DNA from: a virus | IMG/VR virus record: IMGVR_UViG_3300010389_000004 | Location: 30,082-94,081 of that record | Strand: one strand, 5' to 3' | DNA: 64,000 nucleotides | Notes under the pieces: model-generated | Told to the model about the DNA's origin: nothing | What the model saw: the letters and a program-made list of their open reading frames with translations, nothing else | Databases searched by the model: none | Shown here: piece after piece, positions 1 through 64,000 of the stretch | Numbering within the stretch: position 1 is the stretch's first letter | Layout: every line of letters begins with the position of its first letter | Position numbers and translations under genes: made by a program

Positions 1-3000
1 AGGGAAACCCCTCATACCCATAGAGGCAAACGCTGTAATAAGCCCTGCGGGGCTTTTCTCACCGATCTGCTTGAGGCGTTCGACGGTCTCCTTCTCATTG
101 ACGCGAGCCTCATTACCACTCATGCGGATAAACAACTTATCCAGCCCAGCGGCCATCTCCATAACGGCTTGAACGAGACTCTTGATGTCTGCGTCGTCAG
201 CGTTGGCGTCCGTCAATAGCTCCTTCAAAACCTGGAGAACGTCCGAACTGCCGGAGAAGCCTTGGTGTGTTGAGTAAATCTTCTCCAAAGCCCTGTGTTT
301 GGCGGTGTCAGAGCTAACATCCGCTTTGAGAGTGCCCTCCGCGAAGTCTTCGTCTTTGGTGATCTTGCCGAGTCGTGCAATCTGCTTGAGGGTGGTGAAC
401 GAATTGCCTACCGCCAACCTACCGTCAGTGCTTTGCTTCGCCTTCTCTGCTTTCGCTGCTTCTTCGGCCTTCTTCACGGAGCCGGAGAAATCGTCAAGCT
501 CCAGCTTGGCGTAGGTTACGGACTCACCCATCTTGCGGAGGTGTTGCGCCAAGAAGTCCATCTTGGTATTCACACCCTCTTGCACGTCACGGTTGGCGAC
601 GAGTGTTTCGGTAGATAACCCGAGCTTGGCGGTAAACTTCTCCAGAGCCGCTACAGTTTTCTGTGCGTCCTCAGCGCTCATCCCGAGCATCTGCTCCAGC
701 AGGTTTTTGGCAGACTCGCCACCAGCCTTTGCGTTACGAGCCAGCGCCGTGAGTTCTGCTTTCTTGGCTTCAGCCTCAGCGAGCTTCTTGGCAGTCTCGC
801 TATCCGCGAACGCCAAGTCAGCTTCGCCGGGCATAGCCTTTTGGAGCGCTACGATGAGCGCGTCGATGCGGCTGTCGAAGTTCTGGTTGCTGAGGTTCTG
901 CCCCATGTTGCGGAGCCTGTCGGAGTGCTCCGTCGGAGACATCTTGGTTCTGTTCTCCTTGATGTCCCTGTAATCATTGAACGCCGCGTAGATCTCTTTA
1001 TTCAGAGCCTTCGCGTTCTCCGAGACCTTCTTCAGTTCTTCGCGGGCAGAGTCACTGAGTCCGTTGTCTACGTCGTCAGCCGCTTTGTCCAAAACCTTGA
1101 CGAAAGCCATAGCCTTGTCGGACATGTCGGTGATTACGCGCATGTAATCACCAAGCTCAGCAACCACCTTCGTGGCTTGCTCAAAGTGGTGATCACTGAA
1201 CTCATTCAAGGTCTTCTCAGCGTCTGCCAGTGCCCTCTCGTACTTTGAAGCGTTTTGCAGCGAAGCATCCAACTGGTTGTTGGCCAACCACTCTCGCTCC
1301 GCACGGGCGATCTCCACCTTCTTACGTCGATCGAACAGCGCCTTGTCCGCTTCGGCCTGGGTCTTCTCTTGCGCGAGCTGGGCGGCGAGCTGGTCAGACA
1401 TCTTCTCTTCGGCGTCCAAGCGGGCGTTGTAGGCATCAGCCGCCCGCTTACTTGCTTCCGGTGCAGCCTTCTGTTGGAAGGCTTTACGTTCTTTTCGCGT
1501 GATAGACTCGGGCTTGCCTTTCTTACGAAGCTTCTTCTCCTCTTCCAGTGCTTGGGTGAGTTCCCCCTCCACTTTTTTGAGTTCCCCAGAGCCAGAGGTC
1601 TGCTTTTGCAAAGCCTCTTCATACTCGTTGTACACGGCGCCCAAGTGTACCTGCGCGGCCTCCAACGCCCTCAACCGTTGGGTGAAGGTCTGGTACTTCT
1701 CACGATGGTTGCTGAGAACAGCAAACTGCTTGGCGTATTCCCCCGCAAGCTTCTCTGCCCACTCCTTCAACGGGGCAATCTGGGTCTCTTTGACACTGAC
1801 CTCTTGCCCTTCCTCGCCGTAGGGGTTGTACTTATTGAAAGCGCCTTTCGTGGTAACACCGCTGAGCTTCGAGTACCGAGTCGGGTCGATTGACTTGAGC
1901 AATGAGATGAATTCAGAAACCACACTCTTTCGAGTACCAGCACCTTCCTCACCGGTAAACTCTGAGATGGCCTCTGCCGCAGTCTTCAACAGTGAGGCGG
2001 ACTCTTTCAATCGGAGGTAGGCTTCTTCACTGGCACCCACATAGTTATCGCCGTCTTGAACATCCATCAGCAACTGGTTCATGCTTTGGATCTCTTTGGA
2101 GGTCCTCATCTCCAATCTGCGGATCGCGTTTTGCTTACCCTCCAGGTCGCCCTTACCTTTGTCAGAAGCTTCGAATTTATTTAGATCTTTGCCGAGCACA
2201 CGGTAAAACTTCCGAACGATCTCCACCTGCTCGTTGGCGAGGGTGACTTGCTCCGCTTCGAGCATCTTGCGACGACGGCGGATTTCACGGATTTCCTGCT
2301 GCTTGTTCTTGACGTCCTGCCTTCTCGCGTCGTCATCCTTCTTAGCCTTCTCAGCACGACTGGCCTTCTCTGCCTCAACCTGCTCTTTGGTCATCTGCTT
2401 GAGAATTCGACGCTCATCCCTCTTCTTCTCCTTGGAGAGATTCTTAGCGGACTCCGCCAGTTTCTCATGGTGCTCCTTCAGGGCACGCTCTGCGGTCTCC
2501 AACTCGTGCTTCTTCAGCTCCTCTTCTTTCTTGTACTTCTGGCGGAGAAGGGCTCGCTCTTCCTGGAATTTCTTGATGCGACGCGCTTTATCAACCTCCG
2601 CTTCCGAAGGCCCGCCACCCGCACCCCCCGTGAGGAACTTTTGAATAGCTGAGACCGCTCGGGTAACACCACCAAAACCAGAGCGCAGTTTTTGAACTTG
2701 CTCATCAAGCTTCTCAAACGCCCCACCTAACGGAGTGAGCGTACTGTCCTGCATCTTCTTGATAACCGCCGTGTATTTGTCCACACGAGCAGAGGCGAGC
2801 TTCAGAGCAACATTCAGCTTGTCCAGCGCGTCATTGCCGGCTTTTGAAGCTTCGAGCTGTTCCTTCTCCGCCTTTTCACGCTCTTCGGCGTTCTTGCCTT
2901 GGGCTTTCCCAAAACCTCCGGGAGAAAGGAACCGGAACCCTTTTCGGACCTTATCCAGAATGAAATCGGATACAGCTTTGGCACCGCCCGCCGCTTTCTC

Positions 3001-5601
3001 GCCGGTACTGTCGATGCTCTCTCCGTCATACCCTTTGAGGGATTTTCCTTTTTCCTTCGACCAACGACCCAAGCGGCCGGGGAGCAATGCACCACCTACC
3101 TGCGCGAGCCCCTTCGCCAGACCCTTGGTGCTCTCACGGACACTACCAAAAATCTTGCCCACCTTATTGGCGAGCCCTTGCCCGAGCTTGCCCAGAATCA
3201 TCAGGGAAGTCTCAGTGACTGCCGAGAGGGGTGCGAGAGCGCCGCGGTAGAAGAACTTCACCATCCCGCCCAACGTTTGGAAATACCCACGCACGGCGGT
3301 CTTCATCAGGTTGATGGACGCTTTTGCACTGAAGGGTGAAACCAGGATTGCTCCAACGGTGTTCATCACCGATCGGATAGGCCCAACCACAAACCCTTGC
3401 ATAGCATCGTCGAGGAGCATTCCGAATTCTCGGAAAGAGGTGAGTACGTTTTTGAACTTATCAACGAACTCAGAACCGGCGAGCTTCGCTACCCCGTCCA
3501 TGAACTTGGCAGTGTATTTTCGGATGCGTCGTGCTGCGCCGAGGTAGACGTTCTCAAACAGACTGGCAAACACATCCACCATGTCGGTGAGTTTGGCGTT
3601 TGCTTGGCGCTTGAGCCTTGTCGCCAACCAAGCGAAGAAGGCAACCTCTTTCTTCAAAGCCTTCCACCGCATCTGCATCTGTTCGTAGATGCCGGCAGCC
3701 AAACCAGTTGCGAGGTTCCTTGCACCTTTGATGACAAACGGTGCGGCGACGACACCAGCAATACCGATCGCCGAAGCCCCGCCCGTCCCAAAGATAGACG
3801 CCAGCAGCCCGCCATTAGCAAACGAGTTGCCGGCTGCCAACCCACCGGAGAACGCGGCCGCGATCGCAGACACCGCTCCCGTAATCCCACTGGTGATGGT
3901 TCCGTCGATAATGGAACGGAAGATCATGACGATGGGTGAGTTGTATATGACGGCACCCATCATGTCGAACCCAGACACCACAAACCCAGGCATTGTGGTC
4001 AAGAAGAAGGTCTTGATAGCACCCACCGCGGCAGCCGGTGCTTGTCCCGAAAACAACAGCGCTCCAAGAACACCGCCCGTGATAGGTGCGGCGGGGCCGA
4101 TAACCATCGACATGGTTTTGTAGATGGTCTCAGCGATCGAGCCCATCGACTTCTTGAACTCTCCTGATGACTCCTGCAACCGCTTAGCCGGCTGCGTCGT
4201 CAGGGACATGATGGACTTCATGCGGGCGTTGACTGTGCGCTTCTCTTCCTCGTAGCGCTCCCGCGTCGTTTTCACATTCTCTTCTTCAGTTTCACGCTGC
4301 TCTCTCAGCACAGCCGCCATTTTGGTGCCGCTGCTGATATTCTTCTGCGTGCCGCGGTCAACCAGCTTGAGGTTGCTAGCCATCTCAACCAGGCCAGCCA
4401 CGAGCGATTTGAGTATGCCCTCCAGTTTGACACCCAGGGCGAAGATACCCTGCACCGACTTGTCGAGGTTCTCCAACGAGGTCATGGCGGATTTCAGGCG
4501 AGCGCCCATACCCGCCGAGCCGCGAATCATCTTGGCGATCTCTTTGCCTCTTGTAGCGAGGGCTTCGAGAATCGGCCACATCTGACGCAGAGACTGGAGG
4601 AAGAGCATCGTAGCCGCACGGCCGTCGCCAGCTTGCGCACGGATACGCACGATCGACCTGCGGAGCACGGTGAACAGCGCCTGAATCCCGATGAGACCAG
4701 TCGAGATAAACGACAACATCGGGAACACGAGGCTCCCCAACCCTGTGATAGAGCCGGTCAGTAAGCCTACCCCCGAAACCACCGTCGAGAGGATTGACGC
4801 AGCGTAGTAGAGCTTGGAGATCACAACGTCAGACGTCAAGTTGATCTGCACAAGACCTTTGTTGATGGCCATTACCAGATCTCGAATCTGGCTGACCAGA
4901 CCTCCGATATTACGCTTGAACACAAGCCCGATAATCCCACCAAGGGAGAAGCGCATAGCCCCGAAGATACCGGAGGCTAGTGTGAGCCCCCCGAGCATTG
5001 ATGTCAGCCCGTTGGAGAGCTTGTTCATCATCTCTACGGTGCCGCTCACCTTGTCGGTGATCCCGACGATGTTCTTCCACAAGGCTAAGGTGCCGCCTAG
5101 CAGACCCCCGCCGAGGGCTTTCATAATACCCCCTATGGAGTATTGAATTTCCTCGGTGTGTTCGGAGATATGCCGCACCGTCTCCTGGATGATAAACCCG
5201 AGCCCGAGGATCTTACCCAAGGACGCCGGAGTAAATCGGTCGAGGAAGTCCCCGACCTTCCCGAAGACACGTTCCATACGGCTTTCGGTCTGCGCTGCGC
5301 CATTCTCAAGGTCACGAGCCAACCCTTGCTGGAACTGCTTGCGGACGTTCCCCATCCGCGCATCCAAACTGTCAAAGATGGTTTCAATTACGAAACCTGC
5401 TTTTTTGAATTGGGTGGTGATCTCAGAGATATTGGCGGTCATTGACCGAATCGAGCGGTCAAGGCCGTCATCAAGCTCTACTTTGATGACGGCCTTTTTT
5501 GAGGCGAAGGCGGTGAGTTGTTTGCTGAGGGAGTCGAGCTTTTCGAACACGTTGCCCATGTTCGTCACAAAGTCGATCTGAACCTGTCCAACTGAACTCA
5601 T
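1..5601 (-). CDS. Tail tape measure protein (>1860 aa, runs off the left edge of the window)
   Basis: ATG at 5601 with AGGAG RBS (MSSVGQVQIDFVTN...). No ORF in this frame appears in the track, consistent with no stop before position 1. Ala/Lys/Glu-rich helical sequence with Gly-rich hydrophobic stretches, directly after the tail chaperones. Confidence 0.85.
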   Translation of the reverse strand, partial: MSSVGQVQIDFVTNMGNVFEKLDSLSKQLTAFASKKAVIKVELDDGLDRSIRSMTANISEITTQFKKAGFVIETIFDSLDARMGNVRKQFQQGLARDLENGAAQTESRMERVFGKVGDFLDRFTPASLGKILGLGFIIQETVRHISEHTEEIQYSIGGIMKALGGGLLGGTLALWKNIVGITDKVSGTVEMMNKLSNGLTSMLGGLTLASGIFGAMRFSLGGIIGLVFKRNIGGLVSQIRDLVMAINKGLVQINLTSDVVISKLYYAASILSTVVSGVGLLTGSITGLGSLVFPMLSFISTGLIGIQALFTVLRRSIVRIRAQAGDGRAATMLFLQSLRQMWPILEALATRGKEIAKMIRGSAGMGARLKSAMTSLENLDKSVQGIFALGVKLEGILKSLVAGLVEMASNLKLVDRGTQKNISSGTKMAAVLREQRETEEENVKTTRERYEEEKRTVNARMKSIMSLTTQPAKRLQESSGEFKKSMGSIAETIYKTMSMVIGPAAPITGGVLGALLFSGQAPAAAVGAIKTFFLTTMPGFVVSGFDMMGAVIYNSPIVMIFRSIIDGTITSGITGAVSAIAAAFSGGLAAGNSFANGGLLASIFGTGGASAIGIAGVVAAPFVIKGARNLATGLAAGIYEQMQMRWKALKKEVAFFAWLATRLKRQANAKLTDMVDVFASLFENVYLGAARRIRKYTAKFMDGVAKLAGSEFVDKFKNVLTSFREFGMLLDDAMQGFVVGPIRSVMNTVGAILVSPFSAKASINLMKTAVRGYFQTLGGMVKFFYRGALAPLSAVTETSLMILGKLGQGLANKVGKIFGSVRESTKGLAKGLAQVGGALLPGRLGRWSKEKGKSLKGYDGESIDSTGEKAAGGAKAVSDFILDKVRKGFRFLSPGGFGKAQGKNAEEREKAEKEQLEASKAGNDALDKLNVALKLASARVDKYTAVIKKMQDSTLTPLGGAFEKLDEQVQKLRSGFGGVTRAVSAIQKFLTGGAGGGPSEAEVDKARRIKKFQEERALLRQKYKKEEELKKHELETAERALKEHHEKLAESAKNLSKEKKRDERRILKQMTKEQVEAEKASRAEKAKKDDDARRQDVKNKQQEIREIRRRRKMLEAEQVTLANEQVEIVRKFYRVLGKDLNKFEASDKGKGDLEGKQNAIRRLEMRTSKEIQSMNQLLMDVQDGDNYVGASEEAYLRLKESASLLKTAAEAISEFTGEEGAGTRKSVVSEFISLLKSIDPTRYSKLSGVTTKGAFNKYNPYGEEGQEVSVKETQIAPLKEWAEKLAGEYAKQFAVLSNHREKYQTFTQRLRALEAAQVHLGAVYNEYEEALQKQTSGSGELKKVEGELTQALEEEKKLRKKGKPESITRKERKAFQQKAAPEASKRAADAYNARLDAEEKMSDQLAAQLAQEKTQAEADKALFDRRKKVEIARAEREWLANNQLDASLQNASKYERALADAEKTLNEFSDHHFEQATKVVAELGDYMRVITDMSDKAMAFVKVLDKAADDVDNGLSDSAREELKKVSENAKALNKEIYAAFNDYRDIKENRTKMSPTEHSDRLRNMGQNLSNQNFDSRIDALIVALQKAMPGEADLAFADSETAKKLAEAEAKKAELTALARNAKAGGESAKNLLEQMLGMSAEDAQKTVAALEKFTAKLGLSTETLVANRDVQEGVNTKMDFLAQHLRKMGESVTYAKLELDDFSGSVKKAEEAAKAEKAKQSTDGRLAVGNSFTTLKQIARLGKITKDEDFAEGTLKADVSSDTAKHRALEKIYSTHQGFSGSSDVLQVLKELLTDANADDADIKSLVQAVMEMAAGLDKLFIRMSGNEARVNEKETVERLKQIGEKSPAGLITAFASMGMRGFP

Positions 5602-5615
5602 GCTGTTGACTCCTG

Positions 5616-6089
5616 TCAGGAGGACACCAGGCCCTCCCAATTCTTCTCAATTCGCGCAATCTCCTGCTCAGATAGCTCGGTTGCGCTACGTTCCGCTTCT
5701 TCCCAGGTCTTCCCGCTGACATCCCCGACAGACCAGGGCGAGTCAATCTTCCGACCCGTGAACTTCGCCATCGCTGCATCCAATTTACGCGCCATCTGCA
5801 ACACCTTGACCTGCTTAGCCCGCAGCTTGTCTTCCTCAGCCTGCTGCTTGCGCTCAACGGGACTGGGGTTTTTGCTGGAGAAGAGAAATTCCAGCTCCCG
5901 GTCCATGTCGCTGATGCTGTTGTCCAACGATTCGTTGAACTCCTTGGCGTGTTTGGCGGCCTCTTTGCTTAGAAGTCCTGCCAACGACAAAGAGAGAGCG
6001 CCTTGTAGTCGACGTCCCTCTTCCAGTTTGGATTTTATGCAGAGCATGATGTGAGCTTTGAACTGCCCGAGGGTCATGCTCTCCCGCAT
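5616..6089 (-). CDS. Tail assembly chaperone, C-terminal (T) part of the G-T frameshift product
   Basis: Lies between chaperone G and the tape measure gene. Its frame stays open upstream to the GGGAAAA slippery site at 6296. Confidence 0.75.
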   Translation of the reverse strand: MRESMTLGQFKAHIMLCIKSKLEEGRRLQGALSLSLAGLLSKEAAKHAKEFNESLDNSISDMDRELEFLFSSKNPSPVERKQQAEEDKLRAKQVKVLQMARKLDAAMAKFTGRKIDSPWSVGDVSGKTWEEAERSATELSEQEIARIEKNWEGLVSS

Positions 6090-6091
6090 TT

Positions 6092-6122
6092 CTGCTAGTC
6101 CGAAACCGTTTCGGACTAGCAG
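6092..6122. other. Perfect 14-bp stem-loop between the G stop and the T ATG
   Basis: CTGCTAGTCCGAAA-ccg-TTTCGGACTAGCAG. Confidence 0.7.
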
Positions 6123-6142
6123 GTTCTCTCCCGTCAGAACGC

Positions 6143-6766
6143 TTAGCTCTGATCCGAATCCGTCTTCTTCTTCGCCTTCTTCGGAACTTCCTTGCCCTTC
6201 TCCGCGTCCATCGGCTCGTTCGTCGGCAGCGCCTCCTCGTCCGTCGTCTCCTCGCTCTTCTTCTTCTTCGGAAGCGCCTGAGCGAAAAGTTTTCCCAGGC
6301 TGCCAGACCCCTTGAAGTTGACTTCGTAGACAGCCTTGGCGAGTCCCACAACGTCGTCGATCAAGAGATCGGAACTGTCCGAAGTAAACGCCTTCTCATC
6401 GAGCACAACGTACTCGCCAGCGTCAGTCACCGTGGCCAGAACCAGCGCTCGCGTGAACGCAGATTCTTCCTCGCTGATGAGATCCAGAACGACTTCCGCG
6501 AGGTTGATCGGGTCAAGACCCTCAGACCCCTCGCTGAACTGCTGGAGGACGCCCTGCTCCTTCAGGCGCCCAAGGATCTTCTTGAGATCCTTCGCCACGT
6601 TCATGGCAGTACGATAAGTGTACTCCTGCACCATGACCGAGCGATCGCCGGAAAGTTTGACGACCTGGTTGTTTGCTCCTGCAATCTTGCGCATGAATTT
6701 GCTCCCTACGACCTTCAGATAAAAGTGCGCCCTGCTCAGGGCCACCAGAAGTGAAACCCAAACCAT
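6143..6766 (-). CDS. Tail assembly chaperone (G); alternative start at 6694
   Basis: Follows the tail tube gene, contains an in-frame G-GGA-AAA, and both candidate starts have an RBS. Confidence 0.75.
   Translation of the reverse strand: MVWVSLLVALSRAHFYLKVVGSKFMRKIAGANNQVVKLSGDRSVMVQEYTYRTAMNVAKDLKKILGRLKEQGVLQQFSEGSEGLDPINLAEVVLDLISEEESAFTRALVLATVTDAGEYVVLDEKAFTSDSSDLLIDDVVGLAKAVYEVNFKGSGSLGKLFAQALPKKKKSEETTDEEALPTNEPMDAEKGKEVPKKAKKKTDSDQS
6290..6296 (-). other. -1 programmed ribosomal frameshift slippery site (G GGA AAA)
   Basis: X-XXY-YYZ heptamer in frame (Leu-Gly-Lys). The -1 frame reads GKTFRSGASEEEEE...GLAEMRES into ORF 5616-6089 with no stop. Confidence 0.8.
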
Positions 6767-6797
6767 AGAGTTCTCCTCACAGGGCTGCGCTTATACT

Positions 6798-6830
6798 AGA
6801 AAAGGCTCCCCAATCTGGGGAGCCTTTTCT
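6798..6830 (-). terminator. Intrinsic terminator after the tail tube gene
   Basis: AGAAAAGGCTCCCCA-atc-TGGGGAGCCTTTTCT; symmetrical A/T arms. Confidence 0.75.
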
Positions 6831-6854
6831 CATTACCGACTTCTAGTCCAAAGA

Positions 6855-8069
6855 CTAGATGCAGGCGCCTTGCGGATCCACAAAGGTACCGAAGTGACGC
6901 TTGAGCAGGTGGAACGTGCCCCGTCGACCAAGGCCGTCGGTGAGGATCTTGAAGGTCATCGCGGCCTTCGCAAACGAGGTAGGATCAGCGGTCAGAGCAC
7001 CGTTGATACCCGCGGAGGTGCGGTAGAACTGGTACGCGCACTGCGGGCCAGAAACACTGAGGATCTGGATTTGCAGAGCACCCTCGATCGTCGAACCGTC
7101 TTGCAGCGAGTACGAGCAGGCTTCCCGCTCGAAGCTGTAGTCAATTCGCACCGTCGAACCACTCGGGATCGCACCACCGGCGACGCGAGTGATGGTGGTT
7201 TGGGTAGTAGCCACCGCACCACTAAAGGTGTGAGAGGCACTCGCTGCCATGTCAGCAATCAGCTCAGTGCCGGTAACAGCCAGCGGTGCAGGATTGACAC
7301 CATCGCGGGTGCGGTAGGAGATGTCCAGATCAGCACCGGTCGATTCCGCGAAGAACGGGGAGTTCAGCTCGTTGATCGCAGCGGCGATCGACGCGGCAAG
7401 GTTCGTGGCGTTCGTGGCAGTGGCGCCGTCGTCGAACTCCGTACCGCAGGTCAACGTGTAGATCGTACCGTTCGGGTGAGTCAAGACAAGCGTCTGACCC
7501 GCCGTACAGGTAGCGCCCGCCACAGTGATTTGGGTGACGGCCGAACTCGTGCCCTCGTTCGCAGCAGTGACCGTGTAGTCCGTGGTGAGGTTGTATTCCA
7601 CGTCACCCGTTTCGTTTGTGACGCGGAGGACAGTTGCGCCACGATAGATGATCACACCGTCGAAGATACCCTCACGGGCTTGACTCGCAAAGTTCGTCGC
7701 CGTGGTGCCGGTGAGCGTGACGGTTGCGCCCTCATAGAGGACAACCATGTTGCTGTTACCAGCGGTACGGTTGGTGATGGTTTGCGAGCGGAACAGAAGC
7801 TCCAGGTTACGACGAACGATCTCAGTGAGACCAAGGCCGATTTCACCATTCAGCTTCGTCACCACACGGTGGACGGCGGACTGAATACCCTCGCGGGCAG
7901 AGTCCTTCTCCAAGTAGTCTTCACTGAGGTCGATCGAGAGGTCTTCGATATCACCCAGCTCAAACGGGTTCGTAGCGCCGTCGGGCGTGAACCAAGCGGA
8001 AATCCGCGAAGGCAACATGTAGTTGGTCTTCGAGTGCGGAGAATTCACAGTTTTGGATTGTGCAGGCAT
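6855..8069 (-). CDS. Major tail (tube) protein with inserted beta-rich domains
   Basis: Tube-like N-terminal half (FELGDIEDLSIDLSEDYLE...) and C-terminal half (EGALQIQ...), a Thr/Ala/Gly-rich insert, and synteny. Confidence 0.75.
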   Translation of the reverse strand: MPAQSKTVNSPHSKTNYMLPSRISAWFTPDGATNPFELGDIEDLSIDLSEDYLEKDSAREGIQSAVHRVVTKLNGEIGLGLTEIVRRNLELLFRSQTITNRTAGNSNMVVLYEGATVTLTGTTATNFASQAREGIFDGVIIYRGATVLRVTNETGDVEYNLTTDYTVTAANEGTSSAVTQITVAGATCTAGQTLVLTHPNGTIYTLTCGTEFDDGATATNATNLAASIAAAINELNSPFFAESTGADLDISYRTRDGVNPAPLAVTGTELIADMAASASHTFSGAVATTQTTITRVAGGAIPSGSTVRIDYSFEREACSYSLQDGSTIEGALQIQILSVSGPQCAYQFYRTSAGINGALTADPTSFAKAAMTFKILTDGLGRRGTFHLLKRHFGTFVDPQGACI

Positions 8070-8090
8070 GTCTGCTACTCCTTCATGTTT

Positions 8091-8708
8091 TCATGCGTTT
8101 CTGGTGTAAAGAACCGCAACTCTGAAAGAGAAGACTGCTCGACCATTTTCCTGGATTTGATCAAGCGAAGGCTCAGTCGATCGGGTGGCCCTATGCACTA
8201 CCACGTCCACAGAATTACTAACCACCGTCTCTTCTGCATCCTCGCTATGTCTGCCCAGGTTATCCCGGGTGATCATCCAGCTTTGGTTCTGGAACAGGCT
8301 CCATAAGCGTAGAGCTGCTGTCTTTGCGAGCTGGGGTGAAGTACCTGACACCGCAATTCGCACGGCTCCCTCCCGTTGAGGATCACTGTGGGAGCCGGAG
8401 AAGGAGTAACTGCTGCCGTCGTCGTAGACACCAACGATTACCCCATAGGTTTCATGCTGGTCGGCATTCACCTCGTCAGTCAAGATGGAAAACAGGTTTT
8501 TACCCAACTCCAAAGAAACGGGGGCGGAGAGGTTCTTGGATTTCGCACCCGGATCTCCAGGACGCTCGATCGGGAAGTAGAGCGCGTTGAGGAACAACGC
8601 CACGCAATCAGAGAGCAACTGCGTCGCCGGCGGCGTCTCGGGGATCACGCTATCCAGCGTAACCCGCAAGGCGTGTATCTGACCTTTGGTAAACCCAGAC
8701 TCTGCCAT
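8091..8708 (-). CDS. Putative tail terminator/completion protein
   Basis: Directly upstream of the tail tube gene. The ATG at 8708 is coupled (TAATG) to the upstream stop. Confidence 0.5.
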   Translation of the reverse strand: MAESGFTKGQIHALRVTLDSVIPETPPATQLLSDCVALFLNALYFPIERPGDPGAKSKNLSAPVSLELGKNLFSILTDEVNADQHETYGVIVGVYDDGSSYSFSGSHSDPQREGAVRIAVSGTSPQLAKTAALRLWSLFQNQSWMITRDNLGRHSEDAEETVVSNSVDVVVHRATRSTEPSLDQIQENGRAVFSFRVAVLYTRNA

Positions 8709-9151
8709 TACTTCCACCTGCTGTACAAGTCGGCGACGGGGCCGGCGTCGGATTCGTCAATATCTGACTGCGGGGCGTTGTCTGAAATGCGGTCGTTGGT
8801 GCGGTTTGCTTTTTGGCTAAGCTTCACCAAGGTGAACTCCTTGGTACTCGCTGCACCAAGGGCGGTCTCCTCAACCTTCTCGTCTTTCACCAGGTAGAAC
8901 TCAGTAGGGCGGTGATTGAAGACCAGCACATCCCCCACACGGACTCGATCTTTCAGCAACCTCGTGTGAAAGATCGCCAGAGCATCGCGCATGTAGTAGG
9001 TGTCCTTATCGGTGTACACCCTGCGGGAGGAATCCTCAAACCAGCAGGGGATACCCACTACAGCCTCTTCCTGCGTCTTCTCAAGATCAGCGAACTGAGA
9101 GGCCGCGACGGTCTTGGCAGGAATGATTCGACGTAGTGAATGGCGGTGCAT
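8708..9151 (-). CDS. Putative head closure / head-tail joining protein
   Basis: 147 aa with small beta-rich SPP1 gp16-like patterns (GIPCWF..., VRVGDVLVF); synteny. Confidence 0.5.
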   Translation of the reverse strand: MHRHSLRRIIPAKTVAASQFADLEKTQEEAVVGIPCWFEDSSRRVYTDKDTYYMRDALAIFHTRLLKDRVRVGDVLVFNHRPTEFYLVKDEKVEETALGAASTKEFTLVKLSQKANRTNDRISDNAPQSDIDESDAGPVADLYSRWK

Positions 9152-9153
9152 AG

Positions 9154-9999
9154 CTACTTCCCAACAATGATTTTACGGAGAGCGCTAACCCCTCCCAAAA
9201 CACCACCTGTGATTGCCGCAGCGACAGCAGCCGGCGCCGCCCCCATACCAATGAGGACAGGCGTGGCAACCAAGGCCATGATCTTCAGGTTGTCAACGAC
9301 GCCGGCAATCCTGATGGTGCCGTTGATTGAGATACGGATGTTCCTGCGAAGCCGGCCCAGGATTTTCAGGTTCTCGGAAACCTTGCGCTCCTGGGTTTGG
9401 AGATTCTGCATTGCTTCCCGCACTGCCTTTTTGCGCATGGCTATATCACGGGCTACCGCCTGCGCTAATTGCTCGATTTTCTGAGCGTAGTCCTCATCAG
9501 ACCCTTTGGTAATTGCGTCGTTGATGATGTCGTCAAGCTCAGAAGTCGCGTCATCCAGACCGTCGTCGAACTTCTTCAGCCCACGCTCCAGCTTGGAGAT
9601 GGTCGAATCGTACTTGCCGAGAACAGCCTCAATCTGCTTCGCGTGCTCGTCGACCACATCGAGCTTCCGTTGCTCAGCCATCGTCAGCTCGCGCTGCTTG
9701 TATGCCCCGCTGGGGTCAACTTCGCTGAGCTTCACAAGACGTCCGTCGTGCCGGACAGTGATTTCCCGCTCCAGCTTGTTCTTCTTGGCATTGCTCCCCT
9801 GGCGGCCTTTCAAGTCCTTTTGGATCTCGCGGTCAGTTGCGTAGAGGATGTCCACATAGTCCTCAACAGCGTCAACCATCTTGTCGCGGGAATCACGCAA
9901 ATCCTCATTGAGTTGCTTCACCATGTCAGCAACGTCAGTGACGGCCTGTGCTTGAGACTCCAGGTCATTCTGGATCTTCTTGATCCGCTCTTTGGACAT
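9154..9999 (-). CDS. Coiled-coil protein with a C-terminal Gly/Ala-rich hydrophobic segment
   Basis: Heptad-rich charged helices, then IMALVATPVLIGMGAAPAAVAAAITGGVLGGVSAL. Confidence 0.7.
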   Translation of the reverse strand: MSKERIKKIQNDLESQAQAVTDVADMVKQLNEDLRDSRDKMVDAVEDYVDILYATDREIQKDLKGRQGSNAKKNKLEREITVRHDGRLVKLSEVDPSGAYKQRELTMAEQRKLDVVDEHAKQIEAVLGKYDSTISKLERGLKKFDDGLDDATSELDDIINDAITKGSDEDYAQKIEQLAQAVARDIAMRKKAVREAMQNLQTQERKVSENLKILGRLRRNIRISINGTIRIAGVVDNLKIMALVATPVLIGMGAAPAAVAAAITGGVLGGVSALRKIIVGK

Positions 10000-10001
10000 G
10001 A

Positions 10002-10835
10002 CTACCTCGGGAAACTACGTCCGGTAACAGCTAGCCACGGTCGCAGAAGTTGTCGTGCCTCAACGCAGATGTTCTGCTGCGTCGCACGCGCGAGGTCAAA
10101 GCTCTCGCTAGACCTCCCGATCTGCACTCCCGTGAGTCCTTGAGCCTGCATGTTCATGCGGCTCTGCCAGTCATTCCCAACCTCCTCTTGGCGCAGTCGG
10201 AACAAGGCTTGCACAACACAGGCTTGCTTGACTTCTGGTGGGATGAGTTCAAGCAGTGAGGCAAATACGTTGTAGGGTTGGTCGCTACCCATCGCTCGTG
10301 GGAACTGGCGCTGCCCATGAGTCCACTCCAGCGCGTAGAACGTCAGTCGAGACCCAATGAACATCTCCGTGTCGATGTCGTCAGAGGCTGTAACCAGCGC
10401 TCGAAGAGATCTGCCGGCGTCAAGGCCTGTGAGTCGTTCCCAGTCCTCCCACTCCATGCGAGTCTGCATGTAGCTCGTGGCGTAAGCCATATCTGCATAC
10501 GGCTCTCGACCGTCGGGCACTGTGGGGGAAAAGCCGGCGCCGAAGGAGAACTGCTCGAACCAGGTGTAGGTATTCCCGCCGAATTGCCCAATGAACTTGA
10601 AGAACCCATGCGTCCCTGGGTAGGACACACCAGCATCCTCGGGGTCAACCAGGTAGTCAGCGATCGAGTATGTATAGCTGTCGTCTTCTAAGGTCTGCGT
10701 AATTCCAGCAGGATAGACAAGCTCGTCCTGCTTTTGCAGCAACGCATTCAACACCTCTACCGTCAACGACGACAGCATCACCCCCTTACCGGTAGTGGGG
10801 TGGTAGAGTTGGGAAGTAACGCTGACGTTCGGCAT
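10002..10835 (-). CDS. Head-tail adaptor (DnaT-like family) with N-terminal extension
   Basis: YADMAYATSY...RALVTASDDID...RQFPR...IPPEVKQAC pattern typical of this phage adaptor family. Confidence 0.65.
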   Translation of the reverse strand: MPNVSVTSQLYHPTTGKGVMLSSLTVEVLNALLQKQDELVYPAGITQTLEDDSYTYSIADYLVDPEDAGVSYPGTHGFFKFIGQFGGNTYTWFEQFSFGAGFSPTVPDGREPYADMAYATSYMQTRMEWEDWERLTGLDAGRSLRALVTASDDIDTEMFIGSRLTFYALEWTHGQRQFPRAMGSDQPYNVFASLLELIPPEVKQACVVQALFRLRQEEVGNDWQSRMNMQAQGLTGVQIGRSSESFDLARATQQNICVEARQLLRPWLAVTGRSFPR

Positions 10836-10846
10836 GGGATCCCTAC

Positions 10847-11563
10847 CTACTCGACTGTTGCGCCCTCAGCGCCGGTTTCCCCAGGCTGGGTCTCCTCAAC
10901 GGGGACACCATCCTCCTCAAGAGTCTCTCCCGATCGAGCCTTGTCTTGTGATGCCAGCGCCTCAACCGGCGTGGGGATCGTGCTGCCAGGGACAAGCCGC
11001 GGGTCGGGGAGACGCGGCGAGTCGGAGATCCACTTGATGAGGCTACTGGTGAGGTCAGAGTCATTAGCGGTCGTGACAACACCGCGCCCGGGATACATCA
11101 ACCCCTTGGTCTCCTCTTTGTCGTCCACCACGACCTGCCCGTCAGAGCGGAGCAGGATAGCACGAGGACCGCGATAGCCGTCCTCAGTGTTGAGTTCCCA
11201 GTCCTTACAGAAGCGGAAATCCGTGGAGAGCGTGGCACCGCAGAGAAGACTGATAGCGGCTTTCGCTGCTTCCTGCCATGAGGTGTACGAGGTCGAGCAA
11301 TGCCCGTCCACGCCCGGCACGTCTTTCAAGATTGACCAGGCGCCGTCCGTGTCAAAAACGTAGGCGTGTTTCATCCGGTCAAACTGGACAGAGAAGCCCA
11401 CGTCGAACTTGCGGTCTGCTTGGGTGGTAGACTCAACCTCTGAGCGAAAATGGACGTGATCCATTACCCAGTACGCTGAGTATTCCTTCCCATCGTTGCC
11501 CTTGATGCTGGCGTACTTGGAAGGAACGTCGACAGGAACCAGGTTATCCGTCAGGAAGCTCAT
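10847..11563 (-). CDS. Hypothetical protein in the neck operon
   Basis: 238-aa ORF with RBS, tightly packed between neighbours. Confidence 0.7.
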   Translation of the reverse strand: MSFLTDNLVPVDVPSKYASIKGNDGKEYSAYWVMDHVHFRSEVESTTQADRKFDVGFSVQFDRMKHAYVFDTDGAWSILKDVPGVDGHCSTSYTSWQEAAKAAISLLCGATLSTDFRFCKDWELNTEDGYRGPRAILLRSDGQVVVDDKEETKGLMYPGRGVVTTANDSDLTSSLIKWISDSPRLPDPRLVPGSTIPTPVEALASQDKARSGETLEEDGVPVEETQPGETGAEGATVE

Positions 11564-11566
11564 ACT

Positions 11567-12124
11567 TTACTCCTTCAAGAGAGCGTCGATCTTTTCCGAC
11601 TCCTTGTCGTAAGTTCGCTCCCAACCTTCGATTTCGCGCTTGACGTATGTTACCCGCGCACTGAACTTATCCAAAAGGGAAGTCACCTCTTTCCGTGCTT
11701 CCTCGCCTTTCTTACGCAAGGCTTCTTGCTCGTCGTCGGGAAGATCCTTGACCGAGCGGGTGTCGTACAGCAACAGCTCCTTCCCCCTCATTTTCAGGAA
11801 GGGCTCAGAGAGACGCGCGAATATCCGCTCGATGAGGTTCAGATCGCGCTTGGTGCTGAGTTCCTTGGCTTCGTCTTCCAACCGCTCGTACTGATCAATG
11901 ATCTTGAGCAGAGGCCGGCGCGATGCAAAACGGTTGGGGATATTGCTGTAGAGGTAGTCGGCCGAGACCCTGGCGATCTTCATCCGGTCGGTGAGTTCTT
12001 TTACCTCAATATCCCACGCGTGCTTGGTGGCTGAGTCAGCACGCAGCATACCGCGGAGAGTTTTCAAGTGTCTCTCCGCGGTATTCGCCGCTGCACGGAC
12101 TATCTGTACCTGTCTGGCTGCCAC
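11567..12124 (-). CDS. Hypothetical charged alpha-helical protein
   Basis: 185-aa K/R/E-rich ORF with 3-nt gaps on both sides. Confidence 0.7.
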   Translation of the reverse strand: MAARQVQIVRAAANTAERHLKTLRGMLRADSATKHAWDIEVKELTDRMKIARVSADYLYSNIPNRFASRRPLLKIIDQYERLEDEAKELSTKRDLNLIERIFARLSEPFLKMRGKELLLYDTRSVKDLPDDEQEALRKKGEEARKEVTSLLDKFSARVTYVKREIEGWERTYDKESEKIDALLKE

Positions 12125-12127
12125 CGT

Positions 12128-12913
12128 TTAGTCTCCCCAGTTGATTCTCTTCACTTGCGCGACCAGTTCGGCGTGCAAGGCTTCCGTGCGAGAGAAGGAC
12201 GCATCCAAGAGCTTCTTCTTCTTCTTCTTCTTACCGAGATCTTCAAGCACTCGATCAAGCGCCTTGGCTTCCTTCTCTGCCTCACTCAGCTTGCGCTCTG
12301 CCGCACGGACCTCGGCTTGATCCTCGGGGTCCGCCGCATCCAAAGGGTCTTTGAACTTCCCAGCCACCTCGCTTCGGTGCCAGTCGTGGACCCGCCCAAC
12401 GATCATCCCGCCGACAACGAGTATAGCCCCAAACCCAAGAAACGTTTTCAACCCCACTGAGAAAGCTGCTGCTGCTGTCTTCCCCGCAGCTATGGCCGCT
12501 TTCTCCAACAGCGCAGACGAGACTAAGGTAGTCGCAGCCCCCGCGATCGCCGCGGTGTACAAACCCCAGTGCCGGAGTATGTAGGGCTCCATGTCGGAAA
12601 TCTCTCGGGCGTACTTGGACGCTGACTCAGCTACTGCGGAAAGCTGTGCAGCTTTCGTTTCAGCCCCGCTTGCAGAAGAAGTCTTGGGCAGGTGATCCAA
12701 AATACGATCGGCTTCCTTGCGGACCCTTTCAAACGCGTCAGCCAGGTCATCCACGTTGTAGGACCAAGCCTTCTTAGCTGTCGCGTGATCCAGCTTAGCC
12801 TGCTTGATCGACTGGTCGATCTCGCGCATTTCCTTTTTGGCCTTATTGAAGGCATTGTCAATGTCGTTGAGATCCTTATTCAGATCTCGTTCATCGTAAG
12901 AAAACCAACCCAT
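12128..12913 (-). CDS. Coiled-coil/hydrophobic-core protein, paralog 2 (MGWFSY...)
   Basis: First 37 aa identical to 12953-13726; central Gly/Ala hydrophobic region; GAAGGAG RBS. Confidence 0.85.
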   Translation of the reverse strand: MGWFSYDERDLNKDLNDIDNAFNKAKKEMREIDQSIKQAKLDHATAKKAWSYNVDDLADAFERVRKEADRILDHLPKTSSASGAETKAAQLSAVAESASKYAREISDMEPYILRHWGLYTAAIAGAATTLVSSALLEKAAIAAGKTAAAAFSVGLKTFLGFGAILVVGGMIVGRVHDWHRSEVAGKFKDPLDAADPEDQAEVRAAERKLSEAEKEAKALDRVLEDLGKKKKKKKLLDASFSRTEALHAELVAQVKRINWGD

Positions 12914-12926
12914 GATTTCTCCTTCT
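12804..12926. repeat. 123-bp near-identical direct repeat, copy 2 (copy 1 at 13617-13739)
   Basis: Two mismatches, both synonymous GAT/GAC; the repeat includes the RBS; offset 813 bp. Confidence 0.9.
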
Positions 12927-12952
12927 AGGGAGCGTGCGAACTGATGGAGTGT

Positions 12953-13726
12953 TTACTCGTCCCAGTTGGCTTTCTTGGCTTGGGACACCAGAGCGGAGTG
13001 CAGAGACTCCATGCGCGTGAACGCGGCGTCCAAGAGCTTCTTCTTCTTGCCGAGGTCTTCCACCACGCGGTCGAGTTCCTTGGCTTCCTTCTCTGCTTCG
13101 GAGAGCTTCTTCTCAGCCTCGCGGGTTTTCGACTGCTCCAACGGATCGAGAGCTTTCAAAGGGTCTTTGAACTCCTTGGTGACGGTGTTCTTCACCCAGT
13201 CCCAAAAGCGTCCGCCCACCATCGACAGACCAATAGCTACCGGAGCGGCTGCGATCATCGCGCCAGTGCCGATAGCAAGAGCACCCGCAGCCGAAGCCCC
13301 GAGAGCTGCTACGACCTGGCCGACTTGAAGACCCACGGCTACCGAATTCGAAGCACCCGACACTGCGCCGAGTAGCAACGTCCAGTGACGAATGAGGCGA
13401 GGCTCCAATTCAGAAACCTGCTTCGCGTAGTCTTGAGCTGACTTCGCCACCGTCGCCAACTGAGAGGCCTTATCAGCAAGGTCAGACTTGCCGGATTTGT
13501 CCATTTTGCTTTGGATGCGTTCGGCCTCATCCACAACGTCCTTGAAGGCTCTCGCCAAGTCATCCACGTTGTAGGACCAAGCCTTCTTGGAAGAACTCGA
13601 ATTCAGCTTGGCGCCTTTGATCGACTGGTCGATCTCGCGCATTTCCTTTTTGGCCTTATTGAAGGCATTGTCAATGTCGTTGAGGTCCTTATTCAGGTCT
13701 CGTTCATCGTAAGAAAACCAACCCAT
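12953..13726 (-). CDS. Coiled-coil/hydrophobic-core protein, paralog 1 (MGWFSY...)
   Basis: Tandem duplicate of 12128-12913. Confidence 0.85.
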   Translation of the reverse strand: MGWFSYDERDLNKDLNDIDNAFNKAKKEMREIDQSIKGAKLNSSSSKKAWSYNVDDLARAFKDVVDEAERIQSKMDKSGKSDLADKASQLATVAKSAQDYAKQVSELEPRLIRHWTLLLGAVSGASNSVAVGLQVGQVVAALGASAAGALAIGTGAMIAAAPVAIGLSMVGGRFWDWVKNTVTKEFKDPLKALDPLEQSKTREAEKKLSEAEKEAKELDRVVEDLGKKKKLLDAAFTRMESLHSALVSQAKKANWDE

Positions 13727-13739
13727 GATTTCTCCTTCT
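13617..13739. repeat. 123-bp near-identical direct repeat, copy 1
   Basis: Matches 12804-12926. Confidence 0.9.
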
Positions 13740-13776
13740 TTGGAACTACAGTGGGTCGGTGCCCACGGTGACTACC

Positions 13777-14661
13777 TTATTTACGGACGTCTCCCAGCAA
13801 CTCGTTGAACTTGTCACGCGCCCACTTGTTGAGGGCAACCAAGGCTGCCGATATCTCGGGCGGAGTTCTGTCAGAGGCTAGCTGGTTTTCCTTGCGGAGC
13901 TTCGCAGTGAGTCGCACAGCAGCGCGGACGATCGACTGCGAAGCCTCAATCTTTTCTTTCGTGAAGTCGCCTTTTGGCGATAGGGAATGCACGAACTTGT
14001 CAAACGCCACGAGATAGTTTTCGAAATCAGAGATGTGTGCGTCGAGCGTATCACTGGGGATGTCCTTCGGGAAGTCTGACACCTCCGACAGGAACGCTTC
14101 AAGACGGCTGATATAGGAGGTGAGCTTACCGGAGCCATAGGCGATGCTGTTATTACCGCGAGAGTTGATGATCTTGCTGATCACTGGCTGCGAGGCACCG
14201 AACTTTTGCGCGAGCTGCGCTTGGGTGTATTTACCCGTCTCGTACAACCGAACGATCTGCGCTACCTGCTTATCCGAAAACTTATGGTTCGGGTTATTCT
14301 CGCCGGCAAGAGATCCTGCCGCCCGACGGTCAAGTGCGTTGTCTTGCTTGGTGCCCCACTTCAGATTTCGCAGTGCGTTGTTTCGGCGGTCGTTGTCGAT
14401 ATGCCTGACGTCGTGTGCGTCGCTCGGGCGATCTTGTCCGAAGGCTTTGAGAACAGCGTGGTGGGCTTTGTAGGTTTTGCGCTGACCGTCCACGATCGCC
14501 ACGAAGTAGTGGTATCCGTTCGGGTGAGTTCCCAAACTGATCGGCTTGGGCGTTCCGCTCTTTACCGTGGAACGGATATTGCCGAGGTTGGATGCCTCAT
14601 AGCCTGCGGCATCGGGAATCCCACGCCACTCTTCCTGGGGGGTCTGTTCTTCAGAATCCAT
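13777..14661 (-). CDS. NUMOD4-HNH homing endonuclease with HTH and an extra C-terminal domain
   Basis: EEWRGIP..YEASNLGNIRS (NUMOD4), DVRHIDNDRRNNALRNLKW (HNH), TQAQLAQKFGASQPVISKI (HTH). Confidence 0.85.
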   Translation of the reverse strand: MDSEEQTPQEEWRGIPDAAGYEASNLGNIRSTVKSGTPKPISLGTHPNGYHYFVAIVDGQRKTYKAHHAVLKAFGQDRPSDAHDVRHIDNDRRNNALRNLKWGTKQDNALDRRAAGSLAGENNPNHKFSDKQVAQIVRLYETGKYTQAQLAQKFGASQPVISKIINSRGNNSIAYGSGKLTSYISRLEAFLSEVSDFPKDIPSDTLDAHISDFENYLVAFDKFVHSLSPKGDFTKEKIEASQSIVRAAVRLTAKLRKENQLASDRTPPEISAALVALNKWARDKFNELLGDVRK

Positions 14662-15068
14662 TACGCGTCTCCGTCAAACCTCAAGTACCTCTCGACCTCT
14701 AATTCAAACAGAGCTTGGTAGTAGGAGCTGTTCTGTTCAAGCGGAGCGCTCAGATACTTTGCTGCACCAAAAAACCCGAGAGACGGGTGGTTGTAGGGAA
14801 CGTTGTGCTGACGCTCAGCGTATGGCGTGTCATAGACAACCCTGACGATCGACAACGCCTTCGAGATGGTAGGGAGCACTTGAATGCTCGATGAATCTTT
14901 CAGACGTCCGGTGAGGACAGGGACAAAGGCTTGCGAGTCTGATTGAATCCTTCGAGCTACGGCAATTTGAGCGTGGACAACGGCTTTAGCCAGACGGTCT
15001 TTGATACTCTGAATGCTCACGGCATTCCGAATATCCATTGCGACGTAACCAGCCTTGTCCACGCTCAT
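14661..15068 (-). CDS. Neck/tail-completion protein (HK97 gp10 / minor capsid-like family)
   Basis: VPVLTGRLKDSS...VYDTPYAERQH...AKYL motifs. Confidence 0.75.
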   Translation of the reverse strand: MSVDKAGYVAMDIRNAVSIQSIKDRLAKAVVHAQIAVARRIQSDSQAFVPVLTGRLKDSSSIQVLPTISKALSIVRVVYDTPYAERQHNVPYNHPSLGFFGAAKYLSAPLEQNSSYYQALFELEVERYLRFDGDA

Positions 15069-15077
15069 ACTGTGACC

Positions 15078-15959
15078 CTATTTGCCGGGAACGTACTTGG
15101 CGTACTCGGTCGGGTTGTTGACCTTCAGGTAGGGGAGGTATTCCTCATTCCACCAGGTCGCGTATGCAGGGTCGTTCGTGTCCTGCGTTGGAGGTTTCGG
15201 AGGAATAGCCAGACCCTTGGGGCCGGCCAGATCTTCCTGCTGGAGTGTCGAGTTGGTCGAGGAATTCGCAACCTGATTGGGAGACACGATGTCCGTACCG
15301 AAACCAATGGGAACGCCGCCCACACGGGACGACCCAGGCATGACGCTCTTGGGGACGTTCTCGCGCTCAGCGGTTTGGAGAGTTTCACCAGGCTCAGGGT
15401 CTCGCCACGCGACGAAGCTAAGGCGGACGCGCTCTTCGTCAGTCAGGTACTTGGAGACGAAGACCTTCTTGCCGTCCTTATTGACGTCAACCGTCATCTC
15501 TTCCCGAATCGAAGAAACAGCGTAGCGGTTGAGCTGAGTAATCAGCTTGATCGCCACCGGCACTGGAATTTGCACTGCCGCAAAAGGAACCAGCACGGTG
15601 CGGGTGCGGTTGAATACCACAGACACCACACGGCTGGTGGAAACTTCGATCATCCAGGACTTGATGAAGTCCAGGGCGGCAGAGCGGATAGGCTCTTCCG
15701 TCTCGTCGAGAATCTCCATGAGCACCAAGAGTTTGGGGAGAGGCTCATTCTCCGAAAACGCGCGGCGGCCGTGGTGCTGAAGGAAGTGGTTGTTCCAGCG
15801 GTTGCGGGCAGACGCTTCGATCTTCTGGATTTCCAAGTTCCGGCGGGGCGAGAACTTGTCGTAGTCACTACTCTCCGGGTAAGCGTGTGACAGGGAAGGC
15901 AACCGCGTGTTTTGCGCGGTAGGTATTGAGCCGGGAGGGGGCATCAGTTCTGACGACAT
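15078..15959 (-). CDS. Hypothetical protein downstream of the major capsid gene
   Basis: Start moved to the ATG at 15959 (AAGGAG RBS), downstream of the capsid terminator. Confidence 0.7.
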   Translation of the reverse strand: MSSELMPPPGSIPTAQNTRLPSLSHAYPESSDYDKFSPRRNLEIQKIEASARNRWNNHFLQHHGRRAFSENEPLPKLLVLMEILDETEEPIRSAALDFIKSWMIEVSTSRVVSVVFNRTRTVLVPFAAVQIPVPVAIKLITQLNRYAVSSIREEMTVDVNKDGKKVFVSKYLTDEERVRLSFVAWRDPEPGETLQTAERENVPKSVMPGSSRVGGVPIGFGTDIVSPNQVANSSTNSTLQQEDLAGPKGLAIPPKPPTQDTNDPAYATWWNEEYLPYLKVNNPTEYAKYVPGK

Positions 15960-15973
15960 TCGAATCTCCTTAC

Positions 15974-16012
15974 AAAATGATGAGAGGCAGCCAATTGACT
16001 GCCTCTCATCAT
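15974..16012 (-). terminator. Intrinsic terminator after the major capsid gene
   Basis: 14-bp stem ATGATGAGAGGCAG/CTGCCTCTCATCAT, followed by TTT on the minus strand. Confidence 0.65.
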
Positions 16013-16051
16013 CACTTGGCAATTACTGCAAGTCCAGCTACGAATCAGGGA

Positions 16052-17056
16052 TTACGCATCGCTGATGTCTTGCAGAGAAGCGCCGAGGTACGGGTTCTTG
16101 TAGAGCAGGAGGCTGTAGGTCTTCGCCCACATCGCGGTTGCGTCCTGATCGCCCGCATCACGAGGTTCGATCGTGAAGTCCTGGAGAACGTGATACTCCA
16201 GAAGATCAACGTCGATGAAGTCGATGCGGTTGTTCTCGTAGAGAGGAACAGCGGTGATTGCCACGCCCTTGAAGTAGAGCGTGCTGGTACCGCCGTGGTA
16301 GGACGGAGCCTTTTCCGGCTCCCGGTCGGCGGCGTAGTGGAAGGTACGGTCTGCGGAGAGCAGAGCGCCGATCGCACGGTGAACGCCGGGGGAGCAGAAG
16401 ATGTGGGTGATCTTGCCACGACGGATGTCGCGCAATTCGGACATGATGTTCTCAGCCAGCAATTCCGTGAACGGACGGTTCGTGCCGGGCGAGACGGGGT
16501 TCGGACTGACGATCGACTGCCACCAAGTGTAGGTGGAGCGGTTGATACCGGCGTACTCGGTAGCGAGCGTGCCGTCGTCAATTGCCGCTTGAATGCCGAT
16601 CAGGTCAGTGCCGGAGGAGCTGAGCGAGCTGTTGGCGCCATTCAGACCGCCAACACCGTCAGAAAGCATTTGCAGGTTCATGTTGTTTTGAAGCTGCTTC
16701 ACGCCTTGCTCAGTTTCCTCAGCGATGGCGTCAATGATCGCACGCTCAGATTGCGTGACAGCTTGGGCCAGGCCGCTCACGCGCGTCGGAACGCCGTTGA
16801 GCTTCCAGTCCATTGAAGCGGTCATGAACTGATTGCGCAGGTCATTGCGGTTGATGCCGATCGAGCCGTCTTCACGGTAAGAACCGGCCGCGGGGTTGGA
16901 GCTGTACTGGACTTTCCAGCGAACGTCCTTCTCCTTGGTGGCCTTCTTCTTCGGTTCGATCAGACTCATGAACACGGTGTTGCGAGCGAAGGTTCGATAG
17001 AACACCTTTTCGAACTCTTCCTTGACGATCACCGCAGCGTCGTTGAATGAAAACAT
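16052..17056 (-). CDS. Major capsid protein (HK97 fold)
   Basis: 334 aa after the scaffold; patterns SYREDG..., ASMDWK...VSG, MNLQMLSDG, YAGINRSTYTWW; followed by a terminator. Confidence 0.85.
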   Translation of the reverse strand: MFSFNDAAVIVKEEFEKVFYRTFARNTVFMSLIEPKKKATKEKDVRWKVQYSSNPAAGSYREDGSIGINRNDLRNQFMTASMDWKLNGVPTRVSGLAQAVTQSERAIIDAIAEETEQGVKQLQNNMNLQMLSDGVGGLNGANSSLSSSGTDLIGIQAAIDDGTLATEYAGINRSTYTWWQSIVSPNPVSPGTNRPFTELLAENIMSELRDIRRGKITHIFCSPGVHRAIGALLSADRTFHYAADREPEKAPSYHGGTSTLYFKGVAITAVPLYENNRIDFIDVDLLEYHVLQDFTIEPRDAGDQDATAMWAKTYSLLLYKNPYLGASLQDISDA

Positions 17057-17118
17057 GTGGAAGTCCCTCTTGGTTTGATGTGGTAGTGCGACACCTCTTT
17101 GGGGACTCCCAAACGAAG

Positions 17119-17152
17119 GTGGGTGATATCAGCTACTGCCGATATCACCCAC
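17119..17152 (-). promoter_or_regulatory. Stable hairpin in the capsid gene 5' leader
   Basis: GTGGGTGATATC-a-GC-tact-GC-c-GATATCACCCAC; the A/C mismatch is G-U on the minus strand. Confidence 0.55.
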
Positions 17153-17195
17153 GCTAGAACACATCCATGCTTCAGATCAAGCAAAAAGGTTCGTC

Positions 17196-18287
17196 TTAGT
17201 CCGTAGCGATTTTCTGAGAGAGCCTACGCACGACGGCATCCTTGGCGTCTTCGAAAGTCTCCGACTGCTTTTCGGGGATTTTCGGAGCTTCACGCGGCAC
17301 ACTGCCTCGTGTTGACCCCGTGTTTGTAGAGGGCGGCGGGACTTGAGAGCGAGCTTGCTCGATCGCCTTCTGGCGCTCTTCTTCCAGCCGCTTGTTGGTG
17401 GTCTCTTTGAACATTGAGGGGATTTTGGCTTTCATCTTTTCCAGCGCGTTCTTGTACGCGAGGCTGGAATTACCCTCGGAGGACACCTCGTTGTTCACCT
17501 GCTGAAAAGCAATCTGAACCATGTCCTCGTGAATGCCCATCTCTTCAGCGATGTTTCGGAAGGTCGCCCAATTCGCGGTGTATTGAGCTTGCTTCTTCTC
17601 TTTGAGGATCTGTTCCTTCTCAGCCTGAAGACGTTTCGCTGACTCCTGCGCCGCTGCCAGCTTCTGCGCGAGAGTGGCTGCCTCTTCCTGAGCTAGCGCA
17701 GTCTTACGGGCGACACGTTCTGCGATCGCAGCGTGCAACCCCGCGGTATCAAAGGAGCCATCCTCCTTCTTGAACTTCTCGAAGAGCTGGTTGAATTCCT
17801 CAGTCGTAAGGTCAGCTTGCGGGGCGTCGGACTGAAGCTGTTTCGCCGGCGGATCCTCTTGCTTCTCCGGTTCGTCCTGTTTCTCCGGCGGGGTGTCTTC
17901 CTGTTTCGGAGTCTCCTGCTCCTCGGGCTCATCCCAAGGGTCTCGGGGTGCATCAGGCGGAAGATCCTCGGTAGTGACCTTGGGTTTTGACGACTCAGTG
18001 CGGGATTTCACCCGCTCCATGATCTGTGCCATGCGTGAGTTATCGTCGTCGGACAGCTTACGCAGGTAAGTATCGCTCTGACGGCTCTTGTCCTGCTCTT
18101 GCTGAAGTTGAGCTTCATACTCAGCGATCGCGCCTTTGAGATCAAAAGAGCGAGCAGCGATCGTGCCCTCAATCTGACCACGCTCTTTCGCTTCTTCGAG
18201 CTTCTGTTCGTGGTCGATCTTGTCATCAGCTCTTTTGCCGGCAGCCTCAACAGCGCCTGCAAATTCCGAGGACCCATTGGTGTTCAT
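17196..18287 (-). CDS. Capsid scaffolding protein
   Basis: Acidic coiled-coil protein immediately upstream of the capsid gene. Confidence 0.75.
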   Translation of the reverse strand: MNTNGSSEFAGAVEAAGKRADDKIDHEQKLEEAKERGQIEGTIAARSFDLKGAIAEYEAQLQQEQDKSRQSDTYLRKLSDDDNSRMAQIMERVKSRTESSKPKVTTEDLPPDAPRDPWDEPEEQETPKQEDTPPEKQDEPEKQEDPPAKQLQSDAPQADLTTEEFNQLFEKFKKEDGSFDTAGLHAAIAERVARKTALAQEEAATLAQKLAAAQESAKRLQAEKEQILKEKKQAQYTANWATFRNIAEEMGIHEDMVQIAFQQVNNEVSSEGNSSLAYKNALEKMKAKIPSMFKETTNKRLEEERQKAIEQARSQVPPPSTNTGSTRGSVPREAPKIPEKQSETFEDAKDAVVRRLSQKIATD

Positions 18288-18296
18288 CTGCGTCTC

Positions 18297-19181
18297 CTAC
18301 AACGACGTAATGTGAGGGTTTGGGCGTTTTCTCTTCCGAACCCCGTCACGGCCTATGAAACCCTGGACATCTTCCAAGGTGAGAATCTTCCCGAACTTAC
18401 CATCGTAAGTGTCGGTGTTTTGCTGGAAGCTCCTGTCAATCCCGTGCCTACAGTTCGGGTGAAACAGATTTGGACTCAGCCAGCGCTGCGCAAACATGAA
18501 TGCGTCCGGGGTCATTACCCTGCCTTGACACAAGATGCACGTTTGGGCGGACTCCGGTACTGTACCTGGGTTTGTGATTTTGACCAAGCTCTTTGACCGC
18601 GGTACGTTCTTCGCGTATTCGTCAAAGCGCTTCAGCTCGACGTCAGCCTCTCTCACGAAGTTGGCTGGTAGGGTGCGCGAGAGCATCTTCATCGCGGACA
18701 CCAAGCGCAGACGGTAGAGGCGAGAGTAGTCAGACTGCGTGCGCAGGACAGCCGCCAGCATTCCCTCAGAAGGCTTGGGCTTTACCTGCTTGTTCCCCAA
18801 CAACCAATCCCCGATCCTCTGCATGATCGAGCGGCCTTGTCGATTATGGACGGCTTGATCGTCGATCGAGTTGATTGCAGTGCCGAAGTAGCCGCGCAGA
18901 GACTGATCCCATCGGTTCTTGAATCTGACAGCCAAGGCATCCATCAGAATGCCGGCTTGTTCATTACCGGTGCGGTTGGTTTTCTCCAGGTACCACTGCC
19001 CGAGCCTTGTGATTTCCTCATGCCCGAGCTTGGTGAACTTCTCCTGGAAATCCCTGAGCTTCTTGGAGGACAGCTTGCGCACGTCCTTTTCAACCTGCTG
19101 CTGGTACGAACTCAACTCTCGCACCGCTGAGGCGAAGGAAGCGTTAGTGAAGAATTGGTTCGTGGGAGGTTTCATGGACAA
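18297..19181 (-). CDS. Minor capsid / head morphogenesis protein (MuF-like)
   Basis: C-x2-C-QGRV...FHPNCRH motif. Confidence 0.8.
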   Translation of the reverse strand: MSMKPPTNQFFTNASFASAVRELSSYQQQVEKDVRKLSSKKLRDFQEKFTKLGHEEITRLGQWYLEKTNRTGNEQAGILMDALAVRFKNRWDQSLRGYFGTAINSIDDQAVHNRQGRSIMQRIGDWLLGNKQVKPKPSEGMLAAVLRTQSDYSRLYRLRLVSAMKMLSRTLPANFVREADVELKRFDEYAKNVPRSKSLVKITNPGTVPESAQTCILCQGRVMTPDAFMFAQRWLSPNLFHPNCRHGIDRSFQQNTDTYDGKFGKILTLEDVQGFIGRDGVRKRKRPNPHITSL

Positions 19182-19207
19182 CCATCCTACTCACGCACAC
19201 GCGCCAT

Positions 19208-19245
19208 AAAAAACGAAATACCCTGCGCAGGAGCAGGGTATTTCG
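19208..19245 (-). terminator. Intrinsic terminator
   Basis: 13-bp stem CGAAATACCCTGC/GCAGGGTATTTCG plus T6 on the minus strand. Confidence 0.8.
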
Positions 19246-19297
19246 CCGTCGTCGTAGGAAAGAGAGTCACCTTCCTCATGCTACATACGGGTGAGAC

Positions 19298-19864
19298 CTA
19301 GACTTCCGTCCCGTCAGCATCGTCGCCCTCGGGGTCGGAGGGATCCTCGTCTTCAGGGTCGCCGTCATCACCGTCATCGTCGTCTTCGGGATCAGCAGCA
19401 GGTTGGGCAGGCGGCGTGTAGGCGATGGTAGCGGCAGGCGCTTCGAGCGCGGGCGCCACCGGCTGTTCTTCTTCCTCGGATTCGACCAGCAGAGGCAACG
19501 CGATCTTGAAGCCCTCCTTGACGGCAAACTCCAGCAGGCGCTCGCCTTGTTGCAGGATCAAATCCCAGGTGTCGATAGCCGTCTTCACACCCTCGTACTT
19601 GATGATGGTTTCGGCAGCACGAGCTTGGGCGACCAGGCGGCCGTGAATACGGCGGGCGCCGTGGACGTTGCCGGTGGAGAGAGCTTTGGCGATGCTCTCG
19701 CCCTGCTCCTTGAACGTCGACACGAACGGAATCTTGATGTCATTCGACATCGCCGATTCAATTTGGTCGAGCACGTCATTGAGGGCGACTTCGGCTTCAG
19801 CGACCACCTTGTCAGCCAGTGCGTTCACCGCCCCACTCAGGCGGTCTTTGGGGTTACTATCCAT
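19298..19864 (-). CDS. Hypothetical protein with an acidic C-terminal tail, between two terminators
   Basis: ATG at 19864 with AGGAAAGG RBS; D/E-rich tail. Confidence 0.7.
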   Translation of the reverse strand: MDSNPKDRLSGAVNALADKVVAEAEVALNDVLDQIESAMSNDIKIPFVSTFKEQGESIAKALSTGNVHGARRIHGRLVAQARAAETIIKYEGVKTAIDTWDLILQQGERLLEFAVKEGFKIALPLLVESEEEEQPVAPALEAPAATIAYTPPAQPAADPEDDDDGDDGDPEDEDPSDPEGDDADGTEV

Positions 19865-19900
19865 TGATCGGACCTTTCCTGTAGTGGGCAAGCCACCACA

Positions 19901-19941
19901 AACAAAAGAAAACTGGTTGGAGAGTATTCTCCAACCAGTTT
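19901..19941 (-). terminator. Intrinsic terminator after the lipoprotein gene
   Basis: 14-bp stem AAACTGGTTGGAGA/TCTCCAACCAGTTT plus a T-rich tail on the minus strand. Confidence 0.75.
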
Positions 19942-19965
19942 ACGCGCAACGCAAGGGTTTCAGCC

Positions 19966-20298
19966 CTACTCGGCGTTAGCGGCTTTCGCGCTTTCCTGCA
20001 ATCGCAGGAGCAGTTCGCGGTGAGCGTCGCGTGTGGACTCGATCGACTTGCGCTCAAGATCCCAATCAGTGACCCAAGCGCCCTCTCCCTGAGAGGCTTG
20101 TTCCAGCCAACTGTCCAAGAGCTTCATGTCTTTAGCAACGACGTTATACGAGGCCACAGCCTCATCCGCCAATTCCTGGTCGATCGGAGTGCTCTCCGCA
20201 CACATGCAGCCCGTCATCGACAGTACCGCGATCATCAAGACCGCACAGAGCAGGGTAGCCAGACTGAAGACAGCCTTGCTACGGGTTTGGATTGCCAT
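19966..20298 (-). CDS. Lipoprotein, putative spanin component
   Basis: Basic N-terminus, hydrophobic core and lipobox MTG-C; overlaps the end of the holin gene. Confidence 0.6.
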   Translation of the reverse strand: MAIQTRSKAVFSLATLLCAVLMIAVLSMTGCMCAESTPIDQELADEAVASYNVVAKDMKLLDSWLEQASQGEGAWVTDWDLERKSIESTRDAHRELLLRLQESAKAANAE

Positions 20299-21076
20299 CG
20301 TTCTCTCCTTTTGATGCATCATCCGCGAAAATACGCAGAAACCGGGTTCTAGCTGATTCTGGCGTGTCTACCGGAGCCGTCGGCTTCTTACGACGTGCAT
20401 ACTCCGCTTCCAGTTGCGCGATGAACTCTTTGAGTTCTGCCTTTCCGTATCCCTCAAGGTTTTGGGTAAGCATCGGCTTAGCCTTGTCCTTGGAAATCGT
20501 TAGGGTGTTGCCGGAAACGCGTTTGTCTTTGCTCGTGCGCTTCTGGAATTCATCCACCAAGCCTACCATCAGCCGATCAATCTTTGAGGACGCTACCTGA
20601 TCATTCAGCGAACGTCCCGCGAAAACTCGGTAAATCGTAGGGACCAAAGGAAGGCTCACACCCAGCGCGTTCATGTTTTCAATCAAGCGCATGAACTCAG
20701 TGATTGCGACGTAGGCGTAAAACACCTTCGGGAGAACACGCAGTAAATCGGACGCGTAAGTGGCTTGATGCGCCGCAACCAACACCGTGATGTAGGCAAC
20801 CACTCTACCCAGCGCCGCGAACGGAACCCGGCTAGTGAATAGCCCCTCCTTCAGCGAAACCAGGATCTCCACCGCAATGGAAAGCCCCAGCACAATCAAA
20901 AGACTGTACAGGGGCAGAGGGTCGTCCACTACTACCTGGTCGAGCACGACGATGGGGGATACCACCAAGAGCTTTGAAACGACCCCGAGACCCAAAGCCC
21001 CGAACCCGCTCACCGCCCCGCGATATAGCCCTGTGTCATACACACTGCCTAGCATCCCTACGCACCCTCTTTCCAC
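20279..21076 (-). CDS. Holin (phage holin 4-like) with a long soluble C-terminus
   Basis: 3-4 TM segments and EFMRLIENMNALGVSLP, resembling the holin-4 E..SI.EN...GV..P signature. Confidence 0.65.
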   Translation of the reverse strand: MERGCVGMLGSVYDTGLYRGAVSGFGALGLGVVSKLLVVSPIVVLDQVVVDDPLPLYSLLIVLGLSIAVEILVSLKEGLFTSRVPFAALGRVVAYITVLVAAHQATYASDLLRVLPKVFYAYVAITEFMRLIENMNALGVSLPLVPTIYRVFAGRSLNDQVASSKIDRLMVGLVDEFQKRTSKDKRVSGNTLTISKDKAKPMLTQNLEGYGKAELKEFIAQLEAEYARRKKPTAPVDTPESARTRFLRIFADDASKGENDGNPNP

Positions 21077-21111
21077 CTTGGACCAACGCTCGTGTCAGTA
21101 GCTGCTAGCTC

Positions 21112-23430
21112 TTAGTCATAGCTCCAGTTGTCATTCCAGACCATGTTGAACGTAGCACCGATGAGGTTCAACCACGGGCCGTATTCAAAAGCCGCAGCGT
21201 CGTAATCCTCACCACCCAGCGTCGCAGAGGAGATCGCAATCGTGTTACTCGAAACCTCTTCGTAATTCGAAGGGTCGGTAATCGTGATGGTCCCCAACGT
21301 GACATCCGAATTGGGAGTCAACGAGCGCATCGTGCTGTCCTGGATATCCACCGTGATAACGCCAAGTGCGGAAATCGTGACGTCATCGTCAGTGTCACCT
21401 TGCAGCAAGCCGGCGGTGTAGCCGAGGGTCGCATTCGACAACAGACCAAAGCCGGAAATGGTCATGTCGAGGTCGTCAATGTCGGGCGACAGGATTGCCA
21501 CGTCAAACGTAGCGTCACGCAGCGTGAGCGACCCTGAGAAGTCAGTCGGAGTGCCGACGATGTTCTCGCCCTGAATAGTGGCCCCGCTCAATTCCAGGTC
21601 TGCATCATCCACAGCGCCGATGCCGTCTACGGTGTCGATCGTGATGGTGGCGACGGTAGTTGCGACGTTGCCTACGAAAGCTTTGAGCGACGTGTCCTCA
21701 ATGTCGATTTCCAGATCGCCAGAATTCCACGTCAGCGTGCGCGTGGTTTCTCCAGCCATCGTGCCGGCGACAAGGGTCAGGGTCGAGCCTGCTTCCAGAG
21801 CGTCAAGCCCGCCAATCGTGAGGTGGAAATCATCGAGCGTGATTGACGGGTAGTTGTACTCGTAATTCGCGTCAATGAAGTTCGCAGCGACGGCGCCGCT
21901 GGTGTCTTCCAACGTGGTAGCGCTCCACGCAATAGAGCCATCGCCAGAGCCGGCGAAGTCTTCAAGCGTGTCAAGCTCAATCGTGCAGAGCACCGTGGGG
22001 GTATCCGCAGCGATGGTGCGATCGGCGCTGTCTTGGATGGTGACATCCAAATCCAGCGAGTTCCACGCAGCACTCTCTGAGGAGTCACCTTGCAGCAAGC
22101 CAGCCACGAAATCGACCGTCGCGGAGGTTGCCAAGGTACCAAGACCACCCAGAGTGAAATCCAAACGGTCAATATCAGTCGTGCCACCGATGCTATTCGC
22201 AACCACGTCGATGTACTTGCTATCCGAAGAATTCACACGGAGGTAGATATTCAAACCCGACGCCGGCGGAGTGCTGCCGTCAGTGATGTCCGTGAAGATG
22301 ATCGTGCTGTCAGCCAGGTAAGGCTGGCACTTGATTTCCAGGTTGCGGCCGCGGGTTGCGGCAGAGCCGTCAGCGCCCACAGGCTCAACCCAGATATCCA
22401 AAGCCGAGGCCACGCCACCCAAGTTGTCCAACGTCCAATCATGGAAACGAAGGCCCTCAATGAAGTTCGCGTGGATCTCCAAATCCTTGTCGTTTGCAGC
22501 AGGCTCAAGCCACAGGTGGAAGCCTTCACCAGACACTGCTTCAGAGAGCGTCCAGTTTGCGATATCGAGATCAGGCATCCAACCATGCCCCACCAGCCAA
22601 CCGGCAGTGGTGGTCAGCTCGGGGCGAATCTTGTGAGTCACCAACGTCCACACACGGTTGAGCTGATTCCAAGCAAGCTCACCGCCGCCTTCGATCACAC
22701 CGCCATACAGCTTGTTGAGCGTGCCATTGTAGAGAACAGAGAGGCCTTCGCTCTCAGCCAACCATGAGCGCAGCTCAATGTTTTGAAGCCACGTCGAATC
22801 ACCACGGTAAGCCACGAGGTTGGCCGCCGTGATTCGGTGTTCTGAGGCAGAGGGGTCATTGGTGCCACGCCAGTTGGCTGACTGGTACATGCGCACGACA
22901 GCCACAGCCAGACGAGCATCAAACTCGCTGTTGTAGAGCACCGCGTCAATCGTCGACGGCAGGCCCAGGGTCGCCAGGTAGGACTTGATCGTTGAAGCGC
23001 TCTCACCGTATTGCACGATCTGGTTTTGAAGCTCAACCCAGAAGAGCAACGCCCACTTCGCGTTGTCCGTGTAGGCGCCTTCAAGCAATGAGTCAATGTC
23101 GATCGTGGCAGCATCCGCAGCGATGGTCGCGTGCGGGAAGTCCTCGGTGTCGAGATCGCTGATCGCTTTGATCAAGCCGTAGCGACCCAAAATCGGGAAC
23201 AGCTCTTTCTGCCCCGGAGTCAGGGATTGAAACCCTGCGTAGGTCGTAGCGCCTGGACCCAGCTTGGTCTCCATCAGAGTATTGATGGTAGACCGTGCGG
23301 TCGTCGCGTTTGAAGTCAACTCGGCGCCTTGCTGATACACAGCAAGGAACTCCAGGTAGCGACGTTGTTGAGAACCAGCAAGGCCAGTCAACAGTCGCGT
23401 AGAATTGAGGCCAGTGTCAGGCGTAGCCAT
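21112..23430 (-). CDS. Large acidic repeat-containing virion protein (fibre/decoration?)
   Basis: 772 aa, D/T/G-rich, with two sets of triplicated internal repeats; coupled to the portal gene. Confidence 0.6.
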   Translation of the reverse strand: MATPDTGLNSTRLLTGLAGSQQRRYLEFLAVYQQGAELTSNATTARSTINTLMETKLGPGATTYAGFQSLTPGQKELFPILGRYGLIKAISDLDTEDFPHATIAADAATIDIDSLLEGAYTDNAKWALLFWVELQNQIVQYGESASTIKSYLATLGLPSTIDAVLYNSEFDARLAVAVVRMYQSANWRGTNDPSASEHRITAANLVAYRGDSTWLQNIELRSWLAESEGLSVLYNGTLNKLYGGVIEGGGELAWNQLNRVWTLVTHKIRPELTTTAGWLVGHGWMPDLDIANWTLSEAVSGEGFHLWLEPAANDKDLEIHANFIEGLRFHDWTLDNLGGVASALDIWVEPVGADGSAATRGRNLEIKCQPYLADSTIIFTDITDGSTPPASGLNIYLRVNSSDSKYIDVVANSIGGTTDIDRLDFTLGGLGTLATSATVDFVAGLLQGDSSESAAWNSLDLDVTIQDSADRTIAADTPTVLCTIELDTLEDFAGSGDGSIAWSATTLEDTSGAVAANFIDANYEYNYPSITLDDFHLTIGGLDALEAGSTLTLVAGTMAGETTRTLTWNSGDLEIDIEDTSLKAFVGNVATTVATITIDTVDGIGAVDDADLELSGATIQGENIVGTPTDFSGSLTLRDATFDVAILSPDIDDLDMTISGFGLLSNATLGYTAGLLQGDTDDDVTISALGVITVDIQDSTMRSLTPNSDVTLGTITITDPSNYEEVSSNTIAISSATLGGEDYDAAAFEYGPWLNLIGATFNMVWNDNWSYD

Positions 23431-23432
23431 GC

Positions 23433-25430
23433 CTATTCTCCTGTAAATTCATTCGGAACCGCGACTTCGGGGTTTCCGTCCGTTGGTTGAATTCCTTGAA
23501 GGCCGTTTCCGTCCAGGTCATTCTGGGGTACGACTTCGGAACTATCTACGTCTGAAAATTCCATCCCAAAGCCCATGCCGCTCTCAGATACCCCGCGAGC
23601 TTCGTCTTGCTCGATTCGGATGATCTCCTGTTCGGCTTCTTTCTCGCTGAGGTTATCGACCTCGGTGAGCACACGGTGGAGGGACATAGACGCTTTGCCG
23701 TTCAAGCGGTCGATAGCCAACTGCGTGTCTTGAGGCAGCGCGGGGCGCATGTCGATCGACACGTCGCCAAGGCTGAATACCTCCTGCGCAAACAGGTCGG
23801 ACTCGCTAATCCGGGCCAGCATTTCAGGTGTGGCAAGCATGTTGTATTTCGACGGATCCATCTGCTGAGAGGGATCGTCGAGGTACACACCTTCGGGCGC
23901 GAGGTTTGCCACCTTGGTGCCTTGGAAGTATTTCGCAAAGGATTCCAAGGAGACACCAAGCCCGCGGCGTTCGTTTTGGCTCTTCAGTGCGGCCAGACGG
24001 CTCTGCACCTCTTCGGGGAGCTGGTCTTCATTCAGCAGATTTTGTAGGCGAGACTGGAATGCCGACAGATACTCATCCCGAACATTGTGCTCGCCGTAAT
24101 AGTCCAAAGCGGAAAGCACGTTGAACACGATCCGCTGCATCGCACGAACCATAATCGGGCGCTTGGCATTCGCTTTGTTGATTGCAGGAGTCATGCGCAT
24201 CTTGTACGCGACGCCGGACTGCACCTGACCTGCCTCTGCTGAATCTAACAGGAAGCTCGGCAAACCTGACAGCACCGAGAAGAGGTTGAGTAGTTGCTTG
24301 AAGTTCTCGCGGCTGCTCTGCGTGTCAGCGCTAGGTTGCAGGTACTCGGGTTTCTCGGTGTCCGTTGGTCTACGGAACCATACACCATCACGAGGGGATT
24401 CAAAAAACGCCCTGCGGTCAACAGGGTCAATCATCGCCATTGAATCCGGCAGAAGGAGATTCGGTCCTGCGTACTTGTTGAGCAACCCGCCCTCGCGTGA
24501 GGCACGGTCATTCACCAGGTAGTTGATATCCAGAATGTCATCCCAGTCTGAGCGGAACCTGTTGATCGTTACGCGATTAGCGATGATGGTAATTGCGAAA
24601 TCAGAAAGCCCCGTCATCACAACGCGCTTGAGTGCAGGATCCCAATATTCCAAAGGGACGTTCCCGACGATCTTGTCGTCATCGCCAACAGCCCACAGGT
24701 AGTTTTCATACCACCCTTCGAAATGGCGCTCCTCAATGACGTAATAGCGAATCTCAGCTCCGCAGTATCCTTCAAGCGTTTCGGTCTCGGGGATTTCCTC
24801 ACGAGCGATCTGCGTCTTTTTGGCAATGCAATACCACTCGTCCGCTGACCCATCCACGAAGTACACAAACAGGTCTTTGGGCAATACCTGCATGAGATCC
24901 AGACGACCGCGTTGAGGGTCGATGCTGACTTGGACACCCAAGTACCCAAAGACCGATGCCATAACCCGCCACTCACGCACGCGAGCGCCAAGCTGCATTC
25001 GATCATTCAGGAGTTTGTCGAGAGGCTCGATACCGGTGTCAACGGTGCAACCTCCGCCCACGATGAGGTCGGCGTTGACCTCACTCACCAGGTGGATGAG
25101 GTTGTAGGCGTGGTAAACCACCTGGTCATCGTACTTCTGAGATTGGTTCTTATACCACTCAGACTGAAAAGCACCGACGCCCTCCAAGAAGATCTTCTCG
25201 TACTTGGCGAGCTTCTGCTGGCGCCGACGGTCTTCTTCGGTGCGCCAGTACTTCGTAACCTTACCGTCAGGGCCACGAACCACCGTCAGCGGGGACTTCC
25301 CCCGACCCGCTGCCGCCTGTTCCTCAGACGACACGAACACGCCTCGATCGTCCAACTGCGAAATCACGTCGTCCGTCAGGTTGGACTTGCTGATCGCAGT
25401 GCGAAGCGTTTGGTAGAGGGAATTGGGCAT
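23433..25430 (-). CDS. Portal protein (SPP1 gp6-like)
   Basis: YNLIHLVSEVNADL, SDWDDILDI, SGLPSFLL, QSGVAYKMR and EAEQEIIRIEQD motifs. Confidence 0.9.
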   Translation of the reverse strand: MPNSLYQTLRTAISKSNLTDDVISQLDDRGVFVSSEEQAAAGRGKSPLTVVRGPDGKVTKYWRTEEDRRRQQKLAKYEKIFLEGVGAFQSEWYKNQSQKYDDQVVYHAYNLIHLVSEVNADLIVGGGCTVDTGIEPLDKLLNDRMQLGARVREWRVMASVFGYLGVQVSIDPQRGRLDLMQVLPKDLFVYFVDGSADEWYCIAKKTQIAREEIPETETLEGYCGAEIRYYVIEERHFEGWYENYLWAVGDDDKIVGNVPLEYWDPALKRVVMTGLSDFAITIIANRVTINRFRSDWDDILDINYLVNDRASREGGLLNKYAGPNLLLPDSMAMIDPVDRRAFFESPRDGVWFRRPTDTEKPEYLQPSADTQSSRENFKQLLNLFSVLSGLPSFLLDSAEAGQVQSGVAYKMRMTPAINKANAKRPIMVRAMQRIVFNVLSALDYYGEHNVRDEYLSAFQSRLQNLLNEDQLPEEVQSRLAALKSQNERRGLGVSLESFAKYFQGTKVANLAPEGVYLDDPSQQMDPSKYNMLATPEMLARISESDLFAQEVFSLGDVSIDMRPALPQDTQLAIDRLNGKASMSLHRVLTEVDNLSEKEAEQEIIRIEQDEARGVSESGMGFGMEFSDVDSSEVVPQNDLDGNGLQGIQPTDGNPEVAVPNEFTGE

Positions 25431-25444
25431 CTTGACTCTCTCCG

Positions 25445-25606
25445 CTATGGGGTCGCAATCACGACATGGTATTGCAACAAGTTGCTCAGGTATACCATAG
25501 CGGCTACATAGCTACCAGCTCCCGCAGCAGTCAAGGCGGTGCCCAACTTCGTCTCAAGCTCGGCGTCAGTCTCACCGATTTCGAGGTTGGTCACGGTGTA
25601 CGTCAT
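25445..25606 (-). CDS. Small hypothetical protein (53 aa, MTYTVTNLEIG...)
   Basis: GAGGAG RBS and ATGA coupling; below the ORF-track cutoff. Confidence 0.65.
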   Translation of the reverse strand: MTYTVTNLEIGETDAELETKLGTALTAAGAGSYVAAMVYLSNLLQYHVVIATP

Positions 25607-25752
25607 ACCCACTCCTCAGAAATGTAGGGCACAGCTTGCGCGTGCCGGAAGTAAAAGCGCTCTGTCAAGCGCGGGTTGCGGACCATCAGGTCGTTCGTCC
25701 AGAGCAGTGTCGTGTAGGCAGTCTTCGAGACCACATCGGTATACGTTGCCAT
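25603..25752 (-). CDS. Small hypothetical protein (49 aa, MATYTDVVSK...)
   Basis: AGGAGG RBS; stop overlaps the next ATG. Confidence 0.6.
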   Translation of the reverse strand: MATYTDVVSKTAYTTLLWTNDLMVRNPRLTERFYFRHAQAVPYISEEWV

Positions 25753-25822
25753 TGGCACCTCCTGGCTAACAACGTACTCGCTTACTCACCTGTGTCACGC
25801 GAAATCTTACTGACACACCTCA

Positions 25823-26869
25823 TTAGGACAGCGTGGCTGCTGCCGCTTGCAGAGCATCAAAGTAGGCTTGGTACTCAGACCTGTCGTAACCGATGTCAAA
25901 CGAGAAGAAGGCACAGGTTCCGCCGTGCCACTCAACCAGTCCAGAAGCGCTAATGTCTCCATAGATCACATAGGTGATGTTGCTGGAGAAAGCGATGTCG
26001 GCAGTCGAACTGCCGCCGATACGCTCAACCTCATTTCGGTAAACGCGAATTGGAGCATTGCGCGGGGTGATGATGCCGTACCACGAGGCGGTCAATCCAA
26101 GAGGCTCATCCCCGAAGTAGGTGATCCCAGACCAACGGTAGTGATCACCTGCTGATCCTCGCCACAGTCGAATGGCTTGTGTGGCATTATGGTACACACT
26201 CACACCGGACACCGCTTGTCCAGGCGACGACATGTAGGCGAGCGTGCTAATATCGTCAACACCTTCAAGCCAGTCATTGATTGCCTCGTTGGACTCACCC
26301 GCGTGACTTCGTAGCTGCCCAACCCCAACCCCAACACCGAATCGGACCTTCTGGGAATCAAGCATGTACTGCGGGAGTGTTCCGTTGGCGAAACCGGCAA
26401 GGTCGAAATTGGAGTCGTTCACCTTGGTGGCGACGGGCCAGCGAACAATATCGACGTCCTCTTCTTCGTCGATAAATTCGTGGGCAAGATCGAAGGGTGT
26501 CCATGCCAAGCAGGTATCCAACACAAGAGGATTTTTACCTGGAATAGCGACAGCTACTGTCAAGCTCTCGCCAACAGTGATATCGCCGCCAGGTTCCTGA
26601 ATACCGCTTCCTTGTGTCGGGGCATACCGAACGTAAACCGTAGCATCAGCAACGTCCTCAAGCTCGTCTACCCACGTCTCCCCATCTAGTGAAATCTGCC
26701 ATTCAGAATTCGGCACAGAGACCGTTCCTGCTTCTCCGGTAATGTCGAATGACTTCACCGCTGATGGGTAACGCACCGTAGCCACGAAATCACCAAGGTC
26801 ATCAGTGGAGACAGAAGGCCCGCCTCCACCAAGCCAGGCGATATTCAACATGCTGTTTCTGTGAGCCAT
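25823..26869 (-). CDS. Putative virion fibre/decoration protein with a lectin-like (ConA/LamG-like) C-terminus
   Basis: Beta-rich G/S/T/D composition; located between terminase and portal. Confidence 0.45.
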   Translation of the reverse strand: MAHRNSMLNIAWLGGGGPSVSTDDLGDFVATVRYPSAVKSFDITGEAGTVSVPNSEWQISLDGETWVDELEDVADATVYVRYAPTQGSGIQEPGGDITVGESLTVAVAIPGKNPLVLDTCLAWTPFDLAHEFIDEEEDVDIVRWPVATKVNDSNFDLAGFANGTLPQYMLDSQKVRFGVGVGVGQLRSHAGESNEAINDWLEGVDDISTLAYMSSPGQAVSGVSVYHNATQAIRLWRGSAGDHYRWSGITYFGDEPLGLTASWYGIITPRNAPIRVYRNEVERIGGSSTADIAFSSNITYVIYGDISASGLVEWHGGTCAFFSFDIGYDRSEYQAYFDALQAAAATLS

Positions 26870-26878
26870 CAGGTTCCT

Positions 26879-27430
26879 CTACAGTTTCACGATACCGTAG
26901 CGAGCGTGGTATGCGATCGCCCCGTCAATGTACACAGCGTCCACGTCGATCTGCATCATCTCGTTCTGCGTACCGAACGGGGAGGACGCTGGAGCCACCT
27001 GCCCGTTGGTGAATTTATAGGCGGAGTTGACTGCCATGTTCAGGCTGCCGGGAGTAGCGTTGGTGTTTTTGATGTAGATCGTAAAGCCCTGTCTGCCAGT
27101 AGCAGAAGGTTCGTTGGTAGGGGCGTTGATTGTCAGCGTTCCCACAGACCCAAAATCCGCCACCACGATGAAGTTGTTCCCAAGGCTCAGGTCGATATCC
27201 ACAGAGTCAGTCGCGGAGACCGTCCCCAGATTGACTGCGGATTCAACCGTCGCCGCTGGACTGCCGTTGGGGTTTTCAATGATCGTGTAGACCAATTCCC
27301 CGGCGCTCTTGTTGTAAGCAACCCCCTGGATGATTGGGTCGGTGTAGCTGCTGGCCGACAACGCGGCCGCGATCGCAGCTTCAATATCCGACCCGCTGGT
27401 CAACACAGGGACTCGTAGAATTTCTGCCAT
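26879..27430 (-). CDS. Putative fibre-type structural protein
   Basis: VDIDLSLGNNF...LTINAPTN...QGFTIYI...YKFTNG pattern seen in phage fibre modules. Confidence 0.5.
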   Translation of the reverse strand: MAEILRVPVLTSGSDIEAAIAAALSASSYTDPIIQGVAYNKSAGELVYTIIENPNGSPAATVESAVNLGTVSATDSVDIDLSLGNNFIVVADFGSVGTLTINAPTNEPSATGRQGFTIYIKNTNATPGSLNMAVNSAYKFTNGQVAPASSPFGTQNEMMQIDVDAVYIDGAIAYHARYGIVKL

Positions 27431-27517
27431 TGTGCCTCTCCTGGAAAACGGCCTACACAAAAGATACGAGGGAGAACAGAGTCTCCCTCGTATCTCAGCA
27501 AATGCGGCTCCGCAATT

Positions 27518-27889
27518 CTACTTGGGCATGGGCGGGGCACCCGCTTGGGATGCCGGCGACATGTTCGCGTTGTCGGCGCCTGGGGCACCCCCAGCGGCAG
27601 GCGGGGCGGTCACGCCAGTTTCGATCTCTTGCTTGGCTTCGGCGAGGTTCGTCAAACCAACTTCGATCTTGGCAACGGTCTCCTCAGAAACCGCGGGGTC
27701 GGCTTCAGCAACCTTGTGGGCTTCCAGGCCGGCAGCCTGCGCAACCGTCAAAGCCTCAGTTGCCTTCTTCGCAGATTCCGCATCCGTCGCCGGCGGCTTG
27801 TCAGCAGCGGGTTGGGCAGCGGGTTGACCGGGCTGGGGAACGGTCGGAGGGACCTGCTTCCCGGCACCTTGGGTAGGCGCATCGTTCAT
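27518..27889 (-). CDS. Low-complexity Ala/Pro-rich protein
   Basis: AGGAG RBS before the ATG at 27889. Confidence 0.65.
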   Translation of the reverse strand: MNDAPTQGAGKQVPPTVPQPGQPAAQPAADKPPATDAESAKKATEALTVAQAAGLEAHKVAEADPAVSEETVAKIEVGLTNLAEAKQEIETGVTAPPAAGGAPGADNANMSPASQAGAPPMPK

Positions 27890-27955
27890 GTGATTCTCCT
27901 GGTTCAAGAATTACGTTGGGCTTCTCCCAAACATACGGTCGGGAAACGACCTCCA

Positions 27956-29926
27956 TCAGCCCATCCTAGCGTTGATGTACGCTTGGTGGAAGTCGTTATC
28001 TGTCTCCTGACGGTTGTGCTCAACCTTGGCGTAGAGTGCTGGGTTTGAACGCACCATCTCTTCCAAAGCGGCTTGTGCGCCAAGACCTCGTGAGACGTTG
28101 AAGGACATTCTCTGTAGAACAGCCAAGCCATCCACAATTGAGTCCACACAGTCATCGTGAGCGCCTGAAGGGAAAGCACACAGCTCGTCGATCGCTGCGT
28201 CAACCGAGGGGTTACGCTGCCCTGGCAGCAGATTGAAGGGCGCTGCCCATTCCCCACGTTCGAAAATGGGAGAAACGCCGAGGGCTCGGGTGGTCTTTGA
28301 ATTGTTCCCGCGCTTCACCTCATACACCGGAGCGTGAAACCCAAGGCGGATGCTCAACTCATTGAGGGAATCAGCCAAGGCTTTTTGGAATGCCACGGAT
28401 TCCACGAGAAAACCCAGGTGATGGAACGCGAATGCTTCCTCAGCGACGCCCTTACCCACCGTACCTGATCCCCAATACGACGCGCCTACTCGATTCGAGT
28501 AATAGACGTAGTGCTTGAACATCAACATCATGATGCCAGCCATCGTGGTTCTGACGCGATCGACATCAAGCAGGTAGTATTTGCGTGTGCGGATTGAATA
28601 GCCCTGGGTGACGATAGCCGTGAAGTCATTATCGGCTTCTTCTGCACGCTTACCTCGTGAACCAGCAGGGTCCAATGAGGTAATGCAGATCAGGTCATCA
28701 GGCAGAACCTCCAGATTGAGGTTATTCATTTCCAGGTGGCGGAGTACGTTATCAGGTAATTCCTCACCCTTGCGCACCCAATACTTGATCCATGCTCGGT
28801 GGACGTATTTCGTTGCGTCATCCACAGGCTCCAGCATGAATTCCTTCTGGAAAGCCCGAGACCCCAAGTCTCTCAATTTCCAGGATAGGTACGGGAGGTA
28901 GTAGATCGGCTGATTGGTCGCTTGCCGGTAAGCGAGTTCGGATTCGGTGAGTGGGTTACGCCATTCATCAATTGGGCGTAGAGGATCCATCGCTCCGTAC
29001 TTTTGCTCCCACAACGGGTTTATGGGCAAGCCTTGCTCAGTGAATCCCTCACACGCTGGTTGCTTCGTCTTGATCCAGTTCGTTGTCCTGCGCTTGTCTT
29101 TCCATAAGCGCATAACCAGATCGTCCTCATGCACGGTCGTACCGATGACGATGATATTGCCCACGCCAAGAGAGGGCACGTTGGATAGCGCTCCCCAGAA
29201 CCAGTCCCATAACGACTCTCTAACCTTCACTGATTTGACGTGCTTGTCCTCAATGATGTCATCCAAGATGAGTAGGTCAGGACGCACGGATACCAGGTTG
29301 TTATAGATCGGCTGACCATACCGGTTCTTGGTGACGTAGCCTGAAGGCAAGTCATCCGGGAAGGACTCGTTGGCACCACGGAGCGCACCACCTGTTGAAG
29401 CTGAGAATACGGCTACCTGGTTGGTGGTTCTCAGGTACTTGTGACGCCAGCCTTGCTTCTTGGCTCCGCCAGTTTCGGTGTCGCCTACCAAGTCTCCGAA
29501 AGCCTTTCGGATTACCTCGTTCTGCTCAAGCTCCATTCGAATCTTGCCAAGGAAGCGCTCAGCGTTTCCTGACGTGCTGGAGATGACGCCGATGTACCGA
29601 CGCTTGCGGTAGCAGACGCACCAGAGCACATACGCAAAAGAGACCACGGTGGATTTGCCGTGATCTCGTGGAACGAGCTTCAGGAGGTGTTTGCCGTTCT
29701 TGAGTGTTTGTAGGTCTTGGATCAACCCCGAGTGAAAGGGTGCGAAGTGCTCTGAGAAGTGACCCGCCAGGAATACCCTACAGAACATCTTGAACGAGCC
29801 AGCACACAGCAAGGTCCACTCTTTGAGAGTGTACTTGGAGAAGTCAACCTTGACCGGATCGAGGACGGCTGGGGACATACTGCTTTTCTCTACGACGACA
29901 ACAGAGACCGAATAGAGTGCCGTCAT
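27956..29926 (-). CDS. terL: Terminase large subunit (likely start 29878)
   Basis: Walker A PRDHGKST, Walker B LILDD, nuclease motifs SLDPAGS and FPSGAHDDCVDS. Confidence 0.95.
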   Translation of the reverse strand: MTALYSVSVVVVEKSSMSPAVLDPVKVDFSKYTLKEWTLLCAGSFKMFCRVFLAGHFSEHFAPFHSGLIQDLQTLKNGKHLLKLVPRDHGKSTVVSFAYVLWCVCYRKRRYIGVISSTSGNAERFLGKIRMELEQNEVIRKAFGDLVGDTETGGAKKQGWRHKYLRTTNQVAVFSASTGGALRGANESFPDDLPSGYVTKNRYGQPIYNNLVSVRPDLLILDDIIEDKHVKSVKVRESLWDWFWGALSNVPSLGVGNIIVIGTTVHEDDLVMRLWKDKRRTTNWIKTKQPACEGFTEQGLPINPLWEQKYGAMDPLRPIDEWRNPLTESELAYRQATNQPIYYLPYLSWKLRDLGSRAFQKEFMLEPVDDATKYVHRAWIKYWVRKGEELPDNVLRHLEMNNLNLEVLPDDLICITSLDPAGSRGKRAEEADNDFTAIVTQGYSIRTRKYYLLDVDRVRTTMAGIMMLMFKHYVYYSNRVGASYWGSGTVGKGVAEEAFAFHHLGFLVESVAFQKALADSLNELSIRLGFHAPVYEVKRGNNSKTTRALGVSPIFERGEWAAPFNLLPGQRNPSVDAAIDELCAFPSGAHDDCVDSIVDGLAVLQRMSFNVSRGLGAQAALEEMVRSNPALYAKVEHNRQETDNDFHQAYINARMG

Positions 29927-29942
29927 AGTGCGGGTGTGTCAA
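29914..29942 (-). promoter_or_regulatory. Possible sigma70 promoter for terL
   Basis: TTGACA-17-CACTCT immediately after the RNA's last hairpin; the -10 element is weak. Confidence 0.3.
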
Positions 29943-30368
29943 ATGAGAAAGCCCGGACCGGGCGAGGAGATCCGGGCTTCTCGATGCAGGCTCGCGCAGG
30001 GAAGAGCTGCAAGCCTGCTTGGTGCAGGAGACACGGGCAACGTCTCCTGTTTGGGTCTCCCCTCCCACCACAGATGGGAGACCCGTCTGCTCGTCTCGGG
30101 GCTAGGAGACGAGCAAGGTGAGGGTGGTAGAGTGTTGGGGGCTACCACCCTTGTGAGACTGCCTGCCTTTCCCCGTGCGGGCAGTCTCGTGTCGGCATTC
30201 TCCACAGGGATGCGAAACCTGCGTGCTCCTGCCGACAAAATAAGGAGCGGGTGAGTGGCTGATGAGGTGCAGATGACCACCCACCCTGAACCCCGTGGTG
30301 ACTCCTCATGACGGTCTGTGTGTGCGTTCCACACCATGAGAAGTTGTACCTACACAGTACGAGGGTCT
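29940..30368 (-). ncRNA. Putative novel ~430-nt multi-hairpin structured RNA
   Basis: About 11 contiguous stem-loops; most mismatches are G-U on the minus strand; promoter upstream; last hairpin followed by a U-rich tail. Confidence 0.75.
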
Positions 30369-30374
30369 GAGGGT

Positions 30375-30403
30375 AAGTTACGTTTACTGAGTTCCTCATG
30401 CAA
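30375..30403 (-). promoter_or_regulatory. sigma70-type promoter driving the hairpin RNA
   Basis: TTGCAT (30403-30398), 17-nt spacer, TAACTT (30380-30375). Confidence 0.65.
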
Positions 30404-30407
30404 TAGG

Positions 30408-30433
30408 AAAAGCCGTCCATGGGCAGGACGGCT
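30408..30433 (-). terminator. Intrinsic terminator ending the accessory operon
   Basis: AGCCGTCC-tgcccat-GGACGGCT-TTT. Confidence 0.7.
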
Positions 30434-30542
30434 CTCACTACGGGCTGTAACTACGAGTTGAGTGCAGCGATGACCTGGACAGCGTTGGGTGGAACACTCG
30501 GTCTTTCTCGCCCATTATCGTAGCCAGGCTCCTGAGGGTTGC

Positions 30543-30734
30543 TCAATACTCGAACTCGCCCACCCACTTCCTACGCAACAGCGCCTCACGCGTTGACTGA
30601 TGCATCAGCTTTACCAGGGCATCATCTTGTCGCTCGGCTTCCTCATACCACTCCCCTATCGAGTAGAATTCTGGCTGGTCGGAGTCTTCAGGCAGCAGCC
30701 AGGCGAACACTGAAGCTGTTGCGTCGTAGCCCAC
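30543..30734 (-). CDS. Hypothetical protein
   Basis: ORF in a packed operon. Confidence 0.5.
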   Translation of the reverse strand: MGYDATASVFAWLLPEDSDQPEFYSIGEWYEEAERQDDALVKLMHQSTREALLRRKWVGEFEY

Positions 30735-30738
30735 GAAT

Positions 30739-30888
30739 TCATTCTCCCAGGTTATTGACCTTTTCCAGGGCGTTCAGCAGAGAGTCGTATACCGGCGCCC
30801 ACTTCTCGCGCTCCTCGGCGCCTTTGTTCATGATTGCGTCTACTGACCCAATCAGCTTGGTGATTTCTCTGGCGATATCATCTGACAT
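30739..30888 (-). CDS. Small hypothetical protein (49 aa, MSDDIAREI...)
   Basis: GAGGA RBS; fills an intergenic gap. Confidence 0.55.
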   Translation of the reverse strand: MSDDIAREITKLIGSVDAIMNKGAEEREKWAPVYDSLLNALEKVNNLGE

Positions 30889-31315
30889 TGAGTGCGTCCT
30901 CGATCAACTCAATCAGAGGGAGGTGGATTTGAATGCCATGCGCTCTGTATTCGACCCCCGAGTGTTTACCCAGTACCTGCGCTGAAGCACACCAGACCTC
31001 TTGGGGGTCTGTATCGTTTGGAGATTTGATAAGGCGACGCACAAACTCCAGCTTGAGAGAAAAGAGCTTACCGATACTCGCTAGCCTCAGCAGCATGTCA
31101 TAACAGAGTATGGCATAAGCGACTTCAGGAGGACACGACGCGAAAATCCCTATACCCTCTTCTCCTTTTCCCTCACCACGACGGTCTGCTACCAAGGCTT
31201 CGCCGAATCCCCAGAGGATCCCCATATTGCCGGCGCCGCCCCCAAACTCGGGCAAATCCCACTCCAGTTTCGTGTACAGGTCGGTGATGTCCGCCAGGGC
31301 TTGTTTGAAATCCAC
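30878..31315 (-). CDS. Hypothetical protein
   Basis: ORF in a packed operon. Confidence 0.6.
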   Translation of the reverse strand: MDFKQALADITDLYTKLEWDLPEFGGGAGNMGILWGFGEALVADRRGEGKGEEGIGIFASCPPEVAYAILCYDMLLRLASIGKLFSLKLEFVRRLIKSPNDTDPQEVWCASAQVLGKHSGVEYRAHGIQIHLPLIELIEDALNVR

Positions 31316-31317
31316 AG

Positions 31318-31572
31318 CTATTCCATTTCATGCAAGAGATCTACTGACCGGAGGAGTTTGGTCTTCAGGAGGTCAGGTAGGTTTTTGTGCTCCGCCGATT
31401 CCTGACAACCAGCCTTCTCCAACGTATCCAACATATCGAGAAACGTGGAGAGCTTTTCTGGGTAAGGTAATACCAACACGCCTGTTTTGCGAGCCTTCCT
31501 GACCCGCTCGATCATGTCCGATAGGGAGATGATATCGCCTGGTCTTCCACCTCTACCTTTGGGCATCGTCAT
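31318..31572 (-). CDS. Hypothetical protein
   Basis: ORF in a packed operon. Confidence 0.6.
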   Translation of the reverse strand: MTMPKGRGGRPGDIISLSDMIERVRKARKTGVLVLPYPEKLSTFLDMLDTLEKAGCQESAEHKNLPDLLKTKLLRSVDLLHEME

Positions 31573-32050
31573 TACCCCAAGCTTTTATTTCTGGAGTCCC
31601 CTCAGAAACGTCCACTGAGAGAAAGACGCGATGGTCTTCTCGCATTCGACAGGTGTATTGTCTGATTACGGACATGTACGCTCGGTGGGGGTATTCGCCA
31701 GAAATGTTGTAGCTCCCCATGTCCTCTACTGCGTTATCGTAGAAATACACTTTGCCCACCAGTGCTTCCCTGTTTGGGAGTTCTTTATTGATGACGATAT
31801 GCCCGCACTTCAGCGTATGGACTACTTCAAAAGCCCAATTCATCAGGTCAAACGTGAAGAGTGCGATAGCAGCGTCATCAGAAATACCTTGTGGTTGTCC
31901 GTCGTTCCCGACAGTCGCGTGAAACCTTCCCCAGAAGAAGTAAGCGGGCAAAGAAGACTTGACCGGGCTCGTCTTGCCATAATCAGGCTGCTCACGGTTA
32001 TGCTCTTCGTAGAAGCTCTTGATATCTCGTAGTTCTTGTCCGTGGTTCAT
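31553..32050 (-). CDS. Hypothetical protein
   Basis: Start moved to the ATG at 32050, coupled (ATGA) to the upstream small ORF. Confidence 0.6.
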   Translation of the reverse strand: MNHGQELRDIKSFYEEHNREQPDYGKTSPVKSSLPAYFFWGRFHATVGNDGQPQGISDDAAIALFTFDLMNWAFEVVHTLKCGHIVINKELPNREALVGKVYFYDNAVEDMGSYNISGEYPHRAYMSVIRQYTCRMREDHRVFLSVDVSEGTPEIKAWGNDDAQR

Positions 32051-32226
32051 AGGTCGTTCAGATCCTCCGCTACTTCCCACAGCTCAGTACCCACGATCCG
32101 CGCTTCCCAGGTTCCCACACTACCTGCGGGGTATGTCCACTGACGGTCTACGCATTTCACGGACACCTCTACACCCAAGACGTCTGACAGCAGAGCAGCG
32201 GCTTCTTCGTCAAAGTAACTGGTCAT
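32047..32226 (-). CDS. Small hypothetical protein (59 aa)
   Basis: AGGAG RBS; ATGA coupling. Confidence 0.55.
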   Translation of the reverse strand: MTSYFDEEAAALLSDVLGVEVSVKCVDRQWTYPAGSVGTWEARIVGTELWEVAEDLNDL

Positions 32227-32276
32227 ACTACAGGGACTCCTCTGGCTGCTGCTCCTCGGGGTTATCCCGGAGGTAT

Positions 32277-32417
32277 TCAGCGTAGGGTCTTAGGTCTTAG
32301 GTCCTTCCTCCAGGTGTCTGGCTTGGTGATGTAGGTTTCCTTGATACCAAGTCTCTTGGCTTCCCTCACCAGATACCTGCACATCTCATCCCACTTCTCT
32401 GCTTTCACGTCCATCAT
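32277..32417 (-). CDS. Small hypothetical protein (46 aa)
   Basis: AGGAG RBS. Confidence 0.5.
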   Translation of the reverse strand: MMDVKAEKWDEMCRYLVREAKRLGIKETYITKPDTWRKDLRPKTLR

Positions 32418-32443
32418 TTACTCCTGCTGGTGTTCGTAGGGTG

Positions 32444-32638
32444 TCACACACCGCCGCGTTTGCGTTTCTTACGCCTGGAAATCAGGCGGGCCATTTCTCG
32501 ACGAATCTCTCGATTAGAGGTAGTTGATTTGTAGCCATGCGGGGTTGCTACCCTGAGATGCCCACCGCGCCTTTTGCGGATGTTTTCAATGGCTTCTGAG
32601 CGTAGTTGCGCGTGGTCAATACCGTCACCCTGACTCAT
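32444..32638 (-). CDS. Small basic protein
   Basis: Arg/Lys-rich, 64 aa. Confidence 0.55.
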   Translation of the reverse strand: MSQGDGIDHAQLRSEAIENIRKRRGGHLRVATPHGYKSTTSNREIRREMARLISRRKKRKRGGV

Positions 32639-32927
32639 TCTCTTTTCCTTCCTTGAGTTTGTGGTACAGGTCTTCGCCTTTTTGCGTTAGCTCCCAATGT
32701 TTGGACTCACCAGGTCTCATGGCGTTGACGTCCCAAACATACCCTAGCCTGTCCAGAGCATGACAATGCCTCGTGACAAGAGATCGTCGGGCGGAATCAG
32801 CACGCACCCCTGCGGGGCGCCCACCACGAGGCCACATTGCCCTAGCCAGGTCAATCGTGTATTTGCGCCCGTCGCCGATCGCCAATAGCAGCTTTTCTTT
32901 GAAGGGCGTGAGCGGAACGGTGGTCAT
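32625..32927 (-). CDS. Winged-helix DNA-binding protein
   Basis: TIDLARAM...VTRHCHALDRLGYV...WELTQKG. Confidence 0.6.
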   Translation of the reverse strand: MTTVPLTPFKEKLLLAIGDGRKYTIDLARAMWPRGGRPAGVRADSARRSLVTRHCHALDRLGYVWDVNAMRPGESKHWELTQKGEDLYHKLKEGKENESG

Positions 32928-33511
32928 TCGGCTTCCTCGTTTTCAAGATCCGCCTTCGCTTTGGTAATCAAGCGATCCATGTGCTTATCAAGCGTACCGT
33001 CGAATACCTTTTGGAAGGCAGCAACCCCTCTCGCAACTGCGTCAGAATCTTCCCCCGAAAGCTCCTGCACCCACTTCTTCAAGTCCTCGGCGAGAGGCTT
33101 GTTCTCCGTTAGACAGGCGTAGGCCAAAATAGCCGCCCGAGCCGCAGCGTCCTTCTCCGGCTTCAGTACAAAGTAGCTGTCTTCCGCCGGCGTGCCGTCT
33201 TGCTTGGTGATGTCGTACTTCTGGTAGAGGCCGCGAGGTGCTTGGTGAATCTCCAGTCGGTCTGGGTCATCGTCTTCAGCCCACCGCACGAACTCAACCA
33301 ATAGGCAGTTGCACTGGCAGTCCTCAAGCTCGGCCGCTTCTCTTTCCAAGCGGTCGCGCAAATGGTTCTCGACGAGCTTCGCGGTGTTGCTCCCACAGTA
33401 CGACGTCCCGTTACCCCAGAAAGCCAGCCGTTCTGGATCCGCGGCCATCCCCTCGGAGATGTCCATCTTCATGTTCAAGGACACCTTCACGATTGCTTTT
33501 CGGATCTTCAT
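32924..33511 (-). CDS. Hypothetical two-domain phage protein
   Basis: C-terminal GLYQKY...YFVL..D..AR.A..AYA module that I recognise from other phage proteins. Confidence 0.6.
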   Translation of the reverse strand: MKIRKAIVKVSLNMKMDISEGMAADPERLAFWGNGTSYCGSNTAKLVENHLRDRLEREAAELEDCQCNCLLVEFVRWAEDDDPDRLEIHQAPRGLYQKYDITKQDGTPAEDSYFVLKPEKDAAARAAILAYACLTENKPLAEDLKKWVQELSGEDSDAVARGVAAFQKVFDGTLDKHMDRLITKAKADLENEEAE

Positions 33512-33765
33512 ACCTCACCCTTCTCGTCGCCTTCGTCGTCCAGTTCCACGGTGTTACCCAACATAGTCTCCGCAATGAGATCACAGGCGAAGGTAGCAGC
33601 CCCCAAACACTCGTAGGGAGAACCACCCTTCAACACCGAAGAGGCGTACCGCTCGTGCTTACTGAATATCACCGCAAGCACAAAGGAGCTAATGAGCTTA
33701 CGACGCCCCAGCTCTTGAGCGATCTGTTCCAAAGTTGCTTCACCCAGGGGCGTATCCATCTCCAT
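33508..33765 (-). CDS. Hypothetical protein
   Basis: Coupled ORF. Confidence 0.6.
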   Translation of the reverse strand: MEMDTPLGEATLEQIAQELGRRKLISSFVLAVIFSKHERYASSVLKGGSPYECLGAATFACDLIAETMLGNTVELDDEGDEKGEV

Positions 33766-33773
33766 GTCAGTCC

Positions 33774-34205
33774 TTACTCTTTATCAAAACCAAAGAACGC
33801 CCGAAGCCTGGCCAAACACGCCGTCCAAGCAGCCCCGTCGAGCTTATGGATAGCGTCATAGAGGACACGGGTTTCGGGGTGGTCAAAGCTCCGGTGAATT
33901 CCGACACCTAGTTGGCTCTTCATCAGCTTCAGAAAAGCTTCGAGCTTTGACACCTTCTCGTTGAGCTTCCTGAACTCCTCAGCCGCCTGACACCTCTTGA
34001 GAGACACCGTTTCTGGCGGGAGTTCGTGGGCGATGACCTCTCCGTCCACTCGGGATGAATACCAGGTCGAAAGCTCGCGTTGTTGCGCTACCCACTTTGC
34101 CGCAGCGTCTTGGGAGACGAACCCCGACACCGTGAGTCCGTCCTTATAGACCACACTCCATGTGCCTTGCTCAGTCTGGCAGCAGGCGTATTCCGCGTTC
34201 GGCAT
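33774..34205 (-). CDS. Hypothetical protein
   Basis: ORF with RBS. Confidence 0.6.
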   Translation of the reverse strand: MPNAEYACCQTEQGTWSVVYKDGLTVSGFVSQDAAAKWVAQQRELSTWYSSRVDGEVIAHELPPETVSLKRCQAAEEFRKLNEKVSKLEAFLKLMKSQLGVGIHRSFDHPETRVLYDAIHKLDGAAWTACLARLRAFFGFDKE

Positions 34206-34572
34206 CGGTTATCCTTTCGCCCCCTAAGAGCACGAATCGGTAGGAGAGTAAAAACAGATTGTTCTGATAAGCGAGCGTACCAATAGCCTTCAGCAGGCAC
34301 TCCGCAATGCCTTCCCACACCGTGTGTTTGGTTTTCCGGTCAAGCAGCTTTGTGTTACGTTCTTCAACCGCCACCTCAACCGGCTTGTTTGGGAGAAAGG
34401 CGAGAAGCATGGGGACTTCCGAAATGAAGTTCACCTCATGCACCAAATACCCACGCTCCGGGTGACGGATTCGTTGCTCGTTCACCACGGCGCCTACCTC
34501 TTCCCCAGCGACAATGAAGAACTGTGTCCCCGTCGCTGGAACAAAAGGTAGGTCTCGTAACACGTCCCGCAT
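34171..34572 (-). CDS. Hypothetical protein
   Basis: ORF in operon. Confidence 0.55.
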   Translation of the reverse strand: MRDVLRDLPFVPATGTQFFIVAGEEVGAVVNEQRIRHPERGYLVHEVNFISEVPMLLAFLPNKPVEVAVEERNTKLLDRKTKHTVWEGIAECLLKAIGTLAYQNNLFLLSYRFVLLGGERITDAERGIRLLPD

Positions 34573-34574
34573 AG

Positions 34575-35747
34575 CTATGCCTTGTTGCTGCCGGCGATCG
34601 CCTTGGTGATCGCGTCAACCGCCGAGAAGCCGTGCGCGAGAGGCACACCAACACCCGTCACCACCTGGTGCGTTGCTCCGTTACCCCAGTTACCTGTCGG
34701 ATGTTGTCGCACCTTCCACCCGAAGGAGTGAATGAGCGTCTCCAGGTTCGGCAACAAGAGTCGGACGGCCGCGTAATCAGAAACTCGCGAAGACTCTTCA
34801 TGCGCACCGCCACCACCGCCTACATACTCGTGGTTGTAGGCGGTGGCCATAGGCTCATCGGACTCAACGTCCCAAGCTATCCAACTCTCGACCCAACCAA
34901 CTGGAGTAACCACACGCTCATAGCAGCGCGGGTACCTGAAGGACACCGACTTGAGCCTCTCCACCGCCGTCGGGAGCGACACTTCCTTCGGTTGCTCGGG
35001 GCACGGGTTTTTGGCATGAATCGCAATCTCTGCTTCCAGCTCTTTCCGCAACTCAGCAACGTCGTGAAACTCCTTGCTGTGGATCTCGCTCGCTACCTCC
35101 ACCGCTCCCTCAAAACCGACAAGCGTTGAGCGAGCTTCGGATATCTCCGTCGCAGGCACCTTGCGCAGCTTCGGGAACGCCGCCTTCGTAGCAGCCCAGA
35201 TACCCATAGCTTCGACGGTCAGTTCGTAAACAGGACGCTTGAACAGATCCTTGCGGAACAAGCGTAAGTCGTGCTCCCAGACCAAAACGGGCGCTACAGG
35301 TGGCGCGTCTTCCTCAGCGTCTGGTACGTCCGTGACAGCAGTAGCGATGAACATGGAGTGCCCGCGACTATCACAAGCATCGGCTACTTTCCCCAAACCC
35401 TCCTGGTAGGTTGGGAGGAGATCTACCATGCGCTCCTTGATTCGATCAAGTAGTCCAGCCTCACCCTCGTGCTTGCAGAAATGAAGTGACAGCGCGTGCG
35501 CCGTGACCCAAGAGAGTATGGGGCACTTACTGGTACCAAACCCCGAAACCTCAAAGAGCTGCCGCACGGTGTACGAGGCAAGACCGTCTTTGGCTCCTTC
35601 TGCTTTGCTCTCAATCTCCAACACAGCGTTACCAACCGAGAAGTACTTCTTCTTACCCATTCTGCTCTCCGTTACTCCCGCACATACTTGCGGTAAAGTG
35701 TACTCAGCCCTCGCCATACCCCGACGACCAGACCGTACATATCCCAA
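34575..35747 (-). CDS. Hypothetical protein (start uncertain)
   Basis: 390-aa ORF. Confidence 0.65.
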   Translation of the reverse strand: MGYVRSGRRGMARAEYTLPQVCAGVTESRMGKKKYFSVGNAVLEIESKAEGAKDGLASYTVRQLFEVSGFGTSKCPILSWVTAHALSLHFCKHEGEAGLLDRIKERMVDLLPTYQEGLGKVADACDSRGHSMFIATAVTDVPDAEEDAPPVAPVLVWEHDLRLFRKDLFKRPVYELTVEAMGIWAATKAAFPKLRKVPATEISEARSTLVGFEGAVEVASEIHSKEFHDVAELRKELEAEIAIHAKNPCPEQPKEVSLPTAVERLKSVSFRYPRCYERVVTPVGWVESWIAWDVESDEPMATAYNHEYVGGGGGAHEESSRVSDYAAVRLLLPNLETLIHSFGWKVRQHPTGNWGNGATHQVVTGVGVPLAHGFSAVDAITKAIAGSNKA

Positions 35748-36118
35748 AACTCATGGGGCGTAAACCCCAGGTGAGTAGTTAGCTGATCCACATCCCAGGA
35801 GTCTGCCCTGGTCTGCAAAATACGCAACAACCTCAGCACTGCAAAAAGCCCCGAGGGGCTTTCCACGAATACCTGGCAGTAGCTCGCTCGGTAGTGGTAC
35901 TCAAGCACCTCTAGGCGAACCCCTCGAAACCGGTTAGCGGTCTCATCGCCGTGTTTGTACCCGGTTGTGTTTGGGGAGAAGAGCAACAGGGACTGCCCGT
36001 CTGGTACCTTCTTGCCCTCATAGGCAAGCACGCACCGCTTACTCTCCCCGTGGTAGATATCTCGACGAGGTAGGCCGACCTGCACAAAGTGCTCTACTAG
36101 TTCGTCAAGCGTGTGCAA
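35672..36118 (-). CDS. Hypothetical protein
   Basis: ORF in operon. Confidence 0.55.
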   Translation of the reverse strand: MHTLDELVEHFVQVGLPRRDIYHGESKRCVLAYEGKKVPDGQSLLLFSPNTTGYKHGDETANRFRGVRLEVLEYHYRASYCQVFVESPSGLFAVLRLLRILQTRADSWDVDQLTTHLGFTPHEFWDMYGLVVGVWRGLSTLYRKYVRE

Positions 36119-36121
36119 GCT

Positions 36122-36667
36122 CTACACCTCATTACCCCAAGCGTCCCAACCCGGACGGTGCTTTCGTGCGAACAGCTCGACATACGGCCCTGGAGAACAG
36201 CGCTCGATTACCTCGTAGAACTCTTCGGGTTTCTCGGAGTGTCGGGTCTTCGGAGCTAACACCAGGTTAGCTTGTGTTCTCGCACCTTCGGTGAGTTTAC
36301 CAAGACCTTGTGACCCCACCAGAACTATTTCAGAGGCTTGCCGAAACCACCACCCAAGCCCTCTGGGATCTACTAACCCCGCCTTGGTGGTCTTCCCCCA
36401 AACCAACATCCCTCGGTATTTGAACCCCCACGCACTCAGTACCTCCAAACCATCCGTCAGTAGTGCGTTGGGAACCCACACAAACGCTACTGAGTCTTGA
36501 GCAACCACCTCTTGCACAGGAAGGCGGCAGATATCCTCCACGGTCAACGTGGGGTAATGGAAAAGGCGCCCATGTTCTGGAGCGCCTTTTCCTGTCCTAC
36601 GACGAAACCGCCAAGGAGGGTCTGCCAGGAGAGTTTGGTACTCCCCTGCTTTTGGGAGGTCTAGCAC
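36122..36667 (-). CDS. MT-A70 family adenine methyltransferase
   Basis: LADPPW catalytic motif and HSEKP...VELFAR..RPGWDAWGNE. Confidence 0.9.
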   Translation of the reverse strand: MLDLPKAGEYQTLLADPPWRFRRRTGKGAPEHGRLFHYPTLTVEDICRLPVQEVVAQDSVAFVWVPNALLTDGLEVLSAWGFKYRGMLVWGKTTKAGLVDPRGLGWWFRQASEIVLVGSQGLGKLTEGARTQANLVLAPKTRHSEKPEEFYEVIERCSPGPYVELFARKHRPGWDAWGNEV

Positions 36668-37365
36668 GGCGCCGCCAGGATCTTGGCGAGCTTCGCACGA
36701 GAGTACCCGTAGGTATTACGAATCTCTTCTTGCGTCTTCTTCTTCGCCTCACGCTGCACCTTGCGGCACTGCGTCTTTGACTCAGGCGGTTCACGAAGGC
36801 CGGCACGGATCAATTCGACCACGGCGGAGTGAACAGAGATCCCGAACTTCTCCGCCATATACACTGCCGAAGGAAGCCCTTTCGCTTTCGCATGTGCGAC
36901 AAACTTCTTGCGCACGGATTCGGACAGGCCGGGGTTCAACGAGACTTTTGGGTCCAGGCCTGCGAGAGCTTTTGCCTCACTCACGTCAACCTTGGCTTCA
37001 GCGGCCGCACTCGTCAGGCTCGCTCCGCCTTTGTAGAGCTTCTTGAATTGGCTCTCTCGCGCTTTGCGGTCCTTGTCCGTCAGCGAGCGGCCAGCAACCC
37101 AATGCACGCGCAGCGGGGCAGGGAGTCGATCGGCGGGAATCATCTCGCGGATCTCCTTCAATCGTTTACCTACCGTCGTGGAGGACAGATCAACTTCATC
37201 ACCGATCTCTGCTGTTGACTTGAGGTGCTTCATGCGCAACCACCCAATAGTAACCAAGCGCTTCTCGCCACCCAGGGCTTCGATAAGCTCCTCCTTGGTC
37301 TCAATCACCTTACTCATAGAAACTACTCCTGAGAACATTTGACGGGTGTTCCCAGGAGTAGACAA
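36661..37365 (-). CDS. Multi-HTH DNA-binding protein
   Basis: Repeated HTH-like segments (STAEIGDEVDLSSTTV; SAVYMAEKFGISVHSA). Confidence 0.55.
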   Translation of the reverse strand: MSTPGNTRQMFSGVVSMSKVIETKEELIEALGGEKRLVTIGWLRMKHLKSTAEIGDEVDLSSTTVGKRLKEIREMIPADRLPAPLRVHWVAGRSLTDKDRKARESQFKKLYKGGASLTSAAAEAKVDVSEAKALAGLDPKVSLNPGLSESVRKKFVAHAKAKGLPSAVYMAEKFGISVHSAVVELIRAGLREPPESKTQCRKVQREAKKKTQEEIRNTYGYSRAKLAKILAAPC

Positions 37366-37391
37366 AAAACTCAGTGAGTCCGCAAGGGCTT

Positions 37392-37787
37392 CTATTCGAC
37401 TTTCAACCCTCGGTCGGCTTGACCGGTAGCACGCTTGTGGAGCTTCATCACGGTCTTGGAAACCATATCACCGAGCGACAGGCCTAGCGTGTCCAGCAAC
37501 ACCATGAAGTACCAGAAGAAGTCGCCAAGCTCTTCTTCGAGCGCGGCACGCAGAACCTCAAGGTCTTGGTACTTCGGGTCGCCACGCATCCACTTCCCGA
37601 TGAGATCAGCTACCTCGCCCATCTCGCCAGACATCTTCACGCACAGGTAGGGAAGGTGCCCCTCACTGCCAAGAAACTTCTCGGTCTTCTCATCTGACGG
37701 GAACACCGCCGTCTTCTTGAACTCCTGAGCGATCGCTCCGCCCTGTTGGTTCAAAACGTCATACTGCAAGGTCATCAAAACCTCCAA
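37392..37787 (-). CDS. MazG-like nucleotide pyrophosphohydrolase
   Basis: GEMGEVADLIGK...EEELGDFFWY. Confidence 0.85.
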   Translation of the reverse strand: MEVLMTLQYDVLNQQGGAIAQEFKKTAVFPSDEKTEKFLGSEGHLPYLCVKMSGEMGEVADLIGKWMRGDPKYQDLEVLRAALEEELGDFFWYFMVLLDTLGLSLGDMVSKTVMKLHKRATGQADRGLKVE

Positions 37788-38403
37788 GATCTCCTTCGAC
37801 TTCGCGAAGGAACTCGCCTAGTCGCTCTTGCAACTCCACAAGAGCATCGGAATCAAGTACCACGCCGGAGCTACCCGACCTGAACACTTCTTTGCCTTCG
37901 TAGGTGATCGTGGAAACCACAGGCGGACAGTCATTCCACCAAGCGATCGTCCCGATGCTCCTCGGGAAGTGCTTCTTGAATCGTGCGCGTAGCTTTGGCC
38001 ACGAGGTTTGGCCACCTACTGTTCGGAAGTGGGTAGGGTGACACACCTGCTGATTCATGAGTTCAACCAGAGCATCAAACAAGGCCCTGAAGAACAGCAT
38101 CCGGCTTTCGTTTGGAGCGCTTGTGGACATCATAGCGTGCAGATTGGAAAAGCACTTGACGTTACCAGCCTCAACCCCGCAATACCGGTTACTGACTGAC
38201 AGCATGGAGACTTCGACCTTCACCAAACTGCCGACCACCATAGACTCGCTATCTTCACTCCACTCCACCCCATCAATGACTTTCGCTCGGGACTGGATCC
38301 CCCCTTCCCTCGTCTTCACCACCAGGCTCAACCCAGGATCTGCGAACACATCCTCATTGAAGCACATCGAAATGAACTGCTTGGTGTACTCCTTGTTACC
38401 CAC
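37759..38403 (-). CDS. Hypothetical protein
   Basis: ORF in operon. Confidence 0.6.
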   Translation of the reverse strand: MGNKEYTKQFISMCFNEDVFADPGLSLVVKTREGGIQSRAKVIDGVEWSEDSESMVVGSLVKVEVSMLSVSNRYCGVEAGNVKCFSNLHAMMSTSAPNESRMLFFRALFDALVELMNQQVCHPTHFRTVGGQTSWPKLRARFKKHFPRSIGTIAWWNDCPPVVSTITYEGKEVFRSGSSGVVLDSDALVELQERLGEFLREVEGDLGGFDDLAV

Positions 38404-38407
38404 GCTC

Positions 38408-38734
38408 CTACTCCCATTTCTCCGTCAGTGGTACATCCACCGCCCACTCGATGTAGCTCTTATGCGTAGGGGACTCGATCCAAACACACACCCTGCCCAC
38501 CATGACAAGCACCCAAACGGGTGAGAAGGTGAGGATACATACTAAAGGCAGCGACACAAACAAAGAAGGCCACGCACATGGTGGCCTCCCCAAAAGGACT
38601 CGTCTTGCCAGGTCTATGAGGAACATGAAGAAAGACCCGCACCCAAAGAAGAAATTCAGCAGTTCGATAATCGCCCCGCAGACGATGGTCATCCAAAACA
38701 AGTTGACCACCACGTCACTGAGATAGGAGGTCAC
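38408..38734 (-). CDS. Membrane protein
   Basis: Two long hydrophobic segments. Confidence 0.55.
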   Translation of the reverse strand: MTSYLSDVVVNLFWMTIVCGAIIELLNFFFGCGSFFMFLIDLARRVLLGRPPCAWPSLFVSLPLVCILTFSPVWVLVMVGRVCVWIESPTHKSYIEWAVDVPLTEKWE

Positions 38735-38901
38735 TTCTTCTTCTCTTCATCAAAGAAGTAGCCAAGCATCAAGAGAACCGCCATAGCCCCGAAGAGCATC
38801 AAACCCCACGCGGTCCAATCCGGCAATGCTCCTTCGTGGATCAGGTAGGCAAACACCAGCATCCACATACCTGTAAGCAGGCACACAGGAATCGTCTTCA
38901 T
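38731..38901 (-). CDS. Small two-TM membrane protein (56 aa)
   Basis: MKTIPVCLLTGMWMLVFAYL...WGLMLFGAMAVLLMLGYFF; AAGGAG RBS. Confidence 0.6.
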   Translation of the reverse strand: MKTIPVCLLTGMWMLVFAYLIHEGALPDWTAWGLMLFGAMAVLLMLGYFFDEEKKK

Positions 38902-38910
38902 CACATCTCC

Positions 38911-39417
38911 TTATCTGAGACCAGCCAGGTAGAACCTACGGCACAGGCTCAACCGAACTGAATCGGGATTCTTGAATTTCGACACCAACTGGTCGGGGAA
39001 AATCAACATCAAGGCGTCCAACGAAGTGCCGACGGCGGAAGACACCATTTGAAAACCGTCCTGAGTTTTGAACATCTCCAGGCAGTCTTCTTCGGAAGGC
39101 AGCCCTTCGAGCCCCATACCTTCCGCTACCAGGACATCGCGGAATTGATTAGAGATTTCACCCAGCACATGCTCGATGTCGTCTTTGAAGGACTCCAGCG
39201 TAGTCCCCTCTACGAAGTCCGCGTCCTCCAAAAAGGTGTAGCCTGTGTTCTTCGCTATCCACAGACCCACACTGTATCGCCCGTATTTTGAAACCAGCTC
39301 ACCCAAGGACTGCATAGCAAGAGACACGCGCTTGCGCGTCTTTTGCTGCTTACCGCCCTTACTCTTCCTCTGTTTGTTGTTCTTGCTCATCTTGCTCTTC
39401 CACGAGGGAACCGTCAT
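38911..39417 (-). CDS. Hypothetical protein with a basic N-terminus
   Basis: ORF in operon. Confidence 0.6.
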   Translation of the reverse strand: MTVPSWKSKMSKNNKQRKSKGGKQQKTRKRVSLAMQSLGELVSKYGRYSVGLWIAKNTGYTFLEDADFVEGTTLESFKDDIEHVLGEISNQFRDVLVAEGMGLEGLPSEEDCLEMFKTQDGFQMVSSAVGTSLDALMLIFPDQLVSKFKNPDSVRLSLCRRFYLAGLR

Positions 39418-40108
39418 AACGAAGGGTGTGCTGGTACTTGTACACCTGGTACGTCGATCGACGAGACCCGTTCTCTTTCACCCAGTCTCGTGCTTCAGCG
39501 GGGCCGGCAAAAGTTTTCGGACTGGTATAGAAAACCTTATCGCCGTTCTCGTTCCGTTTCTGGAGCCACAGGAGGGTGGGCTCACTCACCTCACTCTTAC
39601 CTGCGACAGGGGCATGGACAAACCCTTGGCGGCCTCGACACAACATATCAAACAGGCTGCGGGAGAATTCAAATTCCCCCTCCGAGGAGAAAAACTCAGA
39701 GGTAACGTCCTCTACAGGGACTCCCTCAAATTCCGCGTATTCCCCTCCCAACAGCTTGGGTTTGATTTCCTCGTAGTCGTCTACCGTAATCCCAAGGTAC
39801 ACCTCGTGCCCCAGGGCTTTTCGGGCAGCGTAATCTTGTTGGGAAATGCTGACGTAAACCCGAGCATGGGCTTTGGTCTTCACTGCCGGCAGGTACTCGC
39901 TCAGGAGATCTCTCCAGGACGCGTCGCTCTCGCCCACAAGGACGGGGTTTTCCGCTACTGGGATAAGCGCGTCTTCTTCTTCAACGAACCCAATCCCGCC
40001 CGAGCTTTCAATTTCAAGCAGAAGCCACGTCTCGCGGCGGTTATCCATAACCAGGTTGCCGTCTTCATCTTGAGTCATCACCCCGCGAACGCTCGGTACT
40101 TTGGCCAT
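39359..40108 (-). CDS. Hypothetical acidic protein
   Basis: AAGGAG RBS; 249 aa. Confidence 0.65.
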   Translation of the reverse strand: MAKVPSVRGVMTQDEDGNLVMDNRRETWLLLEIESSGGIGFVEEEDALIPVAENPVLVGESDASWRDLLSEYLPAVKTKAHARVYVSISQQDYAARKALGHEVYLGITVDDYEEIKPKLLGGEYAEFEGVPVEDVTSEFFSSEGEFEFSRSLFDMLCRGRQGFVHAPVAGKSEVSEPTLLWLQKRNENGDKVFYTSPKTFAGPAEARDWVKENGSRRSTYQVYKYQHTLRYDGSLVEEQDEQEQQTEEE

Positions 40109-40166
40109 TTCCGTCTCCTTACCAACTACCTTACAACACCCTTGATCGAGTCAAGCACCTGCCTGA

Positions 40167-40556
40167 CTAGGCATTTACCACAGCGACAACATACCGGCTA
40201 TTGATCAAAACCTCGTGTCGGTCATCTGAAAGCCGGAAGAACTTGTCCTGCCCCTCGTGCTGCTTGTACAGGACGATATCCCCTGGGGAAATACCTTCGA
40301 CGTCACTCGCCACTTTGTGGATCTTGCCAATCCCCAGAGCGCTCGTCCGATTCTCCTCCCCCACAATCTGAAGCAACCTCGACGCGACTCCCTTTTCTCG
40401 GAGGATCCGCACGAGCCCGTTCATCGGCTTGAGGTTGATAGGCCAGTCGCTTGTCGCATCATGGAACTCAGGAATACCTTGGACACGAACTCCAACAACC
40501 CCGGGGTTGCTGTTACTGACTCGTGAGGGACGGGCACCTTTGTACTTTGCCTGCAT
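40167..40556 (-). CDS. GroES/Cpn10-like co-chaperonin
   Basis: NLKPMNGLVRI...GKIHKVASDVEGISPGDIVLY...VLINSRYVVAVV; start 40556 lies after a terminator and has a GAAGGAG RBS. Confidence 0.75.
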   Translation of the reverse strand: MQAKYKGARPSRVSNSNPGVVGVRVQGIPEFHDATSDWPINLKPMNGLVRILREKGVASRLLQIVGEENRTSALGIGKIHKVASDVEGISPGDIVLYKQHEGQDKFFRLSDDRHEVLINSRYVVAVVNA

Positions 40557-40575
40557 ATGGTCTTCTCCTTCGGCG

Positions 40576-40610
40576 AAACAAAACGAGGGACGCATAGTAG
40601 CGTCCCTCGT
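40576..40610 (-). terminator. Intrinsic terminator
   Basis: 11-bp stem ACGAGGGACGC/GCGTCCCTCGT plus TTTGTTT. Confidence 0.75.
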
Positions 40611-40638
40611 ACTCAGTAGCAACTGCTCTGTGGACTCA

Positions 40639-40941
40639 CTAGAAGTCCAAGATAGCGAAATAGCCCTCCAGGACTGGCAGCATTTCCTCAAGCAGGTGCA
40701 GATTCTTCTTGTCGCCCGCCAGGGCAACCAACTCTGCGGCCGTGGTCGGCAAGGCCACACCGCCGACGGTCAGCGCGGCGATCGCCGGCTTGTGTGTCGA
40801 GGTCCAGGAGCCGGAAGAGGCATCGTTGCCTTTGGCTTCGATTCGCTGGAGCAGCACTTCGTAGGAAGCACCGACAGTCCGCATGATCTTCTGGGGATGG
40901 CCCGACACGGTTGCTGCCGGGGTGATAGCGCTTGCTGGCAT
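40639..40941 (-). CDS. Hypothetical protein
   Basis: GAGGAG RBS; followed by a terminator. Confidence 0.65.
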   Translation of the reverse strand: MPASAITPAATVSGHPQKIMRTVGASYEVLLQRIEAKGNDASSGSWTSTHKPAIAALTVGGVALPTTAAELVALAGDKKNLHLLEEMLPVLEGYFAILDF

Positions 40942-41027
40942 ATCTCATTCTCCTCAATTGGTCTTCTTCAAGAACGCGAACCCCGACAGTGGGATTTCGC
41001 AACAGCTTTCCAGGGCCGCCCGTACTT

Positions 41028-41408
41028 CTAGGAAGCGCCGGCAGCTTCCATCGACTCGTTGACGTAAGGGTCGGCGTCAGCGTTTTTTGCCCCACCCTTG
41101 TCACGCTCGCGGAGAGCCTTACTCAAGGCTGCATCCGCACGCGACTTGATTTCGTCTTCGCGGAGGTCAGGGTACGCCTCACGGAGACTTTGCATCGTGG
41201 CGGTCATGAACGCCTCAGTGAAGCTTTCAAGCTCTTGGACCTCAAGCTCCGTGCTGACGCGATCCAGCTCAGGCGAGTTTGAGGTAGCATCCACGGCCTT
41301 CGCCACTGCTGGGTCTTGGGTCGCACCCACCTTACCAGCAGGGTCCTCCTGCGTGAGGACTTCGGCCTCAGACCCTTGGTTCGGGTCGGGAGTGACGTTG
41401 ATCTGCAT
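41028..41408 (-). CDS. Hypothetical acidic protein
   Basis: AAGGAG RBS. Confidence 0.65.
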   Translation of the reverse strand: MQINVTPDPNQGSEAEVLTQEDPAGKVGATQDPAVAKAVDATSNSPELDRVSTELEVQELESFTEAFMTATMQSLREAYPDLREDEIKSRADAALSKALRERDKGGAKNADADPYVNESMEAAGAS

Positions 41409-41409
41409 G

Positions 41410-42018
41410 TCAGGACTCCTTCAAGATTCGGATAAACGCTTCTGCAAGTGAAGCGGGTGAATTGTCATCTCGCAACCAATGTACGACTGGCAAAATACCC
41501 CCGCTAGCAAAAAAGTGTATCATCCCGAGGAGGCGGCGGTGCATCATCACCGCATCCTGCCACTCTGGACCCCAAGCCTTCTGGTGGTAGGTTTCTCCAA
41601 TCAGACTGTAGTCTGTCAGAAGAAACGGGTCATACACATTCACCAAGGCACTCAACTTATCGACGTCAATCTTGAAGTCAGCCGGTTTCGCTGGATGAAA
41701 GAGCGCATAAGCGTAGGTCATCGCCGCAGGGCACTCTGAAACCACAAACCCCGCCCCCAACTTTGAGGCCGCTTGCAGCGCGTCAACTTCTGCGGCCAAC
41801 TGGGTAGCAAGTATCTCGCGCTGGATCGAGAAATCCGACGCCCACTTCGACACGGCGTCGTCTCCCAAGTCACGTAACACCTTCGTTGCGGTCTCCTCAA
41901 CAAAGTGGACAACCTCACCGTACTGTCGCAGACGATCCGCGATAGCGACAGCCAGTGTGCTCTTACCCGAGGAAGGACCACCAAACACACCGATGATTTT
42001 ATTTCCGCTACGCTTCAT
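41410..42018 (-). CDS. P-loop nucleotide kinase-like protein (AAA_28/NadR-like)
   Basis: IIGVFGGPSSGKSTLA...VHFVEETA. Confidence 0.75.
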   Translation of the reverse strand: MKRSGNKIIGVFGGPSSGKSTLAVAIADRLRQYGEVVHFVEETATKVLRDLGDDAVSKWASDFSIQREILATQLAAEVDALQAASKLGAGFVVSECPAAMTYAYALFHPAKPADFKIDVDKLSALVNVYDPFLLTDYSLIGETYHQKAWGPEWQDAVMMHRRLLGMIHFFASGGILPVVHWLRDDNSPASLAEAFIRILKES

Positions 42019-42397
42019 CTACGTCTTGCTCCACCTGGTCTTCACGCACCAGTATTTGATCTCGCGTAACGGATTTACCACTACGCGTTTGTTTCACCCA
42101 ATACCCTACCGTGGCCAATGAGCACACCCTAAGCTTTTCACCCGGCCGGATGATTACCTGCGTCGTGGCTATTTCAGATACAGCCCTCACAAACACAGGT
42201 ATTCGCTGCGGGCTATTCACATACCTCCCTGCGTCTGGCATGACGAAACCACACAGGAACTCCTCGCCTCTTTGTCGCAGCACGGGGCAGGCGCCACACT
42301 CTTCAAAAGGCAACCCCTCAGAATCGTCAAACGCCTTGAGTATGGTGAACTCAGGCCTATTGCACTGGCGGACTCTCTTGGGGCGCGGCGCCATCAC
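42008..42397 (-). CDS. Hypothetical Cys-containing protein
   Basis: CxxC motif; coupled ORF. Confidence 0.55.
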   Translation of the reverse strand: MMAPRPKRVRQCNRPEFTILKAFDDSEGLPFEECGACPVLRQRGEEFLCGFVMPDAGRYVNSPQRIPVFVRAVSEIATTQVIIRPGEKLRVCSLATVGYWVKQTRSGKSVTRDQILVREDQVEQDVDEA

Positions 42398-42666
42398 ACT
42401 CCTATCGGGTCATCCCTACCATCCACGAAATACTCTCCGCCTTCCTCAGTCACGTCCGTCACCTTCCAGCGGCAGACGTCGTAGCTAGCCCCTACTTGGA
42501 ATTTTGGATTGCTCGTGGCAATTACCCGCACGACGAGGGTGTTTTGCTTTACCCCCTGGACACGAAACAAAACCGCCCGCCCCTTACCCCAACGCTCGGG
42601 TTCCGGGCGCAGGTCAGGGCGGGCTGGTGTAATCGCTACCAGGTCTCCAGGGTTGTACTTCATCAA
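42394..42666 (-). CDS. Small SH3/KOW-like protein
   Basis: YNPGDLVAI... small beta-barrel pattern. Confidence 0.5.
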   Translation of the reverse strand: MMKYNPGDLVAITPARPDLRPEPERWGKGRAVLFRVQGVKQNTLVVRVIATSNPKFQVGASYDVCRWKVTDVTEEGGEYFVDGRDDPIGV

Positions 42667-43200
42667 TCACCCTTGCTGCTGATTCAAAGCCTTGTACACA
42701 TCATTTACGGTCGTACCACGATTTGCCAAGTCCTGGATCTGCTGAGGCTGGTAGCCAATACTCTGAAGCCACTGGATGTTTTCCTGTCCGTAGAAAACTA
42801 CGGGGTCAACAGGAGGTTTGTTGGCGTCGCTAGCCACGACCATGATGGTCTCCCCACCCAAGGGATCCTCCGGCGGCGGCTTGAGGCGTGCCCTCGCGTC
42901 TTGGATGACGTTCCTGAATTCACTCTCAGTGGCGAAGTACACTCTGCGGCGGCGAGCGACGGGCTTCCCTGACGTCGCATCATGCATACCGGAGAATGGT
43001 TTGAATTGGGCTACGGGATTCGCTTGGGGGAGGTCGTCGAACGTGTAACTGCCCTCCATCCGTAGCACTTTGAAGTATTGCTCTAAGTTCGACTTGAGCC
43101 ACTGCATCAACCCTTCTGGGTCACTTGAGCCGAGGTATTGCAGGTGTACTTGAAACTCATACCCCACTGCCTCTTGCTCAAAATCAGATTCTTCGATCAT
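42667..43200 (-). CDS. Hypothetical protein
   Basis: AGGAG RBS. Confidence 0.65.
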   Translation of the reverse strand: MIEESDFEQEAVGYEFQVHLQYLGSSDPEGLMQWLKSNLEQYFKVLRMEGSYTFDDLPQANPVAQFKPFSGMHDATSGKPVARRRRVYFATESEFRNVIQDARARLKPPPEDPLGGETIMVVASDANKPPVDPVVFYGQENIQWLQSIGYQPQQIQDLANRGTTVNDVYKALNQQQG

Positions 43201-43211
43201 CCCTATTTCTC

Positions 43212-43871
43212 CTAACCGGCCCTTTCGCCTTTTGTCGCGTCCGGGGTCGGACGTCTGCTTGCCTCAGCCTGGATTTCAGATATCTGCCCCGGCGGTAGAG
43301 GTGCGTCAAGTAGCGACTCAGCTACTTGCAACGCTGCCATCAATCTCTCCCTGTCTCCAGGATCGGAGATCTCTCTAACCGAACTCTCCATCGGGCCGCG
43401 AGAACTGGTAGTAGCAAAAGCCGAAGCTACCTCGTTCACAGACTGCAACAGCTCCGTAACCCCAGATTGTGAAATCAATTCGCTTATACCCTGTAGTGCT
43501 CTCAAGAATCCTTGGAGATCACGATCGCTAACGGCCTGCCCATACGCCTTGTTAGCGTTCTCCCACTCAAGGGCTTCTCGAAGAGTTTGGGCTCTACTCA
43601 GCAACCCACTGAGTAGCGTAGAGTAGACGTCAACCTGCACCGCCCGCAGATGGTTTACTGCGGCTACGGGGGCTTCCGCCTCAGCCCGCTCTCGTTTCTC
43701 CTTGATCTCCGTCCACTTTGCGTTTCTCGCGTGGTACTCCAGAGTGTGGTAGGAGACCTCAAACAAACGAGCTACCTGGCGCAATCCGAGTTTGGGCTGC
43801 GCCAGGTAGGTGTTCTTCACAAGGTGTTGTTCTTCTTCACTCAAGGTGGAGAATTTTCGTTCTTCAGCCAC
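43212..43871 (-). CDS. HTH protein, terminase small subunit-like
   Basis: LRQVARLFEVSYHTLEYHARNAKW followed by an oligomerisation-like helical region. Confidence 0.5.
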   Translation of the reverse strand: MAEERKFSTLSEEEQHLVKNTYLAQPKLGLRQVARLFEVSYHTLEYHARNAKWTEIKEKRERAEAEAPVAAVNHLRAVQVDVYSTLLSGLLSRAQTLREALEWENANKAYGQAVSDRDLQGFLRALQGISELISQSGVTELLQSVNEVASAFATTSSRGPMESSVREISDPGDRERLMAALQVAESLLDAPLPPGQISEIQAEASRRPTPDATKGERAG

Positions 43872-43923
43872 AGTAGCCTCACCAAATCACGCCATGAAAC
43901 TCCCCACCTACCTTACCTCAACC

Positions 43924-45342
43924 TTACTGGTATTGGTTCGTGAAGTTCGGTTGCGCGGGTGGGGAAGGTGGCATTCCCTGCTGCATCGGCGGTTGCTGTG
44001 AGGGGGCAGGCGGCTGTTGAGCAGGCGGGGGTGCGAATCCTTGCTGCTGAGCAGGAGCTTGCTGCACAGGCGCAGCGGGCGGCTGCGCAGGCTGCTGCTG
44101 CATCGGCGGTTGCTGAGCAGGCGGAGCAGACGGAGCAGACGGAGCAGACGGCACCCCTTGTTGCTGCATCGGCGGTTGCTGAGCAGGAGCTTGCTGCTGA
44201 GCAGGAGCTTGCTGCTGAGCAGGAGCTTGCTGCTGAGCGGGCGGCATCCCCTGCTGTTGCATCGAGGGCTGAGCAGGCGGGGGTGCAAACCCTTGTTGCT
44301 GCATTGGTGCCTGTTGCTGCACTGGTGCCTGTTGCGCAGGCAGTTGAGCCGGAGCAGCCGGAGCAGGGATGCCAGCGCTGTTGTCCTGCGGTGGCAGCGA
44401 GTAGCTGGTTGCCATACCGAACGCACGGTCGATCGAAGCCCGCACCTTATCCAATGCTTCTTGCGTCTCTTCCGGCGTAGCGCGTTGAATCACCTCGGAC
44501 CAGTCGGGGATGCTTTGGAGGATATCCCAAATTGACTGTGAGGCAAACAACCCGCCTTGGTCAAGCACCATCGGGTAGCCCTGACCCGCACGGTACTCAG
44601 GGAGATACGGCGGAGCAAAGACGGGGCCGCCATTCGAGTAGGTGGTGCCAAAGTCCTTACCGGACTTCGTGATGCTCACCGCGAAACCTTCGAAGGGGTG
44701 GAATGGCAGAAGCTGCGAACCGTCAGACCTGCGGGCCATTTGGTTCTGGAACATCGGCCGTACCCATTGCGCATTGAACTGCTTGTAGGAGATCATCACA
44801 ACGTGCGGCTTTTGCGCGTCCTCGGTATAGATGCCGGAGCCATCCACTCCCAGAGGGAGCACCATGAGGAATGCCCGATACCGCGAGTCAAGCGCACTGA
44901 CCAACGCAGCTTCCCGCGGGGGCAGACTGGTACGCTTGGTGTACCGGAGCTTGCCTTGAGCAGGGTCTTCCAGGAACTCATCAATGTAGTCCCGACCCAA
45001 AGGTTGCTCAAAACCCGGAACCGCGGGGTTCGCGTAGAGCGGTGAGAGCACCACCCGATTTCCAAAGGCTGACACCCCCTTCGCAGGGCCTTCGCTTGGT
45101 CCACCCGGAACGTACACCTTCTCAGTCGCCAACACCGTAAGTCCGATGTCAACCAACTGATCCGGTGTCGGAGCGCCTTCAGCCCACGCCTTGCAGAAGG
45201 CTTGCGCACCAGCCTTCGAAGGGAGAATACGGAGGTGATTATCCCCGCTCTCAAAAGTCATTCGAGGGAGCGCAAGTCCCTCGATCCCACCGCCGGAAGA
45301 CCGTTCTTCCTCTGCGCGGTTGATGTCGTCAATGTAACCCAT
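43924..45342 (-). CDS. ssDNA-binding protein (gp32-like) with a ~155-aa Q/P-rich tail
   Basis: FESGDNHLRILP and HPFEGFAVSITKSGKDFGTTY motifs; adjacent to the polymerase. Confidence 0.7.
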   Translation of the reverse strand: MGYIDDINRAEEERSSGGGIEGLALPRMTFESGDNHLRILPSKAGAQAFCKAWAEGAPTPDQLVDIGLTVLATEKVYVPGGPSEGPAKGVSAFGNRVVLSPLYANPAVPGFEQPLGRDYIDEFLEDPAQGKLRYTKRTSLPPREAALVSALDSRYRAFLMVLPLGVDGSGIYTEDAQKPHVVMISYKQFNAQWVRPMFQNQMARRSDGSQLLPFHPFEGFAVSITKSGKDFGTTYSNGGPVFAPPYLPEYRAGQGYPMVLDQGGLFASQSIWDILQSIPDWSEVIQRATPEETQEALDKVRASIDRAFGMATSYSLPPQDNSAGIPAPAAPAQLPAQQAPVQQQAPMQQQGFAPPPAQPSMQQQGMPPAQQQAPAQQQAPAQQQAPAQQPPMQQQGVPSAPSAPSAPPAQQPPMQQQPAQPPAAPVQQAPAQQQGFAPPPAQQPPAPSQQPPMQQGMPPSPPAQPNFTNQYQ

Positions 45343-45350
45343 TGTCTCTC

Positions 45351-45770
45351 CTACTGAACACGACGTGAGGCTATTTCCGCCTCATGAACTTGCTTGATTT
45401 TGTTTCGCAGGGATATCAAGCAGAATCCCTTCAATAGCTCGATGCCATCCGAAACCAAGGACACCATCTGAGCGTGCGAGGAGTACCTGACGTCTGCCTC
45501 CATCCATATGGAGCAGTGCTTCTCGCTCAACTTGCCTCGCGGGTGGTTGCGTGAGTCTTCCCAGTACTCACTGTACAACACAGCCCTTACTCGGGCTAAG
45601 TCGATTCGCAAAAAACTCAACACCCACACCATCTTCGCAAGGAGCTTCGTCCCTGACTCGTACCGCTCTTCAAGCCCATGCACCTGGGTCAAGTTCAAGT
45701 ACGGGTGGAGGTCAAAAACCTCATGGGTTAGCCCGCCTGTTGAGTCCTTGTATTGTACCGCGATCAGCAT
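45351..45770 (-). CDS. UvsY-like recombination mediator (putative)
   Basis: Helical 139-aa protein with a KLSEK....W..AD.RY pattern, between Pol and SSB. Confidence 0.45.
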   Translation of the reverse strand: MLIAVQYKDSTGGLTHEVFDLHPYLNLTQVHGLEERYESGTKLLAKMVWVLSFLRIDLARVRAVLYSEYWEDSRNHPRGKLSEKHCSIWMEADVRYSSHAQMVSLVSDGIELLKGFCLISLRNKIKQVHEAEIASRRVQ

Positions 45771-48700
45771 GACACCCTCACTGTTCGGAGATGGTTAGCG
45801 AGCAGTTGAAAACGAGGGTCGCTTTCACACCCACTCCGCCAGTAAGCGTCTGGCGAATAACCTGACCCAATCACCGGGATAAGGTCGCTGGGGCAGTGTT
45901 CCCAACCTGCTGGAATATCCGCAATCGGGTCTGCGAACTCAACCATCTGCCCCCAGGTCGGGCCGCCTTCCGAATCCGCCACAATAGGGACTGGTGAGTT
46001 CTTGATAAACCGGAAAGGCATGTTCTCCATCAGATACTTTGTCGCCGGCACGACGATGGGCGCCTCTCCAGGAAACACATCCAGCACCAAACTATCGTGT
46101 ACCGATGCAGACACTCGCGTTTTGAACCCACAGTGTGCCAACCACTGATTCAAAGTAAACCAGCACCAGGTATTCAGGTCTGACCCTGTGCCTTGAACGA
46201 TGGAGTTTACCCCCTGCCTCTCAGCCTTTGTCCGCGTGTACGCATCCAGAGCGTGAATCTCGGGGATGTGCCTGTGGCGACCAGTCAGCGTGCAAACATA
46301 CCCTCGCGTCTGGAGGTCATGGACGACCTGTTGTTTGAATCCCATATACTCAGGCATTCGGTCGTACATCTTATTCAGCTTCTCACGAGCAGATTCTACC
46401 GACGCTTCCTCATCATAGATCTCTCGCTCGACGTACCCGTTCAACCCTCGGTCGAAAGCAGTGACCCTGCGGGATACCAGAGGGAACCCTTCCTGCTTCA
46501 TCTTGTTGGCCAGGCCTCTCGCACCCTGTCCGTAGATAGGACCAAACCAGAACTGTTTCGCCAATGAGCGTAGCAGCTTCCCGTTTGCCAACGCTTCTTC
46601 AGGACTACACCGGAAAAGCTCACAAGCCAAGTCCAAGTGGAGATCAGCGCCTTCTTGGTACCTCTTGGTAATCCACTGCACTTCAGCAGCAATACCGAAC
46701 ACACGGATTTCAAGCTGCGAGAAGTCAATCTGGTAGACCAAACCTCGCTGACCCTCATCCAAAACAAACAGCTCAAAATGCCGGGCCATCCACGCGTTGC
46801 CTTCCGCCTTCGGTACTGGCCCCCAGGGGGTGTCGTAAAACTCTGCGCCAGGTGAGTACCTTGAGTTGAACATCTTCTTCAACCCTTTAGCGCCCTCACC
46901 TCGGGTTTTGATTAGCTGCACGGGAGGATCAACAGCCGACTTACGTCCAGTTACCGTACCCTCCCCCTTATCTTTGCTGGCGTAGCCTGAATCAAACCCT
47001 GTGATGATGAACGAGGGGTGCATCAAGTTATCCGCCCGCAGATAGCCGTTCCGTGTTACACCTTTCGGGGTTTTGTAGAAACCCTGCACGAAGGGAGTGC
47101 AATACGTTGAGAAGAGCTTGGAATAGTCTCGGAACGCGATGATCTGTTCGATCACAGGGTGCGCTTCTTTGTGTTCTTCCAGCACCTCTACATCAGTCGC
47201 CAGGTTGCCTGTCTTGGTGCGCTTTGCCGTGCCCTCTGGGATCCCACAGAACTCCTTACCGTACAAGAACCTTTGGAGCTGATCAGGGCTTCCCAAGTTC
47301 AACTCAATGCATTTGTCGGCCTTAGCCGATTTCATCACGGGAGCGTAGTTTGTGGTGAACGCTCGCTTCTTCACGAACGTGTACGCCTTCGCAGCACGGT
47401 ACCCAGACTTGGTGCCGGTGATGACTTTGCGGTTCGACATGACCTGCCAAGCCACTTGATCTGCCGGCGTCACCTTCAGTGATTTTCCGACTTTCTCCAC
47501 CTGCCCTAAAGAGCGAGCACCGCTCTTGAAACTTTGGTAGGTCTCGTAAACCATCCCCTTGCTCTCATCACCCTCACAAGCAACAACGAAAACACTGCCT
47601 TGTGCTTCATTCTCATGAGCCATGACCTGACGCCACCGCTCCAAGATCTCAGCGTTCTGGAAAGCTTCCTTCGCAGCGTCTCTCTTGCTCCCGAACTCTT
47701 GGTACAGCTTATTTCGGTGCTCTACGTTCAAAGACATCCCGTGGAGCTGGGTCGTAATTACCGACCTGATATCGGGCATTGTGAATTCATGGAAATAGGT
47801 GAGTAGGTTTTCCTTTGCTAGGCGCTCTTCAAGAACATCCCACAACACCCGAGTCGCGTCCGCATCAGCGCAGGCGTACATCCCGAGAACGTCGAGAGGA
47901 ACACCAAGCTCAAAGTCCTTAGCACCTCCTGGGAACGCTGACTGGAGTTGGTCGTCGTAGAAGCCGAGGTCAGTGTACAACTCTGCCAAGCGCTTCAGCT
48001 TGTGAGGAGTATTCTCATCAACAAGCCCGTGAGCCATTTGCGTGTCAAACTCCAACGCCTCAACAGACACCCCAAGCTTTTGAGGGAAGTACGTCGCATC
48101 AAACGGGGAGTTATGCGCAACCTTGGGGACCGGCGAGGTGATCACTTTGCGAATCGCATCGGCCATCTTGTCCCGCTGCGGTTGGGTGTAGCCACTATCC
48201 TTATGATCCAACACAAAGAACCAAGCGTAACGCTCACCGCCAGCGATTACTCCAAACGACACCCCGAGGATTTTGGACAAGGGGTGGTAAGGATCCAAGG
48301 CGAGTTCGCCAGGTGCCGTTTCAATATCGAAAGCAAGTCGCTCTTGCTGCACCAAGTACTCAGCGATCTGCTCCGCCCTCGCAGGGTCCTGGACTATCTC
48401 GTAGTTTCGGTGTGCAAAGTCGGTAAATGCTTGGTACGTCCCCTCATACAACTTCTTGATTTTCCGAATATCGTGCAGCACTTCCTCCAGCAGAGCTGGG
48501 TCTCTTTCAAGAACGTGTTGCACCGAGTGCGTGAGCATCACAGGAGTCGACGAAATCGGAGCACTCGTGTTAGCGCCGCGTGCAGGAGTCGGAACTTCCG
48601 AACACCAACGCACCACCCCTCTCGACTTGTGTGGCATCCCTAAGCTCTTCCACACAGCAGTATTCTCCGCACCACCAAAACCGAGAATAAACCCAGGCTT

Positions 48701-49045
48701 ATACTTCAAGATCTCCAAGCTCAGGAAATTGGAGCAGGCTCTGGTGGTTACGGCGCCGGGCTTCCCGGAAGATTTGGAACAGCGGACTGCGTAAACGTAC
48801 CTAACCTTTTGAGAAAGCTCTTGTGGAGACCAGGCCATCGCTTTTTGGATTACCTGGTTGATGCCATTGATCTCGTTCTGGTAGGGCTGACCCTCGTATG
48901 AGGGAGCCCCCAACACCACCAAGATTTGCGGAGTCTCGGAGCCAAAGGAACTCACTTGCGTGGTTGCTCTCGCGGAGACGTTACACGCCCCACACTTCTG
49001 GCACACCTGCGCGGCCGATACTGCTGCTGTAAGCTCGTCTAACAT
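45764..49045 (-). CDS. polA: Family A DNA polymerase with an N-terminal uracil-DNA glycosylase-like domain (SPO1-type)
   Basis: Exonuclease motifs FDIET, HNSPFD, YACADAD; polymerase motifs DFSQLEIR, KQFWFGPIYG, VHDS; 4-Cys UDG-like N-terminus; start 49045 has an RBS. Confidence 0.95.
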   Translation of the reverse strand: MLDELTAAVSAAQVCQKCGACNVSARATTQVSSFGSETPQILVVLGAPSYEGQPYQNEINGINQVIQKAMAWSPQELSQKVRYVYAVRCSKSSGKPGAVTTRACSNFLSLEILKYKPGFILGFGGAENTAVWKSLGMPHKSRGVVRWCSEVPTPARGANTSAPISSTPVMLTHSVQHVLERDPALLEEVLHDIRKIKKLYEGTYQAFTDFAHRNYEIVQDPARAEQIAEYLVQQERLAFDIETAPGELALDPYHPLSKILGVSFGVIAGGERYAWFFVLDHKDSGYTQPQRDKMADAIRKVITSPVPKVAHNSPFDATYFPQKLGVSVEALEFDTQMAHGLVDENTPHKLKRLAELYTDLGFYDDQLQSAFPGGAKDFELGVPLDVLGMYACADADATRVLWDVLEERLAKENLLTYFHEFTMPDIRSVITTQLHGMSLNVEHRNKLYQEFGSKRDAAKEAFQNAEILERWRQVMAHENEAQGSVFVVACEGDESKGMVYETYQSFKSGARSLGQVEKVGKSLKVTPADQVAWQVMSNRKVITGTKSGYRAAKAYTFVKKRAFTTNYAPVMKSAKADKCIELNLGSPDQLQRFLYGKEFCGIPEGTAKRTKTGNLATDVEVLEEHKEAHPVIEQIIAFRDYSKLFSTYCTPFVQGFYKTPKGVTRNGYLRADNLMHPSFIITGFDSGYASKDKGEGTVTGRKSAVDPPVQLIKTRGEGAKGLKKMFNSRYSPGAEFYDTPWGPVPKAEGNAWMARHFELFVLDEGQRGLVYQIDFSQLEIRVFGIAAEVQWITKRYQEGADLHLDLACELFRCSPEEALANGKLLRSLAKQFWFGPIYGQGARGLANKMKQEGFPLVSRRVTAFDRGLNGYVEREIYDEEASVESAREKLNKMYDRMPEYMGFKQQVVHDLQTRGYVCTLTGRHRHIPEIHALDAYTRTKAERQGVNSIVQGTGSDLNTWCWFTLNQWLAHCGFKTRVSASVHDSLVLDVFPGEAPIVVPATKYLMENMPFRFIKNSPVPIVADSEGGPTWGQMVEFADPIADIPAGWEHCPSDLIPVIGSGYSPDAYWRSGCESDPRFQLLANHLRTVRVSC

Positions 49046-49092
49046 GTTGCTCCCTTCACTAGCTACTGAGTACCGCAGCGTAACGCAACGGA

Positions 49093-49128
49093 AGAAGCGG
49101 CGCAAAGGAAAACCCTTACGCCGCTTCT
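49093..49128 (-). promoter_or_regulatory. 16-bp hairpin upstream of polA (terminator/attenuator or processing site)
   Basis: AGAAGCGGCGUAAGGG-UUUU-CCUUUGCGCCGCUUCU with two G-U pairs on the minus strand. Confidence 0.55.
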
Positions 49129-49152
49129 CTACTGCCTACGAGCTAGGCGTAC

Positions 49153-50589
49153 CTAGCTATAGTATTTCACCAGACCCTTGTGGGGGCCGGAGACGTACTT
49201 GATGGCTTTGTAGCCGGACGCGAGCCACTCTTGGCGGGTGGCTTCATCCGTGACGTTCGTGAGTTCGTCATCCAGGACGTAATCACCCTCACGGAACGAT
49301 GCTGGCTTCTTGCCACGACGTCCGGGATACCAGACTCCTGGCAGCTCTTCGTCGAAGCCGCCGTACTCGTCCACCTGGTGTCCCAAGCCCACGAAGTGGT
49401 CAGTCCCCAGTGAGCCTTCATCAGCCTCAGACTTCTTCTCGGGCTTCTTCGGCTTTTCTGCGGATGAGGCGGCCTTCGTCGCCATCACCTCAGCCCGCTT
49501 CATCGAGCGCTCAGGGCTTTTTGCTGAGCCGGAACGAAGTGCCTGCACCGCGATCTCGATCAGGTCGGACGTTGCGTTCATGAGTCGCGTAGCTGCCTTG
49601 ACCAATGGGTGGTCAGCAGCACCTTCAGGCTCATCAAACATGTCCGCCGGCGAGAAGGGCAACGAGCCTCCCGACTCCGTGCTCCCTGCCACCACTGCTG
49701 GCTCGGTGTAGACCTGCTGTTGCGGTTGTTGCGGTTGTTGCGGTTGCTGTGGTTGTTGGAGCTGCTCCTTGGGCGGGAGATCAGGAACACCCGCCTTGCC
49801 TGCAACTTGGTCAGCATCCGTCAGCGGGATGTGCTCAGGCCAAAACTGCTGGTACAGACGACTCGCTGACTTCTTCCCGTCGCTGAGAACTTTCGGAATC
49901 TCTCCCTTGTCCTCCAAGGTACAGAGCATCCCCTTCAACGACCCAACAACTTCCTTCGGGCGCTTGCTGCCGTTGCGGATCAGAGCATTCCGAAGCTTGG
50001 TTTCTGACGCCTGGCCCTTGTGAACCAAAACCGAAAGCAGCGCCTCACACTGAACAGATGACTCCGCGTCGTCCGGGAACATCAGATCGCCGGGGACGTG
50101 CTCCTTCGAGCGTGCTCGGGTTTCCCACAACTTCGCCCACTCTTCGGAACCAGGCGCGTGCTGCTGTTGCGGTTGTTGCGGTTGTTGCGGTTGTTGCGGT
50201 TGCTGAGCAGGTGCTTCAGCTTGCTGTTGCGCAGGTGCTTCCTGAGCAGGCGGGGGTGCAAACCCCTGTTGTTGAGCAGGAGGGGGTGCAAACCCTGGTT
50301 GCTGCGTTGATGTTTGTTGCGCAGGTGGGGGTGCAAACCCCTGTTGCTGCATCGGTGCTTCAGATTGCTGTTGTTGAGCAGGAGGGGGTGCGAACCCTTG
50401 CTGCTGAGCAGGGGGCGGTGCAAAACCCTGCTGCTGAGCAGGAGGTGCAAACCCTTGCTGTGGGTGTTGCTGCTGTTGTTGAGCAGGCGGCGCAAACCCC
50501 TGCTGTTGAGCAGGGGCAGCACCATACGGTGAAGCAACCTGCTGAGTATACGGGTTCGGCATTGATCCCGCTTGACTTTGCTCGTCCAT
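49153..50589 (-). CDS. Protein with an N-terminal (Q)QQGFAPP(P)AQ repeat region
   Basis: Seven GFAPP units plus PQQ repeats, then apparently folded segments; AAGGA RBS. Confidence 0.8.
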   Translation of the reverse strand: MDEQSQAGSMPNPYTQQVASPYGAAPAQQQGFAPPAQQQQQHPQQGFAPPAQQQGFAPPPAQQQGFAPPPAQQQQSEAPMQQQGFAPPPAQQTSTQQPGFAPPPAQQQGFAPPPAQEAPAQQQAEAPAQQPQQPQQPQQPQQQHAPGSEEWAKLWETRARSKEHVPGDLMFPDDAESSVQCEALLSVLVHKGQASETKLRNALIRNGSKRPKEVVGSLKGMLCTLEDKGEIPKVLSDGKKSASRLYQQFWPEHIPLTDADQVAGKAGVPDLPPKEQLQQPQQPQQPQQPQQQVYTEPAVVAGSTESGGSLPFSPADMFDEPEGAADHPLVKAATRLMNATSDLIEIAVQALRSGSAKSPERSMKRAEVMATKAASSAEKPKKPEKKSEADEGSLGTDHFVGLGHQVDEYGGFDEELPGVWYPGRRGKKPASFREGDYVLDDELTNVTDEATRQEWLASGYKAIKYVSGPHKGLVKYYS

Positions 50590-50619
50590 GTGTTTCCTTT
50601 CCTAGACGACGTGGCTGAG

Positions 50620-51066
50620 CTACACCCAGCCTTTTGAGATACCCGTAGCCGAGGCGCAAAACAATGCTCCCCACCCGGCTACTACGATGTTTCCCTCTGC
50701 CTCCTTCAATTGGCGGAGGGCGACCTCAAAAAGCAAATACGATGGGACACCCAACGCTTTTGCATGTGCGACGTGCTTCGTGAACTGAGAGAGGTGCTGC
50801 TTAGCGGCAATACCTTTTCCCAGAGAAAACGAGAGAACGGGTTTTGGAGAATACTCGCCCTGTTCAAGACCTTCCAGGTGTTCTGGAGTGATCGCCAGAC
50901 TCGCCTTCAGCACACCCAACACCACGTCGCTTTTCCGTACTCCAGCCTCGACAAACATATCGTGCTGGAGATACTCCTGAAACCACTCAGAAGCCGGCGT
51001 CAATTCCCCTGTCTGCTTATCAGCAGCGAGGCTATACGTTTTCTTGCTGCTTTTGAGGGCTGGCAT
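50620..51066 (-). CDS. Hypothetical protein
   Basis: ORF in operon. Confidence 0.6.
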   Translation of the reverse strand: MPALKSSKKTYSLAADKQTGELTPASEWFQEYLQHDMFVEAGVRKSDVVLGVLKASLAITPEHLEGLEQGEYSPKPVLSFSLGKGIAAKQHLSQFTKHVAHAKALGVPSYLLFEVALRQLKEAEGNIVVAGWGALFCASATGISKGWV

Positions 51067-52354
51067 ACTTCTTCCCTATTTCGATGTCCGCACGAAGCGT
51101 TTCAATAACCTCAGTGACGGCTTTAGTGAACCCGTACCGACTGAGTTTGCCTTCTTCGATACTATCTTCGAATGTGCTCCTCGCAAGCTGTCCTGCGTCA
51201 ACGTCGGGGTCTTTGTCGATCGCCACACTCACATTGCCGTCCACCCCGAACAGGCTGTCCATATCCAGCACCGCTACGCGAACTCCTCTTCGAAACTCGG
51301 GGTAAGCCACACCACCTTGAATGGTAATCAACCCCGCCAAAGTTTCCTCAGCCATGATCTTGTCGACGATCTCCCTGAGTCTGGTGAATTCAGGAATCTC
51401 TGCCAAACGCGAAAGCGACACCCACCGGCTACAGTTTTCGATCGAGAGAACAACTTCAGGGCCGGTAGAGAAATTCCGCACGGACACTTGCGCCCCGATT
51501 TTGAGGTACTCTCTGCCCTGCCTCCTATCAAACCAATGCGTCCTCCTGAAGAAGCCGGTACCGGATGGGCGCAGAGCGTAAGGGTCAAAGCGATCTTTGA
51601 AGAAGTCCCACACAGCGTATCCGGCAAGCGGCTGTCCTCGGCGCGGGGTCTCCCTGATGAGTGTGGGGACTCCCCACAAACTGTTCAGCTCGTCATCCGC
51701 TCGTGTAAACCACTGCTCCCCTCGTCTCTCGTAAAACGGGCAGCTTACCGCCCGCTCAACAACAGCACACGGAAGATGGAACACCGAAAACCGCACGGCG
51801 CCGAACTTCGCCGAGAAGTAGTGGGTGTGCAACTCGGGGAGACTGCTCACTGTACCGAGAGTGGGGAAAAGGTTATCCAACACCTTTCGATCCGTGACGC
51901 CCGATATGGCGTGTACCTTGCGTAGTAAGGCAAGCCCCCCTATTGCGGGGTATTCGCCGTGTTCCCCTTGTTTTGGCAACTCCGGCGAGTAAATGGGTAT
52001 ACACCCGTCCGTCGAGAGAGCAGCGTTATAGACCGAACTTGCCAGCTTTCGGTATGGATGACCCCTATTTACCAAAATGAGCGTTGGGTCGTCCTCACCG
52101 AGAGTGATACGGCAGGCGATCGGAATCAGGTCGTTAGCCCGCTTTTTGTTGTCCAAAAGATTCTTCGGGTAACGGGGGTAGATATAGTCCCCGCTACGAC
52201 TCAGCGTTCTGCTGATCTTGGGAAGCTCGCTTTCCGAGTAGCTGTAAAAGCAGGACTTTGCCCAAGCGTCCAGGAGCTTCTTATTACTCCACACCATTGT
52301 GTTTTCTCCATTCTTCCAACACTGCGGCTTTCGCCGCTTCTTTCGTTTCCGCAC
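51032..52354 (-). CDS. Hypothetical protein (likely start near 52297, MVWSNK)
   Basis: Long ORF; GGAG precedes the internal ATG. Confidence 0.7.
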   Translation of the reverse strand: MRKRKKRRKPQCWKNGENTMVWSNKKLLDAWAKSCFYSYSESELPKISRTLSRSGDYIYPRYPKNLLDNKKRANDLIPIACRITLGEDDPTLILVNRGHPYRKLASSVYNAALSTDGCIPIYSPELPKQGEHGEYPAIGGLALLRKVHAISGVTDRKVLDNLFPTLGTVSSLPELHTHYFSAKFGAVRFSVFHLPCAVVERAVSCPFYERRGEQWFTRADDELNSLWGVPTLIRETPRRGQPLAGYAVWDFFKDRFDPYALRPSGTGFFRRTHWFDRRQGREYLKIGAQVSVRNFSTGPEVVLSIENCSRWVSLSRLAEIPEFTRLREIVDKIMAEETLAGLITIQGGVAYPEFRRGVRVAVLDMDSLFGVDGNVSVAIDKDPDVDAGQLARSTFEDSIEEGKLSRYGFTKAVTEVIETLRADIEIGKKYASPQKQQENV

Positions 52355-52438
52355 CGCAGCTCACATGATTTCCTGGAGCGTCGATCACTGCGAAATACCC
52401 TCCCAACGGGAAAGGCGTAACCTTTACGCGAGGTTCCC

Positions 52439-52873
52439 TCATGCTCCTATCCCCAACCGCTTCGCTTCTCGGAAAGCCACGGTGTATTTGGTGTTGTGCC
52501 ACGCATTACGAATAGTTTCTCGACAGAACTCAGCGTGGTTTCTGTAGTCCCACTCCATCACCGCATCGTGGGCAGCTTCAACTACGTCCAAGTGCTTTCG
52601 AAGGTTGTGGAACTCCTTCACCATCGCCGCAAGCTCTAGGTACGCCTTGCGAAGCAGGTCGAAAACATCGGTGGGGCGCATAAGATTCTCATTGAGCGAG
52701 CTAGTGAACGTCAGTCGTTTACCGGCGTAGTTCACGGTGAGGTTCATGCTCAGCCCCGCCACAACGCTCTCGTACAGGTCCTTGTTGAATCGACCCACCA
52801 TAGCCGCACCAAAGATTTCAAGATCCCAAACATCGTCCCGATGTCGGAATATGGTTTTCGTTTCGAAATTCAT
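52439..52873 (-). CDS. Hypothetical protein
   Basis: Coupled ORF. Confidence 0.6.
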   Translation of the reverse strand: MNFETKTIFRHRDDVWDLEIFGAAMVGRFNKDLYESVVAGLSMNLTVNYAGKRLTFTSSLNENLMRPTDVFDLLRKAYLELAAMVKEFHNLRKHLDVVEAAHDAVMEWDYRNHAEFCRETIRNAWHNTKYTVAFREAKRLGIGA

Positions 52874-53148
52874 TGCACCCGCTTTGCTTCTTGTTGGTCA
52901 ATCCAGTCCATAACTTGACGGACAGTGGGTTTCCGCCAATTGATGATCTGTCCCGTGTCAATGTCGATGTCGAAGATGACATACTCACCGTAATGTTCTC
53001 CAGGCATAAACGCCGGGACAGGCCCGTCCTCTTGTTCGGCGATAACCTGTTTGTCAGAACCAATGAGATGCACGTTGAGGGTGCTCCCCACTTTCGCGTA
53101 AACCATCAACGTCTTTGCTTCGACGTGTTTTTGAATAGGCAATTCCAT
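52870..53148 (-). CDS. Conserved-looking small phage protein
   Basis: VPAFMPGEHYGEYVIFDIDIDTGQIINW pattern. Confidence 0.65.
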   Translation of the reverse strand: MELPIQKHVEAKTLMVYAKVGSTLNVHLIGSDKQVIAEQEDGPVPAFMPGEHYGEYVIFDIDIDTGQIINWRKPTVRQVMDWIDQQEAKRVQ

Positions 53149-53150
53149 AA

Positions 53151-54242
53151 CTATACTACCTCCTGCTCTTCTTCCTCTTCCTCAAGAACCGCCACGATCT
53201 CGTAGCCCTTGCCGAAGTAATCAGCGATCACTTCCTGCACATCCTCAGCGCAGTCCGGGTCCTTATCCCGCTCACACCCGAAATCGTATATCTCGTTGAG
53301 GTATTCCTCTTCGTCCACCTCTTCCCCGCTCTCCGTCACTTCGCGGAGGGTAATACGGTGGACATCCCCGTTCGCCCACTGAGTAACCGTCTTCATCAGG
53401 TTCTCAGCAGACTTTTCCATCTCCTCATGAGTCTGCATTCGGGTTTCGCCAGTCTCCTTGTCCTGAACTTCCCACGGCGAAAGCACCAAATACCCGACCA
53501 TGCCAGAACCCCACTGGCACACTTTGGTGTCCCCAAGATAGAACCTAGATAGCCCGTGCTGATACAGCGACACCTCGCTGAAGAACTTCACCTTCCGAAG
53601 CTTCCACCCGCGTTGGTAGTATTCCTGCCATTTCTCCCGACGCTCATCAGGGCAGTGATACTCGCACAAATGGTTGAATATCTCGCTCTCGATATCGCCA
53701 TCGCTGAGGTCTGAGGGGTAGAACTCTTCTTGGTAACAGGAGATATCCCTGTACTCGTACTCTACCTCATCGTTCTCATCGCACGACTCGGATACTTCAT
53801 CTCCCACAAGGTGGGGCGGCAGCATCAACTCATCGTACTTGGGAGGAAATGGAAGAAACCGTTCGGTACAGTACCGGTCGACCATTGCATTCGTAACGCG
53901 CTCTTTTGCCTCTTGGTAGCGCAGCAACGAGCGGACTCTCGATGGCAGGGTGCGCCGGACATCGTGAGCGAGTTCGTAGTATTTCTCCACTTCCTCCCAG
54001 GTCTGCTTGAGGTGTTTTCGAGAAAACCCGATCGGATTTCCCGGAACCCCGAACTCTGCTTCGGTAGGTTCTCCCTGGAAGCACGGCCAATTCGACATCG
54101 GCCCTCGTGAGTCGCCGTAGATGTCCAAGTTGTCTTCCATGCCTTCGAATGGGTGAAGATCCCCACAAATCTCGTCATGGTCGACTTCAACAATCAAACG
54201 GTTTCCGTTCTTCAACAGAAACCTGTGTTTCGCAAGAGTCAT
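53151..54242 (-). CDS. Acidic early protein
   Basis: 363 aa, E/D-rich, with an LYQHG...WGSGMVG-type module. Confidence 0.7.
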   Translation of the reverse strand: MTLAKHRFLLKNGNRLIVEVDHDEICGDLHPFEGMEDNLDIYGDSRGPMSNWPCFQGEPTEAEFGVPGNPIGFSRKHLKQTWEEVEKYYELAHDVRRTLPSRVRSLLRYQEAKERVTNAMVDRYCTERFLPFPPKYDELMLPPHLVGDEVSESCDENDEVEYEYRDISCYQEEFYPSDLSDGDIESEIFNHLCEYHCPDERREKWQEYYQRGWKLRKVKFFSEVSLYQHGLSRFYLGDTKVCQWGSGMVGYLVLSPWEVQDKETGETRMQTHEEMEKSAENLMKTVTQWANGDVHRITLREVTESGEEVDEEEYLNEIYDFGCERDKDPDCAEDVQEVIADYFGKGYEIVAVLEEEEEEQEVV

Positions 54243-54273
54243 ATAACTATCTCCTGTTTTCGTTCAGAACTGT

Positions 54274-56157
54274 TTATTCAACGTCGACGTTGAATTCAAA
54301 CGTGCCGCCAACCGCTCGAACCGTCTGCTTCTCAATGACCTCCACTCGCTCGCCATCCCACACATGCGATGAGTCGCGGGAGTACACGAACTCCTTGAGA
54401 TTAGAGACCTTGTGAGCAAGGATGGTTTTCTCCTTGCGGTCCATGAGCACAAACCACCGAGACCCTTCGAGACGCCCAAGGAAAACCGAGTGTCGCTCGC
54501 CATCCCAGCAATCATCAATCTTCCAGTCGTAGTTTGATCTAGCTCCTGTGAGCGTTCGCAGGTACTGACCAAACACATTCGACGGGTAAGCATCGTCGCC
54601 CAGCACGAAGTCAAAGCGCGTAGATTCGATCAGGTAGTGGTACAGGTTCACCCTGCTGCTGTCATCGAGGGCGTGGTCGTGGCGATCAAGCAAGTTCAGG
54701 AAGGATTGGTCTTCAAGACGGTCGTCGCACTCACTATCCAGAAACCCTAAGACCTCGTGCAAGTAGTCATCGTCGAACTCAGTAACGTTCTCAAACATCT
54801 CGCCAGGGTGTACAAAGTAAAACTCGGCGCAGTCGGTCCGGTCTTCTTCGCAATACAGGCACTCGCCTTCGTAAACACACCACTGCCATGAATCCAGAAA
54901 ACCACCACGCACACCAATGAGTTTCTCCAGAGGAATGCAAGTAGGTGTCCCATCCTGCCAAATAACAATACCTTTCACCTGATGCACCAGCCTCGGATAC
55001 CCCAAGTCCTCTTTCTTCACCCAGATTTGGACAGTGTTTTGGGAATACCCGCTATCGTAGAGCTTCACCAACCCCATATCCTGAAGCTCTTCCAAAGGGT
55101 ACGACTGCTCGGAGTTCGACCAACTGGAGTAATTCATGTACCACTGGGTCTTCCGGTTGAGTCGCGGGAGGGTGTCCAATTCAGGATCAACCCGAACCCC
55201 GTCAATAACCGGCACTCCTACTTTGCTCAACCGGAGTAAACGGAGCTGGGTTTTGGTCAGCTCTTGCCCAACAGGGAGGCTATATAAGTACCCGCTGATA
55301 GCCGAAGCTACCGTGTTGGAATACGCTTGAGACCCTTTCTCCGCCAGGTGCATACGATCGGGGAGACGGAGAGCAAGCTCTTCCTCAGTGAACACACCGA
55401 GCACCCACATATAGGCGTCGTACCCCCAGAACTCTGTCGGGTAAGCCTGCTCATTGACAACAGCCCCATAACGAAGCTTGTCAGTGTAGTTGACCTCGTC
55501 ATAGGTCTTCAGGTCAGAGTCGTCCACATCGTCAACAACAAGCCCAGACTTGGCATAGAACACTCGAAATTCCCGCCCTTTGTGAGTGAAGGTGTCCACC
55601 GGCTTGTGCTTCGGGAGTCCGTTCACACCCAAGGCGAAGCGCAAGGTCTCAACAAAATTCTTTTCTCGACCATGCCTAAGACTCAGCTCCTGGGGCGTCT
55701 CCAGAGCACGCTGCACCTCTTCCAGTTTCTCTTCTCGAAGGTGGTAGTCCAGCGTCACACATTCCGACAGCGTAGGCGTATCAAAGACCTCAAGGATCTT
55801 GAAATTCTCCAAATCCACATCCACACGTTTTCCGGCAGAGTAGACCGACACCTTGCTGGCAAGGATTCTGGCAGCCCAAAACCCCATACCTGCTGGCGTC
55901 TCCTTTTCCAGATCCCAGTTGTTGCGGCCAATAGCCATAACCGCGTCCCAATCCTCCTGGGTGAACTCACGACCGTTATAGGACACCAGAAGCCCATTCT
56001 CAGGCGTCACTTCTGCGGTGAGTTCGGTTGCCCCAGCCCGACGAGCGTTGTGGACGATTTCCCACAAAGCGCTCTCAACACTGTCAGAAAAGAAGCGTGA
56101 GTAGGACTTCAGAAGTCCCTGCACGTCTACCGTCACATTTCGGTTTTTGATTTCCAT
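54274..56157 (-). CDS. GHKL (HATPase_c)-fold protein, possibly degenerate
   Basis: EIVHNARRAGA (N box), YNG in place of DNG, and PAGMGF (G2 box). Confidence 0.7.
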   Translation of the reverse strand: MEIKNRNVTVDVQGLLKSYSRFFSDSVESALWEIVHNARRAGATELTAEVTPENGLLVSYNGREFTQEDWDAVMAIGRNNWDLEKETPAGMGFWAARILASKVSVYSAGKRVDVDLENFKILEVFDTPTLSECVTLDYHLREEKLEEVQRALETPQELSLRHGREKNFVETLRFALGVNGLPKHKPVDTFTHKGREFRVFYAKSGLVVDDVDDSDLKTYDEVNYTDKLRYGAVVNEQAYPTEFWGYDAYMWVLGVFTEEELALRLPDRMHLAEKGSQAYSNTVASAISGYLYSLPVGQELTKTQLRLLRLSKVGVPVIDGVRVDPELDTLPRLNRKTQWYMNYSSWSNSEQSYPLEELQDMGLVKLYDSGYSQNTVQIWVKKEDLGYPRLVHQVKGIVIWQDGTPTCIPLEKLIGVRGGFLDSWQWCVYEGECLYCEEDRTDCAEFYFVHPGEMFENVTEFDDDYLHEVLGFLDSECDDRLEDQSFLNLLDRHDHALDDSSRVNLYHYLIESTRFDFVLGDDAYPSNVFGQYLRTLTGARSNYDWKIDDCWDGERHSVFLGRLEGSRWFVLMDRKEKTILAHKVSNLKEFVYSRDSSHVWDGERVEVIEKQTVRAVGGTFEFNVDVE

Positions 56158-56203
56158 CGTTTTACCTCACTGGTTTGTTTGATTGATCGAGTTGTCCGTA
56201 CTC

Positions 56204-56680
56204 TTAGCGCTCACCTTTCAGGTACACATCCGCTACGGGTTCGTTTTGGTCGACGTGGCTGTACTCCAGCGCATCGTCCAAATTCTCACCTTTCCCATCC
56301 AACGCGAAAGCTCGGGCCTGCTCCTCACTGACAGCCTCTACCTCACGCTTCTGAATGTGGATCTCCCGAAGCTCGACGATGTAGGTTTGCACCTCAAGAG
56401 CCTCAAGCTGCTGGATGATTTCATCGGCGTAAGCCAAAGACTCGTCAATATCCATCGGCTCTTCGTCAACAGGGACGCTGATACTCACCGTGATATCCTC
56501 ATCACCGAGCATCTGCACCCTGCCAAAATCCACGACGCCCCAACGCTGGTTATCAGAAGAATAGACGCAATACACGTCGAGGCTTTGCGCCTCATTGTCG
56601 ACTGACTCGCGCTCCACGAACTTGGCGATTTCAGACGCAAGCTCTTTTCGTTGAATGTTCACCTTCATGGTGTCCCTCAC
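56204..56680 (-). CDS. Acidic hypothetical protein
   Basis: C-terminal YIVELREI....EVEA.SEEQA module. Confidence 0.6.
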   Translation of the reverse strand: MRDTMKVNIQRKELASEIAKFVERESVDNEAQSLDVYCVYSSDNQRWGVVDFGRVQMLGDEDITVSISVPVDEEPMDIDESLAYADEIIQQLEALEVQTYIVELREIHIQKREVEAVSEEQARAFALDGKGENLDDALEYSHVDQNEPVADVYLKGER

Positions 56681-56685
56681 TGTTT

Positions 56686-56713
56686 GAAAGAAAACCCAGC
56701 CTGGTGGCTGGGT
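56686..56713 (-). terminator. Intrinsic terminator
   Basis: ACCCAGCC-acca-GGCTGGGT plus TTTCTTT. Confidence 0.7.
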
Positions 56714-56716
56714 GAA

Positions 56717-57697
56717 TTACTCTTCTTCGTCCTGCTTTTCCCGTGGGTACTCATCCTCGGGCAGGTCATGTGACCCATAGTCGGTGTGGAAGAACTCCTG
56801 CTTGTCATCCATGTGCTCGTACATCCAAAGTCCGACACCTTGACCTTGGCAGTCCATGACGAAGAGGTGTCCGAATTGCTCAGGCGTCAGATCGGATTCA
56901 TACCCATGCTTGATGTAGTAACTGGAAAACAGCTTCCACATCGACCCGTACTTTTCACAAGCCTTGTTGTACAGACGTTCGGCTTCCTTGACCGCCCCTT
57001 CGGGAATGTCCTCTGGGAGACGCTCCATGATCTCACCAGGCGTTGTGTGTCCGAACTCCTCTTCCCAATCCGCAAACGCCGTGGCGAACAGCGTCTTGGT
57101 CATGCTTTCCAACACAATCTGGCAGAACTGCTCGTAGCCGATGTACTTATCATCGACAGGACTCATGCTGAGGACTGCCGCAGCACGCCCGACATCGCAA
57201 TACCACCGCTCATCTCCGATGTCGTCTTCCCACTCCTGTTTCCCACGGTTAGCCAGAGCATACTCCAGCTTTTCACGGGCAGCTTCTTGAGCGAGGTCAA
57301 AGTCCACCGGCACTTCAGGGTTGTCAGAATGCGCCCACTCCTCGCCGTCGTAGTGAACCCACACGCCGTCGGTGGTGAGGCTCCCACATTCCGACAAGCG
57401 GAGTTCTTTTGGTGGGCGCCGTCCGTTGTCCTGAAGCTCTTCACGGTACGGACTCCTGAACACTCGACCCACATGGCGCATATGAGTGAGTGCCTGCTCA
57501 AGCTCGTCAACAGCGTTGGTGATTTTGTCTTTGACCGTCCCAAGATCAGTATGCTCAGGCATCTGAGCTACGTCACTCACGTCAGTGAGCGCACCAGATA
57601 CCATATCAAAAGCCTTCGACAGCTCATGAATATCCGAGCTGTAGAGATAGTCTCCTCGCGTCATAGCTCTACTCCTTTGCGTCCATGATGTGACCAC
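56717..57697 (-). CDS. Acidic early protein
   Basis: 326-aa ORF; likely start MTRGDY with AAGGAG RBS. Confidence 0.7.
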   Translation of the reverse strand: MVTSWTQRSRAMTRGDYLYSSDIHELSKAFDMVSGALTDVSDVAQMPEHTDLGTVKDKITNAVDELEQALTHMRHVGRVFRSPYREELQDNGRRPPKELRLSECGSLTTDGVWVHYDGEEWAHSDNPEVPVDFDLAQEAAREKLEYALANRGKQEWEDDIGDERWYCDVGRAAAVLSMSPVDDKYIGYEQFCQIVLESMTKTLFATAFADWEEEFGHTTPGEIMERLPEDIPEGAVKEAERLYNKACEKYGSMWKLFSSYYIKHGYESDLTPEQFGHLFVMDCQGQGVGLWMYEHMDDKQEFFHTDYGSHDLPEDEYPREKQDEEE

Positions 57698-58199
57698 CGA
57701 CCACGGCGTTCACTGCCTGAGTAACCTGCTTGGCAGCAACCTCACCAACTGAAGACAGAGTTGCCTGATGTAGCTCTCCCGTGTCTTCCGAATCAGGAAG
57801 TGCAGCAAGCATGTTCCGTTTTTGGCAACCGATACGGATACGCCCCGTATCGTAAACCGAGAAATCCACCAGACCGTGCGTGCCTTCAAACAGCAGCTCA
57901 GTTTCCGGCAACCGCCCGCCAGGACATCCTTCTTTGTACCAGTCCCTCACGAAGTTCATAAGATTCGTCAAAGTGCCTTTGGAGAAAGCGATGAATTCGT
58001 CCCCTACTTGCTCTCTGATCTTGTTGAGAAGCTCGATCGCCCGAACCGCCCTCTCCGGCGTCGAGTATTCGGCGAAGCACCGCAGAGCGAGTGCGCCCAT
58101 CTCTGAGTAGGAGTCTGTTAGGTGTGTTTTCCCGTCAGGCCAGTCCACCCGAAACGACGGGACCCCTGCTGCGGTACCGATTGTGAATTTGACGTGCAT
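57669..58199 (-). CDS. Hypothetical early protein
   Basis: ORF with RBS. Confidence 0.65.
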   Translation of the reverse strand: MHVKFTIGTAAGVPSFRVDWPDGKTHLTDSYSEMGALALRCFAEYSTPERAVRAIELLNKIREQVGDEFIAFSKGTLTNLMNFVRDWYKEGCPGGRLPETELLFEGTHGLVDFSVYDTGRIRIGCQKRNMLAALPDSEDTGELHQATLSSVGEVAAKQVTQAVNAVVGGHIMDAKE

Positions 58200-58208
58200 A
58201 CCTTTTCC

Positions 58209-58694
58209 TCATTCTTCCTTGCGAGGCACAAAATCCATCAACGTTTGACTGATTGTGTACATCGCGTAGCGCCGCGACTTCTCATTAGCCGCCACCTGCT
58301 CAGGGTTTGGCAAGAGCCACTCGCCTTTTTCACCCTCAAACCACCAACCCTTGGTGGAATAACACAACTTCGCTTGGTTGTAGTTTTGCAGGGTAAAGTA
58401 AGGCATCTCAGCGAATCGCGGACACCCTTCCATGTACCACAGCCCGATAGCGTTCACCACTGCCTCAGCGACACCTTCTGCGACGCCCTGCCCCTCTTGG
58501 TAATCCAAGTCTTTCGAAAGTTCAGCCACAGTGTGCAAAAACAAAAACGCCGAAGCTCCGTCAATCGGCGGGTACTCTGCGAGCTTCCGCAGAAGTTCGT
58601 AAGGATACCCCTCAAACGCCTTGACTTGCGTTATCCGCAGCAGGGGTTTGGATAGGGTACTCACCCCTACTTCAACTCTGTACGTTGTCGTCAT
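58209..58694 (-). CDS. Hypothetical early protein
   Basis: Coupled ORF. Confidence 0.65.
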   Translation of the reverse strand: MTTTYRVEVGVSTLSKPLLRITQVKAFEGYPYELLRKLAEYPPIDGASAFLFLHTVAELSKDLDYQEGQGVAEGVAEAVVNAIGLWYMEGCPRFAEMPYFTLQNYNQAKLCYSTKGWWFEGEKGEWLLPNPEQVAANEKSRRYAMYTISQTLMDFVPRKEE

Positions 58695-58882
58695 TGACTC
58701 ACCCCAAACTTCCCACGATTGCGTCGCTTAGCACGCTTGCCCACTGCCTTGGAAGCCGCATTGGTGCAAGGCTTCCTGGTGAAGGTATTCCCTGCGTAAC
58801 CTCCACCACCCAAAGCGTTGTTTGGCAGCGTTGCCGTTGCAGCACCCATCGCCATCAACGCACCTATCGTTGCTTTACTCAT
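58691..58882 (-). CDS. Small basic protein
   Basis: GGAG RBS; K/R-rich tail. Confidence 0.6.
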   Translation of the reverse strand: MSKATIGALMAMGAATATLPNNALGGGGYAGNTFTRKPCTNAASKAVGKRAKRRNRGKFGVSQ

Positions 58883-58912
58883 GTTTTCTCCAAACTCAGA
58901 GTTGTTGGATCA

Positions 58913-60013
58913 TCAGGAGGCAGCTTCGAGAGCTTCCTCAAGAGTTGTGTACCAACCCATCGGCCCACCGTGTTTGTCGGACACAACGTGGAACTGCTGA
59001 GGGTCTTCATGTTCCGACAGATACCGTGCGTAAGGGTCGTTCGAGTCGTCTGGGTTCAATTCCTCACGAATCTGCGCGACCGAACAGATGGAGACAAGTT
59101 TGGGGTCACAGCGCTCGGCAATGAAGACAGCGCGTGCCAGTCGTGACCAGTCTTCATCAGGGTATCGGGTACAAGCGTCCATCAGCACACGGTCAACCTC
59201 TGAAAGGAGAATCTTGTGGCAGCCGGCATGAATCAGCGTGTCGTCTTTTACCTTCTCCACTCGATCTACTGTGTAATCGCCGACCGGCCCCAGTGGGAAC
59301 CCGTGGGAGTATTGCATACGCCGTTGCACGACACTCCAAGTGGGGATCTTGAGACTCAGCGTAGTTTCCAAACGAGACCTGCTGTGTATACGCAGGTGTT
59401 CGACTGCGTAGGCGTTTCGCCTGGTGAAAGCGCCGCCTTTCTCACGCCACTCAGCTAAGGCTTCCTGAGCCGTAGCTGAAGCCTCAACAACCACAGGCGT
59501 CTTCATATTCATAAGAAGCACCATCTGCGGGTGAGTACAGTCTTCAGGGATATCGACCCCCAACAAACGCAGTGCTTGCTGGATCAGGTTCAAACGGTCT
59601 GCGTGTTCACACTTCTTGAGCTGGGATCGCGCCCGACTCAATTTCTGAACTCGTTCCCGCGCTTGCTCAAGAAGACGGGGAGTCATCTTCTCGAAATACT
59701 CCTCCCAACTGATCCGCGTGGGGGCATTCACCACATCAGCGATAGGAAGCGCGTCGTAGATAGCCAGGTATCGGTGGCCTTGGTACTTGGTAGCTTCCTT
59801 GAGCAGCCCGATGTGCTTGCCGGTAGTAACACTCCAAAAGTTCTCACAAACCACCAGCACTCTGTGGCCTGCCAAAAAAGTGTGACAAGCAATCGGTTCA
59901 CGGTAGCTGTAAAGCCGTCCATCGACGCAGTGGACACTCCCATGCCCGTTTCCTTCAAATTCGTACTCGTTAGCAAACCGGTGGAACAGGTCCGTGTTGC
60001 TGATCTTTTTCAT
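58913..60013 (-). CDS. Early phage protein
   Basis: LYSY..PIA...WSVTTGKH and LIHAGCHKI patterns seen in phage early genes. Confidence 0.7.
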   Translation of the reverse strand: MKKISNTDLFHRFANEYEFEGNGHGSVHCVDGRLYSYREPIACHTFLAGHRVLVVCENFWSVTTGKHIGLLKEATKYQGHRYLAIYDALPIADVVNAPTRISWEEYFEKMTPRLLEQARERVQKLSRARSQLKKCEHADRLNLIQQALRLLGVDIPEDCTHPQMVLLMNMKTPVVVEASATAQEALAEWREKGGAFTRRNAYAVEHLRIHSRSRLETTLSLKIPTWSVVQRRMQYSHGFPLGPVGDYTVDRVEKVKDDTLIHAGCHKILLSEVDRVLMDACTRYPDEDWSRLARAVFIAERCDPKLVSICSVAQIREELNPDDSNDPYARYLSEHEDPQQFHVVSDKHGGPMGWYTTLEEALEAAS

Positions 60014-60284
60014 GTTCTCTCCTAGTCTGAATGTAGGTTTGGGCAGCTTTCAAACACTGACCCTCAGCCCATGCGTAAGGGCAGGAATCACCAAGGTCTT
60101 CCCAAGGCGGTACGTTGTCTGCCAACTTCAACCAGTCCTCACCGACAAAGACCTCTTCCGTATCAGGAAGACCGTCTTTCGGGTGGTTATTGCCAGTTAG
60201 CCGATCGACCGTGAAATGCGCGTGGTTATCCCCCACGTTCGACGTAATCACGAACTCGCCGATCTGCTCGATGATCTTTTCCAT
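59970..60284 (-). CDS. Hypothetical early protein
   Basis: ORF with RBS. Confidence 0.6.
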   Translation of the reverse strand: MEKIIEQIGEFVITSNVGDNHAHFTVDRLTGNNHPKDGLPDTEEVFVGEDWLKLADNVPPWEDLGDSCPYAWAEGQCLKAAQTYIQTRREHEKDQQHGPVPPVC

Positions 60285-60293
60285 GTTGTCTCC

Positions 60294-60722
60294 CTACCTC
60301 ATGGTGCGCAGAGGTAATGACGACAAGAAACGTCGGTCATCCGACCGAAGGCACTCCTTGACAACAACTTTCGCAAGCAAGGCCCAGTCAACCCGCGAGT
60401 CTTGCGCAGCCAACAGCACGGCCTTCCGAAGTGCGTGCTCAGCGTCCAGAAACCCCGCGAGTCTTGCCATGCGGTGGTAAATGACCGAGCAAAACCACGC
60501 CCCACTGTTTGCCTCACGCAGAGACCCGCTCAATTCCTGGTCCTCGTACATGAGCTGCACCATCGCACGGATTCCGGCAGCCAGGGTGATGATGATGCTT
60601 GACTCTTCCAGCGCGGAGCCTCGCACCATGTAGCGTGTGCGGGTCCGTTGAGGACCCTCATCAAAAAACCCAGCGAACAGGCCGCTGAGTTTCTCGGTAC
60701 GTTCTTCGATGGGGGTTTTCAT
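60294..60722 (-). CDS. Hypothetical early protein
   Basis: Coupled ORF. Confidence 0.6.
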   Translation of the reverse strand: MKTPIEERTEKLSGLFAGFFDEGPQRTRTRYMVRGSALEESSIIITLAAGIRAMVQLMYEDQELSGSLREANSGAWFCSVIYHRMARLAGFLDAEHALRKAVLLAAQDSRVDWALLAKVVVKECLRSDDRRFLSSLPLRTMR

Positions 60723-61288
60723 AGGACGTTGATAACTCCCGTGTTGTGGTTCTCATGCATGTACTCGACCAGGACGTGATACGCCAAGTCATTATCACTG
60801 AGGTGGCCGTCGGGGTCATGAGAACGACCGCCGTCCTCAAACAACTCGTCCCACGTCTTCTTATCCACCTTTTCGAATCGGTAGCGCCCTCGGACTCGGC
60901 GCGGCTGGTGCGATTCCGCTTTCTCGTCACCGTCCTCTTTACCACCTACAGGCAGTCGCTCAACATCCGAGCAATTCCAGTAGATAACCCGCTCACCCTC
61001 GCTGACGGCGTGTGTCAGGTCGTCGTACAGCTCCTCACGGGCGTCGTCATCTTCGGGGTATTCCTCAGCGACGTACTCAAGCAGGTAAAGCCCGAAGCAA
61101 GGGGTAAATGAACACAGGTGAACCGCTTCTGTAGCGTCGTACCAGTACACCGAGTAGATCTTCCCTCCGGCTTTCTTCTTGAGGTCTTCGCACCACCCGT
61201 CTTCTTCAAAGACGGCCAGCCAGATGTCCGGTGGACAAGGCTTCTCGTTTTCTTCGGTTTCCATGTTCTCTCCAATTAGTACAACCAC
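60719..61288 (-). CDS. Acidic early protein
   Basis: D/E-rich; likely start METEEN. Confidence 0.65.
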   Translation of the reverse strand: MVVLIGENMETEENEKPCPPDIWLAVFEEDGWCEDLKKKAGGKIYSVYWYDATEAVHLCSFTPCFGLYLLEYVAEEYPEDDDAREELYDDLTHAVSEGERVIYWNCSDVERLPVGGKEDGDEKAESHQPRRVRGRYRFEKVDKKTWDELFEDGGRSHDPDGHLSDNDLAYHVLVEYMHENHNTGVINVL

Positions 61289-61527
61289 TCGTCAACGTAC
61301 TCATCTTCGTCAAGCTCTACGCTAGTGGGTTCGCCTTGCTCCTCCAAGGCTCTGTACTCACCGAGAAGCTTTGCCCATTTCTGGAAAAGTGAGCGCACCT
61401 TGACGGTGATTTCCTCCTCAACCCGTGTGTACAGGCGGTGCCCGTCAAGGAAGCTGATTTTTCCGTCCTCATCTTCCAGAACTGTCCCGCAACACGAAAT
61501 CGGGAACCAATACTCCACGTTCGACAT
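61276..61527 (-). CDS. Small acidic early protein
   Basis: 83 aa. Confidence 0.6.
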   Translation of the reverse strand: MSNVEYWFPISCCGTVLEDEDGKISFLDGHRLYTRVEEEITVKVRSLFQKWAKLLGEYRALEEQGEPTSVELDEDEYVDEWLY

Positions 61528-61544
61528 TCAAGCTCACCTTTCGC

Positions 61545-61868
61545 TTAGTAACCATCGGGGTCTTCATACCCCTCGCCTCTTTCCAGCACCGTTGAGCTGA
61601 CGAGCACTCTTTGAAGCTCATCCCAGCCTGTGTAGCCATCTCCGAAAGCATCTCCGACGTGGAGATACTCATACTCATCGGTATGTTCCTCCCACCAGTC
61701 GAGCGGGACGTACCCACTGCGGATTTCAAAATCAAAACGAGGGTCATCACTCGGGTACCAATACCGGTAGCCTGCCCCGCTGTCGGAACTCGTGACGCCT
61801 GACAAAACTCCGTCGGCGTACACCATGAAGTAGACCAAAATAGTTTTCATCGTTGCTCTCCTGCTCAT
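61545..61868 (-). CDS. Small acidic/aromatic early protein
   Basis: D/E/Y/W-rich. Confidence 0.6.
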   Translation of the reverse strand: MSRRATMKTILVYFMVYADGVLSGVTSSDSGAGYRYWYPSDDPRFDFEIRSGYVPLDWWEEHTDEYEYLHVGDAFGDGYTGWDELQRVLVSSTVLERGEGYEDPDGY

Positions 61869-61919
61869 CCAAAAACGCCCTCATATCTGGACACTCCCCA
61901 TTGAGTGTACTGGCGACGG

Positions 61920-62201
61920 TTATTGAAGCTGGTCTCGACCGACCTCAGTCAAGTAAACAGATGTGTCAGCGAAGCGTCCAACCATCCCCGCCCTCTCAAG
62001 GGTGAGATATTCAGCCGGAGTAATGTTGACTCCGACCAGCTTGCCTTTCGTGGCGCGGTGCTGGCGGGACACCGACCCTGCCAAATGATTGTCAGACCCT
62101 GCCCGCGTGATGAAGGCGCGAACACCGCCCTCAGCCACGGTGCGGAGAAAACGGGTGCGCTTGACTTTTGCCTTCGCGCTCAAAATGGTTTTTGCTTTCA
62201 T
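61920..62201 (-). CDS. Small basic protein with a winged-helix-like C-terminus
   Basis: TLERAGMV...VYLTEVGR. Confidence 0.55.
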   Translation of the reverse strand: MKAKTILSAKAKVKRTRFLRTVAEGGVRAFITRAGSDNHLAGSVSRQHRATKGKLVGVNITPAEYLTLERAGMVGRFADTSVYLTEVGRDQLQ

Positions 62202-62431
62202 GACAGTTCCTCACGAAAATCCCCATTCAGCTTACAGACTCCGTGTCCGTAATTACCAGACTGCGCCAACGTGGAGGCATGGGTTATGCAGTCCATAGGC
62301 CGGTATCAAAACCTGATACCAGCCAAGCCTTATTGCAAGGCGAAGAAACCCGTCACGCGCCCAATTAGGAAAATCGGGATCGTGCGGGAGAACGCAGGCA
62401 GAGTAAAAACTAGCCTGCACTTGAAATTGTG

Positions 62432-62470
62432 AAAACTGGCGGCGGAAAAGGCAAAACTGGCGGCGGAAAA
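62432..62470. repeat. Tandem 18-bp direct repeat AAAACTGGCGGCGGAAAA x2 (21-bp period)
   Basis: Copies at 62432-62449 and 62453-62470. Confidence 0.9.
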
Positions 62471-62521
62471 TTGCTGCAAAAGCAGCATGTCTGCTTCAAG
62501 AGCGGCTTACTTTAGAGACTC

Positions 62522-62577
62522 GTCTCTCTTATGACCCATCTCACACTTGAGACAAGGGGGTGGGTCATAAGAGAGAC
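62522..62577. other. Long inverted repeat (17-bp perfect arms)
   Basis: GTCTCTCTTATGACCCA...TGGGTCATAAGAGAGAC. Confidence 0.85.
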
Positions 62578-62634
62578 ACCCAGGCTACTTCCCACGGCGC
62601 ATAATCGCGCCAACCGCCTTCTGCACCTTGTTCA

Positions 62635-63171
62635 TTATTGAATCCTCCAGACTCCCTCGCCCCGTATCAGTAGCTCACGGCGTAGCTTGCTGACGTGACG
62701 CTTGGCTTTTCGCGCTGATACTCTCACAAGGGATACGCCCCCTTGCCCTTGTCTTTCCGCTGCGTTGCATAGCTCGCAAGTATTCGCGTAGCCTGCTACT
62801 TCTGCCAGCCACGCTAGCGCCTTTTTACGGCGTTTTCTAGACGCGCTTCCTTCACTGGCGGGAAGGATCGTAACGGAAAAGGTATTTTCGTGAGAATCGC
62901 CCTCAAACCACAGCAGCGACTCGTATCGAAAGTGAACCATGTCCTTACTTGAGACAAGCGGAAAGCTAGTGTCCTCTTTCCCTTCCCAACGCACCGCCGT
63001 TTTTATACCTGTCTGGATTCTGCGCATACGATCGGCGCTCCAGCGGTACACGGGGCGGTTTATAAGTGCAGTAGTTTCCACTTGTACTACTCTCTGCAAG
63101 CGCGCTTTTCTACGCTTTGCGCTTGCACCTTTCCCGCGCGACTTGACAAAGTATCGGCCTTGAGCTTTCAC
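62635..63171 (-). CDS. Very basic early protein
   Basis: 178 aa, R/K-rich; GAAAGGTG RBS. Confidence 0.6.
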   Translation of the reverse strand: MKAQGRYFVKSRGKGASAKRRKARLQRVVQVETTALINRPVYRWSADRMRRIQTGIKTAVRWEGKEDTSFPLVSSKDMVHFRYESLLWFEGDSHENTFSVTILPASEGSASRKRRKKALAWLAEVAGYANTCELCNAAERQGQGGVSLVRVSARKAKRHVSKLRRELLIRGEGVWRIQ

Positions 63172-63192
63172 GGTTGCACCTTTCTTGTTTCA

Positions 63193-63232
63193 GGATTATG
63201 AGGCGAGTCTTATAAGACTCGCCTCATAATCC
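63193..63232. other. Perfect 40-bp palindrome
   Basis: GGATTATGAGGCGAGTCTTA|TAAGACTCGCCTCATAATCC. Confidence 0.9.
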
Positions 63233-63241
63233 CTGATCACC

Positions 63242-63739
63242 TTATTTCAGCGATTCCAGCTTTTCAGCTTCCAATTGCGCGACGTAGCCAATTGCACGCT
63301 GATGCTTGAGAACTTGGCTCAAAACCTTGCTGCGATTCTCAGGCTTGACCGTACAAGTCAGCAAGTCAGCACCGCGAAGAGACATCATAGCCTGAACGTC
63401 TCCCTTTTCAGACGTTTCTTGGATTCCCAAGACTCGTCCTTTTGCGACGGGATCACTTGAGATAGCCAGCTCAAACAATGACGCATTGTCTTTACCAGCA
63501 TACTCCAGAGTCTTTCTCAGTGCCAGCGAATCCAAGCTGACTTGTTCGCGGCGTTCTCCCTGCTTGCGGGTCAGCTTTGCAGGCAATCGCTTTTCAGCAG
63601 CGAATTGCATGACCCGATCACGCACTTCTTCCTCAGTCAGCAAAGCTGGATCATCATCACCCCAGTCAAAGACTGGCTTCGGGCCTGCTTCCGCAGTGAT
63701 GCTAGCCTTTACCGTGCTAGCTTTGTTCGTAGTAGTCAT
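63242..63739 (-). CDS. First early protein after the edge promoter (MTTTNK...)
   Basis: GAGGTG RBS before the ATG at 63739. Confidence 0.7.
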   Translation of the reverse strand: MTTTNKASTVKASITAEAGPKPVFDWGDDDPALLTEEEVRDRVMQFAAEKRLPAKLTRKQGERREQVSLDSLALRKTLEYAGKDNASLFELAISSDPVAKGRVLGIQETSEKGDVQAMMSLRGADLLTCTVKPENRSKVLSQVLKHQRAIGYVAQLEAEKLESLK

Positions 63740-63970
63740 GATATGCACCTCACGTTGCATGATTCAAAGCTGATCACAATCCCATATCGTGATCAGAGAT
63801 TAGAGCACTCCTCAGAGTGCGCGAATCTGCGATCACTTGCGAGACAAGTATGCGGCTCTCTTCTCAGACGCTAGGGCAATCTCTCAGTTTTGAGCTATTG
63901 CGCACCTATCGAACGTGCGATTTTCTCGCCGAGCCTAGGGAGCGTGCTACCCGCTTCCCTCATCTTCTGT

Positions 63971-63999
63971 AGTATCGTCTATCCCTTTCCCCCAGTCAA
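63971..63999 (-). promoter_or_regulatory. Strong-looking sigma70-type early promoter
   Basis: TTGACT-17-GATACT (lambda PR-like -35, PL-like -10). Confidence 0.65.
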
Positions 64000-64000
64000 T

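What the first reader, a model, noticed from the sequence alone, without database searches (positions are those of the whole stretch)
29940..30433. Independently transcribed ~430-nt string-of-hairpins RNA directly upstream of the terminase
Seen in sequence: about 11 stem-loops, at 30346-30360, 30305-30340, 30249-30286, 30190-30237, 30155-30188, 30121-30151, 30088-30115, 30053-30084, 30025-30049, 29986-30018 and 29945-29982. The last eight are separated by only 1-6 nt, have 8-12-bp GC-rich stems and recur about every 35 nt. The stems differ in sequence, so this is not a repeat array, although GAGAC/GUCUC recurs in four. Most plus-strand A/C mismatches become G-U pairs on the minus strand. The unit is bracketed by an upstream terminator (30408-30433), a TTGCAT-17-TAACTT promoter, and a final hairpin with a U-rich tail. 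Inference: a dedicated phage non-coding RNA that matches no tRNA, tmRNA, RNase P or CRISPR pattern I recognise. Possible roles: packaging RNA (by analogy with phi29 pRNA), precursor processed into ~30-nt hairpin RNAs, multi-site protein decoy, or multi-target antisense RNA.
Basis: partly seen in the sequence, partly recalled or inferred. Interest (0 to 1): 0.9.

Follow-up and report, generated by a model that had tools for sequence, protein, structure and literature searches.

The report
Orphan hairpin-string RNA leader before terminase
A roughly 430-base gene-free stretch just before the DNA-packaging gene of an uncultured aquatic phage is a real chain of about ten unrelated, very stable RNA hairpins that matches no known RNA family; it is most likely an unusually long folded leader RNA of the late genes, but it has no relatives and no expression data, so its job is unproven.

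Summary
Window 29945-30344 (minus strand, the gene strand) folds into ten consecutive hairpins; an eleventh (H1) is weak. The fold is far more stable than shuffles (z -9.3) and is the most structured stretch of the 94-kb genome. Seven of the genome's 57 perfect hairpins with stems of 8 bp or more lie within 500 nt here.

The overlapping 132-aa ORF scores like a wrong-frame ORF, so the stretch is non-coding. Three asymmetries favour a minus-strand RNA over a DNA signal:
- 15 G-U pairs on the minus strand against 8 on the plus strand.
- Loops that are C-rich and G-poor.
- Linkers that are 21 of 22 A or C, with no G.

No Rfam family reaches threshold. The best hit is ar14 ("cuckoo" sRNA) at 32.5 bits against a cut-off of 58.8. 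The defining features I could test for cuckoo RNA, pRNA, CsrB-type sponges, ToxI or CRISPR arrays and retrons were not met.

The array lies between two typical intrinsic terminators. Phages with 38-53% TerL identity have no such array. Two of them carry a strong promoter, a short leader and a terminator before terL.

My best reading is an expanded, terminator-gated leader RNA of the late operon (about 0.4). A stand-alone trans-acting RNA is nearly as likely. Transcription is untested. Earlier notes of this scan describe comparable RNA arrays in other phages.

The parts
30404..30440 (-). T0: intrinsic terminator of the upstream operon. It has a GC-rich 7-11-bp stem, a 7-nt loop and a UUUUCCUAUU tail.
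   Evidence: dG -20.1; pair probability 0.93. It has the same A-tract/U-tract style as other intergenic terminators of this genome.
30374..30403 (-). It matches only 3/6 + 3/6 consensus positions.
   Evidence: It is present in the sequence, but the scan does not call it. It scores 6/12, like many intragenic chance matches.
30244..30381 (-). The 5' part of the array. H1 (30346-30381) is weak. H2 is 30301-30344. H3 is 30244-30294, has four G-U pairs and is followed by UUAUUUU.
   Evidence: pair probabilities 0.31, 0.80, 0.76.
29986..30237 (-). The core array: seven independent hairpins. H4 30190-30237, H5 30155-30188, H6 30121-30151, H7 30087-30116, H8 30053-30084, H9 30025-30049, H10 29986-30018. 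Stems are 8-12 bp. Together with the 3-nt H10-H11 linker, the linkers of H4-H11 hold 21 of 22 A or C and no G.
   Evidence: pair probabilities 0.95-1.00. Loops are C-rich and G-poor.
29940..29982 (-). H11: the last hairpin plus its UUUCUCAUUU tail, an intrinsic terminator 66 nt before the terL start. Its loop holds CUCCUC.
   Evidence: terminator-like site; dG -22.1; 0.92. In natural variants the loop changes while the stem is kept.
29879..29939 (-). Spacer between H11 and terL. It holds a strain-variable patch (six SNPs at 29916-29934) and a weak ribosome-binding site.
27956..29878 (-). terL, the large terminase (640 aa). The real start is the ATG at 29878, not the one at 29926.
   Evidence: Pfam Terminase_6C. 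The 640-aa form is on record. The ATG at 29926 is lost in variant contigs.
29939..30337 (-). A spurious 132-aa ORF that overlaps the array.
   Evidence: Its codon score is -0.249. Wrong-frame ORFs score -0.29 +/- 0.11 and real genes +0.30 +/- 0.085. It has no Pfam or PHROG match.

Best explanation
The stretch is a non-coding element that acts as RNA on the gene strand. It is an unusually long (about 420 nt), modular leader at the start of the packaging and structural (late) operon.

Proposed mechanism:
1. Transcription that passes or starts just after terminator T0 produces an RNA that folds, as it is made, into about ten independent hairpins joined by A/C-only linkers.
2. Most transcripts stop at the last hairpin, H11, which is an intrinsic terminator. 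This releases a compact, nuclease-resistant RNA, comparable in position to lambda 6S RNA.
3. terL and the genes behind it are expressed only by read-through or antitermination.
4. With at most 6 unpaired nt between hairpins, the dense folding would also keep Rho and RNases off an untranslated leader.

Shown: the hairpins, their non-coding nature, the strand asymmetry, the two bracketing terminators, the position at the border of the conserved late module, and promoter-leader-terminator units before terL in two related phages.

Inferred: that it is transcribed, where the transcript begins and ends, that H11 terminates, and any role of the individual hairpins.
For: Structure:
- The structure is real and extreme.
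- The stretch is non-coding by codon usage.
- All genes of the genome lie on this strand, so the stretch is almost certainly transcribed in this sense.

Strand asymmetry:
- 15 G-U pairs and dG -234 on the minus strand; 8 G-U pairs and dG -219 on the plus strand.
- Unpaired bases are 37-42% C and 15% G. The genome strand is 26% C and 29% G, P about 0.001.
- Linkers hold 11 A, 10 C, 1 U and 0 G. By my arithmetic the chance of that is about 4e-6, a test chosen after seeing the data.

Terminators:
- T0 and H11 look like the genome's other intrinsic terminators.

Position:
- The array sits where lineage-specific genes (30543-39417, no homologues in relatives) meet the conserved terL-portal module.

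Related phages:
- L003 and L110 (79% TerL identity to each other) both carry an 11/12 sigma-70 promoter, TTGACA-18-TAGAAT, 120-150 nt before terL. It is followed by hairpin(s) and an intrinsic terminator that ends at or just before the terL start.
- L002 and L005 also have a terminator just before terL.

Same genome:
- The late module contains several same-strand terminators, which would need read-through.
Against: - The tools show no transcript, 5' end or 3' end.
- No convincing promoter lies upstream of the array.
- No antiterminator gene was identified.
- The relatives' leaders are only about 100-130 nt with one or two hairpins, and they share no sequence with this array. The comparison is therefore by analogy, not homology.
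- A leader does not need eight hairpins that are not terminators.
- The C-rich loops and the sub-threshold ar14 match point more towards a trans-acting RNA.
- No relative close enough for a covariation test exists in the collections I could search. The next TerL after the near-identical copies is 53% identical.
Confidence: 0.4

Rival explanations
1. A stand-alone trans-acting multi-hairpin RNA, either a riboregulator or a sponge. It would be an accessory RNA gene bracketed by two terminators. Its exposed C-rich or anti-Shine-Dalgarno-like loops would pair with G-rich ribosome-binding regions of host or phage mRNAs, or its hairpins would soak up a structure-specific RNA-binding protein or RNase. 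It might be cut into single hairpins. It would work like the cuckoo/CcsR sRNA clusters of alphaproteobacteria.
For: - It is bracketed by terminators.
- Loops are C-rich and G-poor.
- RUCUCCY occurs 4 times in 140 nt against 30 times in 94 kb. It is the complement of this phage's GGAGA Shine-Dalgarno consensus.
- The loops of H10 and H11 expose CUCUUCCC and CUCCUC.
- H9-H11 give the best Rfam hit, ar14: 32.5 bits, E 0.0011 in 2.5 kb and 1e-5 for that family alone on the whole genome.
- Cuckoo RNAs are strings of adjacent hairpins with variable stems, in clusters of up to nine copies (PMC4615179).
- The array sits in a lineage-specific, variable slot, as accessory genes do.
Against: - The ar14 score is well below the gathering cut-off, and sub-threshold ar14 hits occur in 9 of 14 control genomes.
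- No loop has the CCUCCUCCC motif.
- Three of the four RUCUCCY motifs are buried in stems.
- No loop target stands out in the phage. The best is a 12-nt match inside the long ORF 45764-49105, which matches phage family-A DNA polymerases, and a match of that length is expected by chance about a quarter of the time.
- No DUF1127 partner gene was found.
- The host is unknown.
- The promoter is weak.
Confidence: 0.27
2. A DNA-level signal: a packaging recognition (pac/cos) region or another protein-binding or cruciform region next to the terminase gene.
For: - It lies directly upstream of terL, and no small terminase is recognisable in the flanking ORFs.
- The core hairpins H5-H9 are nearly perfect palindromes, which would form equally well in DNA.
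Against: - The ten palindromes are all different, so no single DNA-binding protein could read them.
- The strand-specific features (G-U pairs, G-free linkers, C-rich loops) mean nothing for duplex DNA.
- Loops of 7-11 nt disfavour cruciforms.
- The contigs laid here run straight through the region without an end or a joint.
- There is no turn in GC skew here.
- From my own knowledge, known pac/cos sites use repeated binding boxes, not unrelated palindromes.
Confidence: 0.07
3. A by-product without a dedicated function. Hairpins or terminator remnants would have piled up at a recombination-prone module boundary, tolerated because the slot is non-essential.
For: - The array is an orphan. It is absent from every relative examined.
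- It sits at a mosaic junction.
- A strain-variable patch adjoins it.
Against: - Eight hairpins at regular spacing of about 35 nt, with G-free linkers and near-perfect stems, are hard to get without selection.
- Phage genomes this densely packed rarely keep 600 nt of junk.
- The 343 nt of the array covered by a second study's contig are identical, while the adjoining spacer varies.
Confidence: 0.12
4. A template or precursor RNA for another enzyme system. One option is a retron-like multi-template RNA copied by a phage reverse transcriptase. Another is a plus-strand CsrA/RsmA-type sponge.
For: - Earlier notes of this scan describe phage retron RNAs with one leader and about nine unrelated hairpins. 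I have not verified those notes.
- On the plus strand, two of eight loops would show GGA.
Against: - No reverse transcriptase (PF00078) was found in the 94 kb held.
- The hairpins have no shared primer-pairing motif at their ends.
- There is no Rfam match to CsrB, RsmX, RsmY or RsmZ on either strand.
- All genes, the G-U asymmetry and both terminators point to the minus strand.
Confidence: 0.04
5. The region encodes the 132-aa protein of ORF 29939-30337.
For: An ATG-initiated ORF of 132 codons exists on the gene strand.
Against: - Its codon score of -0.249 falls within the wrong-frame distribution.
- It has no family match.
- A 1-nt insertion in the natural variants shifts the frame of its last codons.
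- There is no ribosome-binding site of this phage's GGAGA type before its ATG.
Confidence: 0.02

Closest known systems
Cuckoo / ar14 / CcsR sRNA family of alphaproteobacteria (Rfam RF02344; PMC4615179, PMC8034643)
   Same: - Strings of adjacent hairpins a few nucleotides apart, with stems that differ freely in sequence.
- Pyrimidine-rich loops that resemble an anti-Shine-Dalgarno sequence.
- Clusters that can reach many hairpins in one transcript, which ends in a terminator.
- It is the best Rfam hit here, over H9-H11.
   Different: - None of the eleven loops has the family's one conserved feature, CCUCCUCCC.
- The CM score is 32.5 bits against a gathering score of 58.8.
- There is no DUF1127 gene upstream.
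- It is carried by a phage of unknown host, directly before terL.
Late-operon leaders of lambdoid phages (PR'-6S RNA-tR', with Q antitermination; some hold tRNA or other RNA genes). This comparison rests on my own knowledge.
   Same: - A non-coding transcribed stretch that ends in an intrinsic terminator immediately upstream of the late (lysis/packaging) operon.
- Expression of the late genes would need read-through.
- Relatives L003 and L110 show a strong promoter plus terminator before terL.
   Different: - No convincing promoter, no Q-like gene and no qut-type site was identified here.
- The leader is twice as long as lambda 6S RNA and is built from ten separate hairpins.
- There is no sequence or family relationship.
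Protein-sponge RNAs built from many hairpins (CsrB/CsrC, RsmX/Y/Z, CrcZ)
   Same: Size (about 350-420 nt), and an architecture of many small hairpins that ends in a terminator.
   Different: - Those RNAs carry a repeated loop or linker motif (GGA, or the A-rich CA motif).
- Here the loops share no motif and are C-rich.
- There is no Rfam match.
phi29 prohead RNA (pRNA)
   Different: - There is no Rfam hit.
- pRNA is one 120-174-nt two-domain fold that forms rings through loop-loop pairing. Loop complementarity here is at chance level.
- This phage has a standard nuclease-bearing TerL.

Membership tests
Cuckoo / ar14 / CcsR sRNAs | Two to four (or clustered) adjacent hairpins with variable stems | tested here: met
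   Eight to ten adjacent hairpins with unrelated stems and 1-6-nt linkers. The family description comes from PMC4615179.
Cuckoo / ar14 / CcsR sRNAs | Each hairpin loop carries CCUCCUCCC | tested here: not met
   No loop has the motif. The nearest are CUCCUC in H11 and CUCUUCCC in H10.
Cuckoo / ar14 / CcsR sRNAs | Score at or above the Rfam RF02344 gathering threshold (58.8 bits) | tested here: not met
   The score is 32.5 bits at 29944-30056 on the minus strand. Sub-threshold hits also occur in 9 of 14 control genomes.
Cuckoo / ar14 / CcsR sRNAs | For the Rhodobacter CcsR type: co-transcription with an upstream DUF1127 gene | tested here: not met
   No PF06568 match in the 94-kb genome. The upstream 63-aa ORF has no Pfam hit.
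phi29-type pRNA | Match to the Rfam pRNA model, and intermolecular loop-loop pairing | tested here: not met
   No such hit at E up to 10. Loop complementarity does not exceed shuffles.
CsrB/RsmZ-type sponge RNA | GGA motifs in most hairpin loops | tested here: not met
   Minus-strand loops are C-rich and G-poor. On the plus strand only 2 of 8 loops would show GGA, read from the sequences. No Rfam hit.
Type III antitoxin (ToxI-like), CRISPR or Racr arrays | Tandem near-identical direct repeats | tested here: not met
   Only three trivial two-copy direct repeats of 13-19 nt were found.
Retron msr-msd (multi-template variant) | A reverse transcriptase gene in the genome, and a shared priming motif | tested here: inconclusive
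   No PF00078 match in the 94 kb, and no motif shared at the hairpin ends. The record is only 78% complete, so an RT elsewhere cannot be excluded.
Intrinsic (Rho-independent) terminators (T0 and H11 only) | A GC-rich hairpin followed directly by a U-rich tract | tested here: met
   T0 is followed by UUUUCCUAUU and H11 by UUUCUCAUUU. They have the same style as the genome's other intergenic terminators.
Lambda-type late leader (promoter-leader-terminator with antitermination) | A strong constitutive promoter upstream of the terminator | tested here: inconclusive
   The window has only a 6/12 match. Relatives L003 and L110 have an 11/12 promoter in the equivalent place.
Lambda-type late leader (promoter-leader-terminator with antitermination) | A cognate antiterminator (Q-like protein, or a put/nut-type RNA) | not tested
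   No search for antiterminator families was run. The ORFs scanned in 30543-37787 gave no antiterminator family in Pfam; four of them were also run against PHROGs, with no match.

The most novel reading that the evidence does not exclude
The array is a new class of phage RNA gene: one transcript that delivers eight or more unrelated, independently folding hairpin modules. These would act either as a broad structural decoy for a host RNA-sensing or RNA-cutting factor, or as a precursor cut at the A/C linkers into about 30-nt hairpin RNAs. It would have no counterpart in Rfam.
Probability: 0.2. Interest if true: 0.8.

Novelty: new variant of a known kind. Interest (0 to 1): 0.55.

Why it matters
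Phage non-coding RNAs are poorly catalogued. The slot just before the packaging genes is emerging, in this scan and in lambdoid phages, as a place where phages keep RNA genes.

This case is unusually clean. It has eight to ten stable hairpins with no shared sequence. Its linkers and loops look selected for independent folding of the RNA. It sits between two terminators at the early/late border.

If it is a leader, it would show a termination-controlled late switch in a deep-branching, uncultured phage lineage with an SU10-like capsid and a Mu-like terminase. If it acts in trans, it would be a new modular phage riboregulator or decoy. Either way the prediction is concrete and can be tested by RNA-seq.

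Tried and rejected
- I could not inspect the terL-upstream regions of the ENA- and Logan-only relatives P0007-P0009. P0004 may correspond to L110/L111, but that is unverified.
- **Expression.** No RNA holder was listed among the public runs. Only DNA contigs could be laid, so nothing can be said about expression. Parts of the stretch (for example 30326-30895) had no cover in runs X2-X4. That is no finding.
- **DNA similarity searches found no homologue.**
  - blastn against 50,697 phage records: no match.
  - The array against four related genomes: only 18-nt chance hits.
  - Exact-stem scans of IMG/VR for H7 and H6: only unrelated single terminators.
- **Relatives through neighbouring genes.** terL as a single query found nothing in IMG/VR. 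The 145-aa upstream ORF found nothing. Upstream ORFs have no homologues in G001-G003.
- **Covariation test.** Not possible. The only other copies are nearly identical.
- **Hairpin clusters elsewhere.** The clusters of 3-4 in G001, L072 and L077 turned out to be ordinary paired terminators, a GC-rich coding stretch or an AT-rich region, not arrays.
- **Loop-loop kissing code.** The longest complementary run is 5 nt, and 91% of shuffles reach that. Rejected.
- **Loop targets in the phage transcriptome.** The best is a 12-nt match of the H6 loop at about 48916, which is not significant.
- **Restriction-site decoy idea for GAGAC/GTCTC.** The motif has normal frequency genome-wide. Rejected.
- **Phage-specific promoter motif.** K-mer enrichment in 49 gaps returned only Shine-Dalgarno-like words.
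- **Homology of H11 to the relatives' terL-proximal terminators.** The alignment shows none.
- **Host.** Not resolved. TerL and polymerase hits are at most about 25% identical and spread over many hosts. The atlas search points only weakly to Pseudomonadota.
- **Small terminase.** Not found among the upstream ORFs.
Full report
**Setting.** The window is bases 30082-94081 of a 94,081-nt IMG/VR virus record that is linear and estimated 78% complete. All credible genes lie on the minus strand. The ORF at 27956-29926(-) is the large terminase: it matches Pfam Terminase_6C, and its nearest cultured relatives are Mu-like terminases at about 25% identity. Its true start is the ATG at 29878. The database holds the 640-aa form, and the upstream ATG at 29926 is lost in natural variants. 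The ORF matching the SPP1-type portal family weakly (below the Pfam cut-off, but conserved beside terL in relatives) and an SU10-like major capsid protein lie downstream. An MT-A70 methylase and MazG lie upstream, as does a long ORF that matches phage family-A DNA polymerases at about 25% identity. Between the stop of a 63-aa ORF (30543) and terL (29878) there are about 660 nt without a credible gene.

- Folding 29927-30440 as minus-strand RNA gives -242.7 kcal/mol. Dinucleotide shuffles give -184 +/- 6.3, so z is -9.3. The plus strand gives z -4.85.
- In a 591-nt context, pair probabilities are 0.92-1.00 for H4-H11 and 0.93 for the upstream terminator T0. They are 0.80 for H2 and 0.76 for H3. 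H1 reaches only 0.31 and is doubtful.
- A sliding 150-nt fold over the whole genome puts its four most stable windows here.
- Of the genome's 57 perfect hairpins with stems of 8 bp or more, seven fall in one 500-nt window, where about 0.3 is expected.
- No window exceeded four in three related genomes or in 519 kb around 80 other terL genes. The clusters of 3-4 that I inspected were not arrays.
- The array is not an assembly artefact. A 9,653-nt contig from another run spans it, and contigs from two further studies cover parts of it.

**Coding or not?** The 132-aa ORF (29939-30337) has a codon-usage score of -0.249. That lies within the wrong-frame distribution (-0.29 +/- 0.11) and far from real genes (+0.30 +/- 0.085). 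It has no Pfam or PHROG match. A 1-nt insertion in natural variants shifts the frame of its last codons. It is not a gene.

**RNA or DNA, and which strand?** Three asymmetries point to a minus-strand RNA.
1. The local fold has 15 G-U pairs and -234 kcal/mol on the minus strand, against 8 G-U pairs and -219 kcal/mol on the plus strand. H3 alone has four G-U pairs.
2. Unpaired positions are 37-42% C and about 15% G, whereas the genome's minus strand is 26% C and 29% G (P about 0.001).
3. The seven linkers between H4 and H11 read C, ACA, CACC, AC, AAA, CACCAA and AUC. That is 11 A, 10 C, 1 U and no G.

G-free linkers and G-poor loops minimise misfolding, so each hairpin folds on its own. They have no meaning for duplex DNA. 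The core hairpins H5-H9 are near-perfect palindromes, so a DNA role cannot be excluded for them. But ten different palindromes cannot serve one DNA-binding protein. The contigs laid here run through without an end or a joint. GC skew does not turn here.

**Known families.**
- cmscan against Rfam 15 finds nothing at gathering thresholds anywhere in the window. ARAGORN finds no tRNA or tmRNA.
- At relaxed thresholds the best hit is ar14 (RF02344) on H9-H11, at 32.5 bits against a cut-off of 58.8. ar14 belongs to the 'cuckoo' family. These are two to four adjacent hairpins with freely varying stems, each loop carrying CCUCCUCCC. In Rhodobacteraceae they occur in clusters of up to nine copies (PMC4615179). 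In Rhodobacter they are co-transcribed with a DUF1127 gene (PMC8034643).
- This is the closest known architecture, but membership fails. No loop has the motif, the score is sub-threshold, no DUF1127 gene exists, and sub-threshold ar14 hits are common in control genomes.
- RUCUCCY, the complement of this phage's GGAGA ribosome-binding consensus, occurs four times in 140 nt against 30 times in 94 kb. Three of the four copies are buried in stems.
- There are no direct repeats, which excludes ToxI, CRISPR and Racr-type arrays.
- Loops show no GGA motif, which excludes CsrB/Rsm-type sponges.
- There is no pRNA match, and loop-loop complementarity is at chance level.
- No reverse transcriptase is present in the 94 kb held.

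**Transcription signals.** T0 (30404-30440) and H11 (29945-29982, plus its U-rich tail) resemble the genome's other intrinsic terminators. H3 is followed by UUAUUUU and could be a third terminator. That is my inference. The scan does not call it, and it is no better than many intragenic matches. 'Independently transcribed' is therefore not established.

**Comparative evidence.**
- The terminase has no relative between the near-identical copies and 53% identity among 5.8 billion proteins, so covariation cannot be tested.
- Relatives at 38-53% TerL identity have an ordinary ORF and a 120-180-nt gap before terL, and no array. These are L002, L003, L005, L110/L111, L114 and L115.
- Genes upstream of the array have no homologues in the related genomes, while terL and the ORFs downstream of it do. 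The array therefore sits at the junction of a lineage-specific region and the conserved late module.
- L003 and L110 are 79% identical to each other in TerL. Both carry an 11/12 sigma-70 promoter, TTGACA-18-TAGAAT. It is followed by hairpin(s) and an intrinsic terminator that ends at or just before the terL start. This is a promoter-leader-terminator unit, like lambda PR'-6S-tR'. It shares no sequence with the window's array.

**Natural variation.**
- Contigs from other runs are identical over 29965-30307.
- They differ in two small patches. Six SNPs fall at 29916-29934, in the spacer after H11. Two SNPs and a 1-nt insertion fall at 29959-29964, in the loop of H11. The H11 stem is untouched.
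- This fits constraint on the hairpins, but it is far too little to prove it.

**Interpretation.**
- I put about 0.7-0.8 on the stretch functioning as a structured minus-strand RNA.
- Within that, I favour (0.4) an expanded, terminator-gated leader of the late operon. Its dense folding would shield an untranslated RNA from Rho and RNases, and H11 would make terL expression depend on read-through.
- A stand-alone trans-acting RNA of the cuckoo or sponge type is nearly as likely (about 0.27).
- The other readings get less: accumulated junk 0.12, a DNA-level packaging signal 0.07, a retron-like template or plus-strand sponge 0.04, and a protein-coding gene 0.02.

**Novelty and score.** The array belongs to no known family but resembles known kinds: multi-hairpin sRNA clusters and terminated late leaders. 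Earlier notes of this scan describe arrays of small structured RNAs in front of packaging genes in other phages. I did not verify them. I rate it a new variant of a known kind, with interest 0.55. It is real and striking, and it can be tested directly. It is also a single-lineage orphan with no expression or covariation evidence.

Noticed in passing
window 29916-29964: There is a strain-variable patch amid otherwise identical sequence. Six SNPs fall within 19 nt (29916-29934). Two SNPs and a 1-nt insertion fall in the loop of the last hairpin (29959-29964). Three haplotypes occur across the four runs. This could be a short gene-conversion tract or a spot under diversifying pressure.
   Followed up: partly
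G000:C1:3190-3750 (outside the window, minus strand): A second hairpin-rich non-coding stretch lies in the same genome. The architecture parallels the terL leader.
   Followed up: partly
L003:2731-2885 and L110:1851-1970: Two related phages share an 11/12 sigma-70 promoter, TTGACA-18-TAGAAT, about 120-150 nt before terL. It is followed by an intrinsic terminator that ends at or just before the called terL start. In L003 the G-rich 3' arm of the terminator could double as the ribosome-binding site.
   Followed up: partly
window 63193-63232: This is an 18-bp perfect hairpin, the longest in the genome. It lies in an intergenic gap near the window end. A second strong hairpin lies 70 nt downstream (63095-63127).
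   Followed up: no
window 27462-27495: A 14-bp hairpin (GGGAGAC/UUCUCCC type) with a U tail lies in the short gap between the ORFs at 27518-27907 and 26879-27460, two ORFs downstream of terL. It is one of several same-strand terminators inside the late module, which would need read-through.
   Followed up: no
G000:C1:3000-13000 (outside the window): Many ORFs of 80-220 aa in this part of the genome have near-zero or negative codon scores (-0.18 to +0.19), unlike the rest of the genome. The cause could be a different gene class, many spurious ORFs, or more non-coding sequence.
   Followed up: no
window 1-5640: A giant ORF of more than 1,880 aa runs off the window start. It has no Pfam match.
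   Followed up: no
window 48905-48916: A 12-nt stretch is perfectly complementary to the H6 loop (GUGUUGGGGGCU). It lies about 190 nt into the long ORF 45764-49105, which matches phage family-A DNA polymerases. A match of this length is expected by chance about a quarter of the time.
   Followed up: partly
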